Source: an uncultured Acidobacteriota bacterium | GTDB taxonomy: Bacteria; Acidobacteriota; Vicinamibacteria; Vicinamibacterales; 2-12-FULL-66-21 | Assembly: GCA_963755695.1 (NCBI GenBank) | Contig: CAVWLB010000008.1 | Coordinates: forward strand, 798,109 to 862,108 | Length of the DNA stretch: 64,000 nucleotides | Direction: 5' to 3' | Part shown: one piece after another, positions 1 to 64,000 of the stretch | Numbering within the stretch: position 1 is the first letter of the stretch | Layout: every line of letters begins with the position of its first letter | The notes under the pieces: generated by a model | What the model was told of the DNA's origin: nothing | Seen by the model: only the letters and a program-made list of their open reading frames with translations | Databases searched by the model: none | Made by a program: the position numbers and the translations under genes

Positions 1-245
1 GACCCCACGCCGCCGCGTCTTTCCGCTGTTGAACTATCAGGGCGGCGCCGTGGCACAGCAGGCATCGATCGGTCACCAGCGTCTTCGCTGAACCTTCAGG
101 CAGCGCCGCAATCTCGGCAGCTTCTGCCGAGCGGACGATCGCCTGCAATCCTGCATCTGGATCGACCTTGCCGTTGACATCAGCGGTTCGACAACCCGGC
201 GCAAGCAACGCTCCGAGAACCGTCGACGCGATCGCGGCCGCAGCG

Positions 246-1409
246 TCAGCTCGCATCGATCCGCACCCGGTGAATCGAGTTGTTACCATAGCCGCCAGGG
301 TTCGGAGTCGCTTGTTCGGGCTGCGTGTGTCCCGCGGTGTCGGTGGCACGAGCGTGCACGTGATGCTCGCCGGCTAGCTGGATCGGCGCGTCCGTCTGCC
401 ATAGCCGCCACGTACCTGGGCGCGGTTCGCTTGTGAAGCGTACCGGCTGCCAGGCTCGTCCACCGTCGCTGGAGATCTCAACCCGCTCGACGGTTCCTGT
501 CCCGGTCCACGCAACCCCGGTCACGCGCGTGGTCCCGACGGATACTCGCTCGCCGTCGCGCGGCGCAGTAATCAGCGACTTTACGCGCATCAGATCGACG
601 GCGGTTCCGTCCGCGTACCGGTACCCTCGCGCCATGAAGTGGTTGTCAGACTCGATCGCGCGCGCGTGCACGTGCGTCAGCCACTTCGTCGACGCCATAC
701 CGTACCATCGCGGGACGACGAGGCGTAGCGGCCCGCCGTGCAGGAGCGGCAGCGGCCGGCCGTTCATCTCATAGGCGACCAGCGCATCGCCGAGCGCGGT
801 TTCGCGCGGAATGCTCCGGAGGAACTTCGGTGTCGCGGGCGCTGGGCCGCGATCGGCAGCTTCCATCCAGAAGTGCAGTGCCGACTCCTGCACGCCGGCG
901 CGTTCGAGCAGAGCGGCAAGCGGTACGCCGGTCCACGTCGCATTGCTCACGGCCCCGAATCCCCACTGCACGCCTGAAGTCGCCGGCAGCTCGAGACGGC
1001 CGCGACCGTTGCCGGCGCACTCGATCGTCGCGCTTCGATGCTCGGCGCGCATGCGCCGGATGTCGTCGAGCCGCAACGTGACCGGTCGTGCCACTTCGCC
1101 GTCGATCGTCAGAGTCCAAGGCGTTGACACTTCGGTCGGCAATGCAAGATGGCTGCGGACGAAGAAGAGATCGCTGCTCGTCTCGAGCGTCTTCAGCGCC
1201 CCGATTGGCGACTCCGCGTCGAGCGGCCGGGCGTTGCGGACGATCAGTCTAAGCTCCTCTGTAACGCGTTGAGCGTCGGACTGAGCCGCGGCGAATAGAA
1301 GCTCAGCGCGTGCCGCTGGCCGCAGCAGCGTGCCGGCGGCGGCCATGGCAAGCGTAAGCGCTTCGCGACGGCTGATGGATCGATCGTGCATGGGTTTGAA
1401 GTTTGCCAT
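246..1409 (-). CDS. Sulfite-oxidase-family molybdopterin oxidoreductase with N-terminal Tat signal
   Basis: 387-aa ORF. N-terminal SRREALTLAMAAAG twin-arginine motif. Conserved Moco-cysteine context IECAGNGR, plus the MNGRPLP...HGGPLRLVVP SO-family core. Confidence 0.8.
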   Translation of the reverse strand: MANFKPMHDRSISRREALTLAMAAAGTLLRPAARAELLFAAAQSDAQRVTEELRLIVRNARPLDAESPIGALKTLETSSDLFFVRSHLALPTEVSTPWTLTIDGEVARPVTLRLDDIRRMRAEHRSATIECAGNGRGRLELPATSGVQWGFGAVSNATWTGVPLAALLERAGVQESALHFWMEAADRGPAPATPKFLRSIPRETALGDALVAYEMNGRPLPLLHGGPLRLVVPRWYGMASTKWLTHVHARAIESDNHFMARGYRYADGTAVDLMRVKSLITAPRDGERVSVGTTRVTGVAWTGTGTVERVEISSDGGRAWQPVRFTSEPRPGTWRLWQTDAPIQLAGEHHVHARATDTAGHTQPEQATPNPGGYGNNSIHRVRIDAS

Positions 1410-1586
1410 GCATTCTCATTCGTCGATCAAAGAGTTTCACCGGACAAAGGAGTGCGGCAAGGATGCCGGACGGACGGAGCGCCGGCTGACGCTCATGCTT
1501 CGGGGCCCCCGGTAACAATTTCGACAGCGATACGGCTTGCGCCCGCACTACCGGATCGCGCACGATGAGGGCGATTTGGAGGTTCT

Positions 1587-1778
1587 ATGGCGAAGGCCCG
1601 GCGCACCACTCATCGCAGCAGCAAGGGCAAGAAGCTCTACGCCGTCCGTACCGTGAGCGGACGCTTCAAGGACATCCAGACGTACGAGCGCGCCCACCGC
1701 GCGGATCTGGCGAAGACGTCGAAGGCCGAGAAGCCAGCCCGCAAGAAGGCGGGACGCAAGACCGCGAAGAAGCGCTGA
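1587..1778 (+). CDS. Small, highly basic (Lys/Arg-rich) protein, function unknown
   Basis: 63-aa ORF with GGAGG 5 nt upstream of the ATG. Followed by a strong terminator. Confidence 0.45.
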   Translation: MAKARRTTHRSSKGKKLYAVRTVSGRFKDIQTYERAHRADLAKTSKAEKPARKKAGRKTAKKR

Positions 1779-1821
1779 ATCCAGTTGCGCCCAAACTTCC
1801 GGTGCCGTCTGCGAAATCGGC

Positions 1822-1846
1822 GAGGCTGAAGGCGGCGGTTTGCTAA
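1822..1846 (+). repeat. 25-nt exact copy of tRNA-Ser(GCT) positions ~15-38 (D-loop to anticodon loop)
   Basis: GAGGCTGAAGGCGGCGGTTTGCTAA is identical to 15426-15450 inside the intact tRNA-Ser. Confidence 0.7.
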
Positions 1847-1865
1847 GGCTGCTGGGATTCAGAAC

Positions 1866-1900
1866 GGCCTGAAATCATCGATTTCAGGCCCGTTTTTATT
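1866..1900 (+). terminator. Rho-independent terminator
   Basis: 11-bp perfect stem GGCCTGAAATC/GATTTCAGGCC with a 3-nt loop, followed by TTTTTATT. Confidence 0.8.
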
Positions 1901-2121
1901 GGCTTCGTGGCGTCGGCTCGCGGATGACCGCTTAGGACCTCGTTCGGGCACATTTCTGGGCACACTCCAACCCGCCAATATGTGCCTCAACCGACGCCAA
2001 AGTGTGCCTCTCGATGTCCACGCCGATCACTCGCGTCTGTTTTGGTGCGTCCGGCTTCACGGCAGAATCGTACGCCTCGCTCTTGAACCGGTTTCGTGAA
2101 GTGGCGAGGCAACGCACATCC

Positions 2122-2646
2122 TTAGTCGTCTCCGAGCCTCGGAATTCCCGCCGCGAACCAGACGCCGCCAGTGTTCCGAATCAGAAGCACCGGGCTCGGG
2201 CAGGTTGGCGGCACAGGATCCAGAGTATCGTCGATTCGAAAATCGCCGTTCGGTTCGAGCGGAACGCTGAACGTCGTGTTGTGCTCGACGAACGGAGCGG
2301 CGGCTTCACAGATCAAGGTCGCGAAGACGCTTTGATTGGCGTTCTGTCCGATGCTGTTGCTGCTGGCCAGGAGCAAACCGCTCCCCTTGACCCTGATACG
2401 CCCGTCCGTGTCGATGTCGGCTCTCAACTGGGCGATCCTCCAAGGCCCCGCGCCAGGGAGGACTCCTCTCACGACGTTCAGCTTCACGTTCGGGAACGTG
2501 CCATCCGGGTTCACTGGCCCGGCACCGTTCGAGACCGGGATGACACCAATGCCGCCGTCGAATCTCGCCAGAAAGTCACGCTCATGCGCACTGACCGGAC
2601 CAATAATCCCGAGAGCCATTAGAAATGCTGCTGCTTGTTTCATCAT
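2122..2646 (-). CDS. Secreted hypothetical protein
   Basis: 174 aa with a signal peptide (MMKQAAAFLMALGIIGPVSAHE). The overlapping plus-strand ORF is Arg-rich out-of-frame noise. Confidence 0.5.
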   Translation of the reverse strand: MMKQAAAFLMALGIIGPVSAHERDFLARFDGGIGVIPVSNGAGPVNPDGTFPNVKLNVVRGVLPGAGPWRIAQLRADIDTDGRIRVKGSGLLLASSNSIGQNANQSVFATLICEAAAPFVEHNTTFSVPLEPNGDFRIDDTLDPVPPTCPSPVLLIRNTGGVWFAAGIPRLGDD

Positions 2647-3187
2647 CTTCGTTACCGATCCCTTTCAAAATGCCACTTGACCGTATTCACCCGCTGAATG
2701 AATGTCGTTCCGAATAGCGTGCTCCCACGGTTGGCCCCACCACTCTTCCAACCCGAGCGCGGTGATGCCCGCGATGAGGGGGATCTTCCTGGTGATCTGT
2801 CGCTCGTTTGTGTTTGCAGTTCTTCATATATCAGTGCCTTCTTGCATGGGATCCTGAAGGCCTGCAGCGCGGCAACCGCCGACCCTTCCACTGCTTACTT
2901 CCAGTACCTCGTCTCGTCCCACGCGGTATAGACCAGTACTGCATCTGCCTCCTGTTCTCGAAGGTGTGTCCTCGCTGAAATGCAGGACGGCTCGAGCCCG
3001 CCGGCTGGCGACCAGCGCGGCCTGACCCTCACCAAAGCTCCGCTAATGACCCCATCGGCTCCTCTTGATAAACGCGGTTGCCGCTGCTGACGTGTCATGG
3101 CGGCCAGTGTGCCGCGGGGGCGAACTGGCGACCACCCACAGCAGTCACACAGAACTCGTACGACATCCGTAGGTCCGCAGCGGTAAG

Positions 3188-5527
3188 ATGGAAACAACCA
3201 TGAAAGCTGGCGCTCTGCGGTCATTTGGCGCGCAGCTCAAGGCACTCCGCGAGGCCGCAGGCTTCACGCAGGAGGAGCTCGCGACGATCGCGGGCCTGTC
3301 GGTTCATGCTGTGAGCGCGCTCGAGCGCGGGGAACGACGGCGTCCGCACGTTGAGACCGTGCGCGCGCTCTCCGCGGCACTCGATCTGACTGGTCCGACC
3401 CGTGACGCGCTCCTTGTGAGCGCGCGTGCGCCTGCGAAGAGCGCGCGGGTCGATGAAGTGAGCAGCGCCCCGCTGCCCCTGGCCCCCACGGTCCTACTCG
3501 GTCGCGATGCCGACCTGCAGACGTTGCGTCTCTGGCTCGCTGATCCTGACGCACGCCTCATCACACTCACGGGACCAGGAGGAGTCGGGAAGACTCGTCT
3601 GGCGCTGGAGATCGCACGTGCCGTCGCGGCAGAAGGCAGATCCCGTGTGCTGTTTGTCGGGTTGGCCGCGGTTCGGAACCCTGCGTTCGTGGCGCAGTCG
3701 ATTGCCGAGTCTCTCGGAGTCCTGGACCCCACGGCGCTGGACTTGCCGAGGCGCGCACGGCTCGCGTGCGAGGGTACGCCCACGCTCCTGGTACTCGACA
3801 ACTTCGAACAGGTACTGGCCGCGGCGCCGCTTGTTGCCGATCTCCTCACCGCGGCCGCCGCGCTCCGAGCGCTGATCACCAGCCGCGCCCCTCTACGTGT
3901 GCGAGGAGAGCGTGAGTACGCCGTCGAGCCGCTTGCGTTGGAGGTGGGCGTTGATGCGATGCCGCCTGATGATCTGGCCCGCTCTCCCGCGGTGCGACTA
4001 TTCGTGGAGCGAGTGCGGGACGTGCAACCTGACTTTCGCCTCACGTCCGCGAACGGTCCGGCCGTGACGGCGATTTGTCGCCGGCTCGATGCCCTTCCGC
4101 TCGCCCTCGAGCTTGCGGCCCCATGGATCAAGGTGCTGACGGTCGAGGAACTGCTTCGCCGACTCGCGCGCGATGTCCTGCTCCCGACCGTCGGCCCGCA
4201 CGATCTCCCCGAACGGCAACGGACGATGAATGCGACGGTCGCCTGGAGCTATCAACTGCTTGGCGCGAACGAACAACGCATGTTCCGTCGTCTCGGCGCC
4301 CTGCCAGGGCGGTTTTCGATCGAGGCCGCCGCAGCGGTTCTTGCCGGTCGTGAGGAAGCCGGCGCCTCGACCGACGAGGCGCTCCGCGCAGCGGCCAGCT
4401 TGATCGACAAGAGCCTGCTTCTGCGAGCGGAGAGTTCATTGGCGACTCGTGCGCTGTACCAGATGCTCGAAACCGTGCGCGCGTACGCCGTTCTCGAGCT
4501 CGCCGCAGCCGGCGAGCGCGACGACGCTCTGGCGGGCCTGACGCGCTATTGCACTCGCGAGGCCTCCCTCGCCGCCGAGGGGCTGGTCGGTCCGGCGCAG
4601 GCCGAATGGTTGGATCGCGTGCGTGACGACCTCGAGGGCTACCGCGGCGCGTTGACGTGGCTCATCGAGGTTGGCCGTCCCGCCGAATCGGCCGACATCG
4701 CGTGGGAGCTGATGCACTTCTGGGTGATCCGGGGGCACGCGGCCGAAGGCCTTCAGTGGTATGAACAGATTCTGAACGTGCCGTCCGTTCCGCCCGTTCC
4801 TGAATGTGAAGCGCTGGTCGGAGCAGCGATGATGTGGTACACGCAAGGAGACCTCGCGCCCGCCCACACCGCGCTCACGCGTGCGCGGGCGCTGGCTCGC
4901 GATGCGGGCAATACGCAGATGGTCGCAGAGGCCGAGCATCTTCTGGGGCACGTCGAACATGCCGTGGGCGACGCAAACGCTGCTCGCGATCTATTTACCA
5001 GCAGTCTGGAAGGATTCCGGGCGCTGGCGATCCCGTGGGGGATTGGGAATTCGCTCAACGGCATGGCGAAGGTGGCCTTGGCGATCGGCGATTCCGCCGA
5101 GGCGGAACGCCTGCTCGATGAGGCCACCTCGGTGCTTCGGCAGTGTCCGTGGCACCTGGCGCTGGTATCGTATCGTCGCGCGATGCTGGCGGTGCGGCGC
5201 GGGAACCCCGATGAGGCGATCGCGTTAGCGAGTGAAAGCCTGGCATTCTTCCGGCAACTCCATGACAGGTTCGCGGTCGTGTACGCGATGGTCCCTCTCG
5301 CCGCCGCGGCAGCACTCAAGGGCGACGACCTGTGGGCGGCGCGGATCCTGGGCGCGCGCGCCGCCGTAACCGAACGCACTGGTGCCACGGTCGTTGACAA
5401 ATGGGTGCAGGCCCTCGGACAACAGGCGGAACGGGAGGTCCGCGGACGGCTCGGCCCGGATCGGTGGGCCAGGGCATATGCGTCAGGGCGCAGCAGCTCG
5501 ATCGAGTCGTTGATTGACGGACACTGA
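3188..5527 (+). CDS. STAND-class regulator: N-terminal XRE-type HTH, NB-ARC/AAA P-loop ATPase, C-terminal TPR repeats
   Basis: 779 aa. The HTH is LREAAGFTQEELA...LERGERRRP. Walker A is LTGPGGVGKTRLA. The C-terminal ~300 aa is helical-repeat rich. Confidence 0.85.
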   Translation: METTMKAGALRSFGAQLKALREAAGFTQEELATIAGLSVHAVSALERGERRRPHVETVRALSAALDLTGPTRDALLVSARAPAKSARVDEVSSAPLPLAPTVLLGRDADLQTLRLWLADPDARLITLTGPGGVGKTRLALEIARAVAAEGRSRVLFVGLAAVRNPAFVAQSIAESLGVLDPTALDLPRRARLACEGTPTLLVLDNFEQVLAAAPLVADLLTAAAALRALITSRAPLRVRGEREYAVEPLALEVGVDAMPPDDLARSPAVRLFVERVRDVQPDFRLTSANGPAVTAICRRLDALPLALELAAPWIKVLTVEELLRRLARDVLLPTVGPHDLPERQRTMNATVAWSYQLLGANEQRMFRRLGALPGRFSIEAAAAVLAGREEAGASTDEALRAAASLIDKSLLLRAESSLATRALYQMLETVRAYAVLELAAAGERDDALAGLTRYCTREASLAAEGLVGPAQAEWLDRVRDDLEGYRGALTWLIEVGRPAESADIAWELMHFWVIRGHAAEGLQWYEQILNVPSVPPVPECEALVGAAMMWYTQGDLAPAHTALTRARALARDAGNTQMVAEAEHLLGHVEHAVGDANAARDLFTSSLEGFRALAIPWGIGNSLNGMAKVALAIGDSAEAERLLDEATSVLRQCPWHLALVSYRRAMLAVRRGNPDEAIALASESLAFFRQLHDRFAVVYAMVPLAAAAALKGDDLWAARILGARAAVTERTGATVVDKWVQALGQQAEREVRGRLGPDRWARAYASGRSSSIESLIDGH

Positions 5528-5806
5528 CAGCGAGCGCCACCTTCGACCAGATCCTAGGCCGAACCACAAGAGAAAATGAGGACCAGCACCACGCGGCAAG
5601 TGCACCCAAATTGCTCCTGTCCCCATACACTGCACAACGCGAAGATCGATTTCACTGAGGCGGCTGAAGAACAACGGATCGAAGTTTGGAGGCGGCGCCC
5701 TATTCCCACGCTCCCAGTGACGCGCCACGCCACGTGACCCGACTGAAATGCGCTCGCCAATGAATTTTGCGGAGCACAGGACGTCTTCGGTACCGGCTCC
5801 CGAGGT

Positions 5807-8353
5807 CTATTTCACTCCGACCTTCTGCTGTCCGTGAATCCGATCCACCAGTGCCTGAAACCGCGGATCGTTTCGCAGCTCCTTCAAGTCGTCGTCAGAA
5901 GTGAGTTGGCCCGCCGCGTCGAATCCGCGCGCGACGGCTTCCTCCAAATGCTGGAACGCCGCGTCGGACCGCCCGAGGATGGCCATTCCCCCGGCGTACT
6001 GATAGTGAGCCTCGATCATGGCCGTGCCTTCCGCCTGCGCGGCATTCTGCAGCAGTTTCTCGAACAGCGCTATCGCTTCGTCGGCACGGCGCGCGTGCGC
6101 CAGGGTCGTGGCAAGGTTGCCCATCATCCGGCGCGTGCCTGGAGCAGTCGGGCCCAAAGTACGCATTGCGATCTCCAGCGCCTGTCGTAGCAGCTTTTCA
6201 GATTCGTCGAGCTTTCCTTCCTGGCCCCAGGTGATGGCCAGGTTCATCATCGAGGCCACCGTATTAGGATGTTCTGGACCGTCGACTCGTCGAGCCCGGT
6301 CCAATTCTTCCTGCTGTAGGCTCTCGGCCTCTTTCAGGCGTCCCTGTAACTGAAGGGCCAGACCAACATTGGCAAGGGCGGCACGGGTGTTGCGATGGTC
6401 CGGACCCAGAACGCGCGTCGAGACCGCCAGCACTTCGTGAAAGAGAGTTTCAGCATCCGCATAACGTCCTTGTTCCTGCAGCGTGAGCGCAAGGAGGTTC
6501 TTGGACCACAGCGTTCCGGGATGATCGGGCCCCAGTGCCCGTTCCTCGAGCGCCAGAGTATCGCGACCCAGCTTTTCTGCTTCCGGAACGCGGCCCTGAT
6601 TTTTCAGGTTTGACGTCAGACTGCGCATCGACCGCAGTGTTGCCCCGTGTTCCGGACCCAGCGTGCGCTGCTGATCGGCCAGGGTACGACGGATGAAGCC
6701 CTCCGCCTCGGCGTATTTTCCCTCCTCCGTAAGCGTGTCGGTGAGATAGCTCACCGTCTTCATCGTGTCGGGGTGATCGCGACCGAGCACGCGCTGCTGC
6801 CCGTCCAGCGCCTTGCGAAGCAATCGTTCGGACTGCTCGTGGCGGCCTTCGGATTCGAGCAGGACACCCAGAAGAGCCGTGGACAGCAATGTTTCCGGCG
6901 CCTCTGGTCCCAGCACGCGCGTTTCGGTGGCCACGGCCTGTTCCAGCAAGGTGCGCGCCCGCGCATACAGTCCAAGCTGGAAATAGGTATTCCCCATGAT
7001 TTGAATCAGGCGGGCCTTGACCTGCGGGTCCTGTCCCAGACCGTGCTCGATCTCTGTCGAGGCCTTGTCGAGAATTTCACGCGCCGTGATCGCGTTGCCG
7101 CGCGACTCGCTCGGGTCTGAGACCTCGAACATGCGGGTCATGAAGTCGGCCACTCGCTTCGACGTTTCGGCTTCCCGCCGGGCGCGGTTGCGCTCGATGG
7201 TCATGCTGATCGCGAATCCGACGATGACGGCAGCGAACGCGGCGGTGAAGGCGACCGCAAGACGATTCCTGCGGACGAATTTCCTGGCGGAATAGGCAAG
7301 AGTGGGCGGCCGAGCCGTCACCAGGTCGTCCCGGAGATACCGGGCGAGGTCCGCGGCAAGATCGGAGGGCGAACTGTAGCGGCGCTCGCGTTCGCGCTCC
7401 AGGGCCTTCAAGGTAATCCAGTCGAGGTCGCCACGAAGCTGGCTTGTCAGCTTGTGGAGATCCGTTCCGCGGTGTTCCGCCGCATCGCTCGAGCCGGTGC
7501 TGACACGTGTACTAGGACGCGGCGGGTCTTCTTCACGCAATTCGCGCAGCACCTCGTGGAGCGGCCTGGTCTTCCACTGGCTCACGTCGAAAGGCGGTGA
7601 CCCGGTGAGCAGCTCGTACAGCACGACGCCCAGCGAGTAGACATCCGTGCGAGTATCCACATCGAGGGCGCCGGCTGCCTGCTCGGGGCTCATGTAGCCG
7701 AGCGTGCCCACCATGCCGCCAGCCTGAGTGAAGCCAGCCAGTGTCTCCGTGTCAACCGCGGCCTGCGTCACCTTGGCAATGCCGAAGTCGATGATCCGCG
7801 GGACAGGATGACCGTCGACCTCGGTGACCAGGATGTTCGACGGCTTGAGGTCGCGATGCATGATCGCTTTCTGGTGGGCGTGCTGCACGCCCTCGCACAC
7901 CTCGATCATCAACGCGACACGCTCGCGCGGTCCGAGTCGCTTCTCATCGCAATACGTGGTGATCGGCGGACCGGACACGAACTCCATCACGAAGTAGGGC
8001 TGCCCTTCGGCGGTGGACCCGGCGTCGAAAATCTTCGCGATGGCAGGGTGATTCATGATCGCCAGCGACTGGCGCTCCAGATCGAACCGTTGAAGCGCCT
8101 GGTCGCTGAGGCGTCCGGACTTGACGACCTTGATTGCGACCTGCCGTCTTACCGGCGACGTCTGCTCCGCCAGCCACACCGCGCCCATTCCGCCTTCGCC
8201 CAGTTTGGTGAGCAGACGGTACGGACCGATCGAACCGAGGTCGGAGTCCGCGGCGCGGGAAGGCGTGTCGGGAGAGAAGGCGGTGGCATCGGGATCGGAG
8301 GGAGTCTCGAGGCCGTGCGGATTCGAAGAAGCCCGGTTGACCGGATCGTTCAC
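5807..8353 (-). CDS. Ser/Thr protein kinase with a transmembrane segment and long C-terminal TPR array
   Basis: 848 aa. Kinase motifs GEGGMGAVWLAEQ, HRDLKPSNILV, DFGIAK. A TM helix precedes more than 10 TPR-like repeats. Confidence 0.9.
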   Translation of the reverse strand: MNDPVNRASSNPHGLETPSDPDATAFSPDTPSRAADSDLGSIGPYRLLTKLGEGGMGAVWLAEQTSPVRRQVAIKVVKSGRLSDQALQRFDLERQSLAIMNHPAIAKIFDAGSTAEGQPYFVMEFVSGPPITTYCDEKRLGPRERVALMIEVCEGVQHAHQKAIMHRDLKPSNILVTEVDGHPVPRIIDFGIAKVTQAAVDTETLAGFTQAGGMVGTLGYMSPEQAAGALDVDTRTDVYSLGVVLYELLTGSPPFDVSQWKTRPLHEVLRELREEDPPRPSTRVSTGSSDAAEHRGTDLHKLTSQLRGDLDWITLKALERERERRYSSPSDLAADLARYLRDDLVTARPPTLAYSARKFVRRNRLAVAFTAAFAAVIVGFAISMTIERNRARREAETSKRVADFMTRMFEVSDPSESRGNAITAREILDKASTEIEHGLGQDPQVKARLIQIMGNTYFQLGLYARARTLLEQAVATETRVLGPEAPETLLSTALLGVLLESEGRHEQSERLLRKALDGQQRVLGRDHPDTMKTVSYLTDTLTEEGKYAEAEGFIRRTLADQQRTLGPEHGATLRSMRSLTSNLKNQGRVPEAEKLGRDTLALEERALGPDHPGTLWSKNLLALTLQEQGRYADAETLFHEVLAVSTRVLGPDHRNTRAALANVGLALQLQGRLKEAESLQQEELDRARRVDGPEHPNTVASMMNLAITWGQEGKLDESEKLLRQALEIAMRTLGPTAPGTRRMMGNLATTLAHARRADEAIALFEKLLQNAAQAEGTAMIEAHYQYAGGMAILGRSDAAFQHLEEAVARGFDAAGQLTSDDDLKELRNDPRFQALVDRIHGQQKVGVK

Positions 8354-8564
8354 GTCAGGCCTCCAAGCACCATGAAATTGCGGACGCCAAGAATACCACC
8401 AGTCCGAAAGACACGACTTGAATGGCGCAGAGCCAGTCGGCTAGAAGTCAGCGTCTGGAGCGACAGACACCGAGAGCGAGACGACGTGACTGGCGAGAGC
8501 GTGTTGCTTGTGGAAGAGGCGGCGCGCTGACTGTCAGTTTCGGGCTCATGGCGTCGCCTCGCTA

Positions 8565-8710
8565 GGGCTACCGAAACTGAGGTTCCACGACCTCCGACAC
8601 ACAGTCGTGACACGGCTGCTCGAGGCGGGCGAACCGGACCACGTTGTCGAATCGATCACCGGCCACCGTTCGCGACGGATGTTGGCGTACTGTCGATGGA
8701 AAGAATGGGG
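8565..8710 (+). pseudogene. Tyrosine-recombinase (phage integrase) C-terminal remnant
   Basis: LRFHDLRHTVVTRLLEAGEPDHVVESITGHRS matches the integrase catalytic box II region. No N-terminal part exists in any frame. Local GC is depressed. Confidence 0.5.
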
Positions 8711-9048
8711 GCTCGGCTCCGGAGCGCCCGCCTGCTCCGTATCAACCCAAGCCACCCCGAGGTTCCATCCGAATCGGACAGCGCGCCTTGGCGATTGGTT
8801 ATCGAGCCGCACAGCCCATCGTTCGAAGGCTGGTGCGTGTCAACTCGGCCGCCGGAGCGCGGTGGTCGGCTCGGCGCTCCGCTTCGGATCGTGGAAAACG
8901 GTTCCTCCGCGGGTGGCCTACGATGCGGCGTGGGCTGGGGTTTGCCGGACGAATCTGTGATTAGCTTACGAATCTGACGGTACGAGAGCGTAAATACGCA
9001 CCAAGATCCCGCCGAATCGTCAGGCACGAGACTTGATGAAATTGCGCC

Positions 9049-9531
9049 GTGGCATACCGAGGCGACACGACGGATCCCCTCGAGAACATCATCAACAGGC
9101 AGCGATCCATCAGGAGGGTCTTCCTCGTGGTAGTCGCCATGTGGGTCGTCCCGCACATGCGTCAACTCAACTGGTCTGTGTTCAATGGCGTCTTTCCTGA
9201 CCGAGCAGCGGACGCAGCTCCCACGTTCAACACCGTTCCGATTGGCCCTGGAGTTCCGAGTACGGCCGCAGGTCCGCCTACAAAAATGAGCGCGAGCGCG
9301 CTCGAGCAGTTGCTTCGAAGCGCACCGGCGTCAAAGCGGCCGCCACAAGACGTGCGCTGCCTGCCAATCCAGGGCGGTTGGGATTACGTCTGCCTCTATC
9401 AAACTGACGTCCCCCAACCGCGCACGCAGTTGAAGATTGGCGTTCGCGTGAGCGCGTACGGGATCGTGCAGGCGTCGGAACCCCAGCCGCTGGACACTCC
9501 GCTCGTGTCTCCCCAACCCAAGGCCCGGTAA
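9049..9531 (+). CDS. Hypothetical protein with one predicted TM helix
   Basis: 160-aa ORF in a lower-GC patch next to the integrase remnant. Only weak coding signal. Confidence 0.25.
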   Translation: MAYRGDTTDPLENIINRQRSIRRVFLVVVAMWVVPHMRQLNWSVFNGVFPDRAADAAPTFNTVPIGPGVPSTAAGPPTKMSASALEQLLRSAPASKRPPQDVRCLPIQGGWDYVCLYQTDVPQPRTQLKIGVRVSAYGIVQASEPQPLDTPLVSPQPKAR

Positions 9532-9631
9532 CGAGCGTTGCAGCCGACGGCCGGTGCGCCTGTGCAGCGCTGTTGCTGAAACGCGGACGTTACGTGCTTG
9601 AACAGCAGAAAGCGATCCCAGTCTGTGAAGC

Positions 9632-11092
9632 TCACCGGCCCGCGAACGCCGCGAGCGCGGTCTCGGCGACCGGCACGCAGTCGAGCGTGTCGCGCCGTGG
9701 ATGGGCCTCCCAGAAGTCGCGGCGCAGAAAGACGGCCCGGTCCATACGATCGTACGGCGCGTTGCGGACGAAGAGGTACTCGCGTTGAAACCGCGGCGAC
9801 GACACCATCTCGAGAATCATCTTGCGGCGGCGCGCACCGATGATCTCGTCCGGGCCGGCGCCGCGGAGCAGCGCCAGGCCCGACAGGTACCCCTCGACGA
9901 TGTCGGGGCGCTGCTCGATGACCCAGCGCATGTCGGTCTTCGAGTCCTGGGGGCCGTCGGGATCGAACGTGCCGTGCCTCGCGATGTAGGGCGTGTTCAA
10001 TCCAAGCGCGTCGATGTGGACAGCATCCACGATAAACGGGAGCGCGCCTCCGTAGCTGCTGGAGATCGTCGTCGTGGGGCTCGCCACCGACGCGAGCCAC
10101 GCATAATAGGCCGCGTTGCCCGGTCGCGGACCGCCGCCTCCCTGCGCCAGCAACACGCCAAGGTCCGCCGCGAGCGCCAGCCCGACGGCGGCACTGACCT
10201 GTCTCCACCGACGGTCGCGTACGACGCGGGTCAGACCTGTCATCGCCACGAGCACCCAGGCCGGGGCCACGTGGACGAATTGGCGCCAGACGGGGAATGC
10301 GGTCGGCGGATCTCCCCCCGCGCTCGCCATGTAGACGATGTACGCGACGAAGAGCGCCAGGCACGTCAATCCACGCCGATCGCCGGCGCGCCTCACGGCG
10401 ACGGCCCCAATCGCCAGAAAGGCGACCACCACCGCGTGCGCGAGCATCCAGCCGCCGACGTACACCAGGCCGAGCCGCACGTGTCCGATGCCGCCGCCCG
10501 CGACCTTCGCGTAGTAGGTGTTGGGCGCGAGCGCGCCATATGCCACCCAACGGTGAACCGCGATCGCCATGAGCGTCAGCCCGCCGGCGATCGCCGTCGC
10601 GGCGACCCATCGCCAGCGCTCACGCCGCCAGGCGAGCGCCAGCACGTCGACACCCGCGACGAGCGCGCCCTCGGGCCGCATCGCGACGAGGAGCGGCGCG
10701 ACGATCGGCTGCCACTGCGCTGGACCGACCAGCGCAAGCGTGACGAGGCTGGTGAACGCCACGGCCTCCATGCCCGACGCCGCATAGAACGTGAATGGCA
10801 AGTACAGCGCGAGGAAGACGCCAGTCAGCACGGCAGGACGATCGTCGCGGCGCCGGAAGAGCACGGCAATCACGGTCAGCGCCGCCGCAGTCCCGAACAC
10901 CTTGGACGCGATCCGGACATCTACGCCGAGCCACGCGGCGCCGCCGAGCAGCAACGTCCACAGCAGCGATGAGTAGCCTTCGACGTGCTCGCCGGTACGA
11001 TTCCATGCGCCGAGTCCATACCCTTCCGCCAGATGGCGCGCATATCTAAACGTGATATAGGCATCATCGAGCGTCAGGCGCGACAAGAGCAC
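9632..11092 (-). CDS. GT-C-type integral-membrane glycosyltransferase (PMT/ArnT-like)
   Basis: 486 aa. N-terminal DDAYITFRYARHLAEGYG motif, 10 or more TM helices, and a soluble C-terminal domain. Confidence 0.55.
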   Translation of the reverse strand: MLLSRLTLDDAYITFRYARHLAEGYGLGAWNRTGEHVEGYSSLLWTLLLGGAAWLGVDVRIASKVFGTAAALTVIAVLFRRRDDRPAVLTGVFLALYLPFTFYAASGMEAVAFTSLVTLALVGPAQWQPIVAPLLVAMRPEGALVAGVDVLALAWRRERWRWVAATAIAGGLTLMAIAVHRWVAYGALAPNTYYAKVAGGGIGHVRLGLVYVGGWMLAHAVVVAFLAIGAVAVRRAGDRRGLTCLALFVAYIVYMASAGGDPPTAFPVWRQFVHVAPAWVLVAMTGLTRVVRDRRWRQVSAAVGLALAADLGVLLAQGGGGPRPGNAAYYAWLASVASPTTTISSSYGGALPFIVDAVHIDALGLNTPYIARHGTFDPDGPQDSKTDMRWVIEQRPDIVEGYLSGLALLRGAGPDEIIGARRRKMILEMVSSPRFQREYLFVRNAPYDRMDRAVFLRRDFWEAHPRRDTLDCVPVAETALAAFAGR

Positions 11093-11219
11093 CGTCAGCG
11101 TTGCGACGACCGCTCATCGCCGCTGCCGCAAGCAGGATCACTTCGCGTTTCGAAAAGACGGCGGCCGGGACCGGGCGCAGGTCGTCAGATGGCATGGCAG
11201 ATCCCTGCGGGAATGCACG

Positions 11220-11639
11220 TCATCGCGCTACCGGCGGTCCATACACCGCGCCGACGATCGCGCCACAGATTGTCGCCCCGACGACGTACTCGAACACTTC
11301 CGCGACGCCAAGGACGGAAGAGATCGGCTGGGTCACATAGTTCCGGACCACGACAAAGCTCACCAGCACCAAGCCAATCAACGCGCCGAAACGGAGCCCT
11401 TCGATGATTCCGCGTCCGTTCGCGTTCAGGCGAGCGTACATCGAGGCAGCAATGAAGAATCCGACCAGTTGTACGGCATAACCGATTGGCAGTCTTCGGA
11501 CGATCTCCGGGTCAGGCCTGAAGGCCGCCGCATTCGCCGCAGAAATGCTTCCAAGCATTCCGTGATGGATGAACGCACCGAAAGGGATCGAGACGAACCA
11601 TGCCGTCCCGGCGGCTGCGGCGATTCGTCGATGATTCAT
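11220..11639 (-). CDS. Small polytopic membrane protein
   Basis: 139 aa with 4 hydrophobic segments. ATGA overlap with the upstream permease fragment. Confidence 0.35.
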   Translation of the reverse strand: MNHRRIAAAAGTAWFVSIPFGAFIHHGMLGSISAANAAAFRPDPEIVRRLPIGYAVQLVGFFIAASMYARLNANGRGIIEGLRFGALIGLVLVSFVVVRNYVTQPISSVLGVAEVFEYVVGATICGAIVGAVYGPPVAR

Positions 11640-12043
11640 GATGGCTCCCCTGGCGCGTGGTCTGGTTTCCAGCGCAGCAGCCGGCGTTCCAGTCGGCCGA
11701 CGACACCACCGACGAGCAATACTCCGGCAGCGAGAACCGCCATCCCGGCGAACACTCCGGTCGTATCGAACACGCCTTCGGCCTGGGCGATCAGATACCC
11801 GATTCCTCTCGAAGCGCCAAGATATTCCCCAACTACCACTGGGACGATCGCCATGCCAATGCTGATGTGCAGACTGGAGAAAATCCAGGTCAACGCACTC
11901 GGGACGAGCACATGGCGCACCAATTGAGCCTCTGACGCGCCGAGCATCCGCGCGTTGTTGATGATTGCCGCGTCCACTTCACGAACGCCGCGATACGTAT
12001 TGAAGAAGACGACGAAGAAGACCACCGTGACGCCAAGCGCCAC
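11636..12043 (-). pseudogene. ABC-transporter permease (NitT/TauT/SsuC type) C-terminal fragment
   Basis: EAA-loop region NARMLGASEAQLVRHVLVPSA. The N-terminal half is absent and no ATPase or binding-protein partner gene is present. Confidence 0.55.
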
Positions 12044-12060
12044 CTTGGACCAGATCCCGA

Positions 12061-12255
12061 GGCCTCATCGGCACGGTTGTGAGCTGGTGGTCATCACAAT
12101 TTATTGCGAGTCTGCTCTACGACATCGAACCGCGCGACCCGGTCACACTGGTGAGTGCGGCGGTCACGCTGACGGCGGTCGGTGCGATCGCGGGTTGGCT
12201 CCCTGCCTACCGTGCGTCACGGATCGATCCGTCACAAGTACTGCGAGACATCTGA
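12061..12255 (+). pseudogene. FtsX/MacB-type permease C-terminal fragment
   Basis: LLYDIEPRDPVTLVSAAVTLTAVGAIAGWLPAYRASRIDPSQVLRDI* is the canonical FtsX C-terminus. It abuts the opposite-strand permease fragment. Confidence 0.5.
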
Positions 12256-12428
12256 GCAGGGCGACGCGCCTCGAGGATCGATCGGCTGAGGCACTCCGAG
12301 CCGCGGCAGCCGCTGCCAATCGACTCTCACAGTGAGGCACCAGCCTATTCGTCCGCTTAAGTCGCCTTGTGGCGACCGATGTAGCCATCGCCGTTCAGTA
12401 AACATATCGGCGTTAGGAGGACCTATTG

Positions 12429-12506
12429 GTGACCCAGATTCTCAGCAGTTGGAACCAGATGGTGAGCTGGCTAAGCCAACTCCATAGACTCCGACGAGCC
12501 GCATAA
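12429..12506 (+). other. sORF-A: 25-codon small ORF inside the left copy of a ~115-nt repeat
   Basis: AGGAGG 8 nt upstream of a GTG start. The ORF encodes VTQILSSWNQMVSWLSQLHRLRRAA* and has a paralogue, sORF-B. Confidence 0.35.
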
Positions 12507-12543
12507 TCAAGCGGCGCAGGAGCTTACGAATCACTTCCAGCTG
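12429..12543 (+). repeat. Direct repeat copy A (~85% identical to copy B)
   Basis: Aligns to 14008-14120. Contains an internal GAGCTGGCT/AGCCAACTC stem. A conserved ~37-nt tail ends in CACTTCCAGCTG. Confidence 0.7.
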
Positions 12544-12553
12544 GCTCGAGTAT

Positions 12554-13861
12554 CTAGGTTGCGCCGCGGGCTTTCAGGAAACCCGCGATGTCCGTAAGCG
12601 CGTGCTTCGTCGCCCACATTACGGGCGTCTCGCCGTGCGTGTCCTTCGGTGACGGATCGGCGCCGAACTCCAACAGAATCGCCGCACACTCCGTCCGATG
12701 GTCCATCGTCCGCCCGCGACTGTCCTTGTGGCACAGCTCGTGGAGCAGCGTCACTCCATCAACCGTTGGGTAATTCGGATCGAGGCCGCCGCGCGTCAGC
12801 AACTCGCGCAGCATATCGGGCCGCTCGAGCAGATAGGAGTGGCACCCGCCCGCCTGCGGATGGACTTTGAAACCGGCGTCGAGTAATCGGCGCATCAGCT
12901 TGCGCCGGCCGCAGGTCACGACGGCCGTGAACACACCCCCGCACCCGGCGAGTGCCGTCTCGGGTCGTTCGGTCACGATCCGCATGACCTCGTCGTCCTC
13001 GCCCTTCCACACCAGGTCGTACGGATCGAGGAAACCGCCATGCGCCTCGAGCAGTCTTCGGATCTCCGGTGTCTTCGCGGCATAGACGGCGTTGCCGCTG
13101 GCGTTGACGAAACCGTTGGGATCGGCGTGATGTTTCAGCAGCAGTTCGACCATCTCCCGGTCGCCACGCCCCGCCGCGGCGTGCAAGGCGGCGCCGCGCT
13201 CGGACGAATCGGCGTCGGGCCACGTCGGGTCCGCGCCGCGTTCCAGCAGCAGGCGGACGATGTCGAGACGGCCGAATTCGGCGGCGGCAGAGAGCGGGCG
13301 ACGATCGTCGGGGCGCTGCTCGGAGATGCGTGAGGGGGCGGCGTCGAGCATCGACCGCACCGCCGCCAGATCGTTCAACGCGGAAGCGACCGTCAGATCG
13401 TACGTCGCACCGCGGCCGATGAGCAGTCGAGCCAGAGGCACGTTGCCGTTGCCGGGCCACACGCGGCGGCCCGGCCGCCAGCGCCTCCACAGCAGCCACG
13501 TCAGGCCGTTGGCGTAGCAGCGCCATCTTGACAGAGGCGCCTGCCGCGGGCCGCCCCAGATCGCCAGGTCAATGGGCTGTTTATCCTGCGGCGCGTAACC
13601 CTCGAACGACCCGACCCCGGCGCCGTGAATCGCGTGAATGTCGGCGCCACGATCGAGCAGCAGCGTCACCACGTCTGCCGATCCGCCGATGACCGCGCGG
13701 TGCAGAGGATGACCGCCAGCGCGGTTGATGTCGTCGACGAGCGATGGCTGCTGATCGAGGAAGGCGCGTACGCGCGCCAGCTCGCCGGCTTCGGCGGCGT
13801 CATGGATCGGATGATCCTCGGGCACGGTCGACGGCACGAGCCGTCGCGACGGATCAATCAT
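12554..13861 (-). CDS. Ankyrin-repeat protein
   Basis: 435 aa with multiple ANK repeats (G-HPLHRAV..G..DVV.LLLDRGAD consensus recurs). Confidence 0.85.
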   Translation of the reverse strand: MIDPSRRLVPSTVPEDHPIHDAAEAGELARVRAFLDQQPSLVDDINRAGGHPLHRAVIGGSADVVTLLLDRGADIHAIHGAGVGSFEGYAPQDKQPIDLAIWGGPRQAPLSRWRCYANGLTWLLWRRWRPGRRVWPGNGNVPLARLLIGRGATYDLTVASALNDLAAVRSMLDAAPSRISEQRPDDRRPLSAAAEFGRLDIVRLLLERGADPTWPDADSSERGAALHAAAGRGDREMVELLLKHHADPNGFVNASGNAVYAAKTPEIRRLLEAHGGFLDPYDLVWKGEDDEVMRIVTERPETALAGCGGVFTAVVTCGRRKLMRRLLDAGFKVHPQAGGCHSYLLERPDMLRELLTRGGLDPNYPTVDGVTLLHELCHKDSRGRTMDHRTECAAILLEFGADPSPKDTHGETPVMWATKHALTDIAGFLKARGAT

Positions 13862-14007
13862 GTGCGCGGAATCATATTAGCTGCCGCCAGCGTGAGGGGC
13901 ACCGAGCCCGCGTCAAAGCGATCGGTCGCAACGATCCGAAAACCTCGGGCAACCGGACGCGGTTTCAGCGGATCTGCCGAACGAGCGAAGTGGTTGTCAG
14001 GAAAGAA

Positions 14008-14085
14008 GTGACTCGGATTTTCACCAGTTGGAACCAGATCGCGAGTTGGCTAAGCCAGCTCCAGGGGCTCCAAGGAGTCGCATAG
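14008..14085 (+). other. sORF-B: paralogous 25-codon small ORF in repeat copy B
   Basis: GTG start. Encodes VTRIFTSWNQIASWLSQLQGLQGVA*. Frame and stop position are conserved with sORF-A. Confidence 0.3.
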
Positions 14086-14120
14086 TAAGCGGGCAGGAGT
14101 TTACGAGTCACTTCCAGCTG
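14008..14120 (+). repeat. Direct repeat copy B
   Basis: See copy A. Confidence 0.7.
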
Positions 14121-14272
14121 CGTGGGGCTAGCTCCTTGGTGCGGGCGAGCGGCTTGCTGAACGCTGCGGCGTTTAGCGCGAGTTAATGCGTGTTAGGCTC
14201 CCTCCGTTAGGTGCGGCGATGTCAAAGGTGCGAAGACACACTCCGCGATCACACCATGGCGGCGAGGACAAC

Positions 14273-14881
14273 ATGACGACGAGTCGAATTAGTGCCGTGG
14301 CAATCGCGCTGAGTATTGCGTTCGGATTTGTTGGCGGCGCCGGCTCGACGCAGCGTTCAGCGAAAGACCAGAACCTGTCCGGCACGATCGCTTCTTCCAA
14401 ACGGATGGCGGACGGTAAAGAGTGGACGACTGCCAATCTGAACGTCAACACGTCGTCATCCTATTGTTACGACGATGCGGAACCGAACTGCCGTCGATAT
14501 GGCCGTTTGTATACGTGGGAATCGGCGCAGCGAGGATGTCAGTCGCTAGGAGATGGATGGCGGTTGCCGACCGACGACGAATGGCGTCAGATGGCGAAGC
14601 ACTATGGTGGACTTGGGAACGATTCGCCTGACAAGGGTAAAGCGGCGTACACGGCACTCCTGAGCGGAGGGACGTCAGGCTTCAATGCCGTGCTGGGTGG
14701 CAATCGCTCCATTGATGGACAGTACGACCGGCTGGAGGCACACGGAATTTACTGGACGGTATCCGAAAACGATCCGATCACCGCACCGTTCTATAACTTC
14801 GGCAAAGGCAGTCAAGCGCTCTATCGTCAGCCCCAGGGCCAGAAGCAGATGGCAGTTTCCGTGCGTTGCGTCAGGGAGTGA
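14273..14881 (+). CDS. FISUMP (Fibrobacter succinogenes major paralogous) domain protein, secreted
   Basis: GRLYTWESAQ...CQSLGDGWRLPTDDEWRQM is the TIGR02145 signature. GAGGA sits 7 nt before the ATG at 14273. An N-terminal hydrophobic signal is present. Confidence 0.75.
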   Translation: MTTSRISAVAIALSIAFGFVGGAGSTQRSAKDQNLSGTIASSKRMADGKEWTTANLNVNTSSSYCYDDAEPNCRRYGRLYTWESAQRGCQSLGDGWRLPTDDEWRQMAKHYGGLGNDSPDKGKAAYTALLSGGTSGFNAVLGGNRSIDGQYDRLEAHGIYWTVSENDPITAPFYNFGKGSQALYRQPQGQKQMAVSVRCVRE

Positions 14882-15372
14882 CCGCTCAAAATTCGGGCCC
14901 GCGAGATCCAATCGTAGTGGAACGCATTCGACGGTGAGGCCGCAATTACTCCTGCCTAGTCGCCCAGTGGTTTTCCAAAATGCCGGAATGTCGCTCGGAA
15001 GCGACTAAGACGTTCACCGTTACCGTCATCGCGCCGAAGCTTAACCACATCGCTCCAGTCGAGAACAGCGGTTCCGCATTCGCTGTCCGCCGGCCCTGTC
15101 GATGCGTGAGTTCGTGCGCCATCACGAGCTCGGCCAAGACCGCGGGCCCGCCCATCGAGATCGGTGCCAATAGTGGCGCCCAGAAAGTCCAAGGGAACTA
15201 CTGCACAATTTGCTGCACGATCCCGGAGCCGGGCGCCTGACTCGCGAGATCGCTAGCAATTTCTTCGACTCAACGTGATGACGTGAGCGCGAATCGCAAT
15301 GGGAAATTTGAGAATTCTGGCCGAATTCGCTCAGGTCTCGGACCGAAAAACCGTCGCCCCTCGATCGAGAAG

Positions 15373-15401
15373 TTTACGCAAGTGCCGATTTTACGTATAC
15401 T
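15373..15401 (+). promoter_or_regulatory. Sigma70-like promoter for tRNA-Ser
   Basis: TTTACG, 17-nt spacer, TATACT. The tRNA begins 10 nt downstream. Confidence 0.5.
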
Positions 15402-15411
15402 TGGCGTCTGC

Positions 15412-15506
15412 GGTGAGGTGGCCGAGAGGCTGAAGGCGGCGGTTTGCTAAACCGTTGTAGGGTCTTTAAAACCCTACCCAGGGTTCGAATCCCTGCCTCA
15501 CCGCCA
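15412..15506 (+). tRNA. tRNA-Ser (anticodon GCT)
   Basis: Folded by hand. Acceptor GGTGAGG/CCTCACC, 3-bp D-stem, anticodon loop UUGCUAA, long variable arm, T-loop TTCGAAT, discriminator G, encoded CCA. Confidence 0.9.
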
Positions 15507-15776
15507 TAACAAGTCCAATAATAACAATAACTTACTATTCTAAAAGCTCGGACAAATCCCTGCGTCATCGCCCGTTAAGTCGCTTCGACGGACATCCCAC
15601 CTCGCATTGACACGCAGGCTCGCAATCAGCCTCTTTCGCTCGACGATCGACATTGCCACCCACCGGTCCTGGGCGGCCCGCACATGATCCTTTGACTCAT
15701 CAATATTAGATGATACTGTCGCCCGCTGTTGAGCTGTCTCACAGGAGGACTGTGGAGCTGCCTCGCGGAGGACAAA

Positions 15777-16529
15777 ATGAACAGAGCAATATTCGGATTC
15801 TTGGTCGGAATCGCCCTGACATCCGCGCCAGCGGCGCAGGCGCAGGACAAACCGACCTCATACCTGATGGGCACCTACTACCGTTGCCCGCAGGGCGACG
15901 TTGCACGGGTCGATGCGATCTTCAAGGAGCAGGTCACGCCGCTCCTGAAGGCCGCGCAGACCGCGGGCAATATCGCAACCTTCGGGTGGGCCAAGCATGC
16001 AGAGGGTGGTGAATGGCGGCGTTTGCTGTACATCGCCGGCACGGATCTCGAGAAGCTGGCCGCCGCGCGCGACGCGCTCACCAAGTCGCTGATGGCGCCC
16101 GAGCACGTGAAGGCGTTCGAGGAGTTCGGCCGCACGTGCTCGTCGCACGACGACTACATCTGGCGGTCGAAGGCGAGTTCCCAGCCGCTCGACGCGGTGG
16201 CCCGCGTGCGTGCACCCTTCGCCATGTCCACCTACTTCGTGTGCAACGCCCACGAGGGTGAAGCCGACGAAATTGTCGTCGCCGCCTTCGCTCCGCTGCT
16301 CAACCAGCGAGTGAAGGACGGAACGATCGCCTCATGGAACTGGATCGAGCACATGTTCGGTGGACAGTACCGCCGCGCCCTGGTCCTCGACGGCAAGGAT
16401 GAGACGACGCTGCTTAAGAACTGGGCGACGTTGCAGGACGATTTCGAAAAGGCTGCACCCAACCTGGGACGCCGTTTCACGGAGGTCTGCAGCAGCCACT
16501 CCGACTATATCTGGGACCTGAGCAACTGA
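15777..16529 (+). CDS. Secreted protein made of two tandem homologous ~100-aa domains (novel Cys-containing domain)
   Basis: Signal peptide MNRAIFGFLVGIALTSAPAAQA. Domain 1 ends ...RTCSSHDDYIW and domain 2 ends ...EVCSSHSDYIW, with alignable cores. GGAGGAC RBS upstream. Confidence 0.65.
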   Translation: MNRAIFGFLVGIALTSAPAAQAQDKPTSYLMGTYYRCPQGDVARVDAIFKEQVTPLLKAAQTAGNIATFGWAKHAEGGEWRRLLYIAGTDLEKLAAARDALTKSLMAPEHVKAFEEFGRTCSSHDDYIWRSKASSQPLDAVARVRAPFAMSTYFVCNAHEGEADEIVVAAFAPLLNQRVKDGTIASWNWIEHMFGGQYRRALVLDGKDETTLLKNWATLQDDFEKAAPNLGRRFTEVCSSHSDYIWDLSN

Positions 16530-16593
16530 GCCCGGCCGGCTGAGCGCGAAATGCGTGCAGTGGTGCCCAGGTTCCGGGGAACGGCCGATAACA

Positions 16594-16902
16594 TCATTCC
16601 CCGGGACCTGTCACTACAAAGAACCCGTCGCCGCGGACCACGCGGTTAAGCGGCTGCGGTACTCGCTGGCCCCGGTGAGATCCGGCGGATGTTGCTTCGT
16701 TTGGAAGATCCGTTTTTCTTCGTCCTTCTCCGCCATCCCCGCGGAAATCATCTCGGTTGGAGCACGCGACCGAGGCGACGCCCGAATAGCGCGACCAGTA
16801 TCCGTAGAGAAAGGTGGCGAGGCCAAGGAGCATGAAGATCGCGGCCACCCCGAAGCCATACTGCCAGCCATAGACTGTGCGAGAAGGCGGCATCCCGTCC
16901 AA
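16594..16902 (-). pseudogene. Possible POT/PTR2 peptide-transporter internal fragment
   Basis: YGWQYGFGVAAIFMLLGLATFLYG resembles the POT-family TM region. Only ~35 aa of similarity. Confidence 0.2.
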
Positions 16903-16962
16903 CCAACTGGTGAGGTCAGCGTCACTGGCCGCAGCCGCGAAGGCGGGCCTCCATCGATGGTG

Positions 16963-17613
16963 TTACCGCGCCGCAGCCGGACGAACGGAGATCACCTTGT
17001 TGCGCATGTCCAACGACGAGAGGTCGGTGACGTTCTCGGAAACGACCACGCATTTGCCGGCGAAGTCAGCCTGCTCACAGAGTTCCCACGAACCGCCATG
17101 GACCTGGACGCTTTCGGCTCTGGCCCGGAAGCCGCGGAGGATCGAAGTTTCGCGATTGACTCGAAACGATTGGCCTTTGAAGTTCCGTTCGTCGTAGAGC
17201 ACCAGATACGCCCCGCCCGCGCCACCGCCGGTGACCTGCTTCCATGGCCGCACCGAAGAGATGGTCTGCAACATGCTGAGCCCGCGCAGGTCTCCCCAGT
17301 CCCGGTTCACGACCTTGCAGTCGACGAAGTTGATCTCCCCACAGACCTGCCACGTTTGCCCGGGCGCCAGCTTCAGGCTGCGCGCGGTATCGTTGAAATC
17401 CACGTTCCGCAGATCGGGCTCCTCCCTCGAGAACTCGCGCCGCTCGCCCGTAAACTTCTCTTTCGAGAATAGGGTGAGACCGGCGGTTGTTTGAGGAGGA
17501 GGCGCCTGGCCGCTCGAACTGCTTTGGCGGCCACCAGCGGCACCAGTACCGCCGCTGACGGTCAGGAAGATCGCAACGCCGGCGATCAACATCATCGAAC
17601 CCCGGGCTCTCAT
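16963..17613 (-). CDS. Secreted beta/gamma-crystallin (Greek-key) two-domain protein
   Basis: Signal peptide. Two repeats of the ...LYDERNFKGQSFRV... / ...LFSKEKFTGERREF... type with a conserved Gly/Ser pattern. Confidence 0.7.
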   Translation of the reverse strand: MRARGSMMLIAGVAIFLTVSGGTGAAGGRQSSSSGQAPPPQTTAGLTLFSKEKFTGERREFSREEPDLRNVDFNDTARSLKLAPGQTWQVCGEINFVDCKVVNRDWGDLRGLSMLQTISSVRPWKQVTGGGAGGAYLVLYDERNFKGQSFRVNRETSILRGFRARAESVQVHGGSWELCEQADFAGKCVVVSENVTDLSSLDMRNKVISVRPAAAR

Positions 17614-17830
17614 TGGCTCGCCTCCTGTTTACGAATCACGCGCTGGCACGAGCCCGAGATTGTAGTCGGCCCTGCTGTATCTTGGCCATCCCATCCCGCA
17701 CGAATGCCGAAAGCTCCGGCGAGGGGGGCTGGTGGAGGCATGTAGCGCGCACCTTAGAGGCACCCGGGGGCTCGACCGCGAGTATGATGACGGCCGCCGT
17801 CGATTGGTCATGCGGTAAAGGAGCCACGCC

Positions 17831-19195
17831 ATGAATCACAGCCGGCGTCAGTTCATCGGCCGGTGCGCTTCGGTCGTGAGCGCATCGGCGGTGTCGGGCA
17901 TGATTGATCGCATGCCGGCCACCGCCACACCGGACCAGCCGCTCGTCAACTGGGCCGGTAACTACCGCTACGGCACCCAACGTCTGACTGCTGCGACCTC
18001 TCTGGCACAGGTGCAGGAGTTCGTCAGACAACACGATCGCTTCAAGGTCCTCGGGACACGCCACTGCTTCAACGGCATTGCCGACAGCGCCGACGAGTTC
18101 CTGTCGCTGCGCGACATGAAGAAGATCGTCGAACTGAATCGCGCGGCCTCGACCGTGACGGTGGAGTCGGGCATGAGCTACGGGCAGTTGTGCCCGTATC
18201 TCGATCAGCAGGGATTCGCCCTCCACAATCTGGCCTCGCTTCCGCATATTTCAATCGCCGGCGCATGCGCGACCGCAACCCACGGCTCGGGTCCGAAGAA
18301 TGGAAACCTCTCCACTGCGGTATCGGCTCTCGAGATCGTGACTGCCAGCGGTGAGGTCCTCACGATTGGGAGGAAGAAGGATCCGGAAACGTTCCAGGCC
18401 GCTGTCGTGAATCTTGGTGCCATTGGCGTGGTCACCAAGGTGACGCTGGATGTTCAGCCGTCATTCACGATGCGGCAGGACGTCTATCTGGATCTGCCAA
18501 TGGCGCAGGTCAGAGATCATTTCGAAGAGATCATGTCCTCCGGCTACAGCGTGAGCCTGTTCACCGATTGGCAGAAGGAACGGATCAACGAAGTGTGGGT
18601 GAAGCGCCGAGTCGAGAAGGATGCGAACCTGATCGCCGCGAAGGATTTTTACGGTGCACGTCCGGCGACGACCAACGTCCACCCGATCGTCGAACTGTCG
18701 GCTGAAAATTGTACCGAGCAGATGGGCGTTCCCGGGCCGTGGTACGAGCGGCTGCCTCACTTCCGTATGGGCTTCACTCCCAGCAGCGGCAAGGAACTGC
18801 AGTCGGAATACTTCGTGCCCCGCGCCAACGCGGTCGACGCGATCGTCTCGGTCCAGCGGCTGCACGATCACGTAAGTCCGCACCTGATGATCACCGAGTT
18901 GCGCACCATCGACGCCGACGAGTTGTGGATGAGCCCGTGCTACAAGCGGCCCAGCCTCGCCATTCACTTCACCTGGAAGCAGGATTGGGAGTCAGTGAGC
19001 AAGGTGCTGCCGAGGATCGAACGGGAGCTGGCGCCCTTCGAGGTGAGGCCGCACTGGGGCAAGCTTTTTACCATCCCGTCGGCACCGCTCCAGCAGCGCT
19101 ACGAGATGTGCGCGGAGTTCAAACGGCTCGTCGCCCGGCACGATCCGCGTGGCAAGTTTCGTAACGAATTCTTGACGAAGAATCTGTACGGCTGA
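17831..19195 (+). CDS. FAD-dependent sugar-1,4-lactone oxidase family (GULO/ALO-like) oxidoreductase, Tat-exported
   Basis: SRRQFIGRCASV Tat motif. FAD_binding_4 region (LGTRHCFNGIADS) and a C-terminal ALO domain. Confidence 0.8.
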   Translation: MNHSRRQFIGRCASVVSASAVSGMIDRMPATATPDQPLVNWAGNYRYGTQRLTAATSLAQVQEFVRQHDRFKVLGTRHCFNGIADSADEFLSLRDMKKIVELNRAASTVTVESGMSYGQLCPYLDQQGFALHNLASLPHISIAGACATATHGSGPKNGNLSTAVSALEIVTASGEVLTIGRKKDPETFQAAVVNLGAIGVVTKVTLDVQPSFTMRQDVYLDLPMAQVRDHFEEIMSSGYSVSLFTDWQKERINEVWVKRRVEKDANLIAAKDFYGARPATTNVHPIVELSAENCTEQMGVPGPWYERLPHFRMGFTPSSGKELQSEYFVPRANAVDAIVSVQRLHDHVSPHLMITELRTIDADELWMSPCYKRPSLAIHFTWKQDWESVSKVLPRIERELAPFEVRPHWGKLFTIPSAPLQQRYEMCAEFKRLVARHDPRGKFRNEFLTKNLYG

Positions 19196-19212
19196 AGCGC
19201 CGTTTCACACCT

Positions 19213-20358
19213 TCATTCGCGTCCAACGCCGGCTGCCGCCGGTGCCGCTGTCAGTTTGCGAATCAGGTCGACCTCGTCCTGCTTGTAAGGCGTCCCGTCC
19301 TGTTTGAAAATTTCGTGGAACCAGATTGGCGGCTCCCGATCGACGTACGGCTTCTGCCAGGAGTCCCACGGGAGATACGTCTGGGTCTTTCCGGCAACGA
19401 ACCCCCAGTTGATCGCAGCAACCTTGTATTTCTGAGCGATCGGCAACGAGCCCTGGAAGGTGCTGCCGTTGCCGCGTGCCATGTACTCCGTGCACAGAAT
19501 CGGCCGATGGTAGCGCTGAAGCCACTTGATCCGCTTCTCGAACTCCGCGCCGTTATCGTAATTGTGGAACGAGATCACATCCGAGTTCTCGAGCTGGACC
19601 CGTTCCATCGGCGACAGCTTGTCGTCCGCCGACCAGTCGCCCTTCCAGACCCCTGAGGTCAGGGGCTGTTCGGCGCCCGCCTCCCGGGCCCATGCGAACA
19701 CCTGCGGCAGCAAACCCAGCACGAGCTCGACCTTGTTCTTTGGCTCCAGGCTTCCGTAGCTGTTGGTGTTCGTGTTGTCTGGCTCGTTCCACACATCCCA
19801 GCCGAGCACACGCGGGTCCTTTCCGAAGGCATTCACCACGCCGGTGACGTAGGTCTTCAGCCGAGGGTACTGCTTCGGGTCCTGCAGCGCCTGCGCCCCC
19901 GGGCCCTGCAGCCATCCGGAATTGTGCACGCCCGGCTTGGGCGCGTGCTGCGGTCCAAGTTTCGGATTGGGATCCCAGCATGAATCGAACAGGACGAACA
20001 GCGGCTTGATTCGGTGCCTCGCCGCAATGTCGAGAAAGCGGTCGATCCGTTCGCGATAGCCCGCTGGATTCTGCTCCCATGCCAGGTCGTGCAGGAAGAC
20101 CCGCATCGTTGTCATCCCGAGGCTTTCGGCCCAGCCAAGCTCCTTGTCGATCGTCTTCGGATCGAACGTCTCGGCCTGCCACATCTCGAGCTCGTTGATC
20201 GCGTTGGCGGGAATGTAGTTGCTGCCGACCAGCCACGGTTGCTTCGCGTACCACTCGTTGGCCTTGGTCTCTGGCCAGCGCCCCGGCGGTGTCTGCGCGG
20301 ATGCGAGCGTGAAGAGACTACAGACCAGGATGAAACCGGAGAGTCGCGCGTTCTTCAT
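19213..20358 (-). CDS. Glycoside hydrolase family 5 (mannanase/cellulase-like), secreted
   Basis: Signal peptide. Catalytic acid context VLGWDVWNEPD and nucleophile context ILCTEY. Confidence 0.8.
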   Translation of the reverse strand: MKNARLSGFILVCSLFTLASAQTPPGRWPETKANEWYAKQPWLVGSNYIPANAINELEMWQAETFDPKTIDKELGWAESLGMTTMRVFLHDLAWEQNPAGYRERIDRFLDIAARHRIKPLFVLFDSCWDPNPKLGPQHAPKPGVHNSGWLQGPGAQALQDPKQYPRLKTYVTGVVNAFGKDPRVLGWDVWNEPDNTNTNSYGSLEPKNKVELVLGLLPQVFAWAREAGAEQPLTSGVWKGDWSADDKLSPMERVQLENSDVISFHNYDNGAEFEKRIKWLQRYHRPILCTEYMARGNGSTFQGSLPIAQKYKVAAINWGFVAGKTQTYLPWDSWQKPYVDREPPIWFHEIFKQDGTPYKQDEVDLIRKLTAAPAAAGVGRE

Positions 20359-20616
20359 TGCTCCGCCTTTCCTTCGGCCGATGCCGCCTCGGTCCCGCAG
20401 TCTAGTCCAGTTGGCGGCAAATACGGTACCTCAGGCGAGGAATCTGCGACGACGACATCCGGGGTTGCGACGTTCTTCGGCACCTCTTAGTGCGGGCGGG
20501 GTCTAATTGGAGGAACGGGTGTCGCTGGCGAGCTCTTCAGGTACGCCAGCGGAGTATCTCGCCACCATCCGCAGGCGGCGTTAACATCGACTTGGGCTCT
20601 CACAGGCGGTCACCTG

Positions 20617-21189
20617 ATGACCTACGTCGATTCGGCAGTATTGAATCTCACCGAATGGTTGTGTCGGCGGTTCCAGACGTGGACCGGTCGAAGCAACGTG
20701 TGGCTCGCGTTCCAGCTCACCAACCTGAGCGTCGTCGTCTACTTCACGTGGGTCATCGGGTTGTACCTGCTGAGTGGCGACCTGGCGTTGCGCGTCTTCG
20801 TCGCGGTGTTCTGCGGCGGGGTTTTCTTCGTGCTCACGCGAACCATCTTCAAGACGTCGATCGAAGTCTCCGAGACCGAGGCCTATCAGCGGCTGGCCCG
20901 GGGACTGAGAAATCCACGCCGCATCCGCGACGCCCAGCTGCGGATCGCGTTCCTCACGCTATCGATCATCCTGTCGTATCCGCTCTGGCTGGCATACATC
21001 ACTCTGCGCGTGCGCTTCGTTCTGCTCACCGAAACGCTCATCATCCTGACGACGATGGTGCTGTATGTGCTGGCGTGCGATCCGCTGCCGCCTTGCCGCG
21101 GTAAGCTGAGAGAGTGGCTGCACGGGTTGGTGCCGACGAAGACAGCGGCACATTCAATCGGCGCCGACCGGCCGATTCACCATGGTTGA
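20617..21189 (+). CDS. Hypothetical 4-TM membrane protein
   Basis: 190-aa ORF with 4 hydrophobic helices. Confidence 0.4.
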   Translation: MTYVDSAVLNLTEWLCRRFQTWTGRSNVWLAFQLTNLSVVVYFTWVIGLYLLSGDLALRVFVAVFCGGVFFVLTRTIFKTSIEVSETEAYQRLARGLRNPRRIRDAQLRIAFLTLSIILSYPLWLAYITLRVRFVLLTETLIILTTMVLYVLACDPLPPCRGKLREWLHGLVPTKTAAHSIGADRPIHHG

Positions 21190-21264
21190 CGCGCAACGGT
21201 AGCAAACGCCGCCGAAGGCGGCATGTTGTGTCCGTTTCGAAGAGGTTGAATAACCAGAGAAACG

Positions 21265-22328
21265 ATGACGTCACGTCAAATCAGCGAGCCCATAGACCTC
21301 GAATCCAATAAAGCCGGCCCCGACGATCCGCGCTATCTCACCGCAGTCGAGAAACGTTTCAACAAGCGATTCCGCGCGCGCCCGGACTACGTATGGGTCG
21401 TCAACTCGACCGATCAGGTCGTATCGGCAGTCGAGCGGTCGGTAAAGGAAGGCCGCCGGCTCGCCGTTACGAGTGGAGGCCATTGTCTCGAGGCCTTCGT
21501 GTCGGATCCCGATGTGCGGGTGAAACATCGATCCGGTGACGTTCGCGTGGCTGCTCAGGAACCACGGAATCTGGTGCGAGCGAAACAGCAATGCCGATTC
21601 CGCGTTTGCCTCGCTGTGGACGCTCTTCGAGATCCACCGTAGGCAGTTCGGCGCGATCATCACTCGCGGCCTGAGTACAGGCCGGCGCCGTCGCCGAACG
21701 ACAGATCGATGACTACTTGGGGGCGCTCACCGAGGGAGTGAGCGCACCGAACAGCTGCGAGTTGGCGCGGATGTCCTGGCTCGAGTTTGCTCTCAACCCC
21801 TTCCCGGATCTGTTCGCTTCACCACCGGGCGGCGCAAGCGTGAAGGTCAAGGATGCGCTACTCAAGCAACGGTTCACGGACGGCCAGATTCGCGTGGCGT
21901 ACGATTACCTGACCCGCACCGACTACGACGCCATCGGTGGGATGTTGGGCATGGCGACCTACGGTGGACGAATCAATACCGTGGCGACCGATGCGACCGC
22001 CTCGGCGCAACGTGGTTCGATTCTCGACATCGCATGCACTACTGGCTGGATCGATCCTGGGGACGAGGAGAAGAACCTGAAATGGGTACGAGCGTTCTAT
22101 CGAGATCTGTTTGCAGACAGCGGCGGAGTCCCGGTGCCGGGCGAGGCATATGACGGGACATTCATCAATCATCCGGACGTCGACCTCGCCGATCCGGCGC
22201 TGAATACCTCAGGCGTGCCCTGGCAGGCGTTTTATTACCAGGCGAACTACTCGCGTCTTCAGGAAATCAAGGCGCGGTGGGATCCGCTGAACGTCTTTCG
22301 GCATTCGTTGTCCATTCGCGTCGAGTGA
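21265..22328 (+). pseudogene. BBE-like FAD-linked oxidase, internally deleted and frameshifted
   Basis: N-terminal VTSGGHCLEAF FAD-binding motif and C-terminal BBE domain (YYQANYSRLQEIKARWDPLNVFRHSLSI) are both present. About 150-200 aa of the middle are missing and the frame is broken. Confidence 0.6.
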
Positions 22329-22381
22329 CTGGATGGAGGGCGCCCGAGCGGCGGCGCTGAAGTTGCACAGCACCAGGCGCG

Positions 22382-23657
22382 ATGGTACGCCTGCGACGAC
22401 ATCACAAACTCGTCTTTTCGATCCTGATCGTGTGCGGCATCATCGCCGCGCTCCTGGCGATCGCGCAGGATCAGGAGACGCTCAAGATCGAGAGTGCCTA
22501 CACTGCGGAGGACCGGCGATTTCCCGCATATCTCGCGGCGCTTCTTGGCGCGGATGCCACCGGCGGGAACCAATACCAGGTCCTCACCAACGGCGACCAG
22601 ATCTTCCCGGCGATGCTCGAGGCGATCGACGGCGCAAAGCGGCGGATCAGCTTCGAGACCTACATCTACGACAAGGGGTCGGTCGGCGACCAGTTCACCG
22701 CCGCTCTCGAGGCCGCGGCGCAGCGCGGCGTGCAGGTCGATCTCGTCGTCGACGCGATGGGCTCGAACAAGGTGCCGTCCGAGACGGTCAAGCGTCTGCG
22801 CGATGCCGGCGCTCAAGTCGGCCAGTTCGGCAAGCCGAACTGGTACACGCTCGAAGAACTCAACTATCGCACGCACCGCAAGATCCTCGTCGTCGACGGC
22901 GCGGATCGGGTTCACCGGCGGCGTCGGCGTCGCCGATCACTGGCTCGGCCACGCGCAGGACCAGGAACACTGGCGCGACACGATGGTGCGCATCGACGGG
23001 CCGCTCGTGCGATTGATGGAGGGGGCGTTCTACGAGAACTTCGTCGAGACGCTCGGCCCGGCGACGGCGACGCTCGATCCGCCGGACGAATGGCAGCCCC
23101 CGACGCCTCGCGACAGCGCGTTCGTCCTGCGCAGCTCGCCGACCGGCGGCAGCAACGATCTGAAGCGGCTGTATCTGCTGGCGATTGGCGCGGCGCGGCG
23201 GACGCTCGACATCACCACGCCGTACTTCGTCACCGACGAATCGAGCGAGTGGTCGCTGAGGAGGCGGTGAAGCGCGGCGTCAAAATCCGCATCCTGGTCG
23301 AAGGGGACTATACCGACGCGAAGCCGGTCAAGTACGCCAGCCGCAGCACCTACGAGCAGCTGCTGGCGCGGGATCGAGATCTACGAGTACCAGCCGACGA
23401 TGATGCACACCAAGGCGATGGTGGTGGACGGCGTGTGGAGCATGTTCGGATCGGCGAACTTCGACAACCGATCGCTCGAGCTGAACGACGAGATGAACGT
23501 CGCGGTCAGCGATCGCGATCTCGCGCGCGCCTGCTCCAGGACTTCGAGCAGGATCTGAAGTCCGCGCAAGCGACTCGATCTCGACAGCTGGCGGCGGCGC
23601 TCGCTGCTCGAGAAGGCGCGCGAGCACTTCTGGAGCTACTTCGGCGAAATTTTCTAG
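22382..23657 (+). pseudogene. cls: Cardiolipin synthase/phospholipase-D family gene carrying at least 4 frame breaks
   Basis: N-terminal TM helices. HKD motif 1 is HRKILVVDG and HKD motif 2 is HTKAMVVDG. The protein can only be read by switching frame near 22895, 23240, 23370 and 23530. Confidence 0.7.
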
Positions 23658-25219
<1,562 letters not shown>

Positions 25220-25486
25220 GGCGCGGTCCACGACCCGTGGCTGGTCGGAAAGTCATTTCCGAATCGGGCTATTTCCGTTCTCGTTTTCCTCGCTCGATCT
25301 CATGCGGCGCCTGCCGGCAAGGCAAAACAACGGAAATGTACGTCACTGATTTCCTCTTTCACTACCTTTGGTAAGTTCCATCGATTCAATCAATTAGATG
25401 CGATCTTGTGGCACTGCCGTTGCAGTGGCTGGGCTCGCCTGAAACGATGGTCTCAAAACCCGTGGCACCGGGAAGGGGGGCAGCAA

Positions 25487-25711
25487 GTGGCCAAGGAAGA
25501 TCGTGGATTTGCATCGATGGATAGGGCCAAGCAGCGGGAGATTGCGAGCAAGGGCGGGAAAGCGGCGCACCAGAAGGGTACTGCGCACGAGTGGACGAGC
25601 GAGGAAGCGCGCGACGCCGGTCGCAAGGGCGGCATCGCCAGCCATCGCCGTCGCCGCGAGCAGTCTGGGAAGCACGCCCGGACAGGAGATGGCCGAGCGT
25701 GGGATTGGTGA
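25487..25711 (+). CDS. KGG-repeat general stress protein (YciG-like)
   Basis: GFASMDRAKQREIASKGGKAAH...GRKGGIASH motif pairs. G-rich RBS 6 nt upstream of a GTG start. AT-rich upstream leader. Confidence 0.6.
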   Translation: MAKEDRGFASMDRAKQREIASKGGKAAHQKGTAHEWTSEEARDAGRKGGIASHRRRREQSGKHARTGDGRAWDW

Positions 25712-25920
25712 CGCCGAGTCGCAGCATCGATCTCGACGGACAACGAGTAGCTTCGAGGGGTTGCCAGGGCCCCTCGCCTTCCCCTAATCGACTCTCGGGT
25801 GCGCCGCCGACATGCGTACGAGTGACGCGTGTCGGTGACGCGGTCCTGTCTCTCCTGACATCGACCCGCCGCTGGAACGAGCTGAGTCTTTCCCTCCGCT
25901 GTTAGACTAGGCGGGCCGTC

Positions 25921-26546
25921 ATGACCCCAGACGAATACGCCCGCGCGCCGGCGCGTGCTGATGCGCCGCGATCCGGTCCTTGCGCCCGTCATCAAGAAAC
26001 ATCGCGAGCGGTCGTTGATCGAAGCGGCCTCCCGTGGATCCCTTCTCTGCGCTCGTCCGGGCGATCATCGGTCAGCAGCTCTCGACGAAAGCCGCCGCCA
26101 CGATTCATCGACGGCTGATCGGCGTTGATGCCGGGCGGCATTGCGACGCCGCAAGCCATTGCTCGCCCTTGCCGACGCGAGCTGCGTCAGGTCGGCATGA
26201 GCCGCCAGAAGAGCGCCTACCTCCGCGATCTTGCCGCGAAGGTCGCGAGCGGCGAGCTGCCGCTCGACTCGCTCTCTGAGATGACCGACGACGAGGTGAT
26301 CGAGGCGATCACCAAGGTCAAGGGCCTCGGCCGCTGGTCGGCCGAGATGTTCCTGATGTTCCGCCTGCACCGGCCCGACGTGCTTCCCGTGGACGATCTC
26401 GGCATCGTCAACGCCATCCAGCGCCTTTACAGGCTGCGCAAGAAGCCCAGCGCCGATCGCATCCGCAAGATCGGCGAAGCTGGCGGCCGTATCGCACCGT
26501 CGCGTGCTGGTACCTGTGGCGAAGTCTGGAGAACACGCCTCAATGA
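25921..26546 (+). pseudogene. HhH-GPD DNA glycosylase (3-methyladenine glycosylase II/AlkA-like) with at least 3 frame breaks
   Basis: Pieces MTPDEYARA, RRDPVLAPVIKKH, PFSALVRAIIGQQLSTKAAATIHRRL, GLGRWSAEMFLMFRLHRPDVLPVDDLGI and VACWYLWRSL occur in different frames. Confidence 0.65.
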
Positions 26547-29500
26547 AACCACTGCCGCGGATTGCACGGATCACACGGATTGGCATGCTCGCCATTGCGA
26601 TCGCCGCGGGGTTCGTCTCCGTGCGCGCGCCAGCAGACGGACGCGCAACAGGCCGAGAAAAAGGACGAAAAGAAGTGGGACGTCGCCGCCGATCTCGGCC
26701 CGACCCAGAAGCTGGCGTTCGACACGTCCGAAGGGACGTGGATGAACGTCGACGTCAGCCCCGACGGCCGCGCAGATCGTGTTCGACCTGCTCGGCGACA
26801 TCTACGTGATGCCGATCGGCCGGCAGCGGGAGCGTCGCCGGCGACGCGGATCACCAGCGGGCCCGCCTTCGACATGCAGCCGCGATTCAGTCCCGACGGC
26901 AAGCGCATCGCCTTCTCGCAGCGATCGCGACGGCCTGTGGAACATCTGGACGATCGACGTCGACGGGAAGAACGCGAAGCAGGTCTCGCGAGAGAAGCGC
27001 TGGTTCGTCAACAGCCCGACCTGGTCGCCGACGGCGACTACATCTTCGCGCGGCGTCACTTCGTCGCGGAGCGCTCGCTCGGCGCCGGCGAGATCTGGAT
27101 GTTCCACGCGAGCGGGTCCGACGGCCTGCAGGTCACCGAGAAGAACGGCTTCCAGAAGGACGCCGGCGAGCCGGCGGTTTCGCCCGACGGCCGCTACCTC
27201 TATTACAGCAAGGACGTCACGCCGGGCCAGACGTTCGAATACAACAAGGATCCGAACGGCACGATCTACGCGATCATCCGCCGCGATCTGACGACCGGCC
27301 GCGAGCGCCGCGTCGTCAGCGTCCAGGGCGGATCGGTCACGCCGCGTCCGTCGCCCGACGGCAAGTCGCTCGCCTACGTCCGCCGCGTGCGCCTCAGAGC
27401 CAGCTGTTCGTCCGCGATCTCGAGACGCGGCCGCGACCGCGCGTTCTTCGAGCACCTCGACAAGGATCTGCAGGAAGCGTGGGCGATCCACGGCCTGTAT
27501 CCGCAGTACGCCTGGACGCCGGACGGCAAGGTCGATCGTCATCTGGGGCGAGGGAAAGATCTGGCGCGTCGACGTCGCGACCGGCGAAGGGCGCGCGATT
27601 CCGTTCACCGCGCACGTCGAGCAGACGGTCAACGACGCGGTGCGCTTCCCGCAGAAGGTCTACACGCCGGAGTTCCCGGTGAAGATGCTGCGCGACGTCG
27701 CGATCTCGCCCGACGGCAAGCGCGTCGTCTACAGCGCGCTCGGCCAGCTCTATGTCACGGCGCTCTCGCCGGCGCGGCGACGCCGAAGCGCGGTCACCAG
27801 CGGACGACCGCGTTCGAGTTCGTTCCGTCGTGGTCGGCGACGGGCAGTGGATCGTCTACACGACGTGGACCGACGCGGACTACGGCCGCGTGCGCGTCGT
27901 CAGGCCCGACGGCACCGGCGGCCGCGACGTCGTCACGCACGCCGGGCCACTACGTCGAGCCGTCGTTCTCGCCCGACGGCAAGATGGATCGTCTTCCGCC
28001 ACGCCGGCGGCGACCCGATCCGCGGCCCGTTCTACGGCGACGAGCCCGGCATCTACGTCGTGCCGACCGACGGTCGGCGGCGCCGCGGCTCGTGCGCGAG
28101 GGCGGCACCGAGCCGAGTTCGATCACACCGGCACGCGCATCTACGTCAGCGACTCGCGCAACGAGCAAGTCCGTGCTGCTCAGCGTCGGCGTCGGCGACC
28201 GGCGTCGCCGCTGCCGGGCCGCGACGAGATCGTGCACTTCCAGTCCGAGAACGCCGACGCAGATCGTGCCGTCGCCCGACGGCAAGTGGGTGGCGTTCGC
28301 AGAGCGGTGGCACGCGTACGTCGCGCCGTTCCCGCACACCGGCCGCCCGGTCGACTTGGGCCCGACGATCGAGGGCTATCCGGTCGCGCGCATCTCGCGC
28401 GACGCCGGGTTCTACCTGCACTGGTCCGGCGACAGCCGCAGGTCTACTGGTCGCTCGGGCCCGGAGCTCTTCACGCGCGATCTCGACGCACACGTTCACG
28501 TTCCTCGACAGCGGCCTCGCGAAGCCCGACGAGCCCGAGGCCAAGGGCGTCCACATCGGCTTCACCGCGAAGAGCGACGTGCCGGACGGCGTCGATCGCG
28601 CTCGTCGGCGCGCGGGTCATCACGATGGCGGCGGCCGGCCCGATCAGGACGCCGGCGTGATCGAGAACGGCACGGTCGTCGTCGAGGGCAACCGCATCAC
28701 CGCGGTCGGGCCGTCATCGTCGGTCAGTGTGCCGGCGCGGCGCGAAGCGCATCGACGTCGCAGGCAAGACGATCATGCCGGGCATCGTCGACGTGCACGG
28801 GCACGTCGGCGGCGAAGGGGACGGCATCCTCGCGCAGATCGAGCTGGCCGCTTGCGGCGAACCTCGCGTTCGGCGTGACGACGTCGCACGATCCGTCGAA
28901 CGACACCGAGACCGTGTTCACGAACGCCGAGCTGATTCGCGCCGGGCGCGAAGCTCGGGCCGCGGCTGTTCTCGACCGGCACGATCCTCTACGGCGCCGA
29001 GACGCCGTTCAAGGCGGTCGATCGAGAACTACGACGATGCGCTGTCGCACTGCGGCGGCAGAAGGCGGTGGGCGCGTTCCGCGTCAAGAGCTACAACCAG
29101 CAGCGCCGCGACGCGCGGCAGATGATCATCAAGGCCGCGCGCGAGCTGCAGATGAGGTCGTGCCCGAGGGCGGGCTCGCTGCTCTACATGAACGAGACGA
29201 TGATCCTCGACGGCCACACCGAGCGTCGAGCACTCGCTGCCGGTGCCGCAGCTCTACAAGGACGTCGTCACGCTGTTCGCGAAGAGCAAGACCGGCTACA
29301 CGCCGACGCTGATCGTCGGCTACGGCGGCCTGTCCGGCGAGTACTACTGGTATCAGCACACCAACGTCTGGGAGAACGAGCGGCTGCTGACGTTCACGCC
29401 GCGCGAGATCGTCGACGCGCGCTCGCGCCGCCGGACTGATGGCGCCGGACGACGACTTCAATCACGTGCTGATTGCCAAGGGCGCCAAGCAGGTGCTCGA

Positions 29501-29845
29501 TGCCGGCGGCTCGGTGCAGCTCGGCGCGCACGGCCAGCTGCAGGGGCTCGGCGCGCACTGGGAGCTGTGGATGCTGCAGCAGGGCGGCATGACGCAATCT
29601 GGAGGCGATCCGGTGCGCGACGATCAACGGTGCGCGCGTGCTCGGCCTCGACGGCGACATCGGGTCGCTCGAGAAAGGCAAGCTCGCCGATCTCATCGTC
29701 CTCGATCGCAATCCGCTCGAGAACATCCGCAACACGCGAGTCGATCGCGATGGTGATGCTGAACGGCCGGCTCTACGACGCGAAGACGCTCAACGAGATC
29801 GGCAACCATCCCCGCGACCGCCTGAAGTTCTGGTGGGAGCGGTGA
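26543..29845 (+). pseudogene. Protein of ~1100 aa fusing a TolB-like PD40 beta-propeller to a metal-dependent amidohydrolase. Readable only by about 10 frame switches
   Basis: Signal peptide. More than 8 PD40 blades (SPDG[KR] recurrent). The C-terminal half carries amidohydrolase motifs (IMPGIVDVHGHVGG..., ...DGHTGVEH..., DLIVLDRNPLENI). The start ATG overlaps the glycosylase stop as ATGA. Confidence 0.7.
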
Positions 29846-29854
29846 CGGCCCTCT

Positions 29855-29952
29855 GGGGTCAGACCCCGCATCCCCGGGGTCTGACCCCACAGCGCGAGCC
29901 CGGGGTCTGACCCCACCTCTCACACTCGAGCCGTTTTTCGGGGTCTGACCCC
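29855..29952. repeat. Array of four 13-bp GC-rich palindromes GGGGTC(T/A)GACCCC
   Basis: Copies at 29855, 29876, 29902 and 29940, spaced 21, 26 and 38 bp apart. Copies 2-4 share a CC(C)GGGGTCTGACCCCA(C/A)C unit. A T5 run precedes copy 4. Confidence 0.8.
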
Positions 29953-29999
29953 AACCTCTGCTCAGAATTTGGCCTGATTCGTTGCGACTTGCGTCGATT

Positions 30000-30032
30000 T
30001 TGCAATTTGTAATATGATATTACAGATTGCAA
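30000..30032. promoter_or_regulatory. AT-rich 16+1+16 inverted repeat (candidate operator) overlapping the regulator start codon
   Basis: TTGCAATTTGTAATAT g ATATTACAGATTGCAA with one mismatch. Its last base is the A of the ATG at 30032. Confidence 0.6.
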
Positions 30033-30453
30033 TGACTCTCGCCCAGAAGCTCCGGCAGCTGCGGCAGCTCGAAGGAGAGCTTCGCGGACTCGGCCGCGAG
30101 CTGACCCAGTCGGAGCTGGTCCGCGCGATCCGCACGGAGCTGGGCGAGACGCATCAGCCAGTCCTATCTCTCGCTCATCGAAAAGGGCGCGCCGCAAGCA
30201 CCTGTCGCACGAATCGCGGCAGCTGCTCGCGCGCTTCTTCAAGGTCCATCCCGGGCTATCTCGTCAGCGACCCGCCGGGATTCCACACCGAGCTCGCGTC
30301 GGAGATCGCGCTCGGTCGAAACCGCGCTCGACCGCTGGCTGGGCGACGGCGCCGCCCGCTTCGCGCACGACCCGGCGCTCGGCCGCGGCGCTCGAGCGCG
30401 TCGCGACGCACGCCGAGTCGCGGCGCTGCCTGGTGCTGCTCGGCGAAATGATG
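30032..30453 (+). CDS. XRE-family HTH transcriptional regulator (ClgR-like position ahead of pspA), apparently frameshifted
   Basis: MTLAQKLRQLRQLEGELRGLGRELTQSELVRAI...ISQSYLSLIEKG HTH. The reading frame changes near 30150. The 3' end is uncertain. Confidence 0.5.
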
Positions 30454-30510
30454 TCGATGCCGGGTCTGATCGATCGCCTGTCGGAAACGCTCGTGCCGGA
30501 GGAGCGGACA

Positions 30511-31110
30511 ATGAACTGGCCGGCGATCTTTCTCGGCTGCTTCGTCATCGGGTTCGTGCTCAGCGTGCTGTCGTTCGCGCTTCGGCGTCGATCGACGCGC
30601 ACGTGCACTTCCCGTGGGAGACATCACGTCGCATGCCGGCGCGTCTTCACAGCGCCGGCACACGGGCACCGCCGTCGGTCCGATCAACTTCGCGACGATG
30701 ACCGCGTTTCTCGCCTGGTTCGGCGGCACCGGCTACCTGCTGACGTCGCAGTTCCGCTGGCTCGTGCTGCCCGCCGTCGGACTGTCGCATCGTGCTCGGG
30801 TTGTGCGGCGCGGCCGTCGTGTTCTGGATCATGGCGCAGGTGCTGTGGTCGCCGAACGAGAACATGCAGAGCGCCGACTACCACATGGTCGGCGTGCTCG
30901 GCCGCCTGAGCCAGCCGATCCGCGAAGGCGGCATCGGCGAGCTGATCTACTCGCACGGCGGCGCGCGCAAGTCGTGCGGCGCGCGCAGCGCCGACGGACG
31001 CGCGATCGAGAAGGGCGCGGAAGTCGTGGTGACGGGCTACGAACGCGGGCATCGCCGTACGGTGCGAGCGACTGGGACGCGATCTGCGGCGGACGAGCCT
31101 GTAGGACGGG
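30511..31110 (+). pseudogene. NfeD-like (YqiJ/YuaF) membrane protein with C-terminal OB-fold, frameshifted
   Basis: TM N-terminus MNWPAIFLGCFVIGFVLSVL. C-terminus GELIYSHGGARKSCGARSADGRAIEKGAEVVVTGYERG. GGAGG RBS. Confidence 0.6.
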
Positions 31111-31142
31111 TCGGTGAGCCCTTCCGGCATGGAGGCGGAACT

Positions 31143-32617
31143 ATGGGTCTTCAGACCATGAGCGTCGGATTCTGGGTCGTTGTCGGGCTGATGGTGCTGG
31201 CCGTGGCGCTGCTCGGATCGTTCCTCGCGTCGCTCTATCGGAAGGCCGGCCCGCACGAAGCGCTGATCGTCTACGGCTTCCGCGGCACGCGCATCGTGAA
31301 AGGGCACGGCACCGTGATCTTTCCGATGGTCGAGTCGTCGCCACGAGCTGTCGCTGGAGCTGATGTCGTTCGACGTCGCGCCCGAAGCAGGACCTCTACA
31401 CCAAGCAGGGCGTGGCGGTCACGGTCGAAGCGGTCGCGCAGATCAAGGTGAAGTCCGACATGCGAGTCGATCGAGACCGCGGCCGAGCAGTTCCTGACCA
31501 AGACGCCGGAGCAGCGCGAGGGCCTGATCCGGCTGGTGATGGAAGGCCACCTGCGCGGCATCATCGGCCAGCTCACGGTCGAGCAGATCGTGAAGGAGCC
31601 GGAGATGGTCGCCGACCGCATGCGCGCCACCTGCGCCGACGACATGAACAAGATGGGCCTCGAGGTGGTCTCGTTCACGATCAAGGAAGTCCGCGACAAG
31701 AACGAGTACATCGTCAACATGGGCCGGCCCGACGTGGCGCGCATCAAGCGCGACGCCGACGTCGCCGCGGCCGAGGCCGAGCGCGACACCGCGATCAAGC
31801 GCGCCGAGGCGACGCGCGAGTCGGCGATCGCCAAGGCGCAGGCCGACCAGGAGCGCGTGCTGGCCGAGACGCTGTCGCAGGCCAAGCAGGCCGAGGCGCA
31901 GCGCGACCTCGAGATCAAGAAGGCGAAGTACGTCGAGACCGTCAAGAAGCAGCAGGCGCAGGCCGACAAGGCCTACGAGATCCAGACCAACATCATGCAG
32001 CAGCAGGTCGTCGCCGAGGCGGTGCGCGTGCAGCAGGTCGAGCGCGAGCAGCAGATCAAGGTGCAGGAAGCGGAGATCCTGCGCCGCGAGAAGGAGCTGA
32101 TCGCGACCGTGCTGAAGCAGGCCGAGATCGAGCGCCAGCGCATCGCGATGCTGGCCGAGGCCGAGAAGCAGCCGGCTGTCGATCGAGGCCGAAGGCCAGC
32201 GCTGCCGCGATCCGCGCTGCAGGGCGAGGCGGAGGCCGACATCATCTTCAAGAAGGGCGACGCCGAAGCGCGGGCGATGAACGTGAAGGCCGAGGCGTTC
32301 CAGGAGTACAACCAGGCGGCGGTCATCGACAAGCTGCTCACGTCGCTGCCGGAGATCGTCGCGGGCGCTCGCCAGCCCGCTGACCAAGGTGGACAAGATC
32401 ACGATCGTGTCCACCGGCAACGGCGACATCGACCGGCATGCACAAGATCACCGGCGACATGACCGAAATCGCGGCGCAGGTGCCGGCGCTGTTCGAGGCG
32501 CTGTCGGGCATGCCGATGGCGGACCTGCTGTCGAAGGTGAGGAAGATCGGCGACAAGGCGCCCGCCCGGAGCGGCAGGAGCGGAGCGAGCGCGGTCGCGG
32601 AGCTGCCTGGCTCGAGC
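31143..32617 (+). pseudogene. Flotillin-like SPFH/band-7 protein (YqiK/FloA-like), frameshifted
   Basis: TM N-terminus. SPFH core (GLIRLVMEGHLRGIIGQLTVEQIVKEPEMVA...). A long Ala/Glu/Gln-rich coiled coil. Multiple frame switches. Confidence 0.7.
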
Positions 32618-32639
32618 GAGGACGTAAGACAGGAGTACC

Positions 32640-33309
32640 ATGGCAGTACTCGAACGCGTCGCCACGCTGGTCCGCGCGAACCTGAACGACCTGATCGATC
32701 GCGCGGAAGATCCGGAGAAGATGATCAAGCAGGTGATCCTCGACATGGAGAACCAGCTGCTGCAGGTGAAGACGCAGGTGGCGATCTCGATGGCCGACCA
32801 GCACCTGCTGCAGAAGAAGCAGAACGGAGCACGAGGACAAGGCGGCCGAGTGGATGCGCAAGGCGGAGCTGGCCGTCGACAAGCAGCAGGACGACCTCGC
32901 GCGCGCGGCGCTCGAGCGCTACCAGAGCTTCACCAAGCTGGCCGAGAGCTTACACGCAGCAGGTCGAGGACCAGAGGCAGCAGGTCGACACGCTGCGCAA
33001 GGCGCTCGCGCAGCTCGATCAGAAGCTGGGCGAGGCGCGGGCGAAGAGCGACCTGCTGCTCGCGCAGCATCGCCGGGCGCGCGCGCTCGAAAAGGCGAAC
33101 GACGCGCAGCTCGTCGTGGGCGGACGCGGCCCGGCCGCCGGCTTCGACCGGATGGAGCGGAAGGTCCAGCGCGCGAGGCCGTCAGCCAGGCCAAGTCCGA
33201 GCTGGTCGCCGACGATGTGGATCGCCGGTTCGAGGCGATGGAGAAGGACGACGAAGTGGGCCGTCTGCTCGACGCGCTCAAGGCTCGTCGCGGCGCCTCT
33301 CCGCAGTAG
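32640..33309 (+). pseudogene. pspA: PspA/IM30 (phage-shock protein A family), frameshifted
   Basis: MAVLERVATLVRANLNDLIDRAEDPEKMIKQVILDMENQLLQVK is the PspA N-terminus. The rest is recovered in 2 other frames. Confidence 0.7.
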
Positions 33310-33360
33310 CCTGGGCGCGGCCGACGTGAGGCGAAGGGCGGACCGGAGTAAGTCCGCCTT

Positions 33361-33389
33361 TTGCCTTTGGCCGAGCCGGTCGCTATAAT
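33361..33389 (+). promoter_or_regulatory. Near-consensus sigma70 promoter for tRNA-Gln
   Basis: TTGCCT, 17-nt spacer, TATAAT. The tRNA 5' end is 20 nt downstream. Confidence 0.65.
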
Positions 33390-33408
33390 CGAAGTTTCCG
33401 CCAGCCGT

Positions 33409-33482
33409 TGGGAGGTCGTTCAACGGTAGGACACGTGGCTCTGGACCACGTTATCGGGGTTCGAATCCCTGCCTCCCAGCCA
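33409..33482 (+). tRNA. tRNA-Gln (anticodon CTG)
   Basis: U1-A72 acceptor pair and G73 discriminator, both Gln hallmarks. Anticodon loop CUCUGGA, T-loop TTCGAAT, encoded CCA. Confidence 0.85.
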
Positions 33483-33833
33483 ATCCAGCAACTAACGCCG
33501 AAACAGTCGCTTAACTCGTCGGTCTCGTAGCGAAAAGCCAGGCCAAACCGGAAAGTCTGACGGCGGATACACGTTCCCGGGCTCTGGCGCTCGCGAGCTG
33601 CCCCCGAAAGACCGGCCATCTTCCATCAGTTACCCGCAAAGACCGCGTCGTGTTGGGATCACACGTGAGACACGTTGAGACACGTAAGCCAACCCGCGGC
33701 CCGTTGTACAGCGTGATTTCAAGTTGGCCATCCGTGTGGTGTGACATTCGAATCCTTACAACAGCTTGAACGGAGCGAGCAAGCCGATGTTGAAAATCGA
33801 CGTGGCGGTGGTGATGGTCTGGCGACGCGTGAT

Positions 33834-35255
33834 TCAGCCGGCTCTGCGCGCCGCCGGCAGCCTGCCGCGCGCGACCGCCCGTACCAGCGCCTGGTGATCC
33901 GCTTCGATCTGATCGGCATAGGCGCGCGCAAACTGACGCATCGCCTCATCCACGCGCCTCGATGATCCGACATAGCCAGCAATCATCGATGCGCCGCTCG
34001 TCCGCGCATGTCCCTTGGCGAGCAGATGACCCAGGATCCGCGCGTAATCCGTCAGCGCTCCGGTTTTGAGCGTGTCGAACGGGATTGCGCCCTTCATGTC
34101 GCGGAACTGGCGGACGTAGTACGACCGGTTCTCAATCGTCGTCCACCCCAGGAGCGGATCGCTCACGGTCTGCACCGCCTGCTGGTACTCGACGACTCGC
34201 TGTCCCTGATGGGCGTGCCGCGGCACGTCACCGTGCACGTAGGGAGCCACGACCGACCGGCGCGCCTCTTTTAACTGCAGAAAGAGGACGTCCTCAGGCG
34301 TGCTGCCCTCCAGCAGTGCGACGTAGCTTCGCAGTCCGACGCTGCTGACACCGACGACTTTATGAGCGATGTCGACCAGCGTGTAGCCGCCAACAATGCG
34401 ATGCCAATGAGGCGCGAGGGTGTTCAGATAGTCGTCGATCGCAGCGGCAATCCGCTGGAACGTGGCCCCTGGAACCCGAGTGATCAGCGGCGGCTTGTCG
34501 ACGATGTGACGGGAGCCGCTCAGTTGGGTGGTGAATCGCGGCAGCGCGCGGTCGCTCGTTCGAGTGCGCGCGAGCCGCGCGGCGCGAGCGATCGTCGCGC
34601 GTAACGACTTGCCGGTCACCGTGCTGTGCAGGAGTTGAACGTCCATGCGCTGAAACGAACGCGACAGCAGCGGCTGAATCGCCAGCAGGCGCACCGATTG
34701 CCGATAGGCGGCCACGCACGACATCACGGCGTCATCGCACTGCGCATCCCGCATGCCACTCTGTCGTCCAGCCACATAGAAGCTGGTGACCAGCCGCCGC
34801 AGGTCCCATTCCCAGGGACCGGGATGCGCCTCGTCGAAGTCGTTGAGGTCCAAGACCAGGTCGCGTTCTGGCGAGGCGTAAAAGCCGAAGTTTCCGAGGT
34901 GAGCATCCCCGCAGATGACCGGGGTGATGCCTGTCGCGGGGAGGCGCGCCAAATCCTCGGCCATCACGTTGGCGCCGCCACGCAGAAATCCGTACGGTGA
35001 GGAGACCATTCGCGCGATCCGGATCGGAATGAGGGAGGCGACCCGTCCGACGTGGAGCCGCTCGATCAGGGCGATCGGATCGGGCCTGTTGTCAGCGAGC
35101 CGCCACACACCGAGCGAGGTTCGTGAGACTTTCTGCCGCAGGTGGCGACCGAGCTTGAAGCGCTTGACTCGCGAAACCGGTCGAACGCGGACGGACCGAT
35201 AGGCTCGGCTGTCGTCACCCGGCAGCGCTGAATATGTCGTCAGCTTCGTCGCCAT
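33834..35255 (-). CDS. DUF2252-family protein
   Basis: 473 aa. SPYGFLRGGANVMAEDLA...GDAHLGNFG matches the DUF2252 N-terminal signature. Confidence 0.7.
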   Translation of the reverse strand: MATKLTTYSALPGDDSRAYRSVRVRPVSRVKRFKLGRHLRQKVSRTSLGVWRLADNRPDPIALIERLHVGRVASLIPIRIARMVSSPYGFLRGGANVMAEDLARLPATGITPVICGDAHLGNFGFYASPERDLVLDLNDFDEAHPGPWEWDLRRLVTSFYVAGRQSGMRDAQCDDAVMSCVAAYRQSVRLLAIQPLLSRSFQRMDVQLLHSTVTGKSLRATIARAARLARTRTSDRALPRFTTQLSGSRHIVDKPPLITRVPGATFQRIAAAIDDYLNTLAPHWHRIVGGYTLVDIAHKVVGVSSVGLRSYVALLEGSTPEDVLFLQLKEARRSVVAPYVHGDVPRHAHQGQRVVEYQQAVQTVSDPLLGWTTIENRSYYVRQFRDMKGAIPFDTLKTGALTDYARILGHLLAKGHARTSGASMIAGYVGSSRRVDEAMRQFARAYADQIEADHQALVRAVARGRLPAARRAG

Positions 35256-35507
35256 GTCGGAGGTCTGGTCCTCCCGGGCCAGTCAGATTCGTCGCCTGGA
35301 CTGAATTCTTGCCTGAGTTGTGCGCGAATTTAGCCGATTGCCGGCCACGAAGTTCACTCCCGAGTGGCTCCCGACGGCAACGAGACCCGAAACGATCCGC
35401 TCGGCACGAGAATCCATCTTCGATCTCCTGATCCACGCCAACCGACGCTCCCTTATCGGTGGCCGCTGAGGCAGTTCAAGGTGACCGAAATGCTTACACC
35501 CAGCTGC

Positions 35508-35888
35508 CTACTTGTCAGCGATGAGCGAGAGATGCGTCGAAACACATCTCCACTGACCACCCTGCCGGACGAACACACACGATACTCGTTCGACTACGTG
35601 GAACGCTTGCCCATGGAACTTTCCTCCAGATACGCCTCGCGCGATGACGACCGCTGTGTCGCCGTAGGCGCGAACCTGCATGTCGTGGGATTCCATGACG
35701 TCGTGAGTTAGTACCCCGGACTTCACTAGACCAAGAAACATCGCCTTGTCACCGACGCTGCCGTCGGGGCCAATAATCGTCCAATCGTCGGCCATGTACC
35801 GGCCAATCGCTTCTGGATCGTTCTCGACCATCGCCCGGTCCCACTCACAGGTGACGCTCGTCAGTTCTCCTTCAACCTTCTCGCTCAA
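35508..35888 (-). CDS. NTF2-like/SnoaL-like (DUF4440-type) small protein
   Basis: 126 aa with a ketosteroid-isomerase-like pattern (DWTIIGPDG...VSTHLS). Confidence 0.55.
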   Translation of the reverse strand: MSEKVEGELTSVTCEWDRAMVENDPEAIGRYMADDWTIIGPDGSVGDKAMFLGLVKSGVLTHDVMESHDMQVRAYGDTAVVIARGVSGGKFHGQAFHVVERVSCVFVRQGGQWRCVSTHLSLIADK

Positions 35889-36879
35889 GGTCGCTCCCTC
35901 GTGTTGATGCTTCGACCGCTCTATGCCGCCGAACTAGTAGTAGGCTGACCAGTCTAAATCCGCAGTTCCCGCGAAGCTCGCAGCATAACGGGGAATCGCC
36001 TCCGCGTTGAAGGCTCGCAAATTGCTGAACGGTCGATCGTTCCAGCCATCAGTGCGGAATCTCTCGCTGAATTAGGCCGACCTGCATAACACGAGGTTCC
36101 CCCGCAGCGACCCCCGGGCTCGCGCGTCAATCCTTGGTCGGTCCGGGAATGTCGCCGAGTGCTTAGAATGCGCCGACGACACGTTCGCTATCGCACGACT
36201 CGCGGCGACGAACTGTGGCGGTTCATGCCGGTCAGGGTTTTGTTACAGGCTCTTAAGGCCGGCCGACATGAACTTCCGCTGTTCGTGGGGCCGATCGCAT
36301 TCAGGTCGGGCCAATGGGTGCTTCTCCATTCCAAGATAAACACGACGACGGATCGGAAAATCTTCAACCCTGCGACGTGACGCGATTCGGTTGAGGCGCC
36401 AGTACCTGCTGAACTGAGCCCCCCGCGGCGATTATTCCGTCACTTCGCCGGTCAGCCAGCGCAGTCCAAGTCGCATTGGACATTCTGGATGCTTACCGCG
36501 CTGTGCAGTCATGACTGAACCACCGACGGCGCCCCCGTTCTTCGTAGTGCTGTGAATGTTCCGGAGATCTCGCGCGATCCGACAGGTTACTAGGCGAGCG
36601 TGAGATTCAGGTTCTCGATGGCTTCGGCGATTCCGGCAGGGCTCTTGTAGCCGACCGTGACGCAATCGACATCATCATTTTCCGGGACCACCGAAACACG
36701 CTTGACGAGCTGATCGATAGCGTCCACTTTCTCGAACCTTGACAGCGGACCTATCCAAACTTGATTGTGCTGGGGCCAAAGACCGGACTCTCGCGGTCCA
36801 TCGAATAGACGCGAACGCCGCCGCCCCGCTCGTGATTTGGATGGGACGGCACAACCCGTAATGCGTCACCGACACACAC

Positions 36880-37241
36880 CGGTCTTGACCAGCCACTACT
36901 GGCTGCAGACCGTGCCGCAAACGCATGCGCTGGTCGCGCTGGATATCGCCGATCCAGAGCATCCACGCGAGGTTTCGAGCGTGGTATTCGGTGACGATGA
37001 GGAGCCACACTGGCTGGCGATCGATCCTTCGGGCCGGCGACTCGTCCTGAATTCCGCCGGCTGCACGAAGAGTAACCGGCTGTTCGTCATCAACTTCGAT
37101 CCCGCCAGCGGTGCTCTATCCATCGATGATCGCTTCCGTGATATCGGCAGCACACGTCCGGGAATCGATCTGACCGGCAAGACCCGGCCACACGGTTTCT
37201 CGGGCAAGCCGGTGCCACACGGGACCGTGTTCTCGAGATGA
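36880..37241 (+). pseudogene. C-terminal fragment of a 7-bladed beta-propeller lactonase-like protein
   Basis: HWLAIDPSGRRLVLNSAG...RLFVINFDPASGALSI blades. No N-terminal 200 aa present. Confidence 0.3.
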
Positions 37242-37624
37242 GCAATGCCGAGGCCAACACCCACTCGCGACACGCTGCGCGCGTGCAGGTGCAGAAGCGG
37301 TGTGATGCGGCACTTCGGCCCTATCATCGAGAACTAACTTGCGCGCCGTTCAGGAAGGACGCACTCGACGTGCGGTGCGCCTCTGAGTTCTTCTTATTTC
37401 CTGAGACCGCCTCTCTGTGCGCGAAGCCAAATTCTGGTCCTAGCAGGACTTCCTGCTGGCCCGGACCGGAAAACCGCGCGCTGAGTCAGTGTCACCGCGG
37501 CCACTACCAGCCACCACACTGTTGAACGCGAAGCACTTACGCGAACCCCCCTGGTTCCGCTCTGTAGGGCCACTCCTTGCACGTGTGTGGTGGACTCGAT
37601 TTTCTTCAGAGGTCAAGAATCTAA

Positions 37625-38716
37625 ATGAGAACAATCACTCGCATGGCAGCGTCGCTGGCGCTGCTCGTCACGTTCGCGGCCGCCGGCGCGGCGCAGTCGT
37701 CCAACGGAAACGACTCGGTCGACTACGCGCCGAAGACACAAAATCTAGCAGGCACGTTGCCGTTCGACCGCTCGTACACGCTGGACATCACATCGCCGTC
37801 AAGCCTGAATGACAAGGGCGAAAAGGCCATTGCCGGCGGAATCACCGCGAACCTGCGCGTGAACGTCGACGACTTCCCGGAGGCTTCGAACGAGGCGGCG
37901 GCAGCGGCGCTCGTGACGCTAGACGACCAGTTCATGGTGTTCACCGCTCTCGCGCAGACGCAGCAGACGACGGTCCGCCTCCATGTCACCAGCAGCACCA
38001 TTCCCGGCGATTACGTATTCACCATCCAGGCGGATGGACCGAGCGGAATTGGGTGGGGCAACGCAGGCCACACACTGACCGTCACGGTTTCAGAGCCTGT
38101 GGTGTCCGACAACACTCCACCTGTCGTCGTCATCACGTCGCCAACGGACGGACAGGCGTTCACGTTCTGCAGCACCGGGACCGTCGTACCCGTGACCATT
38201 TCAGCGACTGATCCGGAGACTCTCGTCACATCAGTCTGGGCGAGTGCTAGCAACGTCCCGTTCGCGGTGTCCTTCCCTGGTGCGTCCAACAACGTCGTGG
38301 CCAATGGCAATTTCACAGCTGCAGGAATTGGGTCTTATCCGCTCCAGGCCTGGGCACAGAGCACGGGGGGCACGGGTGAATCAGCGGTGGTCAACATCTC
38401 GGTGAACTATGCCATGTCGTGGCTGCCGCCCCTATCGCTCGGAAAAGTCATCAGCGGCGCGCTCGCCATCAAATTCTCGGCGCGCGATTGCAACGGCGCT
38501 TTCGTCGCCGACAATCGGGTAAGCGTCGAAGTATGGGAGGGTCCCGTCCGCAGATTTGTCGCGACCTTCGGAGACGGAAGTGACGCCGTCCGCATCGACG
38601 AGGTGCAGGGCCAGTACATCGCCAATTTCAAACCGGCATCGGGTGTCCATATTTACACCGTCAAGGTGTTGTTCGGTGGGTTCGAGCAGGCCTCGAAGAG
38701 TTTCACGACCAAGTAG
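37625..38716 (+). CDS. Secreted Thr/Ser/Val-rich hypothetical protein (Ig-like beta-rich)
   Basis: 363 aa with a signal peptide. No recognizable catalytic motif. Confidence 0.55.
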   Translation: MRTITRMAASLALLVTFAAAGAAQSSNGNDSVDYAPKTQNLAGTLPFDRSYTLDITSPSSLNDKGEKAIAGGITANLRVNVDDFPEASNEAAAAALVTLDDQFMVFTALAQTQQTTVRLHVTSSTIPGDYVFTIQADGPSGIGWGNAGHTLTVTVSEPVVSDNTPPVVVITSPTDGQAFTFCSTGTVVPVTISATDPETLVTSVWASASNVPFAVSFPGASNNVVANGNFTAAGIGSYPLQAWAQSTGGTGESAVVNISVNYAMSWLPPLSLGKVISGALAIKFSARDCNGAFVADNRVSVEVWEGPVRRFVATFGDGSDAVRIDEVQGQYIANFKPASGVHIYTVKVLFGGFEQASKSFTTK

Positions 38717-39084
38717 CGTTTTCCGTCGAGCGACCGCCAAGGCGCACGCGACCATCTCGAATGTAAGTGGTCGCGTGCGTTAGCGCCTTCCGAATTCTCC
38801 AGTACCGAAATCCCGCCTTTGACCACGTGCTAGCTCCCCCGCGGCTCGAATCCGGCTTCGATTCACATTCGTGGTAGAACGTCATCTAGCACAGGTACGA
38901 ATGGCGCGTTAGAGATCCGCGTCGAGTTTCCGCTTCATGCCTTCACGCTGTCGCTGGGTCGATGATTCCGAGGCGGGAGTACTCGAGTGGACGGCAGTAA
39001 ACGAACGGGACGACATAACCGCAGGGTGATTCCAGCGAACCAAGTTGTGCACCGTCACCACGTGAGAAACAGGCCCTGCTCCGA

Positions 39085-39107
39085 GTTCGAACGCCTGCCT
39101 CCCAGCC
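39085..39107 (+). repeat. Partial copy of the tRNA-Gln 3' end
   Basis: GTTCGAAcgCCTGCCTCCCAGCC versus tRNA GTTCGAAtcCCTGCCTCCCAGCC. A 14-mer is exact and the flanking TTCGAA matches. Confidence 0.55.
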
Positions 39108-39293
39108 GGCCTTCGCTCGACTTCGCCGAGCTTCGAGCTAGGACTCACTGCCTCATGTGGACCGGCCCAACGTTTCGGGGTAGCTAATCTGACGCTCCCG
39201 GACTGGCAACGCTGGGCGCTTGGCGGTTTCGCCGTTCTCTACAACCCCGTTCCACCGATTCGCATTGGCGAGAAGGCCATCTGAAAGGCCGAC

Positions 39294-40311
39294 TTGGCTT
39301 CCTGGGGGCCACTCGCTGCTCGTGCCGCATGCCGAGGAGCCCTTCAGGAACCGCAGCTCTGGACCTTGACATTCCCGGGCGGAGAGGCTCACCGCCTGAC
39401 CGACGACCTGTCCTGGTACGACCTGGGACTCGACGCCACACCCGACGGCCGCAACGCGGTGTCTATTGTCTCCACGCGCATCTCAAACATCTGGGTCGTG
39501 CCCGTCGAGGATCCGATGCAGGCGCGTCAGGTTTCGGACGGGTTGCCGGTGGCCGAGGCGGCGGAGGTCGCCGACGGCCGGATCCTGGCAGATGACTACG
39601 AGGACCAGCTTCTCGGGTCTTCGCAACTCTGGACGAGCGACCAAAACGGCAGTCAACGCACGCCGTTCACCAGCCTCCGGCACGTCAATGCGTTCATGCG
39701 GTGCGGCAACGTCGTCGTGGCTGTCGTGGACACCCCGGGGCGGCCACCGTGACTTACTTTCGCATCGACGCGGACGGTTCACATGCGGTCCCCCTGACCA
39801 CTGGCGCGTACGGGTTTCCGGCCTGCTCGGATATCGGCGATTACTTCTTTTACTTGGACCAAGACCGGATCCTCCGGGTCCCGATGCGGGCGGTCCCCCT
39901 CGCGAGGTGGGCCATAACCTGTCGGCGGCATTGGCCCATCGGAGTCTCGCCGATGGCACGCGCCTCGCGTACCTGCAACGCCTGCAGGGCCCTGGATCGT
40001 CTGAACGATGGAACGTTGCGGTCGTACGCACGGACGATGGCTCACCCGTCGCGTCGTGGCCGGTTCAGTTGCCGCGTTACCACCCGCGCAGATTCCGGTG
40101 GTCGCCGCAGGGCCTGGTCTGGCAGTTCCTGAGGTCTGACGGTGGTGCCTTCAACGTGTGGGAGCAGCCGATTGCCGGCGGCACCGCGAAGCAGCTGACC
40201 AGATTCACGTCCGGGAGGATCTTCAACTTTTACGAATCGCTCGACGGAAAGAGGCTCGTGATGACGCGCGGGAGCCTCAGCCACGACGTCGTGTTGCTGA
40301 CGTTCAAGTAG
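39294..40311 (+). pseudogene. TolB-like beta-propeller protein fragment, frameshifted (3 frames)
   Basis: Blades QLWTLTFPGGEAHRLTDD..., TYFRIDADGSHAVPLT, NVWEQPIAGGTAKQLTRFTSGRIF..DGKRLV. There is no N-terminal domain and no single frame. Confidence 0.4.
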
Positions 40312-40481
40312 CGGCGGTCGGGGTGTCTGGGACGATTTCCGCAACTGGCTCATGCGTGCGGCTTAGCGAATCAGCTGACGTTCGCGCGATTTTCTCCGCA
40401 CTTCACTCGCCTGGCTTGTGTGAGTCCAAGCGACCAGATGTGCGGAGCCGTTGCACGCTACACCCTGACCTCGACTGCTCC

Positions 40482-42956
40482 TCACGGGCGGCCCAGTTCG
40501 ACCATCACAATCGCGACGCCGAGCGCGCGCGACTCTCCAGGGCGAGGTGTCGAGTGTCCGCTCGTGATGCGGATGCGCACGTCACGGCCGCGCAGGCGCT
40601 CGGGGGAGCACGCGCTCAACGGGAACGAACGGTCCCATGCGCCTGTGTCAACAGTGCCGCTGAACAGCGTGCACTCATTCACGGCGATCGTCAGGGGCGT
40701 CTGCGGCGTCGCGAGGTTCGCGATCGCGATCCTGAGCACCGCCTGCGGATCCGGCTGTTCGCGAAGTCTCACTTCGGCATCGCCGTTCGTCCAGCGGAAC
40801 ACACGGTCGCCGAGCGGCTCGCGATCATAGAACCCGGTCAGCGTCACGTCCCAGTTGCGCGCTTCTCCCAGGATGAGGTTCAGGCGCGGCGGTCGCACGC
40901 TCGAGTGGAGCGCCGGGCGCAGCACCACTCTGTCGCCGTGGGTCGTGATCTCGTAGACGTCGATCGTGTTGATGCCGGGGCGGAACAGCGCCGGCCTTAC
41001 GAGGGCCGCCCACGCGCCCGCGGAGGGCAACGGTGCGGGAACTGACTTCGTGGTCGTCGCAATGATCCCGTTGACGGCGATCGCGAGCGGCACCGCGCTG
41101 ACCGCAGCGGCACCGCTGATGCGTCCGGCCACGAGCGCCGGGACGAAATCGTCCGTCGAATCCTCGTGACTGTAACGCCAGGCGTCGAAAAGCTCCAGCC
41201 GCAGGTCGCTCGTCGTGCCGATCGCCCCACCGGCGACCGGCTGATTGTGGAGGGCGCGGAACGGCGCAGCCTTCGGCAGCCAGACGTTGGCGTGTCCCGA
41301 CCCGTCGAAGAGCTCCGCCTTGCGGCCCGCGGCGGCGAGCACCAGCTCCCACAGTGACGCCGGCAGGTGCATCGTCTGCGTGGCGTCGGCGAAATACACT
41401 CGCTTCTCCAACGCCGGCGGCGCCTGTCCGACGGCCGACACACCGGCTGTCGCGAACGGCAGCGGTGCATGCAGCAGATCGCTGAGCGTCGCCATGACGT
41501 CGACCGCCTGCACGTTGCGGTCCGACACCTCTCGACCGGTATGATGCGGCGGCTTGATAATCAGCGGTACGGCTGCCATTTCGCCAGCTGTGGCATGGCG
41601 CAGTCCCTTCATCGGCTGCCCCGGCGTGAAGCTCACGCCATGATCGGACGTGACCACAATCAGCGCACGGTCGTAGAGCCCTTCGCGTTTGAGTTGCGCG
41701 ATCAGTTTCGACACGAGAGAGTCGACATAGCCGACCTGCAAGAGGTGACGGCGATATGTCTGAAGCGCGTACCACGGGTCCTCGGCCCACGTGCCTTTCC
41801 GGTCCAGCCCGATCATGTCGTCCGCGGTGCTGAAACGACGCCCGTCGGGAAGATAGACGTACGGCTCGTGCGGGAGCAGCACGTGGGCGAAATACAGCGT
41901 GGGCTGCGGATCGTCGGCGGTGATGCCCTCGATGAAGCGCCCGATGGGCACGCGTCGATCCTGATCGCGCGCCGTCAGCCATCGGCCGAACCAGTCGTTG
42001 CGATGGATGAAATCGCGCCAGTCGTCGGTCAGCCGCGGAAGGCCGCTCTTCATCTCCTCCGGCAGCACGATGCGGGCATAGACGACGGAGATGTCCGAGA
42101 GCATCGAGACCTGGCGCGCCCACCGCGGTTCGATCGGCTCGGGGCAGAGCCGGTCCGGACAGAGATCCGTCACCGACTCCAGCGCCTCGATCTGGTAACG
42201 CGAGCCGAACGCGGTGAACAGGTTGTGCGGATAATCGGACGTGATCGGCAACCTTCGTCGATGGGGATAGCTCCCACTCAGAAGCGCGGGAATCGCGAAC
42301 GACGTGAAGTCCGCGGTGGCCGTGGCGTTTCGGTACCAGATCGCGTCGGACGCCAGAGCGGTAAACCCGGGAAAATGACGCGCGTCGATGTCGCCATGCG
42401 CATCGAGAATTGACGGCAAGGGAAGCTGATCGAACACGACGAAGACGACCGGCGTGTCGCCTGGGACCGCAGCCGCCGCATCCGTTGAGGCATCGGTGGG
42501 GAAGACGAACCGTCGCATCGAGGGACGGAGGAGGAATACCAGCGGAAAGACGAGCGCGGCAGTTGACAGGACCGTCACGAACTGGCGGACCGGCGCGTAC
42601 TTCCAATAGACCAGACTGCCGAGCACGCCGTGAAGGAGGGACACGGCCAGCGCTTCCGGAGCGCTCACTCCCGCAACGCTCGCAACGAGCGGCAGCACGA
42701 TCAACGCGACGAAAAGCCCGACCAGCGCGATGGTCACGCCATCAGCTGCGCGCGCGGTGACGCGCCCGACGCCCCACACCAGGAGGCCCAGCAACAGCGG
42801 CACTGCGGCGGACAGCCAGAGTACCAGCAGCAGAATGTCGCCGGCGTCGGCACGGTGAGCGACGAAGAACTCGCCGTTGCGCCGTAACACGTCGTACAGA
42901 GGCTGGGCCAGCGCGAACCCCGCGAGCGTCGAGATGTGGAGCAGCCGGCGCTTCAT
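40482..42956 (-). CDS. Membrane-anchored sulfatase-superfamily transferase (LtaS/OpgB phosphoglycerol- or phosphoethanolamine-transferase-like)
   Basis: 824 aa. About 5 N-terminal TM helices. Periplasmic alkaline-phosphatase-like domain with LIVVTSDHGVSF. The antisense long ORFs are Arg-rich noise. Confidence 0.7.
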   Translation of the reverse strand: MKRRLLHISTLAGFALAQPLYDVLRRNGEFFVAHRADAGDILLLVLWLSAAVPLLLGLLVWGVGRVTARAADGVTIALVGLFVALIVLPLVASVAGVSAPEALAVSLLHGVLGSLVYWKYAPVRQFVTVLSTAALVFPLVFLLRPSMRRFVFPTDASTDAAAAVPGDTPVVFVVFDQLPLPSILDAHGDIDARHFPGFTALASDAIWYRNATATADFTSFAIPALLSGSYPHRRRLPITSDYPHNLFTAFGSRYQIEALESVTDLCPDRLCPEPIEPRWARQVSMLSDISVVYARIVLPEEMKSGLPRLTDDWRDFIHRNDWFGRWLTARDQDRRVPIGRFIEGITADDPQPTLYFAHVLLPHEPYVYLPDGRRFSTADDMIGLDRKGTWAEDPWYALQTYRRHLLQVGYVDSLVSKLIAQLKREGLYDRALIVVTSDHGVSFTPGQPMKGLRHATAGEMAAVPLIIKPPHHTGREVSDRNVQAVDVMATLSDLLHAPLPFATAGVSAVGQAPPALEKRVYFADATQTMHLPASLWELVLAAAGRKAELFDGSGHANVWLPKAAPFRALHNQPVAGGAIGTTSDLRLELFDAWRYSHEDSTDDFVPALVAGRISGAAAVSAVPLAIAVNGIIATTTKSVPAPLPSAGAWAALVRPALFRPGINTIDVYEITTHGDRVVLRPALHSSVRPPRLNLILGEARNWDVTLTGFYDREPLGDRVFRWTNGDAEVRLREQPDPQAVLRIAIANLATPQTPLTIAVNECTLFSGTVDTGAWDRSFPLSACSPERLRGRDVRIRITSGHSTPRPGESRALGVAIVMVELGRP

Positions 42957-43264
42957 GCGCGGCGCACGCCGTGATACAGCACCCGCGTACCGTCCCGGAG
43001 TGGTTTGCGAGCGACGATGCAGAAGTGCGTCGCCAACGTCGGTTCGAAGTGTGCCTGTTCGTAGTCGGTGTACTGATCGTCCTTGCTCAACAGCAGCCGG
43101 CGGACCATCGCGTCCTGCTTCGAGACGAATTCGATCACGACGCCTCCGCCAAGACCTGCAATCGAGTTCACGAACTCGACGCGTGGGATGTTGCCGGCAA
43201 TCACCACGTGATGGATGAGCGCCACGTCCATCGCGTTCGCCAACGGTCTATTCGATCGGGACAA
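42953..43264 (-). CDS. Small VOC/glyoxalase-like protein, translationally coupled to the downstream transferase
   Basis: 103 aa. ATGA overlap with the 40482..42956 gene. Confidence 0.4.
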   Translation of the reverse strand: MSRSNRPLANAMDVALIHHVVIAGNIPRVEFVNSIAGLGGGVVIEFVSKQDAMVRRLLLSKDDQYTDYEQAHFEPTLATHFCIVARKPLRDGTRVLYHGVRRA

Positions 43265-43639
43265 CGCGCCGACGCTCGATCAAGCTACGCTGCATTGGCA
43301 AGATATCTCGCATCCGTTACTGGGTACATGTGCGCGCGTGAGCGCAATGTAGATGTTGTTGGCCGGACAGCGACACAACAACGGCGTTATGAACCTGTAC
43401 CGCGCGTGTTTCAGGGCCGACGCGGATCATCTGTTCAGGATCGTGAAGGAGCTGGCTCCTTGACCGGTAAAACCGGCGTCCCCGACCAAAATACTACCCG
43501 CTATTGCCAACAATAGGTTCTGCGGTCTTCTACCGGCATCGCGGCCACCGCTGGTCCATTGAGGCTCGGTGCACTGCGAAACAGCTCTGCTCGATCGAGA
43601 TCCCATTTCTTCGAAGTCGCTGCCATTGGCGCTGCAGTC

Positions 43640-45060
43640 GATAACAGTCACAACTCGCGCATGAAGCAGGCGAGCGATGGCGGGACTTCAGGCGCAGGCG
43701 CTGCGGACGCACGCCGTCACGCCGCTGGTGCGGTTCGAAGGCCTGCCCGGTGAGTTTTCGCAGCACGACTTCGGCGAGGTGTGGGTCGCGTATCAGGACG
43801 GCACCGAAGAGAAGGTGCATTTTTTGCCTCGCGTTTGAAATACTCTCGCTGGGTCGAGGTCACGCTCGTGCCCGATGAGCGCGTCGAGACGCTCGTCCGC
43901 GCGCTGGTCGAGCATCTCGCCGCCTTCGGCGGCATTCCGTTGGTCTCCGGTCTTTGATCGGCCAAAGACGATCGCGCTCAGATGGGGACGCGATGGCGTG
44001 GTGACGGAGTGGAATCCGACGTTTGCTGGCGTGGCGCTCGATCTCGGCATCGGCGTCGATGTGTGCTGGCCGTATCGCCCGCAGAGAAAGGGAGTGTCGA
44101 GAATATGGTCGGCTGGGTCAAGGACTCGTTCTTCAAGCAGCGCCGATTCCTCGACCGCGCGCGATCTCGAGCGACAGCTGCGCGACTGGCTCACCAGGCA
44201 AATAGCGACTCCGGCGAGGGCGTGCCGCCGGCCGTCGCGCATCGTCGAGGATCGCGCGCGGCTGCGCCCGCTAAAAGTCGCACCGGCGGATCTGGCGCTG
44301 CGGATTCCGGTGAGCGTGAATCCGACCGGTGTGGTCATCCACGACGGCCATCCCTACTCGATGCCGCCAGACGCGATCGGCTTGCCGGGCACGCTGTGTC
44401 TCTATCGCGATCACCTCCGCATCATCGCCGGTCGCTTCAGTGCCGACCATGAGCGGAAATTTCAGCCGGGCGACAGTTCGATCCTGCCCGACACGCGCAG
44501 CGCGTGGCAGCCGTCTCCGGGAAACGCGCGCGGCGGTATCTGCAGCGTCAGCATCTGATCGATCTCGGAGCGGCGGCCCTCGCGTATCTGACCGAGCTAA
44601 CGCACCGGCGCCCGCCCGCAGCGCTCATCGACGACCTCTCGGCAGCCTTTCGCGCCGGCGAGCTGGCGAACGCGCTGCCGACCTACACGCATCCGGCCGT
44701 CCTATTGGTCGATGAAGTCGGCTACCTCACCTACGGCACCGACGCCGCCAACATGCTCTTTCACGTCGTCAACGAGCGCCATCGGCGGCATCGCCGATGA
44801 TCTTCACCACGAACAAATCGCTGAAGGCGTGGGGGCGCGTGCTGCACGACGAGGACCTGGCGCAGGCCATCATCGATCGCGTGCTCGAACGCGGCCGACT
44901 CCTGCGGCTCGACGGCCCCTCGGTCCGCACCCTGCACGTCAACCTTGACGACGCGATGAAAGAGGATTCAGATCAGGACGCCGATCTGGTCAGAATTTCC
45001 GGAAAAAGGCGATCAGAATTTCCGGAACCCACAATCAGGCTGCCCGGATGAGCCAGGGTC
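43640..45060 (+). mobile_element. Decayed IS21-family element (istA and istB remnants, frameshifted, N-termini missing)
   Basis: IstA pieces: VRFEGLPGEFSQHDFGEVWV, KYSRWVEV, CWPYRPQRKG...VENMVGWVKDSFF. IstB pieces: LLVDEVGYLTYGTDAANMLFHVVNERH and IFTTNKSLKAWGRVLHDEDLAQAIIDRVLERGRLLRL. Confidence 0.75.
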
Positions 45061-45069
45061 GAAAATCTC

Positions 45070-45456
45070 TCATGCCGGGCTGCTCGATGGAGCTGGGAGC
45101 AGTTCGACGCGATAGCCGAGGCTTCGGAGTTCGCGGATCATCTTGCGCGCGCGCACCTTCTTCGCCTCGGCGCTGACGGCCGGCCCGCGTTCTTCGTAGC
45201 GCACGCGCTGGTGCAGGATCTTCCAGATCAATCGACACAGCCGGTGGGTGATGGCGCCGATGGCCTGGGCATGGCCGAGGCGGGGGACGAGCCGGCGATA
45301 CACGATGGCGAAGATCGTGCCCTTGGCCTTCACGGCGGCATTGGCGGCCTGATTGAGGACGCGTCGCATCTGGCGATTGCCTTTCGGACAGCGGTGACTG
45401 GCTGGTGTGCCGGGTTTTTTCACGGCGGCGTATTTGATTGAGGCCTGGGGCCGCAA
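45070..45456 (-). mobile_element. IS110-family transposase C-terminal fragment
   Basis: GNRQMRRVLNQAANAAVKAKGTIFAIVYRRL...AIGAITHRLCRLIWKIL matches the IS110 C-terminus. No N-terminal catalytic domain. Confidence 0.5.
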
Positions 45457-45829
45457 ACCCGCATGCGTCGCGGCGCTGGTTGGCGCTGCTGTGTCGGCGT
45501 GGTTTTATGGAACGGCGGCGAGCGAGGCCAGGCTCTTTGCGTGGGGCCTCGCGTTGCAATTCTGCCAATTCGGGATGTGGTCAGTCCTCTATGTGTACAC
45601 GCCCGAGTTGTATCCGACGAGGGCGCGAGCGACGGGAGTGGGATTCGCGTCCGCTATCGGCCGGCTCGGATCGTTGCTGGGTCCATTTGCGGTCGGAGTG
45701 ATTCTTCCGCTCGCAGTGCAAGCCGGAGTGTTTGCGTTAGCCGCAGGCGCCTTCCTGCTCGCGGCGTTGATTGTGGTGCTGCTCGGCACCGAGACTCGTG
45801 GCAAGACCCTTGAGATGATTTCAGTCTGA
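45440..45829 (+). pseudogene. MFS (sugar-porter type) transporter C-terminal fragment, truncated by IS remnants
   Basis: [32 protein letters not shown]...[13 protein letters not shown]. Confidence 0.55.
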
Positions 45830-45850
45830 GGGTTCATCTGAGGTTGCGAC

Positions 45851-46686
45851 ATGGCGGAGCATAAGCCGGATTACCGACTCGCTGGGGGAGGTCGCCACGA
45901 GGCGGAAGACGATTGGTTGGGACTATTGGAGCGCATCTTCGACCCGCTCTCGCGCCGACGACGCGAACTGGTCCGGCCTGGCTGGCGGTGTCTCGAGGTC
46001 GGCGCCGGCCGGGGTATCCATGGCGGTGTGGCTCGCTGAGCAGGTTGGCGAGAGCGGCCACGTCGTGGCGACGGACATCGATCTCACCTACCTGCAGCGA
46101 CTCAATCGTCCGAACCTCGAGGTGCGCAAGCACAACATCCTCGAGGATCCTTTAGACGCGCTCGAGCCGGGCTCGTTCGACCTGGTCTGCTCGCGTTTGA
46201 TGTTGTTCTGGCTCGCCGGAAAACAGGAGTTGGCGATCCGGCGCATGGTGGAGTGCTTGCGGCCAGGAGGATGGCTCGTCGACGAGGACGGTGATTGGGG
46301 TACGATTGCTCCGGTGGATCCGGCTCATCCCTACTCTGCCCAGTACCGATCGCATCCATCGAGGGGGCGAGTGGTGGACGTCGCGCGGCTATGACCCGAT
46401 CTTTGGACGCAAGCTCCCGATCCTGTTCGAGCGTTGCGGCTTAGAGAACATCAGCCACGCGGCAACGGCCGAAGTTGTACGCGGCGATAGCCAGTGGGCG
46501 CGATGGTGGCAGGACACCCTGGAAGGCATCCGCGAGTGGGAGCGGGCTAACGGTCGACTGACTGAGTCGCAGGAAGAGGAGTACAGGCCACTCATGGCCC
46601 CCTGGACCGACGCGTCGTTCTGGTTCATGAACGCGCTTATTCACGGCTGCCAGGGCCAGCGTCCTGCACAGAATCAGCATCATTGA
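45851..46686 (+). pseudogene. Class I SAM-dependent methyltransferase, 2 frame breaks
   Basis: Motif I CLEVGAGRG followed by VVATDID. Continues in 2 further frames. Confidence 0.55.
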
Positions 46687-47004
46687 TTTTCCGCAACTCC
46701 GAGAGTGACCTCAAATGGCGGCTGGCACACGCGCGTGATTTTCGTGGTGATTCGGTTGTGTGAGCGCGTATGAGTATCGAGGGCCACGCAGGCGTTTTGT
46801 CATCCGCGCCGGCGAGAACCTGCCGAAGCGGTGACCCACGCGATGACGAACTCGCAGGAGACCATCCTTACCAGCCCCGAGTAAAGCGGAAGCGGCACGG
46901 CAAGAGCGCTCGAAACGCGGCGGCTAGAGTTTGCGCAGCTCGTTAAGTGTTCTGCCGAGTCTCATGCCGAGTTAGGCCGCACGAATAACCCAGTTGCGGA
47001 AATT
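46685..47004. repeat. ~320-bp non-coding segment bounded by imperfect inverted repeats (MITE-like)
   Basis: Left GATTTTCCGCAACTCC. Right end as reverse complement is CAATTTCCGCAACTGGGTT. A third copy, ATTTCCGCAACTGG, lies at 40335. Confidence 0.35.
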
Positions 47005-47187
47005 GTCGCGAACACCCAGCCACAACATTTTCCCTGTATTTTCAACACGTTGCGGCGCAGCGTGATTCCACTATAGAGCTCGTCCAGCGGATCGCTGGAG
47101 CTGAAACGCGATCTCCAGCCCGCCGTCGCCCTGATACGCCAGTTGGCGTTTGAGGCGATCCTTAAGACCGACCCAGGTCAAGAATCC

Positions 47188-47604
47188 TCACGACGCGTGT
47201 GCCTTCGACCGACGGAACTCGGTGACGAGCTCGCTGACGTCCGCTGGCTCCTCGAATGCGACGATCTTGCCGCTTCCGAACGTAAACACGTGCACCCACC
47301 GGAAGTCCACGAGCCTACCGCCCTTTGGGCCCTCCCGGCTGGTGCCGAGCACGACGACCTTCTCGCCTGCGGCCAGAAAGTCTTGAGGCTGGAAATCGAC
47401 GATGTCGAAAGTGTTCAACAGGAGCCCGAAGAACTCGCGGACCGCGGGAACGCCCTGACGAAGACCGGCCGTCGGTAGGTCGGGAGCGCCAGGTGTCCGC
47501 CAGGACACCCGCGGATCGAGTGGCGCGAGGATGCCGTCGAGGTCGCCGCGGCCGAAAGCGGCATAAAGGCCGCGAACGACGTCGAGATTCTGCTGCTCGC
47601 TCAT
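47188..47604 (-). CDS. SnoaL/NTF2-like small protein
   Basis: 138 aa. MSEQQNLDVVRGLYAAFGRGDLDGI is the SnoaL_2 N-terminus. Confidence 0.55.
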   Translation of the reverse strand: MSEQQNLDVVRGLYAAFGRGDLDGILAPLDPRVSWRTPGAPDLPTAGLRQGVPAVREFFGLLLNTFDIVDFQPQDFLAAGEKVVVLGTSREGPKGGRLVDFRWVHVFTFGSGKIVAFEEPADVSELVTEFRRSKAHAS

Positions 47605-47965
47605 CTTGCCTCCCTGAAGGAGCGCGAGTATACAACGCGAGCGCTAAGGTGTGGCCTGGATGAAGCACAACGTCACCAAGGCGACAACAGTTCCTCCGCT
47701 ATCCGGGTGTCCTTCAACTCGATCGAAGAATCTACGACCGAGCCACGATCCCAAACTCCTCCCGCCACGCGGGCCTCCTCCTTGCCGTCGAGCACGTGGA
47801 TGAAATTGATCGATGGCGGGGGTGGACTCGCGCGGTCGGTCCGCGGCCGTAAGCGACCTGGTCAACGTCGAGCGCGCGATGCGCCTCCAACCCGCGGCGC
47901 GTTGCTGAGCGACGTTCGGCATCGAGCGAGAGACGCAACCAGGCGCGTTGTATCGCCGGCGGTGT

Positions 47966-49960
47966 TCAAGAAGACTTTTTGGCTCCGGCCTCCACGAACA
48001 CGTACTCGTGCTGCGCATCGCGCGTGATCAGTCGGCGCTTGCCGTCCTTGTCGGCGACGACGAACTCGAACCCGTCCAGCGTCGGATCGATCGTGATGAA
48101 CGAGATCGTCCCGTCGTCGTTCTTCCTCGAGGCAACAGCGCTCTTCCACTCGCCGACATCGAAGAGCGTCGTCTGGCCGTCCTTCAGGATCGTGACCTCG
48201 CCGAGCGCACTGCTCACGTATCGTGGAGCCAGCTTCGCAACCACCGCCGAGTCGGCCGGCACTACGAGCCGCTCGCGCGCCTTGGCGATCGCCGCTTTCC
48301 GCTGCGCCGCCGCGACCCTTAGCATCTGCTCCGCCTCCGGCTTGCCGTCGAACAGCACTTCGAGCAGCCGCCTGAGGAGCGGTCCCCGGATGAGCACGCC
48401 AGAGTCGGCGTTGGTGAGAATCACGGCGCCGACGCCGTGATCGGGCAGCCAGATCATGTCGCTGTGATATCCCGCGAGGTCGCCGCCGTGATGGACCACG
48501 GGAATGCCGTACTTGGTATCGACCATCAACGCCATCCCGTAGGTGACGTTCTCGCCGACGATGACGTTGGGCTTGTACCGCGCCAGAAGTTCTCCTGCGA
48601 CACGAGACGCCGGCCGTTCGGAAGCATCCCTTTGGCGAGTTCCATCTCGACGTACTTCGCCAACTCCCGCGGGCTCGTCCAGACGCCTCCCGCCGGCCGG
48701 ACCGGCACGATGGAATAGTTCAAGTCCATGGGCGCCCGAACGACCTTTCCGTCCACGTCGTCGCCGTGGGGCTGCGCAACGTCCCCCTTCAGCGCTTTCG
48801 CGAAGTCGAACGTCGTCGTCGTCATCCCGAGCGGCTCGAACACCTTCGTCCGCATAGCTTCATCGTAGGCGGCCCCCCATTCCTTCTGCGGCACGGCCTT
48901 CGAGGCGCCGATGAAACCGGCCGCCGCCGCCATCAGGTTGCTATATTGAAAGACTTCGCCGAAACGGCTCGTGGGCTGCATCGTTCCGAGGAGTTTCAGC
49001 GCCGAGGCCGGCGTCTCGGCGCGGTACTCGAACAGCCACTCGAGATCCTGCCGCGGCATCCCGGTGCAAGCACAGATGAGATGCTGCACCTGGACCTGCT
49101 TCGTCGTCGCCTCATCTCCGAGCTTGAATGTCGGGAGAAGTTCGGTCACTGGCTGGTCCCAGTGCATCTTTCCTTCGTCTACCAACTCGGCGAGGAGGAG
49201 AGTCGTCAGCGCCTTTGTGTTCGACGCCGCGATGAAGAGCGTGTCGGCGTCGACGGCCTCGGGTTTTCCCACCTCCTTCACACCGAGGCCCCCCGCCCAG
49301 ACTGTCTTGCCACCGTCGATGAAGGCCAGCCCGACGCCGGGCGTGTCGAGCATCTTCATCCCGCTCGCCACGAATTCCTTCAGGATGGAGAGGCGTCCAT
49401 CGTCCAGCGGGTTCGCTTTCCTGCCGGCGAACGATTCACGGGTATACCCCTTGGGCCGCAGGCTTTGCAGAGCGAGATTCAACGGCGCTCCGCGTTTCTC
49501 GAACGTGGGCTCGGTTCCGTCAACGAGAACGACCGTCCACGCCTCGCCGGCTCGCGAGGCGAAAGCGGAGACGACGGCCCGTTCGTTCGGCGATGTCTCG
49601 TACTGAAAGACTTTCTGCTCATCCCAGCCCTCGCGGGCCGCGCGCGGCAAGGCGATCTTCAGGGGCCGTTTGAAGCCAGGCATGTACGCGGCCCACGCCG
49701 CCGCGACGGCCGCGTCAGCGTCGCTGCGCCTTCACGTCAACGATGGCGATGTGGGAATCCGGCTCGGGTGGGTCGAGAACTACCATCGACGGCTTTGTCG
49801 TCAACGTCCATCCGGCGGGAGCCGTGAAGGTCGTCCCAGCCGGTGTCATCCGCGGTGAATCCTCTTTCACCCGCTCGGACGGAACAGCCGGCGTCTGACC
49901 GATGCCGGGTACGACGATGAGAAGGGCCCATCCGAGCCCGATAGTGAAGCGTCGAAGCAT
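47966..49960 (-). CDS. Secreted beta-lactamase-family serine hydrolase with C-terminal extension (2 apparent frameshifts)
   Basis: Signal peptide piece at 49715-49960. S-x-x-K motif FIAASNTKALT. HGG...G region in the downstream ORF. The pieces join only by frame switches near 48535 and 49700. Confidence 0.65.
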
Positions 49961-50492
49961 GGCAACCCTCCGTTCTAAAGAGCCGCGGTTAGCATAGCGC
50001 GTCAGCGAGTTATGAGTTGCGCGCACCGACCCTTCCGGCGCTCCAAAGCAGGAAGCAGCGCTGTCGGCATCCAGCCCGTTTCGAGTTGAGTCTACTGATC
50101 TATCAGTTCGTCAGGTAGAGGCGGTCGTGTCGCTCCACGCCTTACGTGGACGATCGGCACAAGCTGGGCATCCTCGTGGACGGTGTGAAGAAGAAGATGC
50201 GATAGACGTGAGGCCTGTGATCGTAGCTCAGGACTCGGACCAGCTGATTCGGGTCGACGCTTTCGGGCGCGACAGGGCAGCGTCGAGACCGTTGAACCAG
50301 CATTCGACCGGTGAGGCGGTCATCGTACGCGCGATCTAGCATCTCCTGTACGCACTGGTACCGCGCCTGGACCGTCGTGTCGCGCCGAGCAGCATGGGCG
50401 CCAGAATGGGTTTGGCTATGGGAGGCGACGGAATGGCGGCTGAAGCGCTGGAGGTACCCCAGGTGTGGAGGTCCTCCAGCGTCAGAGCCGCC

Positions 50493-51527
50493 TCAGAAGC
50501 GGGTGCGGACGCCGATGACGAACGGGATCGTCCACCGCGCGCTGTCGTCGTTGATCTTCGCGAGGCCGGTACCAACGAGGGCATCTACCTGAGAGAGTCC
50601 CGTCACGTAGCGAAGGCCGATCTGGAAGTCGAGGTCGGCTCGATCGGCGATTGGGACGAGAATCCCGCCGTTCACGCCGAGGGTGAACGCGGCGGTGCGA
50701 TCGTAGAAATCGGTCGCGTTCAGCACCACGTTCGCCTGCGGCGCCGCGAGCAGGACGTCGATCTCGTTGATGAACGCGATGCCGAGCGTACCCTCCGCGT
50801 ACGGCGTCACGCGACCCCAGCGCTGCGCCGAGTAGCGGCGGTACCCGAAATCGAGGCCGAATGTCTTGTAGTCGTCGTACTGCCCGTACAGGTTCGAGAG
50901 CCCGATGTCGCCCATCCGCGTGAGATCGGCACCGAGCGACTGATACGTGAAGCAGGCCCGGACCTCGCTGTCTTCGTTCAGCATATAGCCGCCGCCGAAC
51001 CGGAGGTGGAACCCCGTGCCGTAGACGTCGTCGTACGTGTTCTTCGTGAAGACCACCGCCTGGTCGTTCAGAGTGCCGATCGCTCCCGAATTGATGTTCC
51101 CGCTGATGCCGTTGTCAAAGCCAAACCCGATATCGACGCTCCAGCGGTAATCGCTGGCAGGCGCGGGCTGAGCCTGCGGCCTGGGCACGGGTACGAGGGT
51201 GATGCGCAACTCCTCGATTGCGCCCTCACTGGCCGTCTCCGGCAGCACGACCGTGACTTCCGACGGCAGGAATCCCGCGAGGCTGATCCTGACGCGCCGC
51301 TTCCCGGGCGTGCCCGGCGTGATTGCGAAGCGCCCGTCAACGGCGGTGACCGTCGTCATACCCGGGAGGTCCAGCGAGATAACGGCTCCGGGTAGCGGCG
51401 CGCCCGTCGGATCGACCACGATGCCGCGTATCGTCGGCAGCCGTTGGGGCACCGCGCCCAGGGCTGTGGAGGCGAAGGCCGACAGGGAGAGTGCGAGGAG
51501 AAAGCGAGACAGGTATGCCATGCGCAT
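50493..51527 (-). CDS. Outer-membrane beta-barrel protein with N-terminal CarbopepD_reg-like domain
   Basis: Signal peptide MRMAYLSRFLLALSLSAFASTALG. IRGIVVDPTGAPLPGAVISL...VDGRFAI. Gly/Tyr-rich alternating strands. C-terminal Phe. Confidence 0.6.
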   Translation of the reverse strand: MRMAYLSRFLLALSLSAFASTALGAVPQRLPTIRGIVVDPTGAPLPGAVISLDLPGMTTVTAVDGRFAITPGTPGKRRVRISLAGFLPSEVTVVLPETASEGAIEELRITLVPVPRPQAQPAPASDYRWSVDIGFGFDNGISGNINSGAIGTLNDQAVVFTKNTYDDVYGTGFHLRFGGGYMLNEDSEVRACFTYQSLGADLTRMGDIGLSNLYGQYDDYKTFGLDFGYRRYSAQRWGRVTPYAEGTLGIAFINEIDVLLAAPQANVVLNATDFYDRTAAFTLGVNGGILVPIADRADLDFQIGLRYVTGLSQVDALVGTGLAKINDDSARWTIPFVIGVRTRF

Positions 51528-52031
51528 TGTCGAGAATCCGTTGTTCGAGAAGTTTCCGCAGGACCGCCACCATGCCGGTATACGACACCCGTGCTCCTCG
51601 GAGAGCAGGGGTTTGGAGCCATTCTGCAACCGTTTTGCTTGAGGAAGCTACTCAGGTCAATGCAGATTATTGCGCAGGCGCCGCTGCTCTAGTCGAGCTT
51701 GAGTCGAACCTTGCTGTTCCGCTGCGGTCAGCAGCGAGTCGCGAATTTCGTCCCTGGCCCCAGCCAGCTCATACGCCAAACGCGCCTCTCCCTACACCTG
51801 TAGAACGCAACCTGGGAGCCAACGGCTTGACTCGCGAGTGCCAATGCAACGTGCATCCAGGATCCGCCGGCTGACACGCGATCAGCTCGCCCAAGATCGA
51901 GCGCGCGAATTTGGGATGAGGCTGAGGATCCTGAGGGTGAGGAAACGTGAGGCCATTAACAGTATCCCCTCACACCACCCCATTCTTCAAGACTGTTTGT
52001 TGGCCCGCAGGACGGGTATCATCGCCGGCCC

Positions 52032-53813
52032 ATGTCGACAACCACGAACCGCAAAACGGCGCCCCGCGATGGGGACTCGGTGGATCATCGGCTCGCGCGT
52101 CTCCTGGACACGCCATTCCTCGCGCGGGTCGTCCCGCACCTCACGCCGGAGACGCTGCATCAGCTCATTCAGCACCGCGGACTCGATGCGTGCGTCGAGC
52201 TCGTCACGTCTGCCACGCCCGCGCAGCTCACCGCCCTACTCGACCTCGATCTGTGGCGCCACGCGCAGCCCGGACGCGACGAACAGTTCGATGTCGATCG
52301 CTTCGGCGAATGGCTCGAGGTGCTGGTGGACACCGGAGACTCGGTGGCAGCACGCACCGTCGCCGCCCTCGACAAGCCCCTGGTGATTGTCGGCCTCTCC
52401 CGTTACCTACGTGTATTCGACCCGGGCACGTTCGAACCGACAGAATCGAGTGATGACGAGCCGATGGATCGCAACGATAAGATGAACAGCGAGACGAGCG
52501 GTGACGTGCTCGAGTGTGAAGTGGGCGGCTATCTGGTGCGGGCGCGGAGAACCGATGCGTGGGATGCGATCATCACGCTCCTCATCACGCTCGATCTCGA
52601 GCACAACCACTACTTTCACGCGGTGATGCAGGGATGCCGCCGCCTGTCCAACTCCAGGCCGGAGATCGACGGCCTCGACGATCTGCTGATGGCACCGGAG
52701 CAGCACCTCCAGGACGTCGCGATCGAACGGGAGCGACGGCGATCGCGGCACGGCTACGCAACCCCGGCCGACGCGCGCGCCTTCCTGCAGATGGCGCGGC
52801 AGCCGCAACACACGCCAAATGCATCGGCGTGGGCGTCGAGATCCGCGTCGGCGCCGCCGGCCCCGATCGCGATCAACCCCATCGCCACGGCCTATTTTCG
52901 CGCGGCCGAGGAACAAGCGGACCCCACACCAGAAGGCACGTCTGCAGCTGCGCCGGAACGTGCGCCACACCACGACGCGACAGACGTCTCCGCGCGCGGG
53001 GACGACGACAGCCCTGCATCGATCGACGCGGTCATCGAACTGCTGGCCGAGGCTGGGGTGATGCCGGACCGGCCGCGGGCGCTGCTCGAAGCCGCAGACG
53101 AGGAACCACGAGCCGCGAGAATCCCGCTCCTGAGGCGGCTGATGAAGTTCGTGCTGCACCATGACGAGACCGCGTACGTCACGCGGATTCGTGAGCTTGC
53201 GTTCCTCGCCAATACGCTGGTCGCGGGATCCTCTGTTCAGTCGCGGCCGTTCACACCCCAGGAAGCGTCCGATGCGGCTGCGTGCATCTGCAACCTGGGT
53301 CTCGAATGCTGGCCCGCGCGCTGGCCGGGCGCGACCTCGCATGGTGCCTCGTCGCCGCGAGAACTCGACACGGCCATGCCTCCAGACGCGTTCCTCGTGG
53401 ATCACGACCTCGTGACGGCGTTCGAAGGGGGCTGGTCGGTGCTGTACCAGGACGTGAGCCTGTTCGTGGCGGATCAGCTCATGTCGACGTTGGCCGATCT
53501 TCATTGTGTCGATGCCGACACTCGCCACGGACTCCGCGCGCTGCGGCGCAAGCTCGAGAAGCAGCGCGAGGCCGGCACACCGTGGCTCGCGCGCGACGCC
53601 GCCGACGTGCTCGCGATGCTCGACGTGACCGCCTGGATCAGCGTGCTCGGATTGCTGGACGAATGTCCCATCCTGCCCGCGGCGCTGACAGCCATTCTCG
53701 AGCGGCGCACGACGTCCGTCAGCCCGACCGCGTTCGAGTTCATCTCGACGACCGCCCAGATGGGCGACATTCGCTTATTCATGAGGACGCTCCCCGACGT
53801 GTTGTCTCGCTGA
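52032..53813 (+). CDS. Large uncharacterized cytoplasmic protein with an acidic, low-complexity centre
   Basis: 593-aa intact ORF with no TM helix and no motif I can name. Confidence 0.55.
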   Translation: MSTTTNRKTAPRDGDSVDHRLARLLDTPFLARVVPHLTPETLHQLIQHRGLDACVELVTSATPAQLTALLDLDLWRHAQPGRDEQFDVDRFGEWLEVLVDTGDSVAARTVAALDKPLVIVGLSRYLRVFDPGTFEPTESSDDEPMDRNDKMNSETSGDVLECEVGGYLVRARRTDAWDAIITLLITLDLEHNHYFHAVMQGCRRLSNSRPEIDGLDDLLMAPEQHLQDVAIERERRRSRHGYATPADARAFLQMARQPQHTPNASAWASRSASAPPAPIAINPIATAYFRAAEEQADPTPEGTSAAAPERAPHHDATDVSARGDDDSPASIDAVIELLAEAGVMPDRPRALLEAADEEPRAARIPLLRRLMKFVLHHDETAYVTRIRELAFLANTLVAGSSVQSRPFTPQEASDAAACICNLGLECWPARWPGATSHGASSPRELDTAMPPDAFLVDHDLVTAFEGGWSVLYQDVSLFVADQLMSTLADLHCVDADTRHGLRALRRKLEKQREAGTPWLARDAADVLAMLDVTAWISVLGLLDECPILPAALTAILERRTTSVSPTAFEFISTTAQMGDIRLFMRTLPDVLSR

Positions 53814-54019
53814 GCGCGCGCTCGGACCGCAAAGTTGACGAAGATGCGTGCACGATCCGCGTGTGCACCAAACCGGTGTGTGCATGTCCAAAATCCGTAT
53901 GCATTCTTCGGACAGGGACGGCCGGCCAAGATTAGCTGTCTTGCCGTAAAGTGATTGCCATTGCCAGCGGTTCGGTACGGCGTGAAGCGGCGCTGAGCGA
54001 ACCTTCTTTGGAGGTCAGC

Positions 54020-54587
54020 ATGGTCAGCGTGGGTCTCGGGCGTCGCGCGTTCGTGGAAGCGCTCGTCGCGTTTCCGTTCGGAGCGGTCGCTCTATCGGCC
54101 CAGACGTCGAGGCAGCCCGTTGTGAAGGTAGCCGCCGGATCTGGGCGAGCGAACGACATCATCAAGCTGCTGGGCGGCGACCGATTCACTCAAGGTCGCG
54201 ACCCAGGACAGCGGTGGCACGCTCTTCATGACCGAGCAGCCGATCGAGCGCCGTGGGTCCGGTCCACCTAAGCACTACCACGAAGAGCAAGACGAGTGGT
54301 TCTATTGCCTTGCCGGAGAATACGTCGTCGAAATCGGCGATCAGCGGTTTCGGCCGGGTCCTGGCGATTCGGTTCTCGGCCCTCGACGCGTTCCGCACGC
54401 GTTTGTCTCTGACGGTGCGGGGCCGGGACGAATCCTCATCGGATTCACGCCCGCCGGGCGCATCGAGCAGTTCTTTCGTGACCTCGAAAAGCGGGGGGAG
54501 TACTTCGGCAATGGCTCGCCGGAGGACAAGGAGCTGGTGCACCGGCTGTATGGCATCGTGAATGTTGGACCGCCGCTGAAACTGTGA
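54020..54587 (+). CDS. Tat-signal cupin-domain protein (one apparent frameshift near 54185)
   Basis: GRRAFVEALVAFPFGA signal. Cupin core KHYHEEQDEWFYCLAGEY...VPHAF. Confidence 0.5.
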
Positions 54588-54746
54588 GCGACATCGACAC
54601 GTCGAGCAAGAAGATGGTTACCCGTCTGTTCCCCGTAGATTCTGTGCCGCAGTATTACTTGGCCTGCAGAAATCGGCGCCTGCTGCTGCATCGCGAAACC
54701 GGCCACCGATCGCGTGAGAACCAAGACCAGGATCTCATGAACCTGC

Positions 54747-55361
54747 TCACTTCTTCGGGGTGTCCAGCCGGCCCGCACTCTCGGAGTGCCCGAGGTGTGC
54801 GCAGTCTTTCTGCTGCTCCGGCGTGATCGGTGTCGGCGTTTCACCGGCCGGCACGGAATTGCATCGCATCGTCTGCTCGAACCCCGGCGCCGAGAAGACG
54901 AACGTCAACGCGATCGGAGTCGCGCCGATGTTCTTCCCACTTATCCAGGTGTTCGCGGGGATGAACACCAGCCCTCCCGCATGGAGATCGCGCTCCTGAT
55001 CGCCGAGCCACACGTGGGCCGTTCCACCTTGGATCAGCAGGATTTCATCCTGAACCAGATGTCGGTGCTTCGGTAGTGTCGCTCCCGGAGCGAGCAGTTC
55101 TGTGCCGGCCACCAGATGCTGAGAGCCGTTGTTCTTCGGGCTCACCTTGAGGATGAATTGAGACGAGGCGGGTGAACTGCTGTCGGTGTGAATGCGGCGA
55201 GTCCGCAGCTCCCCTTCATCACTGTCGAGCATGAGAGGCCGAGCGGTGGTATCCGAACTCGGAGCTCCAGCGGATTGATCTGCCTGCGAGACCGCTGTGC
55301 CGACCAGGCCCGCCATGATTGCGAACGCTGTCCCGACAGCCGAAACGGTTCTAGAGTGCAC
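54747..55361 (-). CDS. Secreted cupin-domain protein
   Basis: Signal peptide. Cupin HxH...E pattern (PKHRHLVQDEILLIQGG). Confidence 0.55.
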   Translation of the reverse strand: MHSRTVSAVGTAFAIMAGLVGTAVSQADQSAGAPSSDTTARPLMLDSDEGELRTRRIHTDSSSPASSQFILKVSPKNNGSQHLVAGTELLAPGATLPKHRHLVQDEILLIQGGTAHVWLGDQERDLHAGGLVFIPANTWISGKNIGATPIALTFVFSAPGFEQTMRCNSVPAGETPTPITPEQQKDCAHLGHSESAGRLDTPKK

Positions 55362-55572
55362 ACATCACCTCGAGGTGCAGTGTACTCGTCATTGGCAGGG
55401 CGGAAGCGCGGCCCGTTCACGATGGGGCTACCACCGTACCCTGCAGCGCCGCACCAGATTTGTTGGGGCGCTGCACGATGACGGCTCGCCTGATCGCGGA
55501 GTCGTCTAACGGATCGACTGCGTAAAGGATCCGAGAACGAAGTCCTCAGATCCCCATACTCTGAACGCAGCC

Positions 55573-56964
55573 CTACACAGTTGCGGCCGCCGGCCGAATG
55601 TTCTGATTCACGCGAAACAGGTTGGTCGGATCGTACTTGTTCTTGATCGCCACCAGCCGCCCGTAGTTGTCGCGGAACGAGGCCTGAACACGCTCCTGCC
55701 CTTCGTCCATCATGAAGTTCACGTATGCGCCGCCGGCGGAATAGGGATGCAGGGCGTCGAAATAATCCTTACACCACGTCGTGATCGTGTCGGCGTTCGC
55801 TGGGTCGGGATCCACGCCGACGATCACTTCCGCCCAATTCGCGTCACGATAGCTGAACGCCGTATCCGCGACCCGCACGCGGTGCGCCGCGCCATCGATC
55901 GGATACAGGTGCATCGTCGAATGCAGCGTTGGCAGCGCCGCGCCGTGCTGCGCGTGACGCTCGATGGCCGCGTCGCTCAGTTCCTTGATGAAGTCGGCCC
56001 GCCAGTACCACTGGAGACCGGGCGGATACAGACCGTCGAACAGGCTGTTGACGGCAGGCACGGGCATCTCCGCCTGGAAATCGAGTACCGGTCTGCCGAC
56101 GGCGCGCATCGGTTTCGTCCCCGCGTCGGCGCGCGCGGCCGGACCCGTACATGCCCACATCACGCCGCACACCTTCTTGAGATGCACGTGTTCCGGGAAC
56201 ATCGGCGCGGGCGGAATCGTGAGGAAGGCGAAGAAGCCGTTGACGTACTCGGGCGCGTTGAGGATGAACTCGCGGTAGGCCTTCATGACGTCGGCGGTTT
56301 GATCGAGTGGCCAGAATGTTGGTCCCGCGTACATCGTCCGTACTGGGTGGGCGCGGAATTCGAACGACGTCACTACGCCGAAATTGCCGCCGCCGCCGCG
56401 CAGCGCCCAGAACAGATCGGTGTTGGTCCTTTCGTCCGCAGTGACAACGGTCCCATCGGCAAGCACGACGTCGACTGACAGCAGGTTATCGATCGTGAGC
56501 CCGTATTGACGCGTGAGATAGCCGATGCCGCCGCCGAGAGTCAGGCCGGCAACGCCGGTTGTGGAGATGAAGCCACTAGGCACTGTGAGGCCGAACGGAT
56601 GCGTGGCGTGGTCGACGTCACCCCAGACGCTGCCCGCGGCGACGCGGACGGTGCGTTCCGCCGGATCGACGCGGACACCCCTCATCGGCGACAGGTCGAT
56701 GACGACTCCGCCGTCACACGTGCCCAGGCCACCGCCATTGTGGCCGCCGCCGCGAATCGCTGTCAGCGCGCCGTTGGTACGAGCATAGTCGACGGCGGCA
56801 ACCACATCCGCCACATCGACGCAGCGCACAATGAGGGCGGGGCGCTTGTCGATCATCCGGTTGTAAACCATCCGAGCGGACTCGTACGCCTCGTCGCCTG
56901 GCTGGACGAGGGCACCTCGCACGCTCGAACGGAGTTGCTCGATTTGAATCGCTGCCATGGCCAT
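55573..56964 (-). CDS. FAD-linked oxidase, BBE-like (intact)
   Basis: 463 aa. FAD-binding IRGGGHNGGGLGT and GGGGNFGVVTSFEF. C-terminal BBE motif YVNF...NYGRLVAIKNKYDPTNLFRVNQNI. Confidence 0.85.
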   Translation of the reverse strand: MAMAAIQIEQLRSSVRGALVQPGDEAYESARMVYNRMIDKRPALIVRCVDVADVVAAVDYARTNGALTAIRGGGHNGGGLGTCDGGVVIDLSPMRGVRVDPAERTVRVAAGSVWGDVDHATHPFGLTVPSGFISTTGVAGLTLGGGIGYLTRQYGLTIDNLLSVDVVLADGTVVTADERTNTDLFWALRGGGGNFGVVTSFEFRAHPVRTMYAGPTFWPLDQTADVMKAYREFILNAPEYVNGFFAFLTIPPAPMFPEHVHLKKVCGVMWACTGPAARADAGTKPMRAVGRPVLDFQAEMPVPAVNSLFDGLYPPGLQWYWRADFIKELSDAAIERHAQHGAALPTLHSTMHLYPIDGAAHRVRVADTAFSYRDANWAEVIVGVDPDPANADTITTWCKDYFDALHPYSAGGAYVNFMMDEGQERVQASFRDNYGRLVAIKNKYDPTNLFRVNQNIRPAAATV

Positions 56965-56971
56965 GCTCCTC

Positions 56972-57463
56972 TTACCGCCCGGTCAGCGGCTTCTGCGGGT
57001 TGTCGGTGGCATTGACATAGTAGATGTCGAACGGCCCTTCGAGATTGACCTGAACGACCGTGGGAATCGTCGTCCACGCGAAGTGGTGCATGTTCGGGGG
57101 GAGCGACACGAAGCCGCCGGCCTCGAGCGTCTCGCTCGCGCCGCGGTCCAGCGTCTCTCCCATGCCGACGTGAAAAGTTCCTGACAGCACGGTTACACGT
57201 TCGGCCATGCTGTGCCAGTGCGGCGGGATGCTGTAGTTGGCTGGAAAGCGCAGCCGCAGAGTGCTTGGCCCTCTTTCAGCCGGGTTCCCTTCAAGGACGG
57301 CAATCTCCGCCCCCGCCGGAAAGACAGGTGGAGCGGGCCCCCACTGTACCTTGTCGGCGGGTACCAGGAGGTGCGCGGATTGCGTCAGAACGGGCGCAAC
57401 TGCGAAGGCCAGGCTGAGGCTGATGGACGCGAGTACGAGGGTGGAACAACGATTGATGCTCAT
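56972..57463 (-). CDS. Secreted cupin-domain protein
   Basis: 163 aa with a signal peptide. Cupin His pattern (PPHWHSMAERVTVLSGTFHVG). Confidence 0.55.
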   Translation of the reverse strand: MSINRCSTLVLASISLSLAFAVAPVLTQSAHLLVPADKVQWGPAPPVFPAGAEIAVLEGNPAERGPSTLRLRFPANYSIPPHWHSMAERVTVLSGTFHVGMGETLDRGASETLEAGGFVSLPPNMHHFAWTTIPTVVQVNLEGPFDIYYVNATDNPQKPLTGR

Positions 57464-57592
57464 AAGCTTCCTTTCTGGTTCAACAGCCTATGAGGACGAC
57501 CGTTCCCGAAACGTTCGCGAAAGCGTTCTTCCGCAATTGCACGTCCTGTAAGCCTTTCGGCACCGCCCGTCGCTGGTGGTCCGATCGGACCA

Positions 57593-60500
57593 CTAGGTGG
57601 CACTCGCGATCGAGGACGCGAGAATCCGCCGCTCCAGCGCACGGCTGTGCTGGGCACGGGCGAGCGCCAGCGCATGCTGCAGCGTGGCTTCTCGCTCCGA
57701 CAGCTGATCCAAGCCACTCTTCTGAAGATAGAGCGCCGGCAGCCACCATAGATCGCCTCGCTCGAGCGCCATCGCGATCGCCGCATTCACGATCGATGCG
57801 GCGCGATCGCGCAGGCCCAGGCGGCTGTACGTCTCGCCGAGTAAGGACAAGTAGTATGGGCGCCGCGCCTGCGCACGCTGCCGATCGAGTCGATCGAGCG
57901 CCGATTCGATGATCTCGATGCCTTCCGCCGGCCGTTCGTGCCCGCGTGCCCAGCCAATCAGCACCTGCGCCCAGTCACCGTAATACGCGAATCCGTATCG
58001 AGCACAGCGATCGACCACCGCTTCCGAGCACGCGAGCACTCGACGGGTGTCGAGACGCATCTGATGAAGGAGTCCCGCATACGCGAGCGCGAGGGTCTCA
58101 CTGTACAAGTGGTCGAGTCGCCGGGAGAGCGCGATCGCCTCGTCGGCGCACGCGATCGCGGTACTCTCGTGTCCGAGGAGCCACAACCCGTGTGCGTGCC
58201 AGGCGTTCGCGAACACGCCGAGGTCGGATCCGAGCGCAGAGCGCTGCGGATGACGCTCGTCATAAGCTGCGAGCGCGGCCTCGAAGTGTTGCTTCGACGC
58301 GTCCAGGTCGCCAACACTCAAAAGCGTGCCGCCCATTGCGTGGTGTGCCTCACAGCGGCACGATGGGTCGACGAGGCTGCGCTCTAGCGCCTGCTGCGAG
58401 ACCTCGCGCGTGCCTTTCAAGTTGCCGAGCATATATCGCAGCGTAAACGCCACCCATAGCCAGCGCACCGGGACCTGTCCGCGGCCGTCGACCGCCGATA
58501 GCGTGAACACGCGATCGAGGTTCTGCTCGACTTCCGGTGCGGCGTAGCCGCGGCCGGAGTTCAACGCCACCGAAAGGCCCGATCGCAGCGCAAGCTCTCG
58601 CTCGTCGCGATCGCGACCCCCCGGCAGCATCTCCAGGAGCGACAGTGCGTGCATCGAACAGCGGATCGCTTCCTCGTGCGCCGACAGGCGCGCGGCCGAC
58701 GCGACCGCACGTTCGAGAAACTGAACCGCGCGCGCTGGCTGACCTCCGCGATCGAGGTGCACGGCAATTGACGCACTCACGTCGTCCAGCCGATCAGCAA
58801 AGAGGAGCTCCATCGCCTGCGCGATCCGGCGGTGAATCAGACGCCGGCGCGCCGGGCCGATGCCTGCGTAGGCGACTTCGCGAATGCGATCGTGGCTGAA
58901 ATCCCATCCTTCATGGGACTGCACACGGACAATCTGGCGGCGCCACAGTTCGTCGAGCGCGCGCACGAGGCCGTCTTCTTCGAGGTCGCTCGCATGCGCC
59001 AGAATGTCAAAGCGGAAATCCCGCCCCACGGCTGCGGCCACCTCAGCCACTGCCCGCGCGTCTTCCGAGAGCAGGGCCAGTCGTGCGGCGACGATGGACT
59101 GTACGCGCGGGGGCGCGTCTCCCGACGGACCGGGCTGTTTCGCGAACTCCATCCGTCCACGCTCGACGATGAATAGCGGATGACCTTCGGTATCCCGGAA
59201 TGTGCGCGCCAGCGCGGTCTCGTCCAGCGGATGCTCGGCAACTTCGCCCGCCAGTAGCCCCGTCGCTGTCCGATCGAGGGGGCCGAGGGTGATCGCGATC
59301 ATCCGGGTGTCGCGCTCCAGATGACGGAGCAACCGCACGAGCGGGGGGTTGTCCTGTTCCTCCTCGGCGCGCACCGTTGCGACGATCAAGCAGCGCGTGG
59401 ACGACGAGCGAAGGAAATAGTGGAGCCATTCGAGGGTGTCGCCATCGGCCCACTGCAGATCGTCGATGACGAGAACAACCGGAGCCGCCGCCGCGACTGC
59501 CCGCGCGAGCGCGTCGAAGAAGGGGAGTCGCTGCCAGCTCTCGAGATGCCGGTCCGGGGCAGGAACGTCGGGACGTACGGCCAGGAGGTCGGGACAGAGC
59601 CTCGCGACATCGGTCATCGATGCAAGGTCGAGCCGCATCACTGCCGGCCGGAGTGCCTCGCTTTTCAACCACGCAGCAATCGGGGCGTACGCCAGCCGCC
59701 CTTCGCCGGCGTAGCATCGGGCACTGACCGCGTTGATGCCATTGACACGCGACCAGTGCATCAGTTCTTCCGCGAGCCTGGTCTTGCCGATGCCTGCCTC
59801 ACCGCGGATCACGAACAACCGCCGTCCCGTGGCGGCCGTGCGCCACGCGTCAAGCAAAGCATTCCATTCCGGTTGCCGGCCCACGAGCGGATACACTGCC
59901 GTGCGCGGCGGCGCAGGCGTTGCGGGTGCCGCAGCGTCGAGATCGAGGATTTCGCGGTAAGTGATTCGCGTGGCCGCGCTCGGCTGAACGCCGAGTTCTT
60001 TTTTCAACAGCGCGGCGCACTGCTGGTAGAGATGCAGGGCGGTGGCACGCTCGCCGCGGCGGGCGTGACAGCGCATGAGCGTGCACCAAGCCTGTTCGTC
60101 AAGCGGATCGAGCCGCAGCAGCTGGTGCGCACGCTCGATGGCATCGGCGAAACTGCGATCCTGCTCGAGGCCGGCGACCAGCCGGACCAAGACCTGCTGT
60201 GCACGCTGATGAAGCCGTTCACGATCGGCGCTGATCCACTCGCCCGCACAGTCAGGGAGGAGAGATCCGCCTGTACAAGACAGCTGCCTCCTGCAGCGCG
60301 GCTCGGTTCCCCTGCAGGCCGCGATCGGCCGCGGCCTCGAAAGCGATCACGTCCACGATCGCGCCGGATTCACCACGCCACGCAATGGTGCGCGAGCCCA
60401 CATCGATCAAGGTCTCCACGCCGGGCCAGCCTTCGCGCAGATGATGCAGTTCGCGCCGTAGATTGGTCAGTGCCTGAACGTCACTCGATTCCGGCCACAG

Positions 60501-60668
60501 CGAGCCGCTGACCCGCTGCCGCGGGAGTGGACCGCTGCGAGCGTGAAGGACGAGGAAGGCGATGAGCTGCTGCTGTCGCGCGCTCGGCGCATGCGGAGAA
60601 GGCCGCCCATCCGTGAGTAAACGGAACCCCCCGAGCAGGTCGATGCGCAGCGAGGGGGAACCGGCCAC
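57593..60668 (-). CDS. SARP/AfsR-family regulator: OmpR-type winged helix, BTAD, NB-ARC ATPase, TPR (one apparent frameshift near 60200)
   Basis: N-terminal LRIDLLGGFRLLTDGRP...LW (60252-60668 ORF). BTAD continues in the 865-aa ORF (LDPLDEQAWCTLMRCHARRGERATALHLYQQC...). Walker A GEAGIGKTRLAEE. C-terminal TPRs. Confidence 0.8.
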
Positions 60669-60847
60669 GTTTCAAGGTTACACGTGAAGCGCTGCCGGCC
60701 ACTTGCTGAAGTGGAAATACATGCCGCCTCCAACCAACAGTGCGGCATCAGCCGGCCCCCGATGAGTTCGAAATTTCGACGAGGCAGGACGGCAAAATGA
60801 AATCATGAAACAAAGAGGGGAGATTTTGCTCAAGCAGGGGGGAAGCA

Positions 60848-62127
60848 TCAGGCTTCCTCAGCCAGACTGACCCTGTCGTTCATCAGCAACCAGTAGGCGA
60901 GCGCGCCGGCGATGAGGATGAATCCGCAGACGATGAAAGCGGAAGCAAACGACCCGGTCCTGTGCGCAATGGCACCGGTCAGCCACGGCGCGATGATGCC
61001 GGCCACATTCCCGCCAAAATTCTGAATGCCGGATACGGTGCCCACGAGACGCTTCGTGCAGCACGCCTGCGTGATGCTCCAGGTATTGGGTGCGGCGAGA
61101 CCGAGACCACAGAGGGAGGTCACCAATAGCCAGACCGCCGTTGCGTTGTCGTGGACGAGCCCGGCGGGCACGATGGCGAGCGCGATCGCGAAGCCGATCG
61201 CAATGAACGTCTTTCGCACGCGCAGCTCACGAAAGCCGGCGGCAATCAGTCGATCGGTGGCGACGCCGGACAGCCACGATCACGAGAGACATCACCAGGA
61301 ACGGCACGGACGCGTGAAATGCCATTTGCGCAGGCGTGAAGTGACGTTCCAGCCGGAGATAGCCGGGCAGCCAATAGACAAACACGAACCAGACGTAGTC
61401 GAACGCAAAGAAGCCGAGGAACGTCCCGAGGACCGTGGGGTGGCGAAGGAGGCCGAAGCTCGAGGCAAACGAAAAGCGATTCGAAACGCTTGCCGCGCCG
61501 CGGCTCGCACCCGAAGGTTCCCAACGCCGCAAGACGATCAGCCAGGGCACGATCCACAGCAACGGCGCGAGGCCGGCGATGACGAAGAACATCCGCCAGC
61601 CATAGAGCGCAATCAGTCCAACGCCCGCGGCGTTCACCAGCGCCTGTCCAAGCCGGACGCCGATCAGATAGCTGGAATTCACGAGCCCACGCTGAGTGTC
61701 GAGGAACCAATTGGCAACGGTGCGCGCGCTCGCCGGAAACGCGACCGACTGGCCAACGCCCATCGTGACTCGGAAGAACATGATCGCAGCGATGTCACGA
61801 AACGTGCCGGTCAGCGCACAGGCAATCGACCACAGCGCGAAGCCACAGGCGTAGGCGCGACGAACGCCGAAACGGTCCACAATCCAGCCCGACGGCACCT
61901 GCATGAAGCAGTAGCACCACGAAAAGGCCGACAAGCATCAGGCCCATCGTTTCGGTATTGATTGCGAGGTCTCGAATCATGAATGGAGCGGCGACCGAGA
62001 GGGTGCCGCGCTGCGCATAGCAGAACGTCATTCCGCTCACTAGCAGTGCGACCAGGCCCCAGCGCCCGGTGGCGCTCCGGACGTCGTCGGCGTCCTGCAC
62101 GGCAGCGATGCCGCCGCTGGTTGGCAT
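60848..62127 (-). pseudogene. MFS transporter (anion:cation symporter-like), 2 frame breaks
   Basis: N-terminal, middle and C-terminal thirds lie in 3 different frames (61795-62157, 61227-61934, 60848-61219). All three show MFS TM patterns. Confidence 0.6.
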
Positions 62128-62593
62128 CACGAGGTCCCTGTGTCGAAGGCGCAGCATCCTATCACGCGGACGTTGATGAATAGCGGCGATATACGCCCGC
62201 CCATCGGCGGCGAACCGTTCATGTAAACTACGCGCTTCCCGACAATGGCCGAGCGCGCGGCATGTCCGCCTATGATTGACGCAACCGGCCGCGATCTGGA
62301 TCGCGAACCTGATTCGCTACAAGCGTGAAGGCTTCAAGCCGGACCGGGACCTCATCGTCGCGCTCACGGCTGACGAAGAGGGTGGTGGTACGATCGCGAC
62401 CACATCCGCTTTCACGGACGCGACGAGCGCCTGAAGGTGCAGTCATTCTATGAGGTCAGACGTTCCTGTACGAGCTGGTGAAGCGTCTGACATCGAGTCA
62501 GTAGGAGTTGCGCGTCACGCTGAAGGCGCATGAGGCACAATTTGCCCGGTGGTTTGTGCCTCTGTCATCAGGTCACGCACAGAGGGTAAGGCA

Positions 62594-64000
62594 ATGAGCG
62601 AGCAAGAAGAAGATTTCGCCGCGATGTTCGAGGCGTCCGTCAAGGCGCGCCAGTTCGATCGGGGCCAGACCATCGAGGGCACCATCGTCGGCGTTCGGCG
62701 CCGAAGTGGCCTTCGTCGACGTCGGCGGCAAAGGCGAGGCCGAGATCGACCTCGCGGAACTGAAGGACGCCGACGGCAACGTCGAGGTGTCGGTCGGCGA
62801 CCGCATCCAGGCGATGGTCGTCTCGACCAGCGGCGGCATCGTGCTCTCGCGCAAGGGCGTGCGCAACGCCGCCACGCAGCGCGAGCTCGAGGACGCGTTC
62901 CAGGCCGGACTCGCCGTGGAAGGCAAGGTGGAGAAAGCCGTGAAGGGCGGCTACGAGGTGCGCCTCGCCCGCGAGCGCGCGTTCTGTCCGCTCTCGCAGA
63001 TCGACATCGTCCGCACCGCGGACCCGGCGGTGCACGAAGGGCAGGTCTACGCGTTCCGCATCATCGAGTACAAGGACGGCGGGAAGAACATCGTCGTCTC
63101 CCGGCGCAAGCACCTCGAGGAGCAGCAGCGCGCCAGCGCCGCGGAGGTGCGCAAGTCGATCGTGCCCGGCGCGGTGCTCACCGGACGGGTCGCATCGGTG
63201 CTGGAGTTCGGTGCCTTCGTGGACCTTGGCGGCGGCATCCAGGGCCTGCTCCATGTGTCCGAAATGGGCTGGTCGCGCGTCACCAATCCCAATGAGATCG
63301 TCGCGGCCGGTGACCAGATCACCGTGAAGGTGCTGCGTGTGGACGACGCCACGCAGAAGATCTCGCTCGGGCTGAAGCAGCTCCTGGACGATCCGTGGAC
63401 CACGGTGGCCACCACCTACGAGGTGGGCCAGGTGCGCACGGGCCGCGTCACGCGCGTGGCGGACTTCGGCGCGTTCGTGGAGCTGGAGCCGGGCATCGAA
63501 GGGTTGGCGCACGCCTCTACGTTTGCTCCGACGGGTCGCACCGGAGGGTGGGCGAAGTCGGTGGCCGTGGGCTTGACCGGCGCGTTCGAGATCCTGAGCA
63601 TCGACACCGCGCAGAAGCGCATCGGCGTCGCGCTCGTGGACGAAGGGTCTTCGCGGGCGGCGGGAGCCACGTCGCCACAGGGCGCGATCGTGCCCGGTGC
63701 GATCGTGACCGGCAAGGTGGAGCGTCACGAGAAGTTCGGCGTGTTCGTGTTCCTGTCGCCGGGGCGCACCGGCTTGATGCCGTTCGCCGAAACGGGCGTG
63801 GATCGCGACATGGACATGCTGAAGGCGTTCCCGATCGGCAGCGAGGTGGAGGTCGTGGTGCTCGAGGTCGATCCGACGGGCCGCCGCATTCGCCTCAGCA
63901 AGAAGGCGGTGGCGGAGCAGCGGGAGCAGGCGGAACTGCGCGACTACGCCGCGAGGCCGGATGCTGCGCCCACTGACCTCGCTGGGATCGCTGGCCGACA
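62594..64000 (+). CDS. rpsA: 30S ribosomal protein S1 (multi-S1-domain), 5' portion, with one apparent frameshift near 62690
   Basis: MSEQEEDFAAMFEAS...TIEGTIV then AEVAFVDVGGKGEAEIDL... in the +1 frame. Repeated S1 domains follow. AGAGGG RBS. Continues past the window end. Confidence 0.75.

Follow-up and report, generated by a model that had tools for sequence, protein, structure and literature searches.

The window analysed here, a 64,000-nt stretch of DNA from an uncultured Acidobacteriota bacterium, carries an intact tRNA-Ser(GCT) gene and, 13.6 kb upstream on the same strand, an exact copy of part of its 5′ half. The interval between the two holds regulatory, kinase, membrane-protein and ankyrin genes together with several gene remnants, and the gene nearest to the copy on its left encodes a small conserved lysine-rich protein, p63 (Table 1).

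Table 1. Features at the tRNA-Ser(GCT) locus of the window.
Feature	Position	Strand	Evidence or remark
p63, 63-aa lysine-rich conserved small protein	1587-1778	+	ORF; last gene left of the relic; 4929 homologs
CCGTCTGCG	1805-1813	+	Several loci have these bases right before, or overlapping, the start of the tRNA
Truncated, probably displaced 5′ half of tRNA-Ser(GCT)	1822-1846	+	Linear positions 15-39; attL-type core
Element arm Y	1847-1990	+	19-nt spacer, terminator, two GGGCACA repeats
174-aa secreted protein, unknown function (cargo)	2122-2646	-	ORF, Pfam search; no homolog adjoining p63 in L250-L252
HTH-AAA(STAND)-TPR regulator	3188-5527	+	Pfam
Ser/Thr protein kinase (STPK) with TPR repeats (cargo)	5807-8353	-	Pfam
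Tyrosine recombinase, 49-aa C-terminal remnant	8538-8684	+	PF00589, 3e-8; not functional
139-aa membrane protein, weakly DUF1761-like	11220-11639	-	Pfam
ABC permease fragment (gene remnant)	11636-12043	-	BPD_transp_1, profile positions 58-182 only
Ankyrin gene	12554-13861		Flanking direct repeats of ~115 nt
Upstream arm of the intact tRNA	15138-15411	+	Direct repeats, ORF tail, promoter-like site
Intact tRNA-Ser(GCT)	15412-15506	+	ARAGORN; Rfam tRNA, 56.8 bits; attR-type site

Both the intact gene and its partial copy had been reported in a preliminary description of this DNA, and both stand. The 25-mer GAGGCTGAAGGCGGCGGTTTGCTAA occurs exactly twice in the window, at 1822-1846 and at 15426-15450, with 25/25 identity and on the forward strand in both cases. 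Dinucleotide-preserving shuffling produced such a match in 0/100 trials, even with three mismatches allowed, in agreement with the earlier statement that the recurrence lies beyond chance; the AT-rich stretch described directly 3′ of the tRNA is likewise present. The copy covers positions 15-39 of the 95-nt gene, running from the D-loop to the end of the anticodon loop, and therefore stops on the last base of the 7-nt loop TTGCTAA. The match breaks off abruptly at both ends: compared in register, the 80 nt on the left are 35 % identical and the 120 nt on the right 26 %. No tRNA similarity was found past the loop and no 3′-half similarity near 1847-2100, a region in which ARAGORN and Rfam detected nothing. 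Because the copy at 1822 lacks tRNA positions 1-14 as well as a promoter, the left border is not an intact attL. Many phyla have this very 25-mer in their tRNA-Ser(GCT) genes (genome scan, at least 120 loci), and the exact match therefore shows an origin from tRNA-Ser, not recent copying from the gene at 15412. Just 5′ of the copy, a match of 9-11 nt relates TGCCGTCTGCG to TGGCGTCTGCG, the sequence that precedes the tRNA start; since 5.5 % of shuffles reached an equal score (fraction 0.055), the match is suggestive only. L157 and L179 carry CCGTCTGCGGTGAGG, and the stretch at 1805-1813 may just possibly be what remains of the old tRNA upstream region.

Directly after the copy lies a conserved arm of about 145 nt, for which we coined the name Y. 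Its signature consists of a spacer, a GGCCTGAAAT-N5-ATTTCAGGCC terminator, a T-run and a pair of GGGCACA repeats with 12-nt spacing. The window fits this pattern, with an intrinsic terminator hairpin and T-run at 1866-1890 and direct repeats at 1946 and 1958 that keep the 12-nt spacing and are probably arm-type integrase sites. Window positions 1822-1987 are 73-80 % identical (152-178 nt) to the tRNA-Ser 5′ half junctions of L024, L032, L041 and L063, and the window's Y is 80 % identical to that of L175 over 178 nt. A metagenome scan with the Y terminator as query returned at least 120 loci; Y follows a tRNA-Ser 5′ half, joined at the same base, in at least 120 soil-metagenome contigs and in several Acidobacteriota genomes. 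Among the matches listed, 116 Y copies could be evaluated: the 5′ half is full in 92, truncated in 14 and missing from 10, which places the window copy, with 13 others, in the truncated 12 %. The breakpoint at the last loop base recurs in over 100 loci. Among the same matches, the loop-to-terminator spacer measures 22 nt in 95 of 107 copies (19 nt in the window), and two GGGCACA repeats occur in 90 of 120, spaced by 12 nt in 85. The terminator stem belonged to the search pattern, so its invariance is uninformative. Of the approximately 117 interior 25-mer matches listed from other genomes, 9 are orphan 5′ halves whose break falls on the loop end or close to it. A BrnT/BrnA pair lies 3′ of Y in 46 of 88 loci and is absent from the window. 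The same terminator scan applied to viral contigs gave no match, and so no sign of the elements being phages. A T-arm 1.1 kb past the orphan half of L018 was considered as the missing tRNA-Ser 3′ half and rejected, its acceptor end CCTCCCAGCCA matching the 3′ end of the window's tRNA-Gln. A group I/II intron in the anticodon loop was also rejected, because Rfam gives no match to Y and an intrinsic terminator stands at its beginning.

Six contigs contain both ends of such an arrangement: a displaced 5′ half with Y, then 2.2-4.6 kb, then an intact tRNA-Ser in the same orientation. Displaced and intact halves are identical in five of the six pairs, D-loop variants included. In L171, the catalytic domain of an integrase stops just 5′ of the tRNA, and GGGCACACT repeats are found on both arms. 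L243 and L245 carry a full-length tyrosine integrase ending about 40 nt 5′ of tRNA-Ser, with arm repeats inside the 3′ end of its gene, a promoter in the gap that separates the integrase stop from the tRNA, and TraG, VirB11-like, RepB-primase and HTH_17 genes upstream. The promoter and the 5′ part of the tRNA are supplied by the element in all three of these relatives. The integrase family comprises 6741 homologs, typically of 387 aa, with PF14659 and PF00589 domains. Integrase-derived upstream sequences were also found 5′ of displaced halves, which indicates tandem arrays or attP. Elements of both orientations flank one tRNA-Ser in L171, whose two integrases are 58 % identical over 163 aa, and in L245, where a second Phage_integrase gene lies on the opposite strand. 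A complete element with both ends around a full-length integrase was not found among L243, L245 and L246-L248; because these contigs begin inside the element, they show neither how far an intact one extends nor its left end.

At the right-hand end of the window's block, the arm upstream of the intact tRNA carries the direct repeats CTGCACAAT and CTGCACGAT at 15201-15221, over which an ORF (14980-15240) ends, and a promoter-like TTTACG-17-TATACT at 15373-15401. The same arm also precedes the displaced 5′ half and Y in L157, L237, L153, L202 and L134. Its repeats are of the CTGCACA type, with no GGGCACA pair there, whereas the left arm has GGGCACA; a matching GGGCACA arm with a 387-aa integrase directly 5′ of the intact tRNA is not present in the window. 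This upstream arm could have been supplied by an element of another subtype, or could equally be native flank. In the intact tRNA itself, the 3′ half is resident, and the 5′ half with its promoter was possibly supplied by the element.

The preliminary description had called the intervening ~13.6 kb an island-like block, and its inventory was largely recovered: the recombinase remnant, a cut-down transporter gene (the ABC permease fragment), the ankyrin gene with its flanking repeats and the STAND-ATPase/STPK pair are all there. Homologs of the STAND gene, at 31-39 % identity, occur in the Y-bearing loci L194, L205, L211 and L197. Many Y-bearing loci contain STPK genes; L137 has one in the interval from Y to the intact tRNA. 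The gene for the 139-aa membrane protein is 86 % identical at the nucleotide level to L175 1043-1473, about 0.65 kb past the Y arm of that contig (219-396). The recombinase remnant shares just 39 % identity with the tRNA-Ser integrase family (tblastn, P0130 and P0196, E ~2e-4) and comes from a different tyrosine recombinase. Positions 1847-15411 contain no other tyrosine-recombinase sequence and no integrase of the 387-aa family, which makes the block a relic rather than an active member of the class. A compositional deviation of the block, raised in the preliminary description, was not borne out: GC skew shows no deviation, and GC content and the tetranucleotide signature lie within the control range (r = 0.949; control blocks 0.911-0.955).

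Relatives of the source organism were compared with the window. Contigs of the same species from a second sample (L249 and L253, 98.6-98.9 % identity) have a layout equal to that of the window. In L250-L252, where p63 is 92 % identical, homology to the window spans 1535-1778 only and ends at the p63 stop codon, and no tRNA-Ser lies within 10 kb of p63. Exact-protein searches with p63, P0001 and the Fib_succ_major protein found no record, and a crystallin protein and the p63 homolog P0242 each led only to a same-species contig with the window's layout, the only close relative. L001 and L002, which have homologs of the Mo-oxidoreductase gene at 246-1409 (82-85 % identity), share nothing to the right of that gene and so yield no empty site. 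Thus, no empty-site relative was found among L249, L253, L250-L252, L001 and L002, and the more distant of these lose synteny. The 13.6-kb block is probably now fixed and immobile in the source species.

In our judgement the 25-mer is quite probably the remnant of an original tRNA-Ser(GCU) 5′ half that was displaced by a reverse-orientation tyrosine-integrase element. According to this model, the element would recombine with the tRNA gene by strand exchange within the 7-nt anticodon loop, in the "reverse" orientation, and come to rest on the 5′ side of the tRNA; the position of the junction and the geometry of the six two-ended loci are directly visible. At its right end the element would bring its integrase gene and arm repeats, along with a promoter and its own copy of the tRNA 5′ half. 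In relatives an integrase indeed abuts the tRNA, and repeats occupy both arms, where they may serve as arm-type sites for the integrase. The element-borne 5′ half would then join the resident 3′ half, so that the essential tRNA stays working, while the old promoter and 5′ half would be pushed to the far left end, with the conserved Y directly after them. There, Y would set a strong intrinsic terminator 19-22 nt past the loop, which may stop transcription from the orphaned promoter and thereby insulate the displaced half. Insertion into the anticodon loop, leaving the island 5′ of the tRNA, was one of the options named in the preliminary description, and it is the one that the conserved Y junction, the two-ended loci and the integrase ~40 nt before the tRNA in relatives speak for. 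In the window the event would be an old one: the displaced half would have lost its first 14 nt and its promoter, and the family integrase and its arm would have gone; the mismatched arm subtypes, the ordinary composition of the block and the equal layout in a second sample also point to age. Given the different left and right repeats and the loss of the integrase, the 13.6 kb is most likely a decayed composite, the product of at least two successive insertions plus deletions.

Of the other readings, one accepts the fragment and Y as a genuine relic of the family but sees no island in the 13.6 kb between the fragment and the intact tRNA. The relic would then be a dead attL or attP stub, moved by rearrangement or left after deletion of the element, the intact tRNA would be an unoccupied native site, and their shared orientation would be coincidence or a leftover. 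We consider this unlikely. The fragment lies upstream on the same strand, exactly as in the six two-ended loci; genes from deep within the block (11220-11639, STAND, STPK) recur in Y-bearing loci of other genomes; the block is rich in gene remnants, as is typical of island decay; and direct repeats with an ORF ending over them make the upstream arm resemble an element arm. That same arm is nevertheless the flank of displaced halves in five loci, as native flank would be, the two arms differ in subtype, and the block has neither an integrase nor a compositional signal. Elsewhere, among the matches listed, 10 Y copies lack any part of the tRNA and another 14, in foreign surroundings, are truncated, and L227 extends for 12 kb past Y with neither integrase nor tRNA.

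The other possibility mentioned in the preliminary description, a tandem duplicate of the tRNA-Ser(GCT) gene since eroded by deletion, would explain a tRNA-derived 25-mer in the same orientation, preceded by a short match to the tRNA upstream region. It is the least probable of the alternatives: identity stops exactly at the loop end and runs into a non-tRNA arm conserved in at least 120 loci, no 3′-half remnant follows the 25-mer, and random deletion would not repeat one breakpoint across genomes. We also doubt strongly that the 5′ half and terminator form a functional small RNA gene or 3′-UTR element selected as a tRNA-half mimic. In the window the copy is without its promoter and its first 14 nt, and there is no Rfam match. 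In favour of this reading, 92 of the 116 copies evaluated among the matches listed retain a complete 5′ half between an intact promoter-like region and a perfect terminator, displaced and intact halves agree even in D-loop variants in five of six pairs, and the fold of 1779-1900 gives a z-score of -2.4. The conservation is nevertheless explained by the element arm and the universal conservation of the tRNA segment, and the search pattern itself included the terminator stem. It is very unlikely, too, that the displaced half represents, in place of a passive scar, a promoter-driven, terminator-capped tRNA-Ser 5′-half RNA made by the element family. Mimicry of a tRNA half would be one conceivable role for such an RNA; others would be a decoy for nucleases that target the anticodon arm and a sensor coupling element maintenance to the tRNA promoter. 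If so, the switching between reverse and classical integration at one loop would be an evolved strategy by which two lineages share one tRNA.

Displacement by a reverse-orientation element, the reading we prefer, has precedents. The Islander collection holds 159 islands with a 5′ tDNA fragment against 3760 with a 3′ fragment (3919 in total), and 2083 islands with an anticodon-centred attP (PMC4383910). The preliminary description was right to call a duplicated 5′/anticodon segment unusual (159/3919), and the class is a known one (PMC4383910). The 5′-fragment class (PMC4383910; PMC6563490, PMC1635311) resembles the present family in that the 5′ fragment precedes the regenerated tRNA and shares its orientation, and in involving a tyrosine integrase. 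An element resting on the 5′ side must, in both cases, supply the 5′ part and the promoter. The present family differs from that class in its host and target, soil Acidobacteriota (annotated Vicinamibacterales) and tRNA-Ser(GCU), in the terminator 22 nt past the loop, in the promoter wedged between integrase stop and tRNA and in the 12-nt-spaced repeats on both arms; the window copy differs further as a truncated relic without integrase. In classical "A" sublocation elements (Williams 2002, NAR 30:866) the crossover likewise centres on the anticodon loop, the tyrosine integrase has a SAM-like domain at its N-terminus, and a single tRNA can bear tandem arrays. They differ in carrying the segment from the loop to the 3′ end, in lying 3′ of the tRNA and in leaving a 3′ fragment behind, an arrangement of which the one here is the mirror image. 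CalSub-E1 of Ca. Caldiarchaeum subterraneum (PMC6563490), set beside the present family by description only, is unlike it in being archaeal. Finally, L243, L245 and L246 resemble those ICE/IME elements that combine a tyrosine integrase gene with an excisionase-like HTH_17 gene: they carry TraG-D_C, a T2SSE/VirB11-like ATPase, RepB_primase, DUF932, RadC and HTH_17, followed by the integrase. The window block differs from these, none of the TraG-D_C, T2SSE/VirB11-like, RepB_primase, DUF932, RadC and HTH_17 genes being found in it.

Reverse-orientation integration is thus an already known minority class, and the window is probably an additional case of it, not a new class. For the window itself, a puzzling 25-mer becomes an ordinary, dated scar, and for annotators 1847-15411 becomes decayed island material beside a much-used tRNA-Ser hotspot. 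Island finders that are tuned to 3′ fragments, or that need an integrase beside the fragment, will miss such islands, and the signature of a 5′ half, 22-nt spacer, fixed terminator and 12-nt-spaced repeats could be used to map them in metagenomes. More useful than the window scar is the result concerning the hotspot: on the sequence evidence, tRNA-Ser(GCU) in soil Acidobacteriota of the Vicinamibacterales type is a very frequent target of reverse-orientation tyrosine-integrase elements, some of which look conjugative.

The preliminary description had reported an exact duplicate of part of tRNA-Ser(GCT) in the window and dismissed chance as its source, and both statements hold. The 25-mer GAGGCTGAAGGCGGCGGTTTGCTAA occurs twice, no further copy was found in the window with up to three mismatches allowed, and no shuffled sequence yielded a match. 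It corresponds to linear positions 15-39 of the 95-nt tRNA gene: it starts in the D-loop, and its final base is also the final base of TTGCTAA, the anticodon loop. A lysine-rich ORF of 63 aa has its stop codon 43 nt before the displaced copy; tRNA positions 1-14 are missing from the copy, and a search for a promoter-like site at this left site found none. Identity around the two copies is at background level except for one short match, TGCCGTCTGCG near the displaced copy versus TGGCGTCTGCG, which in the intact gene is located immediately upstream of the tRNA start. As an equal score arose in 5.5 % of shuffles, this match is only suggestive of a leftover from upstream of the tRNA.

Coordinates of the features within the window
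Feature	Position	Strand	Remarks
63-aa lysine-rich ORF	1587-1778		
25-mer, displaced copy	1822-1846		
Intrinsic terminator	1866-1890		strong; 3' of the 25-mer copy
GG(G/C)CACA repeats	1946 and 1958		
Tyrosine-recombinase remnant	8538-8684		49 aa; not of the integrase family; only recombinase trace in the block
139-aa gene	11220-11639		
Transporter gene remnant	11636-12043		only one in the block with Pfam support
Candidate second transporter remnant	~12100-12257		judged by eye only
Direct repeats, ~115 nt	12429-12543 and 14008-14120		82-93 % identical; flank ankyrin gene
ORF	14980-15240		terminates over the right-arm repeats
Upstream (right) arm of intact tRNA	15138-15411		~270 nt
Right-arm repeats	15201-15221		CTGCACAAT and CTGCACGAT
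Anticodon-arm-derived hairpin	~15336-15360		
tRNA-Ser(GCT)	15412-15506	+	ARAGORN; Rfam concordant
25-mer, intact copy	15426-15450		
gltX and PLD-like gene	22382-25219		broken across several reading frames; gltX start 23721
tRNA-Gln(CTG)	33409-33482		3' end …GGTTCGAATCCCTGCCTCCCAGCCA

With each species represented by one genome, a scan located the 25-mer at no fewer than 120 loci, and the matches listed include Acidobacteriota, Alphaproteobacteria, Gemmatimonadota, Myxococcota and Planctomycetota. Because the 25-mer is universal across phyla, its exact identity proves an origin from tRNA-Ser(GCU) and says nothing about age. Nine interior matches among those listed were located outside any tRNA; all nine are complete tRNA 5' halves that break off where the anticodon loop ends, or close to that point, and then run into unrelated DNA, and orphan tRNA-Ser 5' halves are thus not rare in other genomes. 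Four of them (comparison loci L024, L032, L041 and L063) continue into sequence homologous to window 1847-~1990, 73-80 % identical over 152-178 nt, which we call the Y arm.

Scanning metagenomes for the Y terminator pattern, GGCCTGAAAT-N5-ATTTCAGGCCCGTTTTT, returned at least 120 loci, while a scan of viral contigs gave no match. Among the loci listed, 116 copies could be evaluated: 92 carry a promoter-like region and a full 5' half, 14 (the window included) a truncated half, and 10 no tRNA part. In 95 of the copies listed, 22 nt separate the terminator from the end of the loop. Downstream of the T-run follows a conserved stretch closing with two GG(G/C)CACA repeats, both present in 90 of 120 copies and spaced by 12 nt in 85. 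An Rfam search of the 25-mer copy and Y matched no family. Y is a widespread element end and window 1822-1990 a Y-type attL relic; we have little doubt that this site is the att relic of a reverse-orientation element, that is, one on the 5' side of the tRNA.

The neighbours of Y recur as well. A BrnT-like toxin ORF directly follows it (up to 700 nt past Y) in 46 of the 88 scan loci (L123-L242) with enough sequence, a BrnA/CopG-like antitoxin is also present in the inspected loci L137, L171, L185, L236 and L032, and STPK and STAND genes are further repeated companions. No BrnT/BrnA-type pair follows Y in the window.

In six loci (L137, L171, L185, L199, L226, L236) a Y junction is followed on its own strand, after 2.2-4.6 kb, by an intact tRNA-Ser(GCT), which is the arrangement of the window at smaller scale. 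In L171 the gene adjoining the tRNA terminates in a tyrosine-recombinase domain (PF00589), and the GGGCACACT pair of Y recurs within 120 nt before the tRNA. The C-terminal region of the L145 integrase retrieved 6741 relatives, typically of 387 aa with PF14659 and PF00589, several annotated as Vicinamibacterales or Acidobacteriota. In L243 and L245 the full-length integrase stops ~40 nt before tRNA-Ser, with the repeat pair AGGGACAAT within the 3' end of its gene and TTGTGCGACAATAGTTAGCT occupying the gap; upstream lie genes for TraG-D_C, a VirB11-like ATPase, RepB_primase, DUF932, RadC and an HTH_17 protein. The integrase is likewise present in L246-L248, preceded there by RadC and HTH_17. Together with the two-ended loci, these intact arrangements place the element 5' of the tRNA, to which it supplies promoter and 5' half; the original ones are left at the element's far end, ahead of Y. 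The Y junction, the six loci and L243/L245 thus bear out, as mechanism and geometry, the earlier proposal of integration at the anticodon loop with the island on the 5' side; its alternative, that the fragment remains from a deleted second tRNA-Ser gene, was rejected.

Integrase-derived upstream sequence also precedes displaced halves in L215, L145, L178, L165, L241, L180 and L144. In these loci and L175, the 5' half and Y come directly after the integrase 3' end or arm repeats and no 3' half is present, which points either to tandem arrays or to attP of excised circular forms in the metagenomes. L171 (12101-12544, minus strand) and L245 (10106-11476, minus strand) hold a second integrase, encoded on the opposite strand and directly adjoining the 3' side of the same tRNA-Ser, so elements of both orientations flank one tRNA. 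That of L171 is 58 % identical to its reverse-type integrase, and the downstream arm bears AGGGACA-type repeats in inverted orientation; that of L245 is accompanied by an HTH_17 gene. Displaced and intact halves are identical within the locus in five of the six pairs (all except L199), despite D-loop variants between loci and differing upstream promoters; host-matched elements, gene conversion or selection may be the cause. Many CGTATACTT-type tRNA promoters have upstream of them a hairpin, with altered loop, that derives from the tRNA anticodon arm (L022, L003, L226, the window, and L137 ~60-90 nt upstream of the intact tRNA, GAAGGCGGTGGTTTGAAAAACCGTTGTAGGG versus tRNA GAAGGCGGCGGTTTGCTAAACCGTTGTAGGG). 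It spans the crossover point and is therefore not an att junction.

The right arm of the window has a repeat pair different from that of Y, and a promoter-like TTTACG-17-TATACT. The same arm stands ahead of displaced halves and Y in L157, L237, L153, L202 and L134, and ahead of another element in L018; it represents either native flank or an element arm belonging to a different subtype. Between the two sites, in the block 1847-15411, a search for a family integrase found none. The 139-aa gene shares 86 % nucleotide identity with a gene 0.65 kb after Y of L175, and STAND and STPK homologs are present in several Y-bearing loci, links that argue for at least 1847-11650 being cargo of the element. 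Mismatched arms, together with the lack of junctions, point to two or more successive insertions and later deletions. We consider it likely that the relic reading extends to the whole and that 1847-15411 forms a single decayed island, probably composite, with the two sites as its borders.

For the preliminary description's island-like block, composition is uninformative: the tetranucleotide signature correlates with the rest of the window at r = 0.949, inside the control range of 0.911-0.955. Of the contents listed there, the recombinase remnant and the ankyrin gene with flanking repeats were recovered; of the truncated transporter genes one is Pfam-supported and the second was seen by eye only. 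The contigs L249 and L253 both end at the ~115-nt repeat, as expected of an assembly break at repeated sequence.

These two contigs of another sample, which share 98.9 % and 98.6 % identity with the window, were the only close relatives found. Both share its layout, fragment and Y included, which indicates that the relic is fixed in this species. In more distant relatives synteny breaks down, to the right of the Mo-oxidoreductase gene in L001 and L002, and in L250-L252 precisely where the 63-aa gene reaches its stop codon; in the latter three neither a tRNA nor Y nor any homolog of the 174-aa protein is present. None of these contigs showed an empty site. The 63-aa protein, named YjhX/UPF0386 or HU-like in some sources, is very widely conserved (4929 homologs); its gene has differing contexts in related species, and nucleotide homology between L250-L252 and the window is restricted to 1535-1778.

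Directly 3' of the tRNA, the AT-rich stretch noted previously was confirmed (48 nt) and is followed by AATCCCTGCGTCATCGCC (within 15507-15572); 16 of 18 positions in this sequence agree with the 3' end of the tRNA itself, from T-loop to acceptor. It looks like a tiny relic of classical 3'-side integration, a case resting mainly on position since chance 16-mer matches of similar quality occur elsewhere in the window. Between tRNA-Ser(GCT) and the gltX start that follows it there are 135-250 nt in ~19 loci of other Acidobacteriota and Gemmatimonadota, and in one further locus gltX lies 5.2 kb away; in the window 8.2 kb (15507-23720) separate the two, with crystallin-like, FAD oxidase, GH5, BBE fragment and PLD-like genes, and the far end of this stretch showed neither integrase nor 3' fragment. 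The split frames of gltX and the PLD-like gene, together with 41 gaps in 9.9 kb against same-species L253, make assembly indels likely, and some apparent pseudogenes of the window may be artefacts. Orphan tRNA-Gln 3' ends occur in L018 (~5441, 1.1 kb after the tRNA-Ser 5' half, behind a PIN/antitoxin pair) and beside truncated Y junctions in L129 and L132, which suggests tRNA-Gln as another integration target in this clade.

Integration that displaces 5' tDNA is a known minority, with 159 islands in Islander versus 3760 with 3' fragments, and 2083 islands have an anticodon-centred attP (PMC4383910). The window feature represents the same kind of integration as the 5'-fragment islands, although in decayed form: the mechanism is already known and this copy is dead. 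Our literature search found no publication on this tRNA-Ser element family in Acidobacteria. The family is abundant in soil Acidobacteriota and its signature is clean, which makes it worth a note.

What the first reader, a model, noticed from the sequence alone, without database searches (positions are those of the whole stretch)
12429..14120. Paired ~115-nt direct repeats, each carrying a conserved 25-codon sORF with RBS, bracketing a minus-strand ankyrin gene
The two copies are ~85% identical at nucleotide level. Despite substitutions they keep the same start position (GTG), reading frame, length and stop position. The encoded peptides are VTQILSSWNQMVSWLSQLHRLRRAA and VTRIFTSWNQIASWLSQLQGLQGVA, with a conserved SWNQ..SWLSQL core. 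Copy A has a textbook AGGAGG spaced 8 nt from the start. Inside the ORF lies a 9-bp stem (GAGCTGGCT/AGCCARCTC), and a conserved 37-nt tail follows the stop. The repeats sit on the strand opposite the ankyrin gene they flank, one just past its stop and one ~150 nt before its start. Possible readings include the following: a small-peptide gene family; leader peptides of a cis-regulatory RNA; antisense or terminal elements of a small mobile cassette carrying the ankyrin gene; or a MITE with a spurious ORF.
Basis: seen in the sequence. Interest (0 to 1): 0.75.

Follow-up and report, generated by a model that had tools for sequence, protein, structure and literature searches.

The report
Detached recombinase gene ends marking cassettes
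The two repeats are not small genes or regulatory RNAs. Each is the split-off last 25 codons, plus the adjoining attachment-site arm, of a large serine recombinase that inserts mobile elements into a tRNA-Lys gene, left here as orphan left ends of two recombinase-less gene cassettes.

Summary
In detail: two direct repeats (12427-12545 and 14006-14192, + strand) are 83.5% identical over the shared 115 nt, and each carries a 25-codon frame.

They are the left ends of integrative elements driven by a large serine recombinase (LSR) in Vicinamibacterales (Acidobacteriota). The LSR's attachment site lies inside the 3' end of its own gene. The crossover core, TGGTGAGCC, is the reverse complement of the tRNA-Lys(CTT) 3' end and supplies the apparent GTG start.

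When the element is integrated, the LSR reads into antisense tRNA (...VSREGIEPSTRRLRVCCSAN). Its last 25 codons then sit at the far end of the element as an apparent sORF. Many LSR homologues end in this peptide, including the window's subtype (P0121).

L045 and L046 show the integrated and tandem states directly. Diverged copies show coding constraint. The window's subtype does not: the start is lost in 22% of copies and the stop in 35%.

The window has no LSR gene and no tRNA-Lys gene. It holds an orphan array: unit A plus the ankyrin gene, unit B plus a Fib_succ_major gene, then a degenerate third core.

This is a new variant of a known kind, of moderate interest.

The parts
12427..12545 (+). 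Unit A: left end (attL-type, P' arm) of an LSR-type cassette. The core TGGTGACCC sits at 12427-12435, followed by the detached recombinase tail codons and the first 37 nt of the conserved tail. It lacks 105 nt that are present in the L003 relative.
   Evidence: Profile match E 4e-34. 93% identical to L003:11540-11424, which continues into the full tail and then the same ankyrin block. The core matches the reverse complement of the tRNA-Lys 3' end. The upstream flank is unlike any recombinase 3' end, so this is probably the outer boundary of the array.
12429..12506 (+). 'sORF' A: 25 codons plus TAG, VTQILSSWNQMVSWLSQLHRLRRAA. It is homologous to the C-terminal tail of large serine recombinases.
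   Evidence: Peptide HMM E 2e-15. The same peptide type ends LSR fragments P0121 and P0123.
12546..13889 (-). Ankyrin block: the 435-aa ankyrin-repeat gene (12554-13861) plus 28 nt 5' and 8 nt 3'. It is the cargo of cassette A and is 99.8-100% identical in at least 6 different genomic contexts.
   Evidence: The exact protein is on at least 20 contigs (62 index blocks), and the six places shown have five different gene neighbourhoods (L005 and L006 share one); with the window that is at least six contexts. The homology borders are 12546 and 13889. Pfam Ank_2 E 6e-34.
13975..14005 (+). Short relic resembling the 3' end (P arm) of a recombinase gene: CCGAACGAGCGAAGTG, then ...AGGAAAGAA. It abuts the core of unit B, giving an attP-like junction between two tandem cassettes.
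   Evidence: Compared by eye with the P arms of L045 and L046 (CCGACGAGA...GATGAAAGAGTG|GTGAGCC) and with the equivalent junction at L003:9734 (GGCTGAGGAAAGAA|GTGAGCC). This is inference, not statistically tested.
14006..14192 (+). Unit B: complete ~185-nt left end, made of a degenerate core (AAGTGACTC), the tail codons, and a ~105-nt conserved non-coding tail.
   Evidence: Profile match E 6e-60 over model positions 2-188. 41 copies of this subtype occur in Vicinamibacterales/Acidobacteriota MAGs and soil metagenomes.
14008..14085 (+). 'sORF' B: 25 codons plus TAG, VTRIFTSWNQIASWLSQLQGLQGVA.
   Evidence: Peptide HMM E 5e-16.
14167..14173 (+). CGGCGTT, a recurrent junction at the 3' end of the conserved tail where different cargo begins.
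   Evidence: Seven or eight independent contexts break at 14172-14175. The L014 insert is flanked by CGGCGTT on both sides. The ankyrin right module in L001, L002 and L004 starts there. The mechanism is unknown.
14273..14881 (+). Fib_succ_major-domain gene with a signal-peptide-like start MTTSRISAVAIALS. The mechanical ORF starts at 14186. It is the cargo of cassette B.
   Evidence: Pfam PF09603 E 5.5e-22. It follows the unit at a fixed distance in 10 of the 41 copies and after an insert in an eleventh (L014), always with different upstream flanks.
14934..14978 (+). Degenerate third core-like piece (GGTGAGGCCGCAATTACTCC...GTCGCCCAGTG). It marks the right limit of the block unit B + Fib_succ.
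   Evidence: The homology of the block ends at 14905-14978 in ten loci. Four contexts (window, L011, L034, L004) end at the same base, about 14978. In L012, L014, L019 and L037 a recognisable next sORF-type left end follows instead.

Best explanation
Each repeat is the left end of an integrative element or cassette that is moved by a large serine recombinase (LSR) found in Vicinamibacterales.

**How the element works**
- The recombinase's attachment site (attP) lies inside the last part of its own gene.
- The crossover core, (AG)TGGTGAGCC, is identical to the reverse complement of the 3' end of tRNA-Lys(CTT).
- In the intact or tandem (attP-type) configuration, the recombinase ORF runs through the core. 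It ends 25 codons later in a conserved tail (consensus VSRIFASWNQLDGWLRQVDGLRRAA).
- After integration into tRNA-Lys, the recombinase gene sits at the right end of the element. It then reads into antisense tRNA instead (...VSREGIEPSTRRLRVCCSAN).
- The core plus the 25 tail codons and downstream element DNA stay behind at the left end (attL). There they look like a GTG-started sORF. The GTG is simply the Val codon inside the core.
- Repeated integrations build tandem arrays. Decay or loss of the recombinase leaves recombinase-less cassettes, each still headed by such a left end.

**What the window holds**
- The window contains such an orphan array: unit A + ankyrin gene, a relic of a recombinase 3' end, unit B + Fib_succ_major gene, and a degenerate third core.
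- It has neither a recombinase gene nor a tRNA-Lys gene.

**Shown versus inferred**
- Shown: homology of the peptide to LSR tails, the core identity with tRNA-Lys, and the integrated and tandem architectures in related loci.
- Shown: the absence of an LSR gene in the window, and the relaxed ORF conservation in this subtype.
- Inferred: the exact crossover position, how the array reached a non-tRNA location, and whether the window's sites can still be recombined in trans.
For: 1. **Fusion to a recombinase in L010.** In L010 the peptide is the C-terminus of a 196-aa ORF. That ORF has 1329 homologues, which carry the PF00239, PF07508 and PF13408 domains.
2. **Two kinds of tail.** Among the 120 best homologues, at least 26 end in the peptide. 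At least 48 switch at the same residue (...ADEKM/V|V) into GIEPSTRRLRVCCSAN.
3. **The second tail is antisense tRNA-Lys.** It maps antisense onto tRNA-Lys (L012:1500-1438). The tRNA 3' end CGGCTCACCA is the reverse complement of the unit's 5' edge TGGTGAGCCG.
4. **Integrated state seen directly.** In L045 the LSR gene (9300-10876, +) overlaps tRNA-Lys (10812-10887, -), with the junction GAAAGAG|TGGTGAGCCCGGAAGGAATCGAACC.
5. **Tandem state seen directly.** In L046 the outer LSR reads across the core at 5683 into the next element and acquires the tail VSLNFTSWNRIGPWLRQLEELRRTA. The inner LSR is 513 aa and has all three Pfam domains. It reads into tRNA-Lys at 15518-15593.
6. **The window's subtype is a recombinase tail.** It occurs on P0121 (...EEKV|VTQIFTSWNQMSSWLSQLQGLQGAA) and on P0123.
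7. **Coding signature in the 16 diverged copies.**
   - Codon-position entropy is 0.71, 0.78 and 1.07.
   - 26% of codon differences are synonymous, against 10-15% in the shifted frames.
   - 14 of 16 stop at codon 26, using TGA, TAG or TAA.
8. **Decay in the window's subtype.**
   - None of its 41 copies is fused to an LSR.
   - The first codon is a non-start in 8 of 37 copies and the stop is lost in 13 of 37.
   - There is no codon periodicity: 0.40, 0.51 and 0.48.
9. **Arrays in the predicted orientation.**
   - L012 has three left ends and then an antisense tRNA-Lys.
   - L014 has three left ends and then an LSR gene on the same strand.
   - L019 has the unit, then Fib_succ, then the element's companion genes.
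10. **The window is orphan.** It has no LSR or companion genes, no tRNA-Lys fragment, and only these two copies.
Against: - No excised circular form or empty attB from the same strain was observed. The crossover is therefore inferred from sequence comparison only.
- The window's array is not next to a tRNA-Lys gene, and copy B's core is degenerate (AAGTGACTC). How it got there is unexplained.
- Tandem arrays imply attP x attL or attP x attR type events, which are not canonical for large serine recombinases.
- Some conserved features are not explained by a ~50-bp recombinase site:
  - the ~105-nt tail beyond the stop;
  - the recurrent CGGCGTT junction;
  - the perfect 8-bp palindrome specific to this subtype.
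- An SD-like core is about 3-fold enriched upstream of copies (30% against 10%). Occasional stand-alone translation is therefore not excluded.
Confidence: 0.85

Rival explanations
1. The repeats are an independent small-protein gene family. Each would encode a 25-aa peptide translated from its own GTG with its own ribosome-binding site, and the peptide would act on its own, possibly in trans on the truncated recombinase.
For: - The peptide family shows real coding constraint, a conserved length and a conserved stop position.
- Copy A has AGGAGG 8 nt upstream.
- Copy B and L003:9734 have AGGAAAGAA directly upstream.
- An SD-like core is found upstream of 30% of copies, against a 10% background.
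Against: - The constraint is explained by the peptide being the recombinase C-terminus.
- The GTG is fixed by the att core and the tRNA sequence, not by start-codon function.
- In the window's subtype, 22% of copies lack a start and 35% lack the stop, and variation shows no codon periodicity.
- 70% of copies have no SD-like core, and the AGGAGG of copy A lies in unique flanking DNA.
- There are no Pfam or NCBIfam hits.
Confidence: 0.07
2. The ~185-nt unit is a structured non-coding RNA or a cis-regulatory leader for the downstream gene, and the ORF is incidental.
For: - The whole unit, including ~105 nt after the stop, is 82-96% conserved across species.
- Its predicted folding energy is lower than that of column shuffles, z -3.2.
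- Unit B lies directly upstream of Fib_succ_major and on the same strand.
Against: - No Rfam family matches, even at E up to 10.
- The covariation term is unfavourable, with 3 of 54 and 4 of 45 pairs showing compensatory change.
- The opposite strand folds at least as well (z -4.6) with 0 of 38 compensatory pairs.
- Downstream genes differ or point the other way. Ankyrin is convergent with unit A.
- No promoter or terminator consensus was found.
- Diverged family members share only the coding part.
Confidence: 0.03
3. The units are recombination sites of a different cassette system (integron-like attC sites or a MITE-like element) that shuffles single genes such as ankyrin, Fib_succ_major and the AAA_33 kinase.
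For: - Single-gene cassettes occur in varying combinations behind the units.
- The junction CGGCGTT recurs, and it is duplicated on both sides of the L014 insert.
- GTTRRRY-like boxes (GTTAGGC, GTTAGGT) lie just downstream of unit B (seen in the sequence).
Against: - No integron integrase and no tyrosine recombinase appear among the genes called in the fetched loci. The only recombinase linked to the units is the LSR.
- By eye, the unit lacks the R''/L''-L'/R' architecture and lacks terminal inverted repeats.
- Its left border is the tRNA-Lys-derived core.
- This reading does not explain why the unit encodes the recombinase tail.
Confidence: 0.05

Closest known systems
Dehalococcoides ssrA-specific genomic islands (DsiB large serine recombinase; McMurdie et al. 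2011, PMC3146451)
   Same: - A ~540-aa serine-family integrase inserts islands at the 3' end of a tRNA-like gene (tmRNA).
- The result is tandem arrays bounded by short direct repeats of that 3' end.
- Many array members lack the integration module and are interpreted as cis-mobilisable or fixed relics.
   Different: - The target there is ssrA, not tRNA-Lys.
- The passages read describe the att repeat as a 20-bp copy of the ssrA 3' end and do not mention it lying inside the recombinase ORF, so no recombinase tail would be split off.
- A second small recombinase (DsiA) is present.
Mx8 IntP/IntX (Myxococcus phage; attP inside the integrase gene)
   Same: - attP lies within the 3' part of the integrase coding sequence.
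- Integration therefore creates a recombinant gene with a new 3' end and altered integrase properties.
- Islander allows for integrases that extend across attP.
   Different: Mx8 Int is a tyrosine recombinase. Here the enzyme is a large serine recombinase, and the new tail is antisense tRNA sequence.
SSV-type 'suicidal' integrases of archaea
   Same: - The recombination site is carried inside the integrase's own ORF.
- Integration partitions the gene into two pieces at the two borders of the element, and the target is a tRNA gene.
   Different: - These are tyrosine recombinases and are said to be exclusive to archaea.
- The gene is split so that the integrase is disrupted.
- Here only the last ~23-25 residues are exchanged, and the catalytic, recombinase and zinc-ribbon domains stay intact.
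phiRSM filamentous phage integrase (Ralstonia)
   Same: A serine-family recombinase uses as attP/attB core a 13-nt 3' end of a tRNA gene in reverse orientation.
   Different: It is a small, resolvase-like serine recombinase. Its attP lies between ORFs, not inside the recombinase gene.
Integration-dependent immunity of mycobacteriophage BPs and relatives
   Same: - attP lies inside a gene.
- Integration removes a C-terminal segment (33 aa) that ends in an ssrA-like degradation tag, which switches the protein's stability.
- The recombinase tail here ends in Ala in 52 of 59 cases and has Ala at the penultimate position in 44 of 59.
   Different: - The split gene there is the repressor, and the integrase is a tyrosine recombinase.
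- A degron function of the tail here is only a hypothesis.

Membership tests
Left end (attL / P' arm) of a large-serine-recombinase integrative element | The sequence is homologous to the part of the element that follows the crossover in the recombinase-proximal attP, here the last 25 codons of the LSR ORF. | tested here: met
   Peptide HMM E 2e-15 (A) and 5e-16 (B). LSR homologues end in this peptide, including the window's subtype (P0121, P0123).
Left end (attL / P' arm) of a large-serine-recombinase integrative element | A short core at the boundary is identical to the chromosomal target (the tRNA-Lys 3' end). | tested here: met
   Unit consensus TGGTGAGCCG equals the reverse complement of CGGCTCACCA. 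Copy A has TGGTGACCC (8 of 9). Copy B has AAGTGACTC, which is degenerate.
Left end (attL / P' arm) of a large-serine-recombinase integrative element | A cognate recombinase gene with Resolvase + Recombinase + Zn_ribbon domains lies at the other end of the element, on the same strand, reading into the target. | tested here: not met
   This is met in related loci: L045, L046 and L014. In the window there is no LSR, no companion gene and no tRNA-Lys. The window copies are therefore orphans or relics, not ends of an intact element.
Left end (attL / P' arm) of a large-serine-recombinase integrative element | The site is actually recombined by the enzyme (integration or excision). | not testable with these tools
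   This needs in vitro or in vivo recombination assays, or read-level evidence of circles and empty sites.
Stand-alone small-protein gene | Start codon, ribosome-binding site and stop are conserved among copies. | tested here: not met
   In the window's subtype the first codon is a non-start in 8 of 37 copies and the stop is lost or shifted in 13 of 37. An SD-like core is present in only 15 of 50 copies, and it lies outside the conserved unit.
Stand-alone small-protein gene | Substitution pattern shows coding constraint (third-position excess, synonymous excess). | tested here: inconclusive
   Constraint is present in the diverged copies: entropy 0.71/0.78/1.07 and 26% synonymous against 10-15%. 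It is absent in the window's subtype: 0.40/0.51/0.48. Where present, it is explained by membership in the recombinase ORF.
Structured RNA (Rfam family or novel riboregulator) | A match to a curated covariance model, or base pairs supported by compensatory changes on one strand. | tested here: not met
   No Rfam hit at E up to 10. 3 of 54 and 4 of 45 pairs show double changes, and the covariation term is +1.31. The antisense strand folds as well, with 0 of 38.
tmRNA (considered because the peptide ends in ...AA* and T-arm-like motifs occur nearby) | A tRNA-like domain plus a tag reading frame, detected by ARAGORN or Rfam. | tested here: not met
   ARAGORN and Rfam find no tmRNA in the window or the loci.
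Integron attC site / MITE | For attC: R''-L''...L'-R' imperfect palindrome with RYYYAAC/GTTRRRY boxes and an IntI nearby. For a MITE: terminal inverted repeats plus target-site duplication. | tested here: inconclusive
   No attC model was available. By eye there is no R''/R' pair at the unit ends and there are no terminal inverted repeats. No integron integrase appears among the genes called in the fetched loci. The CGGCGTT junction remains unexplained.
SSV-type 'suicidal' integrase system | A tyrosine recombinase whose gene is disrupted by its own att site. | tested here: not met
   The enzyme here is a serine recombinase (PF00239, E 9e-36), and only the C-terminal tail is exchanged. It works in a similar way but is not a member.

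The most novel reading that the evidence does not exclude
The 25-residue tail is a built-in sensor of integration state for a bacterial large serine recombinase.

- Only the excised or tandem (attP-type) configuration encodes the full protein with its conserved amphipathic tail.
- That tail ends in an ssrA-like ...(A/V)A carboxy-terminus.
- Integration into tRNA-Lys swaps the tail for an unselected antisense-tRNA tail.
- The swap would change the enzyme's stability or directionality without, or in addition to, a separate directionality factor.

If true, this would be the first serine-integrase counterpart of Mx8 IntP/IntX, of the SSV 'att-in-gene' integrases and of integration-dependent immunity. 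It would also be a tRNA-targeting large serine recombinase family that is widespread in soil Acidobacteriota.
Probability: 0.3. Interest if true: 0.7.

Novelty: new variant of a known kind. Interest (0 to 1): 0.45.

Why it matters
**For annotation.** Short, apparently conserved ORFs with good-looking start sites in Acidobacteriota intergenic regions can be split-off ends of recombinase genes. They mark the borders of integrated or decayed mobile cassettes. This re-reads the ankyrin and Fib_succ_major genes here as cargo.

**For mobile-element biology.** The related loci reveal a family of large serine recombinases with four notable features:
- They target a tRNA gene. The Islander authors stated that this was not known for serine integrases. 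The precedents found here are a small serine recombinase at a tRNA gene (phiRSM) and a large one at tmRNA (Dehalococcoides).
- They carry their att site inside their own coding sequence. A review states that this is known only from archaeal tyrosine integrases, although bacterial Mx8 is a partial exception.
- They exchange a conserved C-terminal tail on integration.
- They build arrays of recombinase-less single-gene cassettes.

**For applications.** Large serine recombinases are sought-after genome-engineering tools. A natural tail-swap control of directionality or stability would be of practical interest if it were confirmed.

Tried and rejected
1. **tmRNA or tRNA-like gene.** I considered this because of the ...AA* ending and GGTTCGAT motifs upstream. 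ARAGORN and Rfam find nothing. The T-arm-like motifs are tRNA-Lys fragments or coincidences.
2. **Ankyrin block as an insertion that cut unit A, with the rest of A's tail at 13890+.** The profile finds no tail there. L003 shows the ancestral order unit-tail-ankyrin, and the window simply lacks 105 nt of it.
3. **Ankyrin gene plus both repeats as one mobile unit.** The block shared by six other contexts is only 12546-13889 and excludes the repeats.
4. **Integron attC, MITE, or DGR template/variable repeats.** No matching architecture and no associated enzyme were seen in the sequences and loci examined.
5. **Riboswitch or leader for Fib_succ_major.** Downstream genes vary and there is no covariation.
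6. **Pfam and NCBIfam scans.**
   - The peptides give no NCBIfam hit, and the window's 113-aa extended ORF gives no Pfam hit.
   - The Pfam call that included the bare peptides failed on an unrelated coordinate error and was not repeated.
   - The element's companion genes (289, 385, 263 and 60 aa) have no Pfam hit.
7. **Direct protein search with the 25-aa peptide.** I replaced it with a 54-aa chimera of an LSR C-terminus plus the window-type peptide.
8. **Clean attL for the single element in L045.** Only a core-like GGTGCAGCC was found, opening a 25-codon ORF of unrelated sequence. This is not conclusive.
9. **Promoter and terminator scan of 12200-15100.** Nothing above chance.
Full report
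**1. Checking the observation**

12429-12543 and 14008-14120 are direct copies on the + strand, with 96 of 115 aligned positions identical (83.5%). Each opens with GTG, runs 25 codons and ends in TAG, and the peptides are exactly as quoted.

- AGGAGG lies 8 nt before the GTG of copy A.
- The GAGCTGGC/GCCARCTC stem is present.
- The minus-strand ankyrin gene (12554-13861; Ank_2 E 6e-34) lies between the repeats.
- The conserved blocks occur nowhere else in the 64 kb, against about 0.15 chance matches expected. Later profile and peptide searches confirmed that there are only these two copies.
- No Rfam family matches, even at E up to 10.

**2. The ankyrin gene is mobile, but not together with the repeats**

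The exact 435-aa ankyrin protein is encoded on at least 20 contigs (62 index blocks). The six places shown have five different gene neighbourhoods, because L005 and L006 share one. Homology between the window and all six stops sharply at 12546 and 13889. That is a 1344-bp block made of the ORF plus 28 and 8 nt, and it excludes both repeats.

The other loci share further short modules with each other. L003 carries a full copy of the repeat just beyond the 3' end of its ankyrin gene.

**3. The unit is longer and widespread**

A scan of one genome per species found 8 copies in Acidobacteriota/Vicinamibacterales MAGs. A metagenome scan found 30 more. Alignment of these copies shows several things.

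- The conserved unit is about 185 nt: the 115-nt core plus a tail of about 70 nt. Its left border starts at TGGTGA.
- Window copy B is complete, reaching about 14192. Copy A stops at 12545.
- Compared with L003, which has the order unit, tail, 39 nt, ankyrin, the window simply lacks 105 nt.
- About a quarter of copies (11 of 41) carry the same Fib_succ_major gene behind the unit. The distance is fixed in ten of them, and L014 has an insert in between. The upstream flanks all differ.

**4. A layer of diverged copies points to coding**

A nucleotide profile of the unit picked up weaker matches that cover only the first ~80 nt. When translated, nearly all keep a 25-codon frame with the pattern VSRIFASWNQLDGWLRQVDGLRRAA. 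The conserved Leu uses four different codons, and the stop falls at the same position as TGA, TAG or TAA. Their downstream sequences are unrelated. There are 3-4 such copies per 8-21 kb in some loci.

Measured on 16 diverged copies:
- codon-position entropy is 0.71, 0.78 and 1.07;
- 26% of codon differences are synonymous, against 10-15% in the shifted frames.

**5. The peptide is the C-terminal tail of a large serine recombinase**

In L010 the peptide is fused to a 196-aa ORF. That ORF has 1329 homologues, which are large serine recombinases carrying the PF00239, PF07508 and PF13408 domains.

The homologues' C-termini fall into two classes that diverge at one residue (...YLAPSESADEKM/V|V...).
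- At least 26 of 120 continue with the peptide.
- At least 48 of 120 continue with S-R-x-GIEPSTRRLRVCCSAN.

The second tail is the antisense translation of tRNA-Lys(CTT). The tRNA's 3' end, CGGCTCACCA, is the exact reverse complement of the unit's left edge, TGGTGAGCCG. The 'GTG start' is therefore a Val codon inside the attachment-site core.

The window's own peptide subtype (SWNQM.SWLSQL) also occurs as a recombinase tail, in P0121 and P0123.

**6. Direct view of the architecture**

- *L045 (a 1.3-Mb contig).* The recombinase gene overlaps an antisense tRNA-Lys, with the junction GAAAGAG|TGGTGAGCCCGGAAGGAATCGAACC.
- *L046.* This locus holds two elements in tandem.
  - The inner recombinase is 513 aa and has all three domains. 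It reads into tRNA-Lys.
  - The outer one reads across the same core into the left end of the inner element. It thereby acquires the tail VSLNFTSWNRIGPWLRQLEELRRTA.
- *Companion genes.* Elements carry four conserved companion genes with no Pfam match.
- *Arrays in the predicted orientation.*
  - L012 has three left ends and then an antisense tRNA-Lys.
  - L014 has three left ends and then a recombinase gene on the same strand.
  - L019 has the window-type unit, then Fib_succ, then companion genes.

**7. What the window contains**

The window has no recombinase gene, no companion gene and no tRNA-Lys fragment. I read 12427 to about 14978 as an orphan array with these parts, in order:

- Unit A. 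Its core is intact and its upstream flank is unlike any recombinase 3' end, so it is probably the outer border.
- The ankyrin gene, as cargo.
- A ~30-nt relic resembling a recombinase 3' end (CCGAACGAGCGAAGTG...AGGAAAGAA). It abuts unit B in the same way as the tandem junction of L046 and as L003:9734. This comparison was made by eye.
- Unit B, followed by the Fib_succ_major gene.
- A degenerate third core-like piece at 14934-14978. The block's homology ends there in four independent contexts. Other loci show a recognisable next left end at that position.

**8. Are the window's copies functional small genes or RNAs?**

For the window's subtype:
- none of the 41 copies is fused to a recombinase;
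- the first codon is a non-start (GCG, CCG, ACG or GGG) in 8 of 37 copies;
- the stop is lost or shifted in 13 of 37 copies;
- variation shows no codon periodicity (0.40, 0.51, 0.48).

An SD-like core occurs upstream of 15 of 50 copies, against a 10% background, and it lies outside the conserved unit.

The RNA-structure tests are negative. The covariation term is +1.31. Only 3 of 54 and 4 of 45 pairs show compensatory change. The antisense strand folds at least as well (z -4.6 against -3.2) with 0 of 38 compensatory pairs. That pattern fits DNA palindromes better than a conserved RNA fold. No promoter or terminator consensus stands out.

**9. How it most likely works**

*Shown:*
- the homology of the peptide to recombinase tails;
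- the core identity with tRNA-Lys;
- the integrated and tandem configurations;
- the orphan state of the window's copies.

*Inferred:*
- attP lies in the recombinase's own 3' end;
- integration into the tRNA-Lys 3' end leaves the tRNA intact, because the core restores it;
- integration swaps the recombinase's last ~23-25 residues for antisense-tRNA sequence;
- integration strands the tail codons at the far border;
- tandem accretion and loss of recombinases then produce arrays of recombinase-less cassettes, which a recombinase elsewhere in the genome might still move.

*Speculative:* the tail may have a regulatory role. It has a strictly conserved length (59 of 70 tails are 25 residues). It has near-invariant Trp and Leu positions. 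It ends in Ala in 52 of 59 cases, with Ala at the penultimate position in 44 of 59. This resembles ssrA-like tags such as the one removed by integration in mycobacteriophage BPs.

**10. Comparison with what is known**

Each ingredient has a precedent.
- Dehalococcoides ssrA islands: a large serine recombinase, a tRNA-like target, tandem arrays, and members without an integrase.
- phiRSM: a serine recombinase that uses a tRNA 3' end in reverse orientation.
- Mx8 and SSV: attP inside the integrase gene.
- BPs: integration removes a C-terminal tag.

In the literature I could search, I found no description of a large serine recombinase with attP inside its own ORF and a tRNA target. One database paper states that serine integrases are not known to target tRNA genes. 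One review states that att-in-gene integrases are exclusive to archaea. I therefore rate the system a new variant of a known kind. The window's two repeats themselves are orphan relics of it.

**11. Open points**

- The 1344-bp ankyrin block is 99.8-100% identical across contexts, while the adjoining modules are about 92-93% identical.
- The junction CGGCGTT recurs at the end of the tail.
- A subtype-specific perfect palindrome encodes SWLSQL on both strands.
- It is unknown how an array came to lie away from tRNA-Lys.

Noticed in passing
window 12546-13889 (and L001-L006): The 1344-bp ankyrin block is 99.8-100% identical in at least 6 different genomic contexts, while the flanking unit and tail modules are only ~92-93% identical. 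The block has sharp ends (TCGAGTATCTAG... / ...TTAGCTGCCGCCA) with no inverted repeats or target duplication. It may move on its own or be homogenised by gene conversion.
   Followed up: partly
window 14167-14173; L014:570-576 and 1362-1368; L001/L002/L004 ~11379: CGGCGTT is a recurrent junction at the end of the unit's tail. Seven or eight independent contexts diverge right after it. An AAA_33/zeta-toxin-like kinase insert in L014 has it on both sides. The ankyrin-associated 63-nt module starts with it and contains a second copy. A second cluster of junctions sits right at the sORF stop (14081-14086).
   Followed up: partly
window 15377-15452; L003:20488-20413 and L003:3262-3188: L003 holds two copies of the 35 nt upstream of the window's tRNA-Ser(GCT) gene plus the gene's 5' half. 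Both break right after the anticodon loop. One is followed by a strong terminator hairpin (GGGCCTGAAATTGATGATTTCAGGCCCGTTTTTT). ARAGORN calls no tRNA there. These may be att remnants of another element family or tRNA-half genes.
   Followed up: no
window 12462-12484 and 14041-14063: The 8-bp palindrome GAGCTGGC-TAA-GCCAGCTC is specific to this subtype. Because of it the antisense strand also encodes ...WSWLSQL.... It lies ~40 nt from the crossover, outside a normal recombinase half-site, and diverged family members lack it.
   Followed up: partly
L012:2373-2265, L019, L037, L003:15660-15616: A conserved ~50-nt motif (GCCCGCGAGAAYCACCCGGATCAACGAC.GAACGCGAGTGAGGGA) lies between the end of the Fib_succ cassette and the next left end, which is TTG-started. 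It is duplicated in L012. Its function is unknown.
   Followed up: no
upstream 15-25 nt of orphan units in L019, L042, L027, L007, L039, L003, L040, L044, L030: The flanks immediately upstream of orphan units fall into small families (...CGTAAGTCGTTTGGTATGAGTG|, ...CGAGC..TGCGAGACGTG|, ...GCGGAAAGTG|). They probably represent relics of the 3' ends of different recombinase lineages. If so, most 'orphans' sit at former element-element junctions.
   Followed up: partly
L008:7560-7590 and L014:330-360: A tRNA-Lys 3'-end-like fragment (AGGTTCGATTCCTATCCGCGGTGGCC) lies in forward orientation ~60 nt upstream of the unit. It is inverted relative to the core.
   Followed up: no
L045:5766-5843: At the expected left border of the single element in L045 there is no recognisable tail. 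Instead a core-like GGTGCAGCC opens an ORF of exactly 25 codons with unrelated sequence (VQPPRTSVRRLLKAPPTNGVDRRSR*).
   Followed up: no
L046:10833-13981, L045:6187-9276, L019:5582-3769: The elements carry four conserved companion genes (about 289, 385, 263 and 60 aa). None matches any Pfam family.
   Followed up: partly
L009:587-760: One diverged tail copy is followed by an operator-like palindrome and a gene beginning MKTAKVFWSGRSQAVR, which from memory resembles AbrB/VapB-type antitoxins (not tested here). Several loci around the units have Pfam hits to toxin-antitoxin families (PIN, BrnT, DUF4926/DUF6883, HepT).
   Followed up: no

What the first reader, a model, noticed from the sequence alone, without database searches (positions are those of the whole stretch)
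29855..29952. Four tandemly arranged GC-rich 13-bp palindromes GGGGTC(T/A)GACCCC in a 190-bp intergenic region
Four copies of a perfect 6+1+6 palindrome occur within 100 bp. Three share a longer CC(C)GGGGTCTGACCCCA(C/A)C unit, and the first is in the complementary orientation (a self-complementary site read from the other side). Spacings are 21, 26 and 38 bp, and a T5 run directly precedes the last copy. Each copy can form a 5-bp stem/3-nt loop hairpin, and each is a typical dimeric-HTH binding site. The array lies between the amidohydrolase gene's end and the autoregulatory palindrome of the XRE regulator. It could be a multi-site operator (for example for the XRE regulator or another dimeric repressor), a REP-like element cluster, or stacked terminator hairpins.
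Basis: seen in the sequence. Interest (0 to 1): 0.6.

Follow-up and report, generated by a model that had tools for sequence, protein, structure and literature searches.

The report
Cluster of mobile palindromic DNA repeats
The four GC-rich palindromes are copies of a short selfish repeat that in many bacteria marks both ends of a REP-type (HUH tyrosine) transposase gene and gets scattered between genes; they are not the neighbouring regulator's binding sites, so the finding is real but ordinary.

Summary
There are four exact GGGGTCWGACCCC palindromes at 29855-29952, none is expected by chance, and there are no others in the 64 kb window.

They are not an XRE operator. Of 71 XRE orthologues with enough upstream sequence, only 3 carry the motif. 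All keep a different, AT-rich promoter/operator. A syntenic relative (87-89% nucleotide identity) loses homology at the array.

The same 13-mer is a dispersed, clustered repeat in at least 10 bacterial phyla: 62 of 120 fetched 8-kb genome blocks carry 2 or more copies. The only non-generic gene family recurring beside it is a Y1 HUH transposase. In several phyla, and on the Rhodospirillum rubrum plasmid, that gene is flanked on both sides by the motif in inverted orientation. These proteins match the TIRYT class (Di Nocera 2013; TnpA_Y1 subclass 2.1; Bertels Group 1). Their terminal repeats have the published consensus GGGGWSAS.

The window array is therefore a lineage-specific cluster of TIRYT-type REP-like repeats, with copies 1 and 2 forming a REPIN-like inverted doublet. 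No cognate transposase lies in the window, and the genome-wide copy number could not be measured.

Verdict: a new member of a known kind, of low to moderate interest.

The parts
29855..29867 (+). Copy 1, GGGGTCAGACCCC. It has an A centre on the + strand, so it reads as the published end motif GGGGWSAS on +.
   Evidence: the end-motif consensus is from PMC3733652
29876..29888 (-). Copy 2, GGGGTCTGACCCC on +. It matches the end motif on the - strand, so it is inverted relative to copy 1.
29854..29889 (.). REPIN-like inverted doublet of copies 1 and 2 with the 8-nt spacer GCATCCCC. It is predicted to form a 15-bp perfect hairpin as a single strand. Doublets with a gcat or gtac spacer recur in Alcaligenaceae genomes.
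   Evidence: (I1)
29902..29914 (-). Copy 3, GGGGTCTGACCCC.
29940..29952 (-). Copy 4, GGGGTCTGACCCC, 79 nt upstream of the XRE ATG. It is probably the oldest copy: single copies sit 84-85 nt upstream of the XRE ATG in two related metagenome contigs.
29243..29845 (+). Context: the 3' end of the upstream PD40/amidohydrolase-type gene, which is frameshifted in this assembly. Its stop codon lies 9 nt before copy 1.
30000..30032 (.). Context, not part of the repeat family: an AT-rich inverted repeat overlapping the XRE start codon. AT-rich inverted repeats occupy the equivalent position upstream of the XRE orthologues (TTGAC -35-like element in 62 of 79), so this is the likely true promoter/operator.
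   Evidence: (I4)
30032..30451 (+). Context: the XRE-family regulator gene, frameshifted in the window (intact relatives are 158 aa). It is the first gene of an XRE-NfeD-flotillin-PspA cluster.

Best explanation
The four palindromes are copies of a REP-like repeat family whose unit is Y-GGGGTCWGACCCC-R. The unit is the self-complementary form of the terminal inverted repeat (published consensus GGGGWSAS) that brackets genes for TIRYT-type Y1 HUH transposases. These proteins are also known as RAYT Group 1 or TnpA_Y1 subclass 2.1.

Inferred mechanism, by analogy with IS200/IS605 TnpA and E. coli TnpA(REP): the transposase recognises these ends on single-stranded DNA, cuts and rejoins them, and so mobilises or amplifies short units bounded by inverted ends. 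Copies 1 and 2 form such a unit, a 34-bp REPIN-like doublet.

In the window's Vicinamibacterales lineage one copy appears to have landed upstream of the XRE promoter. It was then expanded to four by further insertion or local duplication, replacing the short terminator-bearing spacer seen in syntenic relatives.

The array is not required for XRE regulation. Any present effect is secondary and untested. One possibility is that the two very stable hairpins at the 3' end of the upstream transcript act as an RNA-end protector or insulator, as shown for classical REPs.
For: 1. Dispersal and clustering. Of these, 62 carry 2 or more cores. My own estimate of the chance rate at 65% GC is about 0.001 per block. 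The viral control gave 2 of 57. The centre base is A or T in 97 of 99 non-selected cores. Blocks with multiple cores come from 10 phyla, including Vicinamibacterales (L152, 4 copies).

2. Associated gene. All-against-all ORF clustering of the 120 blocks gave one non-generic recurrent family. It is Pfam PF01797 Y1_Tnp. It scores 63-79 bits against NCBIfam 'REP-associated tyrosine transposase', just under the 80-bit cut-off. It is present in 7 blocks.

3. Bracketing layout. The gene is flanked on both sides by the motif in inverted orientation in L093, L115 and L124, and by a variant in L096.

4. Annotated reference replicon. On the R. rubrum ATCC 11170 plasmid, transposase RRU_RS19765 is flanked by the exact 13-mers. 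The plasmid also carries 3 more exact copies and one with a single mismatch, in 3 other intergenic regions, including a doublet.

5. Test from the protein side. Homologues found by profile search in Burkholderiales chromosomes and on 4 other plasmids are flanked by GGG(G)WCAGA-type inverted repeats.

6. Protein class. All 7 proteins tested (6 from the genome blocks plus the R. rubrum plasmid transposase) match published TIRYTs (E 1e-23 to 1e-102) far better than canonical RAYTs (E 1e-4 to 1e-15).

7. Literature. TIRs of TIRYT genes share GGGGWSAS. Some are self-complementary, repeated, and arranged in dimers or clusters (PMC3733652; PMC6006769).

8. Locus-specific evidence. The array is absent from syntenic relatives and from 68 of 71 XRE orthologues.

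9. Folding. The single strand folds into two long hairpins, with z-scores of -4.6 as DNA and -5.8 as RNA.
Against: - No Y1 transposase homologue lies in the 64-kb window. The rest of this genome could not be read, so a cognate enzyme and dispersed copies in this organism are not shown.
- There is only one cluster in 64 kb, and no copies in about 50 kb from three related Vicinamibacterales contigs. The family is therefore at best low-copy in this lineage.
- Copies upstream of XRE in three lineages sit at nearly the same distance from the ATG. Common descent explains this, but local function could too.
- Only 11-16% of copies in other genomes have an extended lower stem.
- No transposition or cleavage activity has been shown for any TIRYT.
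- Quentin et al. 2018 reported no REP-like sequences for subclass 2.1.
Confidence: 0.85

Rival explanations
1. The array is a multi-site operator: the four palindromes bind the adjacent XRE regulator or another dimeric helix-turn-helix repressor and control the XRE-NfeD-flotillin-PspA cluster.
For: Each site is a perfect 6+1+6 palindrome, and the array lies upstream of a regulator gene. In three lineages a copy sits 79-85 nt upstream of the XRE ATG.
Against: The motif is absent upstream of 68 of 71 XRE orthologues, including the closest at 91-95% identity. It is absent from a syntenic relative. The orthologues keep a different AT-rich inverted repeat plus TTGACA. The same 13-mer occurs next to unrelated genes in 10 phyla and brackets transposase genes. 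No XRE family recurs near the motif in the ORF clustering.
Confidence: 0.04
2. The primary, selected role is as stacked RNA hairpins: a terminator or 3'-end stabiliser for the upstream amidohydrolase transcript, replacing the canonical terminator seen in relatives.
For: The array starts 9 nt after the stop codon. The RNA fold is very stable (-68.9 kcal/mol, z = -5.8). Syntenic relatives have a canonical hairpin plus T-run terminator in this spacer, which is degenerate in the window. From established knowledge, classical REPs stabilise upstream mRNA.
Against: No hairpin is followed by a U-tract, and the terminator scan found none in the array. A structural role would not require an exact 13-mer shared across phyla. 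This reading explains a possible side effect, not the origin.
Confidence: 0.08
3. The array is a scar of a decayed transposase locus. A TIRYT gene once sat here between a left end (copy 1) and right ends (copies 2-4) and was later deleted, so the copies did not arrive by mobilisation of short units.
For: One copy is in 'left-end' orientation and three are in 'right-end' orientation, the same polarity as around TIRYT genes. Multiple right-end copies occur at some TIRYT loci (L272, L271).
Against: There is no residual transposase-like coding sequence in the spacer or the window. Copies 1 and 2 are only 8 nt apart, like the gcat/gtac doublets dispersed in other genomes without a gene between them. 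Relatives with a single copy at the same position carry no gene either.
Confidence: 0.03

Closest known systems
TIR repeats and 'TIRtrons' of TIR-associated tyrosine transposases (TIRYT; Di Nocera et al. 2013, PMC3733652), equivalent to TnpA_Y1 subclass 2.1 (Quentin et al. 2018, PMC6006769) and RAYT Group 1 (Bertels et al. 2017, PMC5581495)
   Same: The end motif GGGGTCAG fits the published consensus GGGGWSAS. The motif brackets the Y1 transposase gene in inverted orientation. The flanked proteins are closest to published TIRYTs. The published descriptions of self-complementary variants, dimers and clusters, and moderately abundant families fit what is seen here.
   Different: The exact 13-bp perfect palindrome was found in none of the 8 million papers and preprints searched. 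Here it is shown unchanged in 10 phyla. Quentin et al. reported no REP-like sequence for this subclass. No cognate gene is seen in the window.
Classical REP/REPIN-RAYT systems (E. coli TnpA(REP), Pseudomonas Group 3 RAYTs; BIMEs)
   Same: They are short GC-rich extragenic palindromes, often in inverted doublets and clusters, associated with a single-copy domesticated Y1 HUH transposase flanked by its own repeats. Single-strand hairpins are the presumed substrate.
   Different: Canonical REPs carry a 5' GT[AG]G tetranucleotide at the hairpin foot and are lineage-specific in sequence. This family has no such tag (flank profile). Its conserved part is the whole hairpin, and it is the same across phyla. 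The proteins belong to a different RAYT subclass and fall just under the NCBIfam RAYT cut-off.
IS200/IS605 subterminal hairpins (TnpA Y1 transposase)
   Same: The same HUH/Y1 catalytic fold family (PF01797), with DNA hairpins at the element ends.
   Different: IS200/IS605 ends are imperfect, non-identical left and right hairpins within a multi-copy autonomous IS. Here the gene is typically single-copy and syntenic (upstream of gltB in Burkholderiales), and the short repeat is what multiplies.

Membership tests
TIRYT-associated TIR repeats (TIRtron) | The repeat carries the end motif GGGGWSAS | tested here: met
   GGGGTCAG is read on one strand of every copy. The consensus comes from PMC3733652.
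TIRYT-associated TIR repeats (TIRtron) | The same repeat brackets a TIRYT gene in inverted orientation | tested here: met
   Met in other genomes: L093, L115, L124 and the R. rubrum plasmid carry the exact 13-mer on both sides. L096, L258-L262, L268, L269 and L272 carry variants. Not testable in the window's own genome, and no homologue lies in the 64 kb.
TIRYT-associated TIR repeats (TIRtron) | The bracketed protein belongs to the TIRYT / subclass 2.1 clade rather than to the canonical RAYTs | tested here: met
   BLASTP against published TIRYTs gave E 1e-23 to 1e-102, against 1e-4 to 1e-15 for E. coli, Pseudomonas and Stenotrophomonas RAYTs. The motifs NH[VYF]H and Y[IV]xxNP are present (table).
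REP/REPIN-RAYT system (canonical) | A 5' GT[AG]G tetranucleotide at the foot of the hairpin | tested here: not met
   The flank profile of 169 copies shows only Y at -1 and R at +1, with no GTAG or GTGG. The window copies have none.
REP/REPIN-RAYT system (canonical) | Many dispersed extragenic copies in the same genome | not testable with these tools
   Only 64 kb of this genome is available, with one cluster. In other genomes, 62 of 120 blocks carry 2 or more copies, and the R. rubrum plasmid has 6 copies in 4 intergenic regions. A test of extragenic location by ORF span in GC-rich blocks was inconclusive.
REP/REPIN-RAYT system (canonical) | Inverted doublets (REPINs) able to form a long hairpin | tested here: met
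   Copies 1 and 2 form 15-21 nt complementary arms and a predicted 15-bp hairpin. The same doublet type occurs in L080 and L140.
Transcription-factor operator of the adjacent XRE gene | The site is conserved upstream of orthologous regulator genes | tested here: not met
   3 of 71 orthologues with at least 150 nt of upstream sequence carry the motif. It is absent in the syntenic relative L265.
Intrinsic (Rho-independent) terminator | A GC-rich hairpin immediately followed by a U-tract | tested here: not met
   The terminator scan found no site in 29845-29960. The sequence after each copy is not T-rich.
Known structured RNA (Rfam) | A match to a curated covariance model | tested here: not met
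   No hit with E <= 1 in 29000-31000. Only two tRNAs were found in the whole window.

The most novel reading that the evidence does not exclude
GGGGTCWGACCCC may be the minimal, universally conserved substrate of the largest and least understood RAYT group (Group 1 / subclass 2.1 / TIRYT). A single 13-bp palindrome would contain both transposon ends and would be kept unchanged across at least 10 phyla. That would make it a REP class that earlier surveys missed or reported as absent for this subclass. It would give a defined DNA substrate for biochemistry, and a marker for tracing horizontal spread of these 'domesticated' transposases.
Probability: 0.4. Interest if true: 0.5.

Novelty: new member of a known kind. 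Interest (0 to 1): 0.3.

Why it matters
For genome annotation, these sites should be labelled as REP/TIR-type repeats and not as operators. The real XRE control region is the AT-rich repeat next to the start codon.

More broadly, classical REPs differ from lineage to lineage, whereas this 13-mer is identical from Patescibacteria to Actinomycetota and Pseudomonadota and brackets TIRYT genes. That gives a concrete candidate substrate for a transposase group whose function is unknown and for which REPs were reported as lacking. It is a useful lead for specialists, but it does not change the known picture of REP-RAYT biology.

Tried and rejected
- **Rfam:** a scan of the region and of the whole window found no RNA family.
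- **Promoter and terminator consensus scan:** nothing in the array.
- **Literature search for the exact string:** no paper contains it.
- **Exact-protein look-up to find the source contig:** not on record.
- **Extragenic location across the 120 genome blocks, tested by ORF span:** uninformative, because GC-rich DNA has long spurious ORFs in all frames. 88% of cores against 98% of random positions are spanned by an ORF of 300 nt or more.
- **BLAST of a 30-nt doublet against plasmids:** no match, probably because the query is short or was filtered.
- **Tn3-family inverted repeat:** Tn3's repeat also begins GGGGTCTGAC (from memory). I rejected this because the associated gene is a Y1 transposase, not a DDE Tn3 transposase.
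- **attC sites, CRISPR repeats, parS-type or matS-type arrays and uptake sequences:** rejected on sequence, layout and cross-phylum distribution.
- **Conserved hairpin with a covarying lower stem:** only 11-16% of copies extend the stem, so this is a feature of some genome-specific subfamilies and not of the family as a whole.
- **Simple half-site count for the AT-rich XRE operator:** too strict, scoring 31 of 76. The visual listing and the TTGAC count of 62 of 79 are the usable evidence.

Full report
**Observation**

The window holds four exact copies of GGGGTCNGACCCC at 29855, 29876, 29902 and 29940. None occurred in 100 dinucleotide-preserving shuffles. Allowing two mismatches adds only two unrelated sites, at chance level. 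Start-to-start spacings are 21, 26 and 38.

All four copies are the same asymmetric 15-mer, CGGGGTCTGACCCCA, with copy 1 on the other strand. They occupy the 186-nt spacer between the stop codon (29843-29845) of a frameshifted PD40/amidohydrolase-type gene and the ATG (30032) of an XRE-family regulator. A separate AT-rich inverted repeat lies at 30000-30032.

**What the motif is elsewhere**

Of these, 62 carry two or more 13-mer cores, up to eight. My own composition-based estimate of the chance rate for a second copy is about 0.001 per block at 65% GC. In viral contigs only 2 of 57 hits had a second copy.

In cores not selected by the search pattern, the centre base is A or T in 97 of 99. The flanking bases are mostly Y and R.

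Blocks with multiple copies come from 10 phyla: Pseudomonadota, Actinomycetota, Acidobacteriota (including Vicinamibacterales L152 with four copies), Gemmatimonadota, Bacillota, Planctomycetota, Omnitrophota, Spirochaetota, Victivallales and Paceibacterota.

Inverted doublets such as GGGGTCAGACCCC-gcat/gtac-GGGGTCTGACCCC recur in these genomes. Copies 1 and 2 of the window form the same arrangement, with spacer gcatcccc.

**The associated gene**

All-against-all clustering of every ORF in the 120 blocks gave only generic families (ABC ATPases, short-chain dehydrogenases) and one specific one. The specific family lay directly beside the motif.

- It is a Y1 HUH transposase (PF01797).
- It scores 63-79 bits against NCBIfam 'REP-associated tyrosine transposase', whose cut-off is 80.
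- It is present in 7 blocks.

In L093 (Iamiaceae), L115 (Gaiellaceae) and L124 (Paceibacterota) the gene is bracketed by exact 13-mers in inverted orientation. In gene orientation the upstream copy reads GGGGTCAG... and the downstream copy reads ...CTGACCCC. L096 has the variant GGGGACAGACCAC / GTGGTCTGTCCCC.

**Test from the protein side**

A profile of these proteins finds more than 4000 relatives. Four Burkholderiales examples lie in a conserved position upstream of gltB. They are flanked by AATGGGGTCAGAGTC-type or AATGGGGTCAGACACCATTT-type inverted repeats.

Twenty-seven plasmids encode relatives. All five inspected have GGG(G)WCAGA-type terminal repeats.

On the Rhodospirillum rubrum ATCC 11170 plasmid, the annotated transposase RRU_RS19765 is flanked by the exact palindromes. 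The plasmid also carries three further exact copies and one one-mismatch copy in three other intergenic regions, including a doublet.

**Comparison with the literature**

Di Nocera et al. 2013 (PMC3733652) described RAYT-like genes flanked by terminal inverted repeats. They named the arrangements 'TIRtrons' and the proteins 'TIRYTs'. The repeats share the consensus GGGGWSAS. Some are self-complementary, some form moderately abundant families, and many are arranged in dimers or clusters.

Quentin et al. 2018 (PMC6006769) equate TIRYTs with TnpA_Y1 subclass 2.1, which is Bertels Group 1. This is the largest and taxonomically widest RAYT group. They reported no REP-like sequence for it.

GGGGTCAG fits GGGGWSAS. 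All seven motif-flanked proteins tested match the published TIRYT sequences at E 1e-23 to 1e-102. They match canonical RAYTs only at E 1e-4 to 1e-15.

The canonical REP tag GT[AG]G is absent. The element is therefore a TIRYT-type repeat and not a classical GTAG REP. The exact 13-mer string appears in no searchable paper, and only two papers discuss TIRYTs at all.

**The locus itself**

The XRE protein's relatives are Vicinamibacterales (Acidobacteriota). Eighty orthologous loci (64-95% amino-acid identity) were fetched from soil metagenomes. Their upstream regions keep a TTGACA-like element followed by AT-rich ATTGCAAT-type inverted repeats that run into the start codon.

Only three of the 71 loci with enough upstream sequence carry the GC-rich motif: L183 and L189 with one copy each, and L184 with two degenerate copies.

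Three loci with the same upstream amidohydrolase gene have a short spacer with a canonical terminator and no motif. A long syntenic contig, L265, is 87-89% identical at the nucleotide level on both sides. It loses homology between window positions 29855 and 30007, and it has no copy in 20 kb.

Window copy 4 lies 79 nt upstream of the ATG. The single copies of L183 and L189 lie 84-85 nt upstream and share a left flank with each other. I infer one older insertion that expanded to four copies in the window's lineage.

**Mechanism**

Shown:
- The repeat family exists and is clustered in many genomes.
- It brackets TIRYT genes.
- It is present or absent at this locus depending on the lineage.
- The single strand is predicted to fold into two long hairpins, copy 1 with copy 2 and copy 3 with copy 4. 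The energies are -33.8 kcal/mol as DNA (z = -4.6) and -68.9 kcal/mol as RNA (z = -5.8).

Inferred from established knowledge of IS200/IS605 TnpA and E. coli TnpA(REP):
- The Y1 enzyme acts on single-stranded DNA ends and mobilises or amplifies short units bounded by inverted ends.

Untested:
- Whether this genome still has the enzyme. None lies in the 64 kb.
- How many copies the genome holds.
- Whether the hairpins now influence the 3' end of the upstream transcript or read-through into the XRE operon. They are not canonical terminators and match no Rfam family.

**Verdict**

The operator reading is not supported. It is a new member of a known kind.

The one aspect a specialist might find notable is that the palindrome is identical across phyla and is linked to a RAYT subclass previously said to lack REPs. 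Confidence in the main explanation is 0.85. Interest is 0.3.

Noticed in passing
window 23721-33400 (e.g. gltX 23721-25037; PD40/amidohydrolase 26562-29845; XRE 30032-30451; flotillin from 31536; PspA from 32640): Most genes are split into several overlapping ORFs by frameshifts, as expected of an indel-prone long-read assembly and not of true pseudogenes. The syntenic ENA contig L265 shows the same kind of split genes.
   Followed up: partly
window 29985-30034 and L178-L257 upstream regions: The XRE gene has a conserved TTGACA-like element followed by AT-rich ATTGCAAT/TTACAAAT-type inverted repeats that overlap the start codon. This suggests a leaderless or short-leader, autoregulated gene. 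In the window the -35 reads TTGCGT.
   Followed up: partly
window 30032-33390; L264 10001-13232: The gene cluster XRE regulator - small membrane (NfeD-like) protein - flotillin (Band_7/Flot) - PspA/IM30 is conserved in Vicinamibacterales relatives. It looks like a membrane-stress module under an XRE regulator.
   Followed up: no
L183 1635-1647; L189 158-170; window 29940-29952: Single copies of the palindrome sit 84-85 nt upstream of the XRE ATG in two related contigs that have different upstream genes. They share the left flank GGGATGGC. Window copy 4 sits at 79 nt. This is either one ancestral insertion or a preferred insertion spot.
   Followed up: partly
L273 (R. rubrum plasmid NC_007641.1) 32465, 33225, 33942, 35248, 38194, 38215: An annotated reference plasmid carries a complete miniature system: a TIRYT gene bracketed by the exact palindrome, plus four more copies in three other intergenic regions, all with A/T-rich flanks. 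It would be a convenient experimental model.
   Followed up: yes
L258-L262 (Burkholderiales), gene at 1001-1730 of each locus: The TIRYT gene lies in a conserved position immediately upstream of gltB (glutamate synthase large subunit) in several Burkholderiales. This is consistent with a vertically inherited, domesticated gene.
   Followed up: no
L156 6173-6910: A Y1-transposase homologue in a Burkholderiaceae chromosome has lost the HUH motif (PDEVRLL in place of NHxHLL). The palindrome still lies next to it, so it may be an inactive relic.
   Followed up: no
L186 380-420, L188, L191; L203 upstream of 742: The same spacer in syntenic relatives carries short tandem GGGGATC(G) repeats before a canonical terminator. 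Another orthologous locus has tandem TAGGGCA/TAGGGAA heptamers. This intergenic region is generally prone to repeats and is hypervariable.
   Followed up: no
L172 7729-8000; L148 1-427; L152 6337-6563: In some genomes (Halomonas, Acidobacteria, Vicinamibacterales) the palindrome is embedded in longer tandem repeats of 56-95 bp, with up to eight copies in under 300 bp. Local tandem amplification therefore adds to dispersal.
   Followed up: no
window 15412-15506 and 33409-33482: tRNA-Ser(GCT) and tRNA-Gln(CTG) genes. The tRNA-Gln gene lies directly downstream of the PspA gene.
   Followed up: no

Follow-up and report, generated by a model that had tools for sequence, protein, structure and literature searches.

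In Escherichia coli, PspF and PspA provide the conceptual model for a PspA-family protein or a membrane partner that controls the activity of a transcription factor. PspF is a sigma-54 enhancer-binding AAA+ activator. In actinobacteria, the clgR-pspA-pspM(-pspN) operon carries a Cro/XRE-type gene in first position, encodes PspA together with a membrane partner and takes part in the envelope-stress response. In Bacillus subtilis, PspA is functionally linked to an SPFH/flotillin protein and small membrane partners (PMC8581546, PMC9239133). Comparable PspA-flotillin or NfeD-flotillin systems are pspA-ydjGHI (samGHI) and yuaFGI (floT) of B. subtilis and yqiJK of E. coli, all of which are regulated through other systems.

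A further relevant protein is EspR (Rv3849) of Mycobacterium tuberculosis. It binds the heptamer TTTGC[TC][GA] as a dimer of dimers, autoregulates, and protects an inverted pair of motifs, CAGCAAA<16>TTTGCTC, at its own promoter (PMC3315491). As a nucleoid-associated protein, it occupies hundreds of loose sites, and it has no link to pspA, flotillin or NfeD.

For Acidobacteriota, an in silico PspA network was presented by Popp et al. 2022 (mSystems, PMC9239133, Fig. 7). PspA appears there together with Band7/FloT and NfeD proteins, and an HTH regulator encoded in the operon "potentially regulates operon expression". Here we analyzed a window of 64,000 nucleotides (64 kb) from an uncultured member of this phylum; "the window" means this whole stretch. 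Its gene set has the same composition (HTH, NfeD, Band7/FloT and PspA), so the novelty of composition proposed in the initial annotation of this DNA is not supported. The network as drawn in 2022 comes without an operator, a promoter, a family assignment of the regulator or a regulon, and these are supplied here computationally. Relative to that presentation, the new details are the control site and the kinship of the regulator with EspR, the gene set having been predicted in 2022.

Results

Genes for an EspR-like regulator, an NfeD-type membrane protein, a flotillin and PspA follow one another in the window (Table 1). All four are frame-broken, as the initial annotation had noted, with more than 20 breaks in total, and syntenic upstream genes also carry frame breaks. 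The breaks were mapped by direct alignment to orthologues, mapping by long ORFs being ineffective in this high-GC DNA. Against the intact orthologues of two related loci, L003 and L206, they turned out to be single-base insertions in the window. Those in the regulator lie at approximately 30151, 30192, 30253, 30309, 30380 and 30506.

Table 1. Features of the regulator-NfeD-flotillin-pspA locus, in positions of the window.
Feature	Position	Strand	Basis or remark
-35-like hexamer TTGCGT	29989..29994	+	inferred by position, upstream-region alignment
Candidate operator dyad TTTGCAATTTGTAATAT-G-ATATTACAGATTGCAAT	29999..30033	.	holds the 16+1+16 core 30000-30032
-10-like hexamer TATGAT	30013..30018	+	read from sequence; at dyad centre; inferred
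EspR-like XRE-family regulator	30032..30514	+	158 aa after removing six single-base insertions
NfeD/YuaF/YqiJ-type membrane protein	30511..31117	+	tblastn with L003 protein; several insertions
Flotillin (SPFH/Band_7 + Flot, FloT/YqiK type)	31143..32627	+	Pfam, NCBIfam; frame-broken
PspA/IM30	32640..33309	+	Pfam PF04012; three frame breaks
Predicted intrinsic terminator hairpin with U-rich tail, closing the operon	33329..33366	+	RNA fold

Intact NfeD orthologues are approximately 187-193 aa long and have PF25842 (NfeD_TM) on record. Our own hmmscan of the NfeD-like protein against the local Pfam copy gave no match, and the C-terminal domain of YuaF (2k14) was matched weakly (E 0.043). The 3' end of the gene in the window is uncertain, with a stop at either 31104 or 31117. 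The stitched flotillin matched Band_7 (8.5e-29, residues 34-211) and Flot (3.5e-9, residues 350-456); its match to the NCBIfam FloT model (E 6.5e-98 over 16-463) is below the equivalog cut-off. With the hydrophobic N-terminus MSVGFWVVVGLMVLAVALLGSFLASL, taken from the translation, the protein has the anchor, the Band_7/SPFH domain, the coiled coil and the Flot domain; the L003 flotillin is 479 aa long. Stitched PspA matched PF04012 (PspA_IM30) over its full length (E 1.7e-39, residues 3-219), similarly to the 220-aa L003 protein (7.8e-42), and TIGR02977 at 1.4e-41, again below the equivalog cut-off.

We observed the order regulator-NfeD-flotillin-PspA in 71 of 80 species-level loci, so the gene order of the window is kept in related genomes. 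NfeD likewise stands directly upstream of flotillin in 71/80 loci, which is the same two-gene unit as YuaF-FloT and YqiJ-YqiK. The TGA stop of the regulator overlaps the ATG of NfeD (ATGA) in 56 of 83 loci, and the frame-corrected window has this 4-nt overlap as well. The initial annotation described gaps of 20-30 nt with ribosome-binding sites. The binding sites stand for genes 2-4 only: GGAGGAG 7 nt upstream of the NfeD ATG, GGAGG upstream of the flotillin ATG and AGGAG upstream of the pspA ATG. The gaps do not, as the first junction is an overlap and the remaining two measure about 25-38 nt and 12 nt. There was no terminator-like site on the + strand within 30000-33300, and the region after pspA folds strongly (33310-33375, -39.4 kcal/mol, z -3.98). 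Judged from sequence, the four genes thus appear to form a single operon, as had been proposed. We also noted that the four-gene operon is present in hundreds of Acidobacteria species. A fusion of regulator and NfeD was considered because the window and locus L061 show no in-frame stop between them. It was rejected, since the window case comes from the insertion at ~30506 and L061 is 1 case in 83.

At the start of the regulator gene, the initial annotation had reported a 16+1+16 inverted repeat with one mismatch, ending on the A of the ATG. The arm coordinates bear this out. The left arm occupies 30000-30015 (TTGCAATTTGTAATAT) and the right arm 30017-30032 (ATATTACAGATTGCAA); the arms, 16 nt each, are 94% complementary around a spacer of 1 nt, the sole mismatch is 30007 T against 30025 G, and the last base, 30032, is the A of the start codon. 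The full degenerate pattern of the palindrome occurs once in the 64-kb window and in 0 of 100 dinucleotide-preserving shuffles. A scan of the window with matrices for the separate arms returned the same single site at 48 bits, so neither approach gave a second operator site in the 64 kb.

The palindrome represents, in the window, a conserved 36-bp dyad, atATTgCAaATTGCAATAT-nn-ATATTGCaAtTTGcaAT. This dyad precedes the orthologous regulator at 84 of 85 related loci of Acidobacteriota (at -107 in L023). The initial annotation had named loss of the palindrome upstream of orthologous regulators as evidence against its reading; since the dyad is kept there, that objection does not arise. The loci with the dyad belong to Vicinamibacterales, Terriglobales and Bryobacterales, where the regulators are only 57-86% identical and the DNA flanking the dyad cannot be aligned. 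In 62 aligned loci the invariant columns are symmetric and read AT-N2-CA-N4-GC-N-AT-N6-AT-N-GC-N4-TG-N2-AT. Dyad symmetry is also seen in the arms, which are complementary at a mean of 12.0/17 positions, compared with 9.5 +/- 0.9 in shuffles. No dyad was found away from the regulator promoter in 860 kb of related loci, a scan that included the long flotillin-pspA gaps of Terriglobia. The candidate operator, at the promoter of the regulator gene itself, consists of (A/T)TTGC(A/G)A-like heptads arranged as a dyad. The distance from TTGCAA to TTGCAA is 33 nt in the window and 34 nt in all seven closest relatives, whose dyad centre is 1 nt longer. Since TTGCAA is self-complementary, both a direct-repeat and an inverted-repeat reading of the heptads are possible, and more than one binding stoichiometry would fit.

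The dyad begins directly after the predicted -35 box and is centred on the -10 box. The -35-like hexamer of the window is weak (TTGCGT); most orthologous loci have TTGACA at the same place. The -10-like hexamer follows 18 nt later and corresponds to TATAAT in the closest relative, L206. In 42 of 62 loci we found a -35 hexamer with at least 5/6 matches, 16-18 nt from a -10 hexamer within the dyad centre. Across the family, the -10 box occupies dyad columns -4..+1 or -1..+4. The predicted leader of the regulator is mostly ~7-13 nt long, and there is no ribosome-binding site ahead of the regulator. The position of the palindrome over the start codon, stressed earlier, holds for the window and is not a constant feature: at some loci and at sites away from the regulator gene, the ATG lies 8-180 nt further from the dyad. 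What is constant is the overlap with the -10 box. A palindrome that overlaps the promoter has the geometry of a repressor site, which agrees with the autorepression first suggested.

All 158-aa orthologues of the regulator begin with MTL... at the ATG that contains 30032, and orthologues with 83-90% identity were found; intact ones number in the thousands. Matches to Pfam were below the cut-offs (HTH_3 18.5-20.2 bits, cut-off 23; HTH_31 17.1 bits, cut-off 27), some orthologues have a precomputed PF01381 match, and the NCBIfam search gave no match. Therefore the family was assigned from structure and profile comparison. The protein superposes on the five-helix DNA-binding fold of the SinR, 434, P22 c2 or CI N-terminal domains, which supports an XRE-type HTH fold, as proposed. 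When its profile was compared with the PDB, EspR chains were the only matches below E 1e-3 (3.3e-4, residues 25-111), and hhalign against EspR gave 97.8% probability with 33% identity over 54 columns. EspR, and not ClgR, is the closest solved relative by sequence and fold. The two share the long loop between H1 and H2 of the N-terminal HTH and the segment FF(K/R)(V/I)...Y..DD, at an identity of only ~25-33%. In EspR the HTH is followed by a C-terminal helical domain. The AF2 model of the regulator has two domains (pLDDT 85.9), and its C-terminal likeness to EspR is weak. This model was built from a diverse alignment of 35 sequences, whereas 20 near-identical sequences gave a pLDDT of 59. The recognition helix reads (I/L)SQSY(L/V/I)S and hardly varies. 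We observed no clean covariation between this helix and the operator variants ATAGC and ATTGC, because helix and operator core are both nearly invariant.

Finally, the invariant columns of the operator were used to scan metagenomes. The scan returned 120 stretches, 94 of which have the regulator gene directly downstream. Among the other stretches are sites with scores of 40-52 bits that stand ahead of a second PspA operon at six loci, of a short terminated transcript (a candidate small RNA) at two loci and of a gene for a secreted protein at one locus. The contigs of these sites do not contain the regulator gene, and being metagenomic they cannot be tied to genomes that carry it. PspA was the only protein of the second operon identified by family searches, and an Rfam search of these loci returned nothing credible. 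Occurrence of the palindrome upstream of other genes, which the initial annotation had proposed to look for, is thus seen on metagenome contigs and not in the window or in 860 kb of related loci. Since the operator stands at promoters on contigs without the regulator gene, the regulator probably acts in trans.

Discussion

We propose, with a probability of roughly 0.65, that the locus is an autoregulated four-gene envelope-stress operon, in which the regulator binds the dyad and represses its own sigma-70-type promoter, with a terminator after pspA. One promoter would drive the regulator, the NfeD/YuaF-type protein, flotillin and PspA as far as this terminator. The AT-rich dyad would be the operator of the regulator. 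As it extends from the end of the -35 box over the -10 box and past the predicted transcription start, the bound regulator would exclude RNA polymerase and so repress its own operon. The probable binding form, by analogy with EspR, is a dimer of dimers. The short leader without a ribosome-binding site, together with a stop coupled to the NfeD start, should keep the regulator scarce relative to the three effectors. Membrane stress would relieve repression, most plausibly when a partner on the membrane side, be it NfeD, PspA or flotillin, sequesters or inactivates the regulator. Points against the proposal are the sub-threshold HTH_3 score, the weak -35 hexamer and shorter dyad centre of the window, and the frame breaks of all four genes in this assembly.

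Some targets of EspR and ClgR are activated by them, and the sign proposed here is read from the geometry of the site. The regulator could bind the dyad and activate, as ClgR does at its own psp operon (PMC13622631) and as EspR does at espACD, which is under its positive control (PMC3315491), or it could act either way depending on occupancy. We regard this as unlikely, because the dyad, with its centre on the -10 box, extends over the predicted start, and there is no site upstream of the -35 box. Moreover, the spacing of 16-18 nt is already optimal and MerR-like remodelling would be unneeded.

Equally unlikely, in our judgement, is that the AT-rich block reflects promoter architecture or is bound by an unlinked factor (a nucleoid protein or a global regulator), with the adjacent regulator not binding there. 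The block does hold the -35 and -10 boxes, and AT-rich DNA in a genome of 65% GC draws nucleoid proteins. However, the invariant dyad-symmetric columns extend outside the two hexamers, and the motif occurs only beside the regulator in the related loci that were scanned. It also resembles the heptamer bound by EspR, the closest solved homologue of the regulator, and the recognition helix is as nearly invariant as the operator core.

The frame breaks raise the question of a decayed pseudogene module whose operator is a relic. The number of breaks in the four genes, and the further ones in the upstream genes, would fit this. However, nearly every break in coding sequence is a +1 insertion, at intervals of ~40-100 nt, the protein sequence stays conserved to the same degree across the frames, intact 158-aa orthologues abound, and genes outside the block are intact (e.g. 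33834-35255). This pattern fits sequencing or assembly error, which the breaks look like from their sequence, and we consider real decay improbable, more so than either of the readings above.

The least probable reading is that the palindrome is an RNA hairpin that hides the start codon of the regulator and acts by translational control or read-through attenuation: 29990-30050 does fold at -19.1 kcal/mol (z -4.09) with the A of the AUG in the stem, and some variable column pairs co-vary, but the predicted transcription start lies within the right arm, so that the left arm would not be transcribed, the stem is A/U-rich, the arms of orthologous dyads are complementary at a mean of only 12/17 positions, base identity is conserved rather than pairing, and 90-180 nt separate the dyad from the start codon at the sites of the second operon.

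Taken as a repressor-controlled operon, the locus can be set beside the described systems. The initial annotation compared it with clgR-pspA. A regulator gene in first position and pspA within the operon are indeed common to both. The likeness ends there, as the regulator is not a ClgR orthologue, no gene for PspM or PspN lies between 30032 and 33309, and the partners are NfeD and flotillin. ClgR activates its operon, whereas repression is suggested here by the placement of the dyad on the -10 box. The operons of B. subtilis and E. coli differ in gene order and partners and have no operon-encoded XRE regulator or comparable operator. In contrast to PspF, the regulator is a small HTH protein acting, as we suggest, at a sigma-70-type promoter. 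The TTTGC/TTGC core is common to the EspR heptamer and the operator heptads; unlike EspR, the regulator appears to have a single tight operator of 36 bp at each promoter and few targets, which centre on one function.

A broader reading, which we put forward tentatively and hold to be less likely than not to apply in full, is that the EspR-like protein may be a phylum-wide master regulator of membrane stress in Acidobacteriota. Through one type of 36-bp, five-heptad operator, the flotillin-NfeD-PspA operon, the second PspA operon, a small RNA and other genes would come under its control. The binding form would be a dimer of dimers, and a partner on the membrane side, for instance PspA or the translationally coupled NfeD, would switch the regulator off.

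Acidobacteriota rank with the most abundant bacteria of soil and are hard to grow, and to our knowledge almost nothing is known about their gene regulation. Understanding of PspA, flotillin and NfeD themselves is unchanged by this analysis, the gene set being known from comparative genomics. What it offers is a testable regulatory unit for the acidobacterial Psp/flotillin envelope-stress response, consisting of a promoter, a 36-bp operator, a candidate repressor and the first candidate targets in trans. The operator matrix is directly usable for regulon prediction in any complete acidobacterial genome. A link to membrane homeostasis is also drawn for the EspR family, hitherto known only from the control of mycobacterial virulence. 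If the master-regulator reading is true, it would represent a third, mechanistically distinct mode of Psp regulation beside PspF and ClgR/LiaRS.

An inverted repeat at the regulator start codon

We confirmed the 33-bp AT-rich inverted repeat that the initial annotation had described as reaching the ATG of an XRE-family regulator gene. Read from the window, it is TTGCAATTTGTAATAT-G-ATATTACAGATTGCAA. A repeat finder returned arms of 16 nt each, 94% complementary, with a 1-nt spacer; the sole mismatch was 30007 (T) against 30025 (G), and the A of the ATG was the last base of the palindrome. A degenerate form of the full palindrome occurred once in the 64-kb window and in 0 of 100 dinucleotide-preserving shuffles. 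Therefore, the palindrome was correctly observed and was not a product of chance.

Gene order and frame breaks

Three-frame translation of the window gave four co-directional genes (regulator, NfeD, flotillin and PspA), each legible only across frames. The stitched flotillin matched Band_7 (8.5e-29) and Flot (3.5e-9), and the stitched PspA matched PspA_IM30 (1.7e-39). In the intact orthologous locus L003 the regulator had 158 aa, the NfeD_TM protein 187 aa, the flotillin 479 aa and PspA 220 aa, and the NfeD_TM gene overlapped the regulator stop by ATGA. A scan for relatives of the regulator, with one genome per species, gave more than 512 loci, and 80 were kept for gene-order counts. These were annotated as Acidobacteriota (Vicinamibacterales, Terriglobales, Bryobacterales, others) except for one MAG labelled Deltaproteobacteria. 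The full order regulator-NfeD-flotillin-PspA was found in 71/80 loci; 8 were cut by contig ends and one was a variant (L012). Of 83 loci, 56 had the ATGA overlap. NfeD, flotillin and PspA of the window were each preceded by a GGAGG-type ribosome-binding site, and the regulator was not. No terminator-like site was found within the operon on the + strand of the window, and pspA was followed by a hairpin (-39.4 kcal/mol) with a U-rich tail. The kept gene order, the overlap, the lack of an internal terminator and the terminator after pspA bear out the proposed single operon, and one four-gene operon is the economical reading.

We observed several variants of this layout. The NfeD-flotillin gap exceeded 600 nt in 21/71 loci (L061 and about 20 other Terriglobia loci), and in L061 it contained a DUF1648 membrane-protein gene (PF07853, 3.9e-11). 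The flotillin-pspA gap exceeded 300 nt in 30/71 loci, with no additional operator copy found inside. Regulator and NfeD formed one in-frame 386-aa fusion in L061, a long-read MAG (1/83 loci). This is probably an indel; a membrane-tethered regulator is less favoured. In L012 an SPFH-like gene, shorter and divergent, and then pspA came after the regulator; NfeD was undetected and the dyad was atypical.

For the frame breaks, the window was aligned with two orthologous loci, L003 (86% identical in nucleotides) and L206, which is closer at 88%. All four genes carried frame breaks, as had been noted, and nearly all of the coding-sequence breaks were one extra base in the window. The regulator had six, NfeD about a dozen and flotillin about ten, and PspA had three frame breaks. 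The syntenic upstream genes (24-29.8 kb) had the same pattern. Within the break block, which had been placed at 21-33 kb, single-base indels against L003 and L206 were dense, and in coding sequence they were overwhelmingly +1 insertions, one every 40-100 nt. The block stopped near tRNA-Gln (~33361-33482), and genes just outside it, such as the one at 33834-35255, were intact.

Upstream genes (window 24000-29845) were compared with L003:1-5759 and with L207/L208. A tRNA-synt_1c class-I tRNA synthetase, a KGG-repeat protein, an HhH-GPD glycosylase and a Tricorn/amidohydrolase were kept in Vicinamibacterales; the last of these genes was common to L003 and the window. L207 and L208 were without it, and there the glycosylase adjoined the regulator promoter. 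In the window, the intergenic stretch from the amidohydrolase gene to the regulator promoter contained four copies of a 13-nt palindrome, GGGGTC(T/A)GACCCC. Similar units occupied the same position in relatives (GGGTCTTTAGACCC in L003, GGGGTCTGACCCC in L014). These repeats are a REP-like element family and could also terminate or insulate the gene upstream of them.

Features of the window and of comparison loci (L-numbers: related genomes or metagenome contigs, local coordinates)
Feature	Position	Strand	Remark
Break block	24000-33309		+1 insertions
GGGGTC(T/A)GACCCC repeats	29852-29954		4 copies
-35-like hexamer TTGCGT	29989-29994	+	weak; counterpart of relatives' -35
Dyad, window copy	29999-30033
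Palindrome	30000-30032		core of dyad
-10-like hexamer TATGAT	30013-30018	+	counterpart of relatives' dyad-centre -10
Four genes	30032-33309	+	regulator, NfeD, flotillin, PspA
Regulator insertions	~30151, 30192, 30253, 30309, 30380, 30506
tRNA-Gln promoter-like site TTGCCT-17-TATAAT	33361-33389		directly after, partly overlapping pspA terminator
tRNA-Gln(CTG)	33409-33482		after pspA terminator
Intact gene	33834-35255	-	473 aa
Regulator-NfeD fusion	L061:5001-6161
NfeD-flotillin gap	L061:6238-7074		DUF1648 gene
Variant locus	L012:5001-7376
Second-class operon	L159:334-4944
Second-class leader	L165:4588-4660
Small-RNA candidate	L127:1328-1440
Small-RNA candidate	L152:525-650	-
Dyad before secreted-protein gene	L089:~279-314	-

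The dyad overlaps the predicted promoter in relatives

Between clades, upstream DNA was unalignable save for one block, in which a -35 box, mostly TTGACA, precedes an AT-rich dyad; the dyad stops at the ATG or a few bases from it. Anchored on the dyad centre, 62 loci gave the consensus atATTgCAaATTGCAATAT-nn-ATATTGCaAtTTGcaAT. The putative operator is a string of (A/T)TTGC(A/G)A heptads, which read alike as direct or inverted repeats because TTGCAA is its own reverse complement. Despite this, the (nearly) invariant columns in these loci were mirror-symmetric (AT-N2-CA-N4-GC-N-AT-N6-AT-N-GC-N4-TG-N2-AT). The best 17+17 arm complementarity averaged 12.0/17 (9.5 +/- 0.9 in shuffles) and was at least 13 in 34/84 loci (0.24% of shuffles). 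Using a matrix from the aligned dyads, we located the motif ahead of the regulator gene in 84/85 related loci (at -107 in L023), so the palindrome is clearly conserved before orthologous regulators. Over 860 kb of related loci there was essentially no match away from the regulator promoter. Scored arm by arm, the window dyad reached 48 bits and was again the sole site in the window. A centre shorter by 1 nt is the sole reason why the ungapped matrix misses it; the centre was longer in 7/7 closest relatives, and the difference may be real or one further error.

A -35 box (at least 5/6 match) lay 16-18 nt from a TAnnnT hexamer at the dyad centre (columns -4..+1 or -1..+4) in 42/62 loci. The predicted transcription start fell inside the right arm, with a leader of mostly 7-13 nt and no ribosome-binding site. 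The ATG was 8-15 nt further downstream of the dyad in some regulator loci and 90-180 nt off at sites without a regulator gene; therefore promoter overlap is the constant feature. The palindrome does reach the start codon in the window, but it is the promoter overlap that persists.

The regulator resembles EspR

The stitched regulator scored 18.5 bits against HTH_3, below the threshold of 23. A homologue search with it returned 4739 proteins, the best 120 of which were 158 aa long and 83-90% identical; annotations among the homologues included 'XRE-family HTH' (JGI) and 'Vicinamibacterales bacterium' (NCBI). These matches place the window in a Vicinamibacterales-like lineage of Acidobacteriota. 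The model from a diverse alignment was confident (pLDDT 85.9), with a disordered linker joining an HTH domain (residues 1-78) to a domain of four helices (94-152). Below E 1e-3, the PDB-sequence profile search gave only M. tuberculosis EspR (3.3e-4, residues 25-111). EspR also accounted for all top 15 Foldseek matches, and hhalign of the regulator family against the EspR segment gave 97.8% probability. Since all three point to EspR, the regulator has an EspR-type XRE fold; the suggested analogy to ClgR was wrong. EspR is its closest solved relative.

In published work EspR has the consensus TTTGC[TC][GA], protects an inverted pair CAGCAAA<16>TTTGCTC at the espR promoter, binds as a dimer of dimers and autoregulates (PMC3315491). 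The heptads described here resemble that consensus, and they lie in a dyad arrangement at the predicted promoter of the regulator itself.

Copies of the putative operator away from the regulator

Scanning metagenome contigs with the invariant dyad columns gave at least 120 stretches. The regulator gene was directly downstream in 94 of the 120 matches listed. Among the remaining 26 listed, 9 scored poorly on the full matrix and were chance-like, 2 (L145, L204) were ambiguous and 6 were high-scoring sites at contig ends. A second operon class (L102, L107, L121, L144, L159, L165) had the full TTGACA-plus-36-bp-dyad promoter and, downstream of a 90-180-nt leader that carries a ribosome-binding site, five genes. 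These encode, in order, a conserved protein of ~138 aa, for which a family search gave no match, a PspA paralogue (~260 aa; PF04012, 2.3e-38), a membrane protein (~210 aa) and proteins of ~505 aa and ~315 aa. In L165 the leader after the dyad reads MQTNLKLRDLRQVEAMLRALDRP and resembles the regulator N-terminus; such a leader could have arisen by duplication of the promoter along with the first regulator codons.

In L127 and L152 the promoter-operator preceded a conserved, predicted transcript of ~75 nt, closed by a long GC hairpin and U7 (-42 kcal/mol, z -3.96). This transcript, which matched nothing in Rfam, may be a small RNA belonging to the regulon. A full-scoring dyad in L089 (47.5 bits, with TTGACA) lay upstream of a ribosome-binding site and of a gene whose product, a secreted protein, has a signal peptide (MKGILRIAALAALALPVMAQD...); this gene is possibly a further regulon member. 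The regulator gene was absent from all these loci, so the dyad appears to be used in trans, with targets again centred on PspA, on metagenomic contigs that have no tie to particular genomes and none of which is from the window's order.

Proposed mechanism

Autorepression by the regulator at the dyad is the best-supported reading. The regulator would sit on the dyad spanning the spacer, -10 box and start of a sigma-70-type promoter, and its occupancy would hold down expression of all four genes. A weak signal for translation of the regulator gene, together with the coupling to NfeD, would leave little regulator relative to effectors. By analogy with PspF-PspA and ClgR-PspA, stress might relieve repression through sequestration of the regulator by a membrane-side partner.

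Activation by the regulator is the first alternative; the overlap of dyad and promoter is a repressor geometry. The dyad might also be bound by another factor, or reflect pure promoter conservation. We assign it to the regulator, as its predicted site, mainly because the recognition helix, (I/L)SQSY(L/V/I)S, and the operator core are both nearly invariant phylum-wide. An RNA hairpin covering the AUG, with a fold of -19.1 kcal/mol and weak symmetric covariation, is an unlikely alternative; the distance from dyad to ATG varies among loci. Real pseudogenisation of the genes is disfavoured, as the breaks are more probably sequencing or assembly errors: amino-acid similarity persists across them, and the block resembles a locally unpolished assembly.

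The initial annotation was thus largely right on function, and not on the analogy to ClgR or on novelty. The gene composition is not new, because earlier work precedes it. Popp et al. 2022 (PMC9239133) explicitly reconstruct, for Acidobacteriota, a network that joins PspA to Band7/FloT and NfeD proteins, Ravi et al. 2024 associated PspA with Band-7/flotillin and YqiJ/YuaF-type proteins, and B. subtilis pspA-ydjGHI provides an experimental PspA-SPFH protein link (PMC8581546). A full-text literature search for Acidobacteria, PspA and flotillin together returned no paper, and we found no published description of the operator, its promoter placement, the EspR-type identity of the regulator or the trans sites.

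In summary, the locus belongs to a catalogued type of stress operon; it is well conserved, ordinary in appearance and probably autoregulated. With these results, an operon of this type gains a proposed, specific and testable regulatory mechanism and the start of a regulon.
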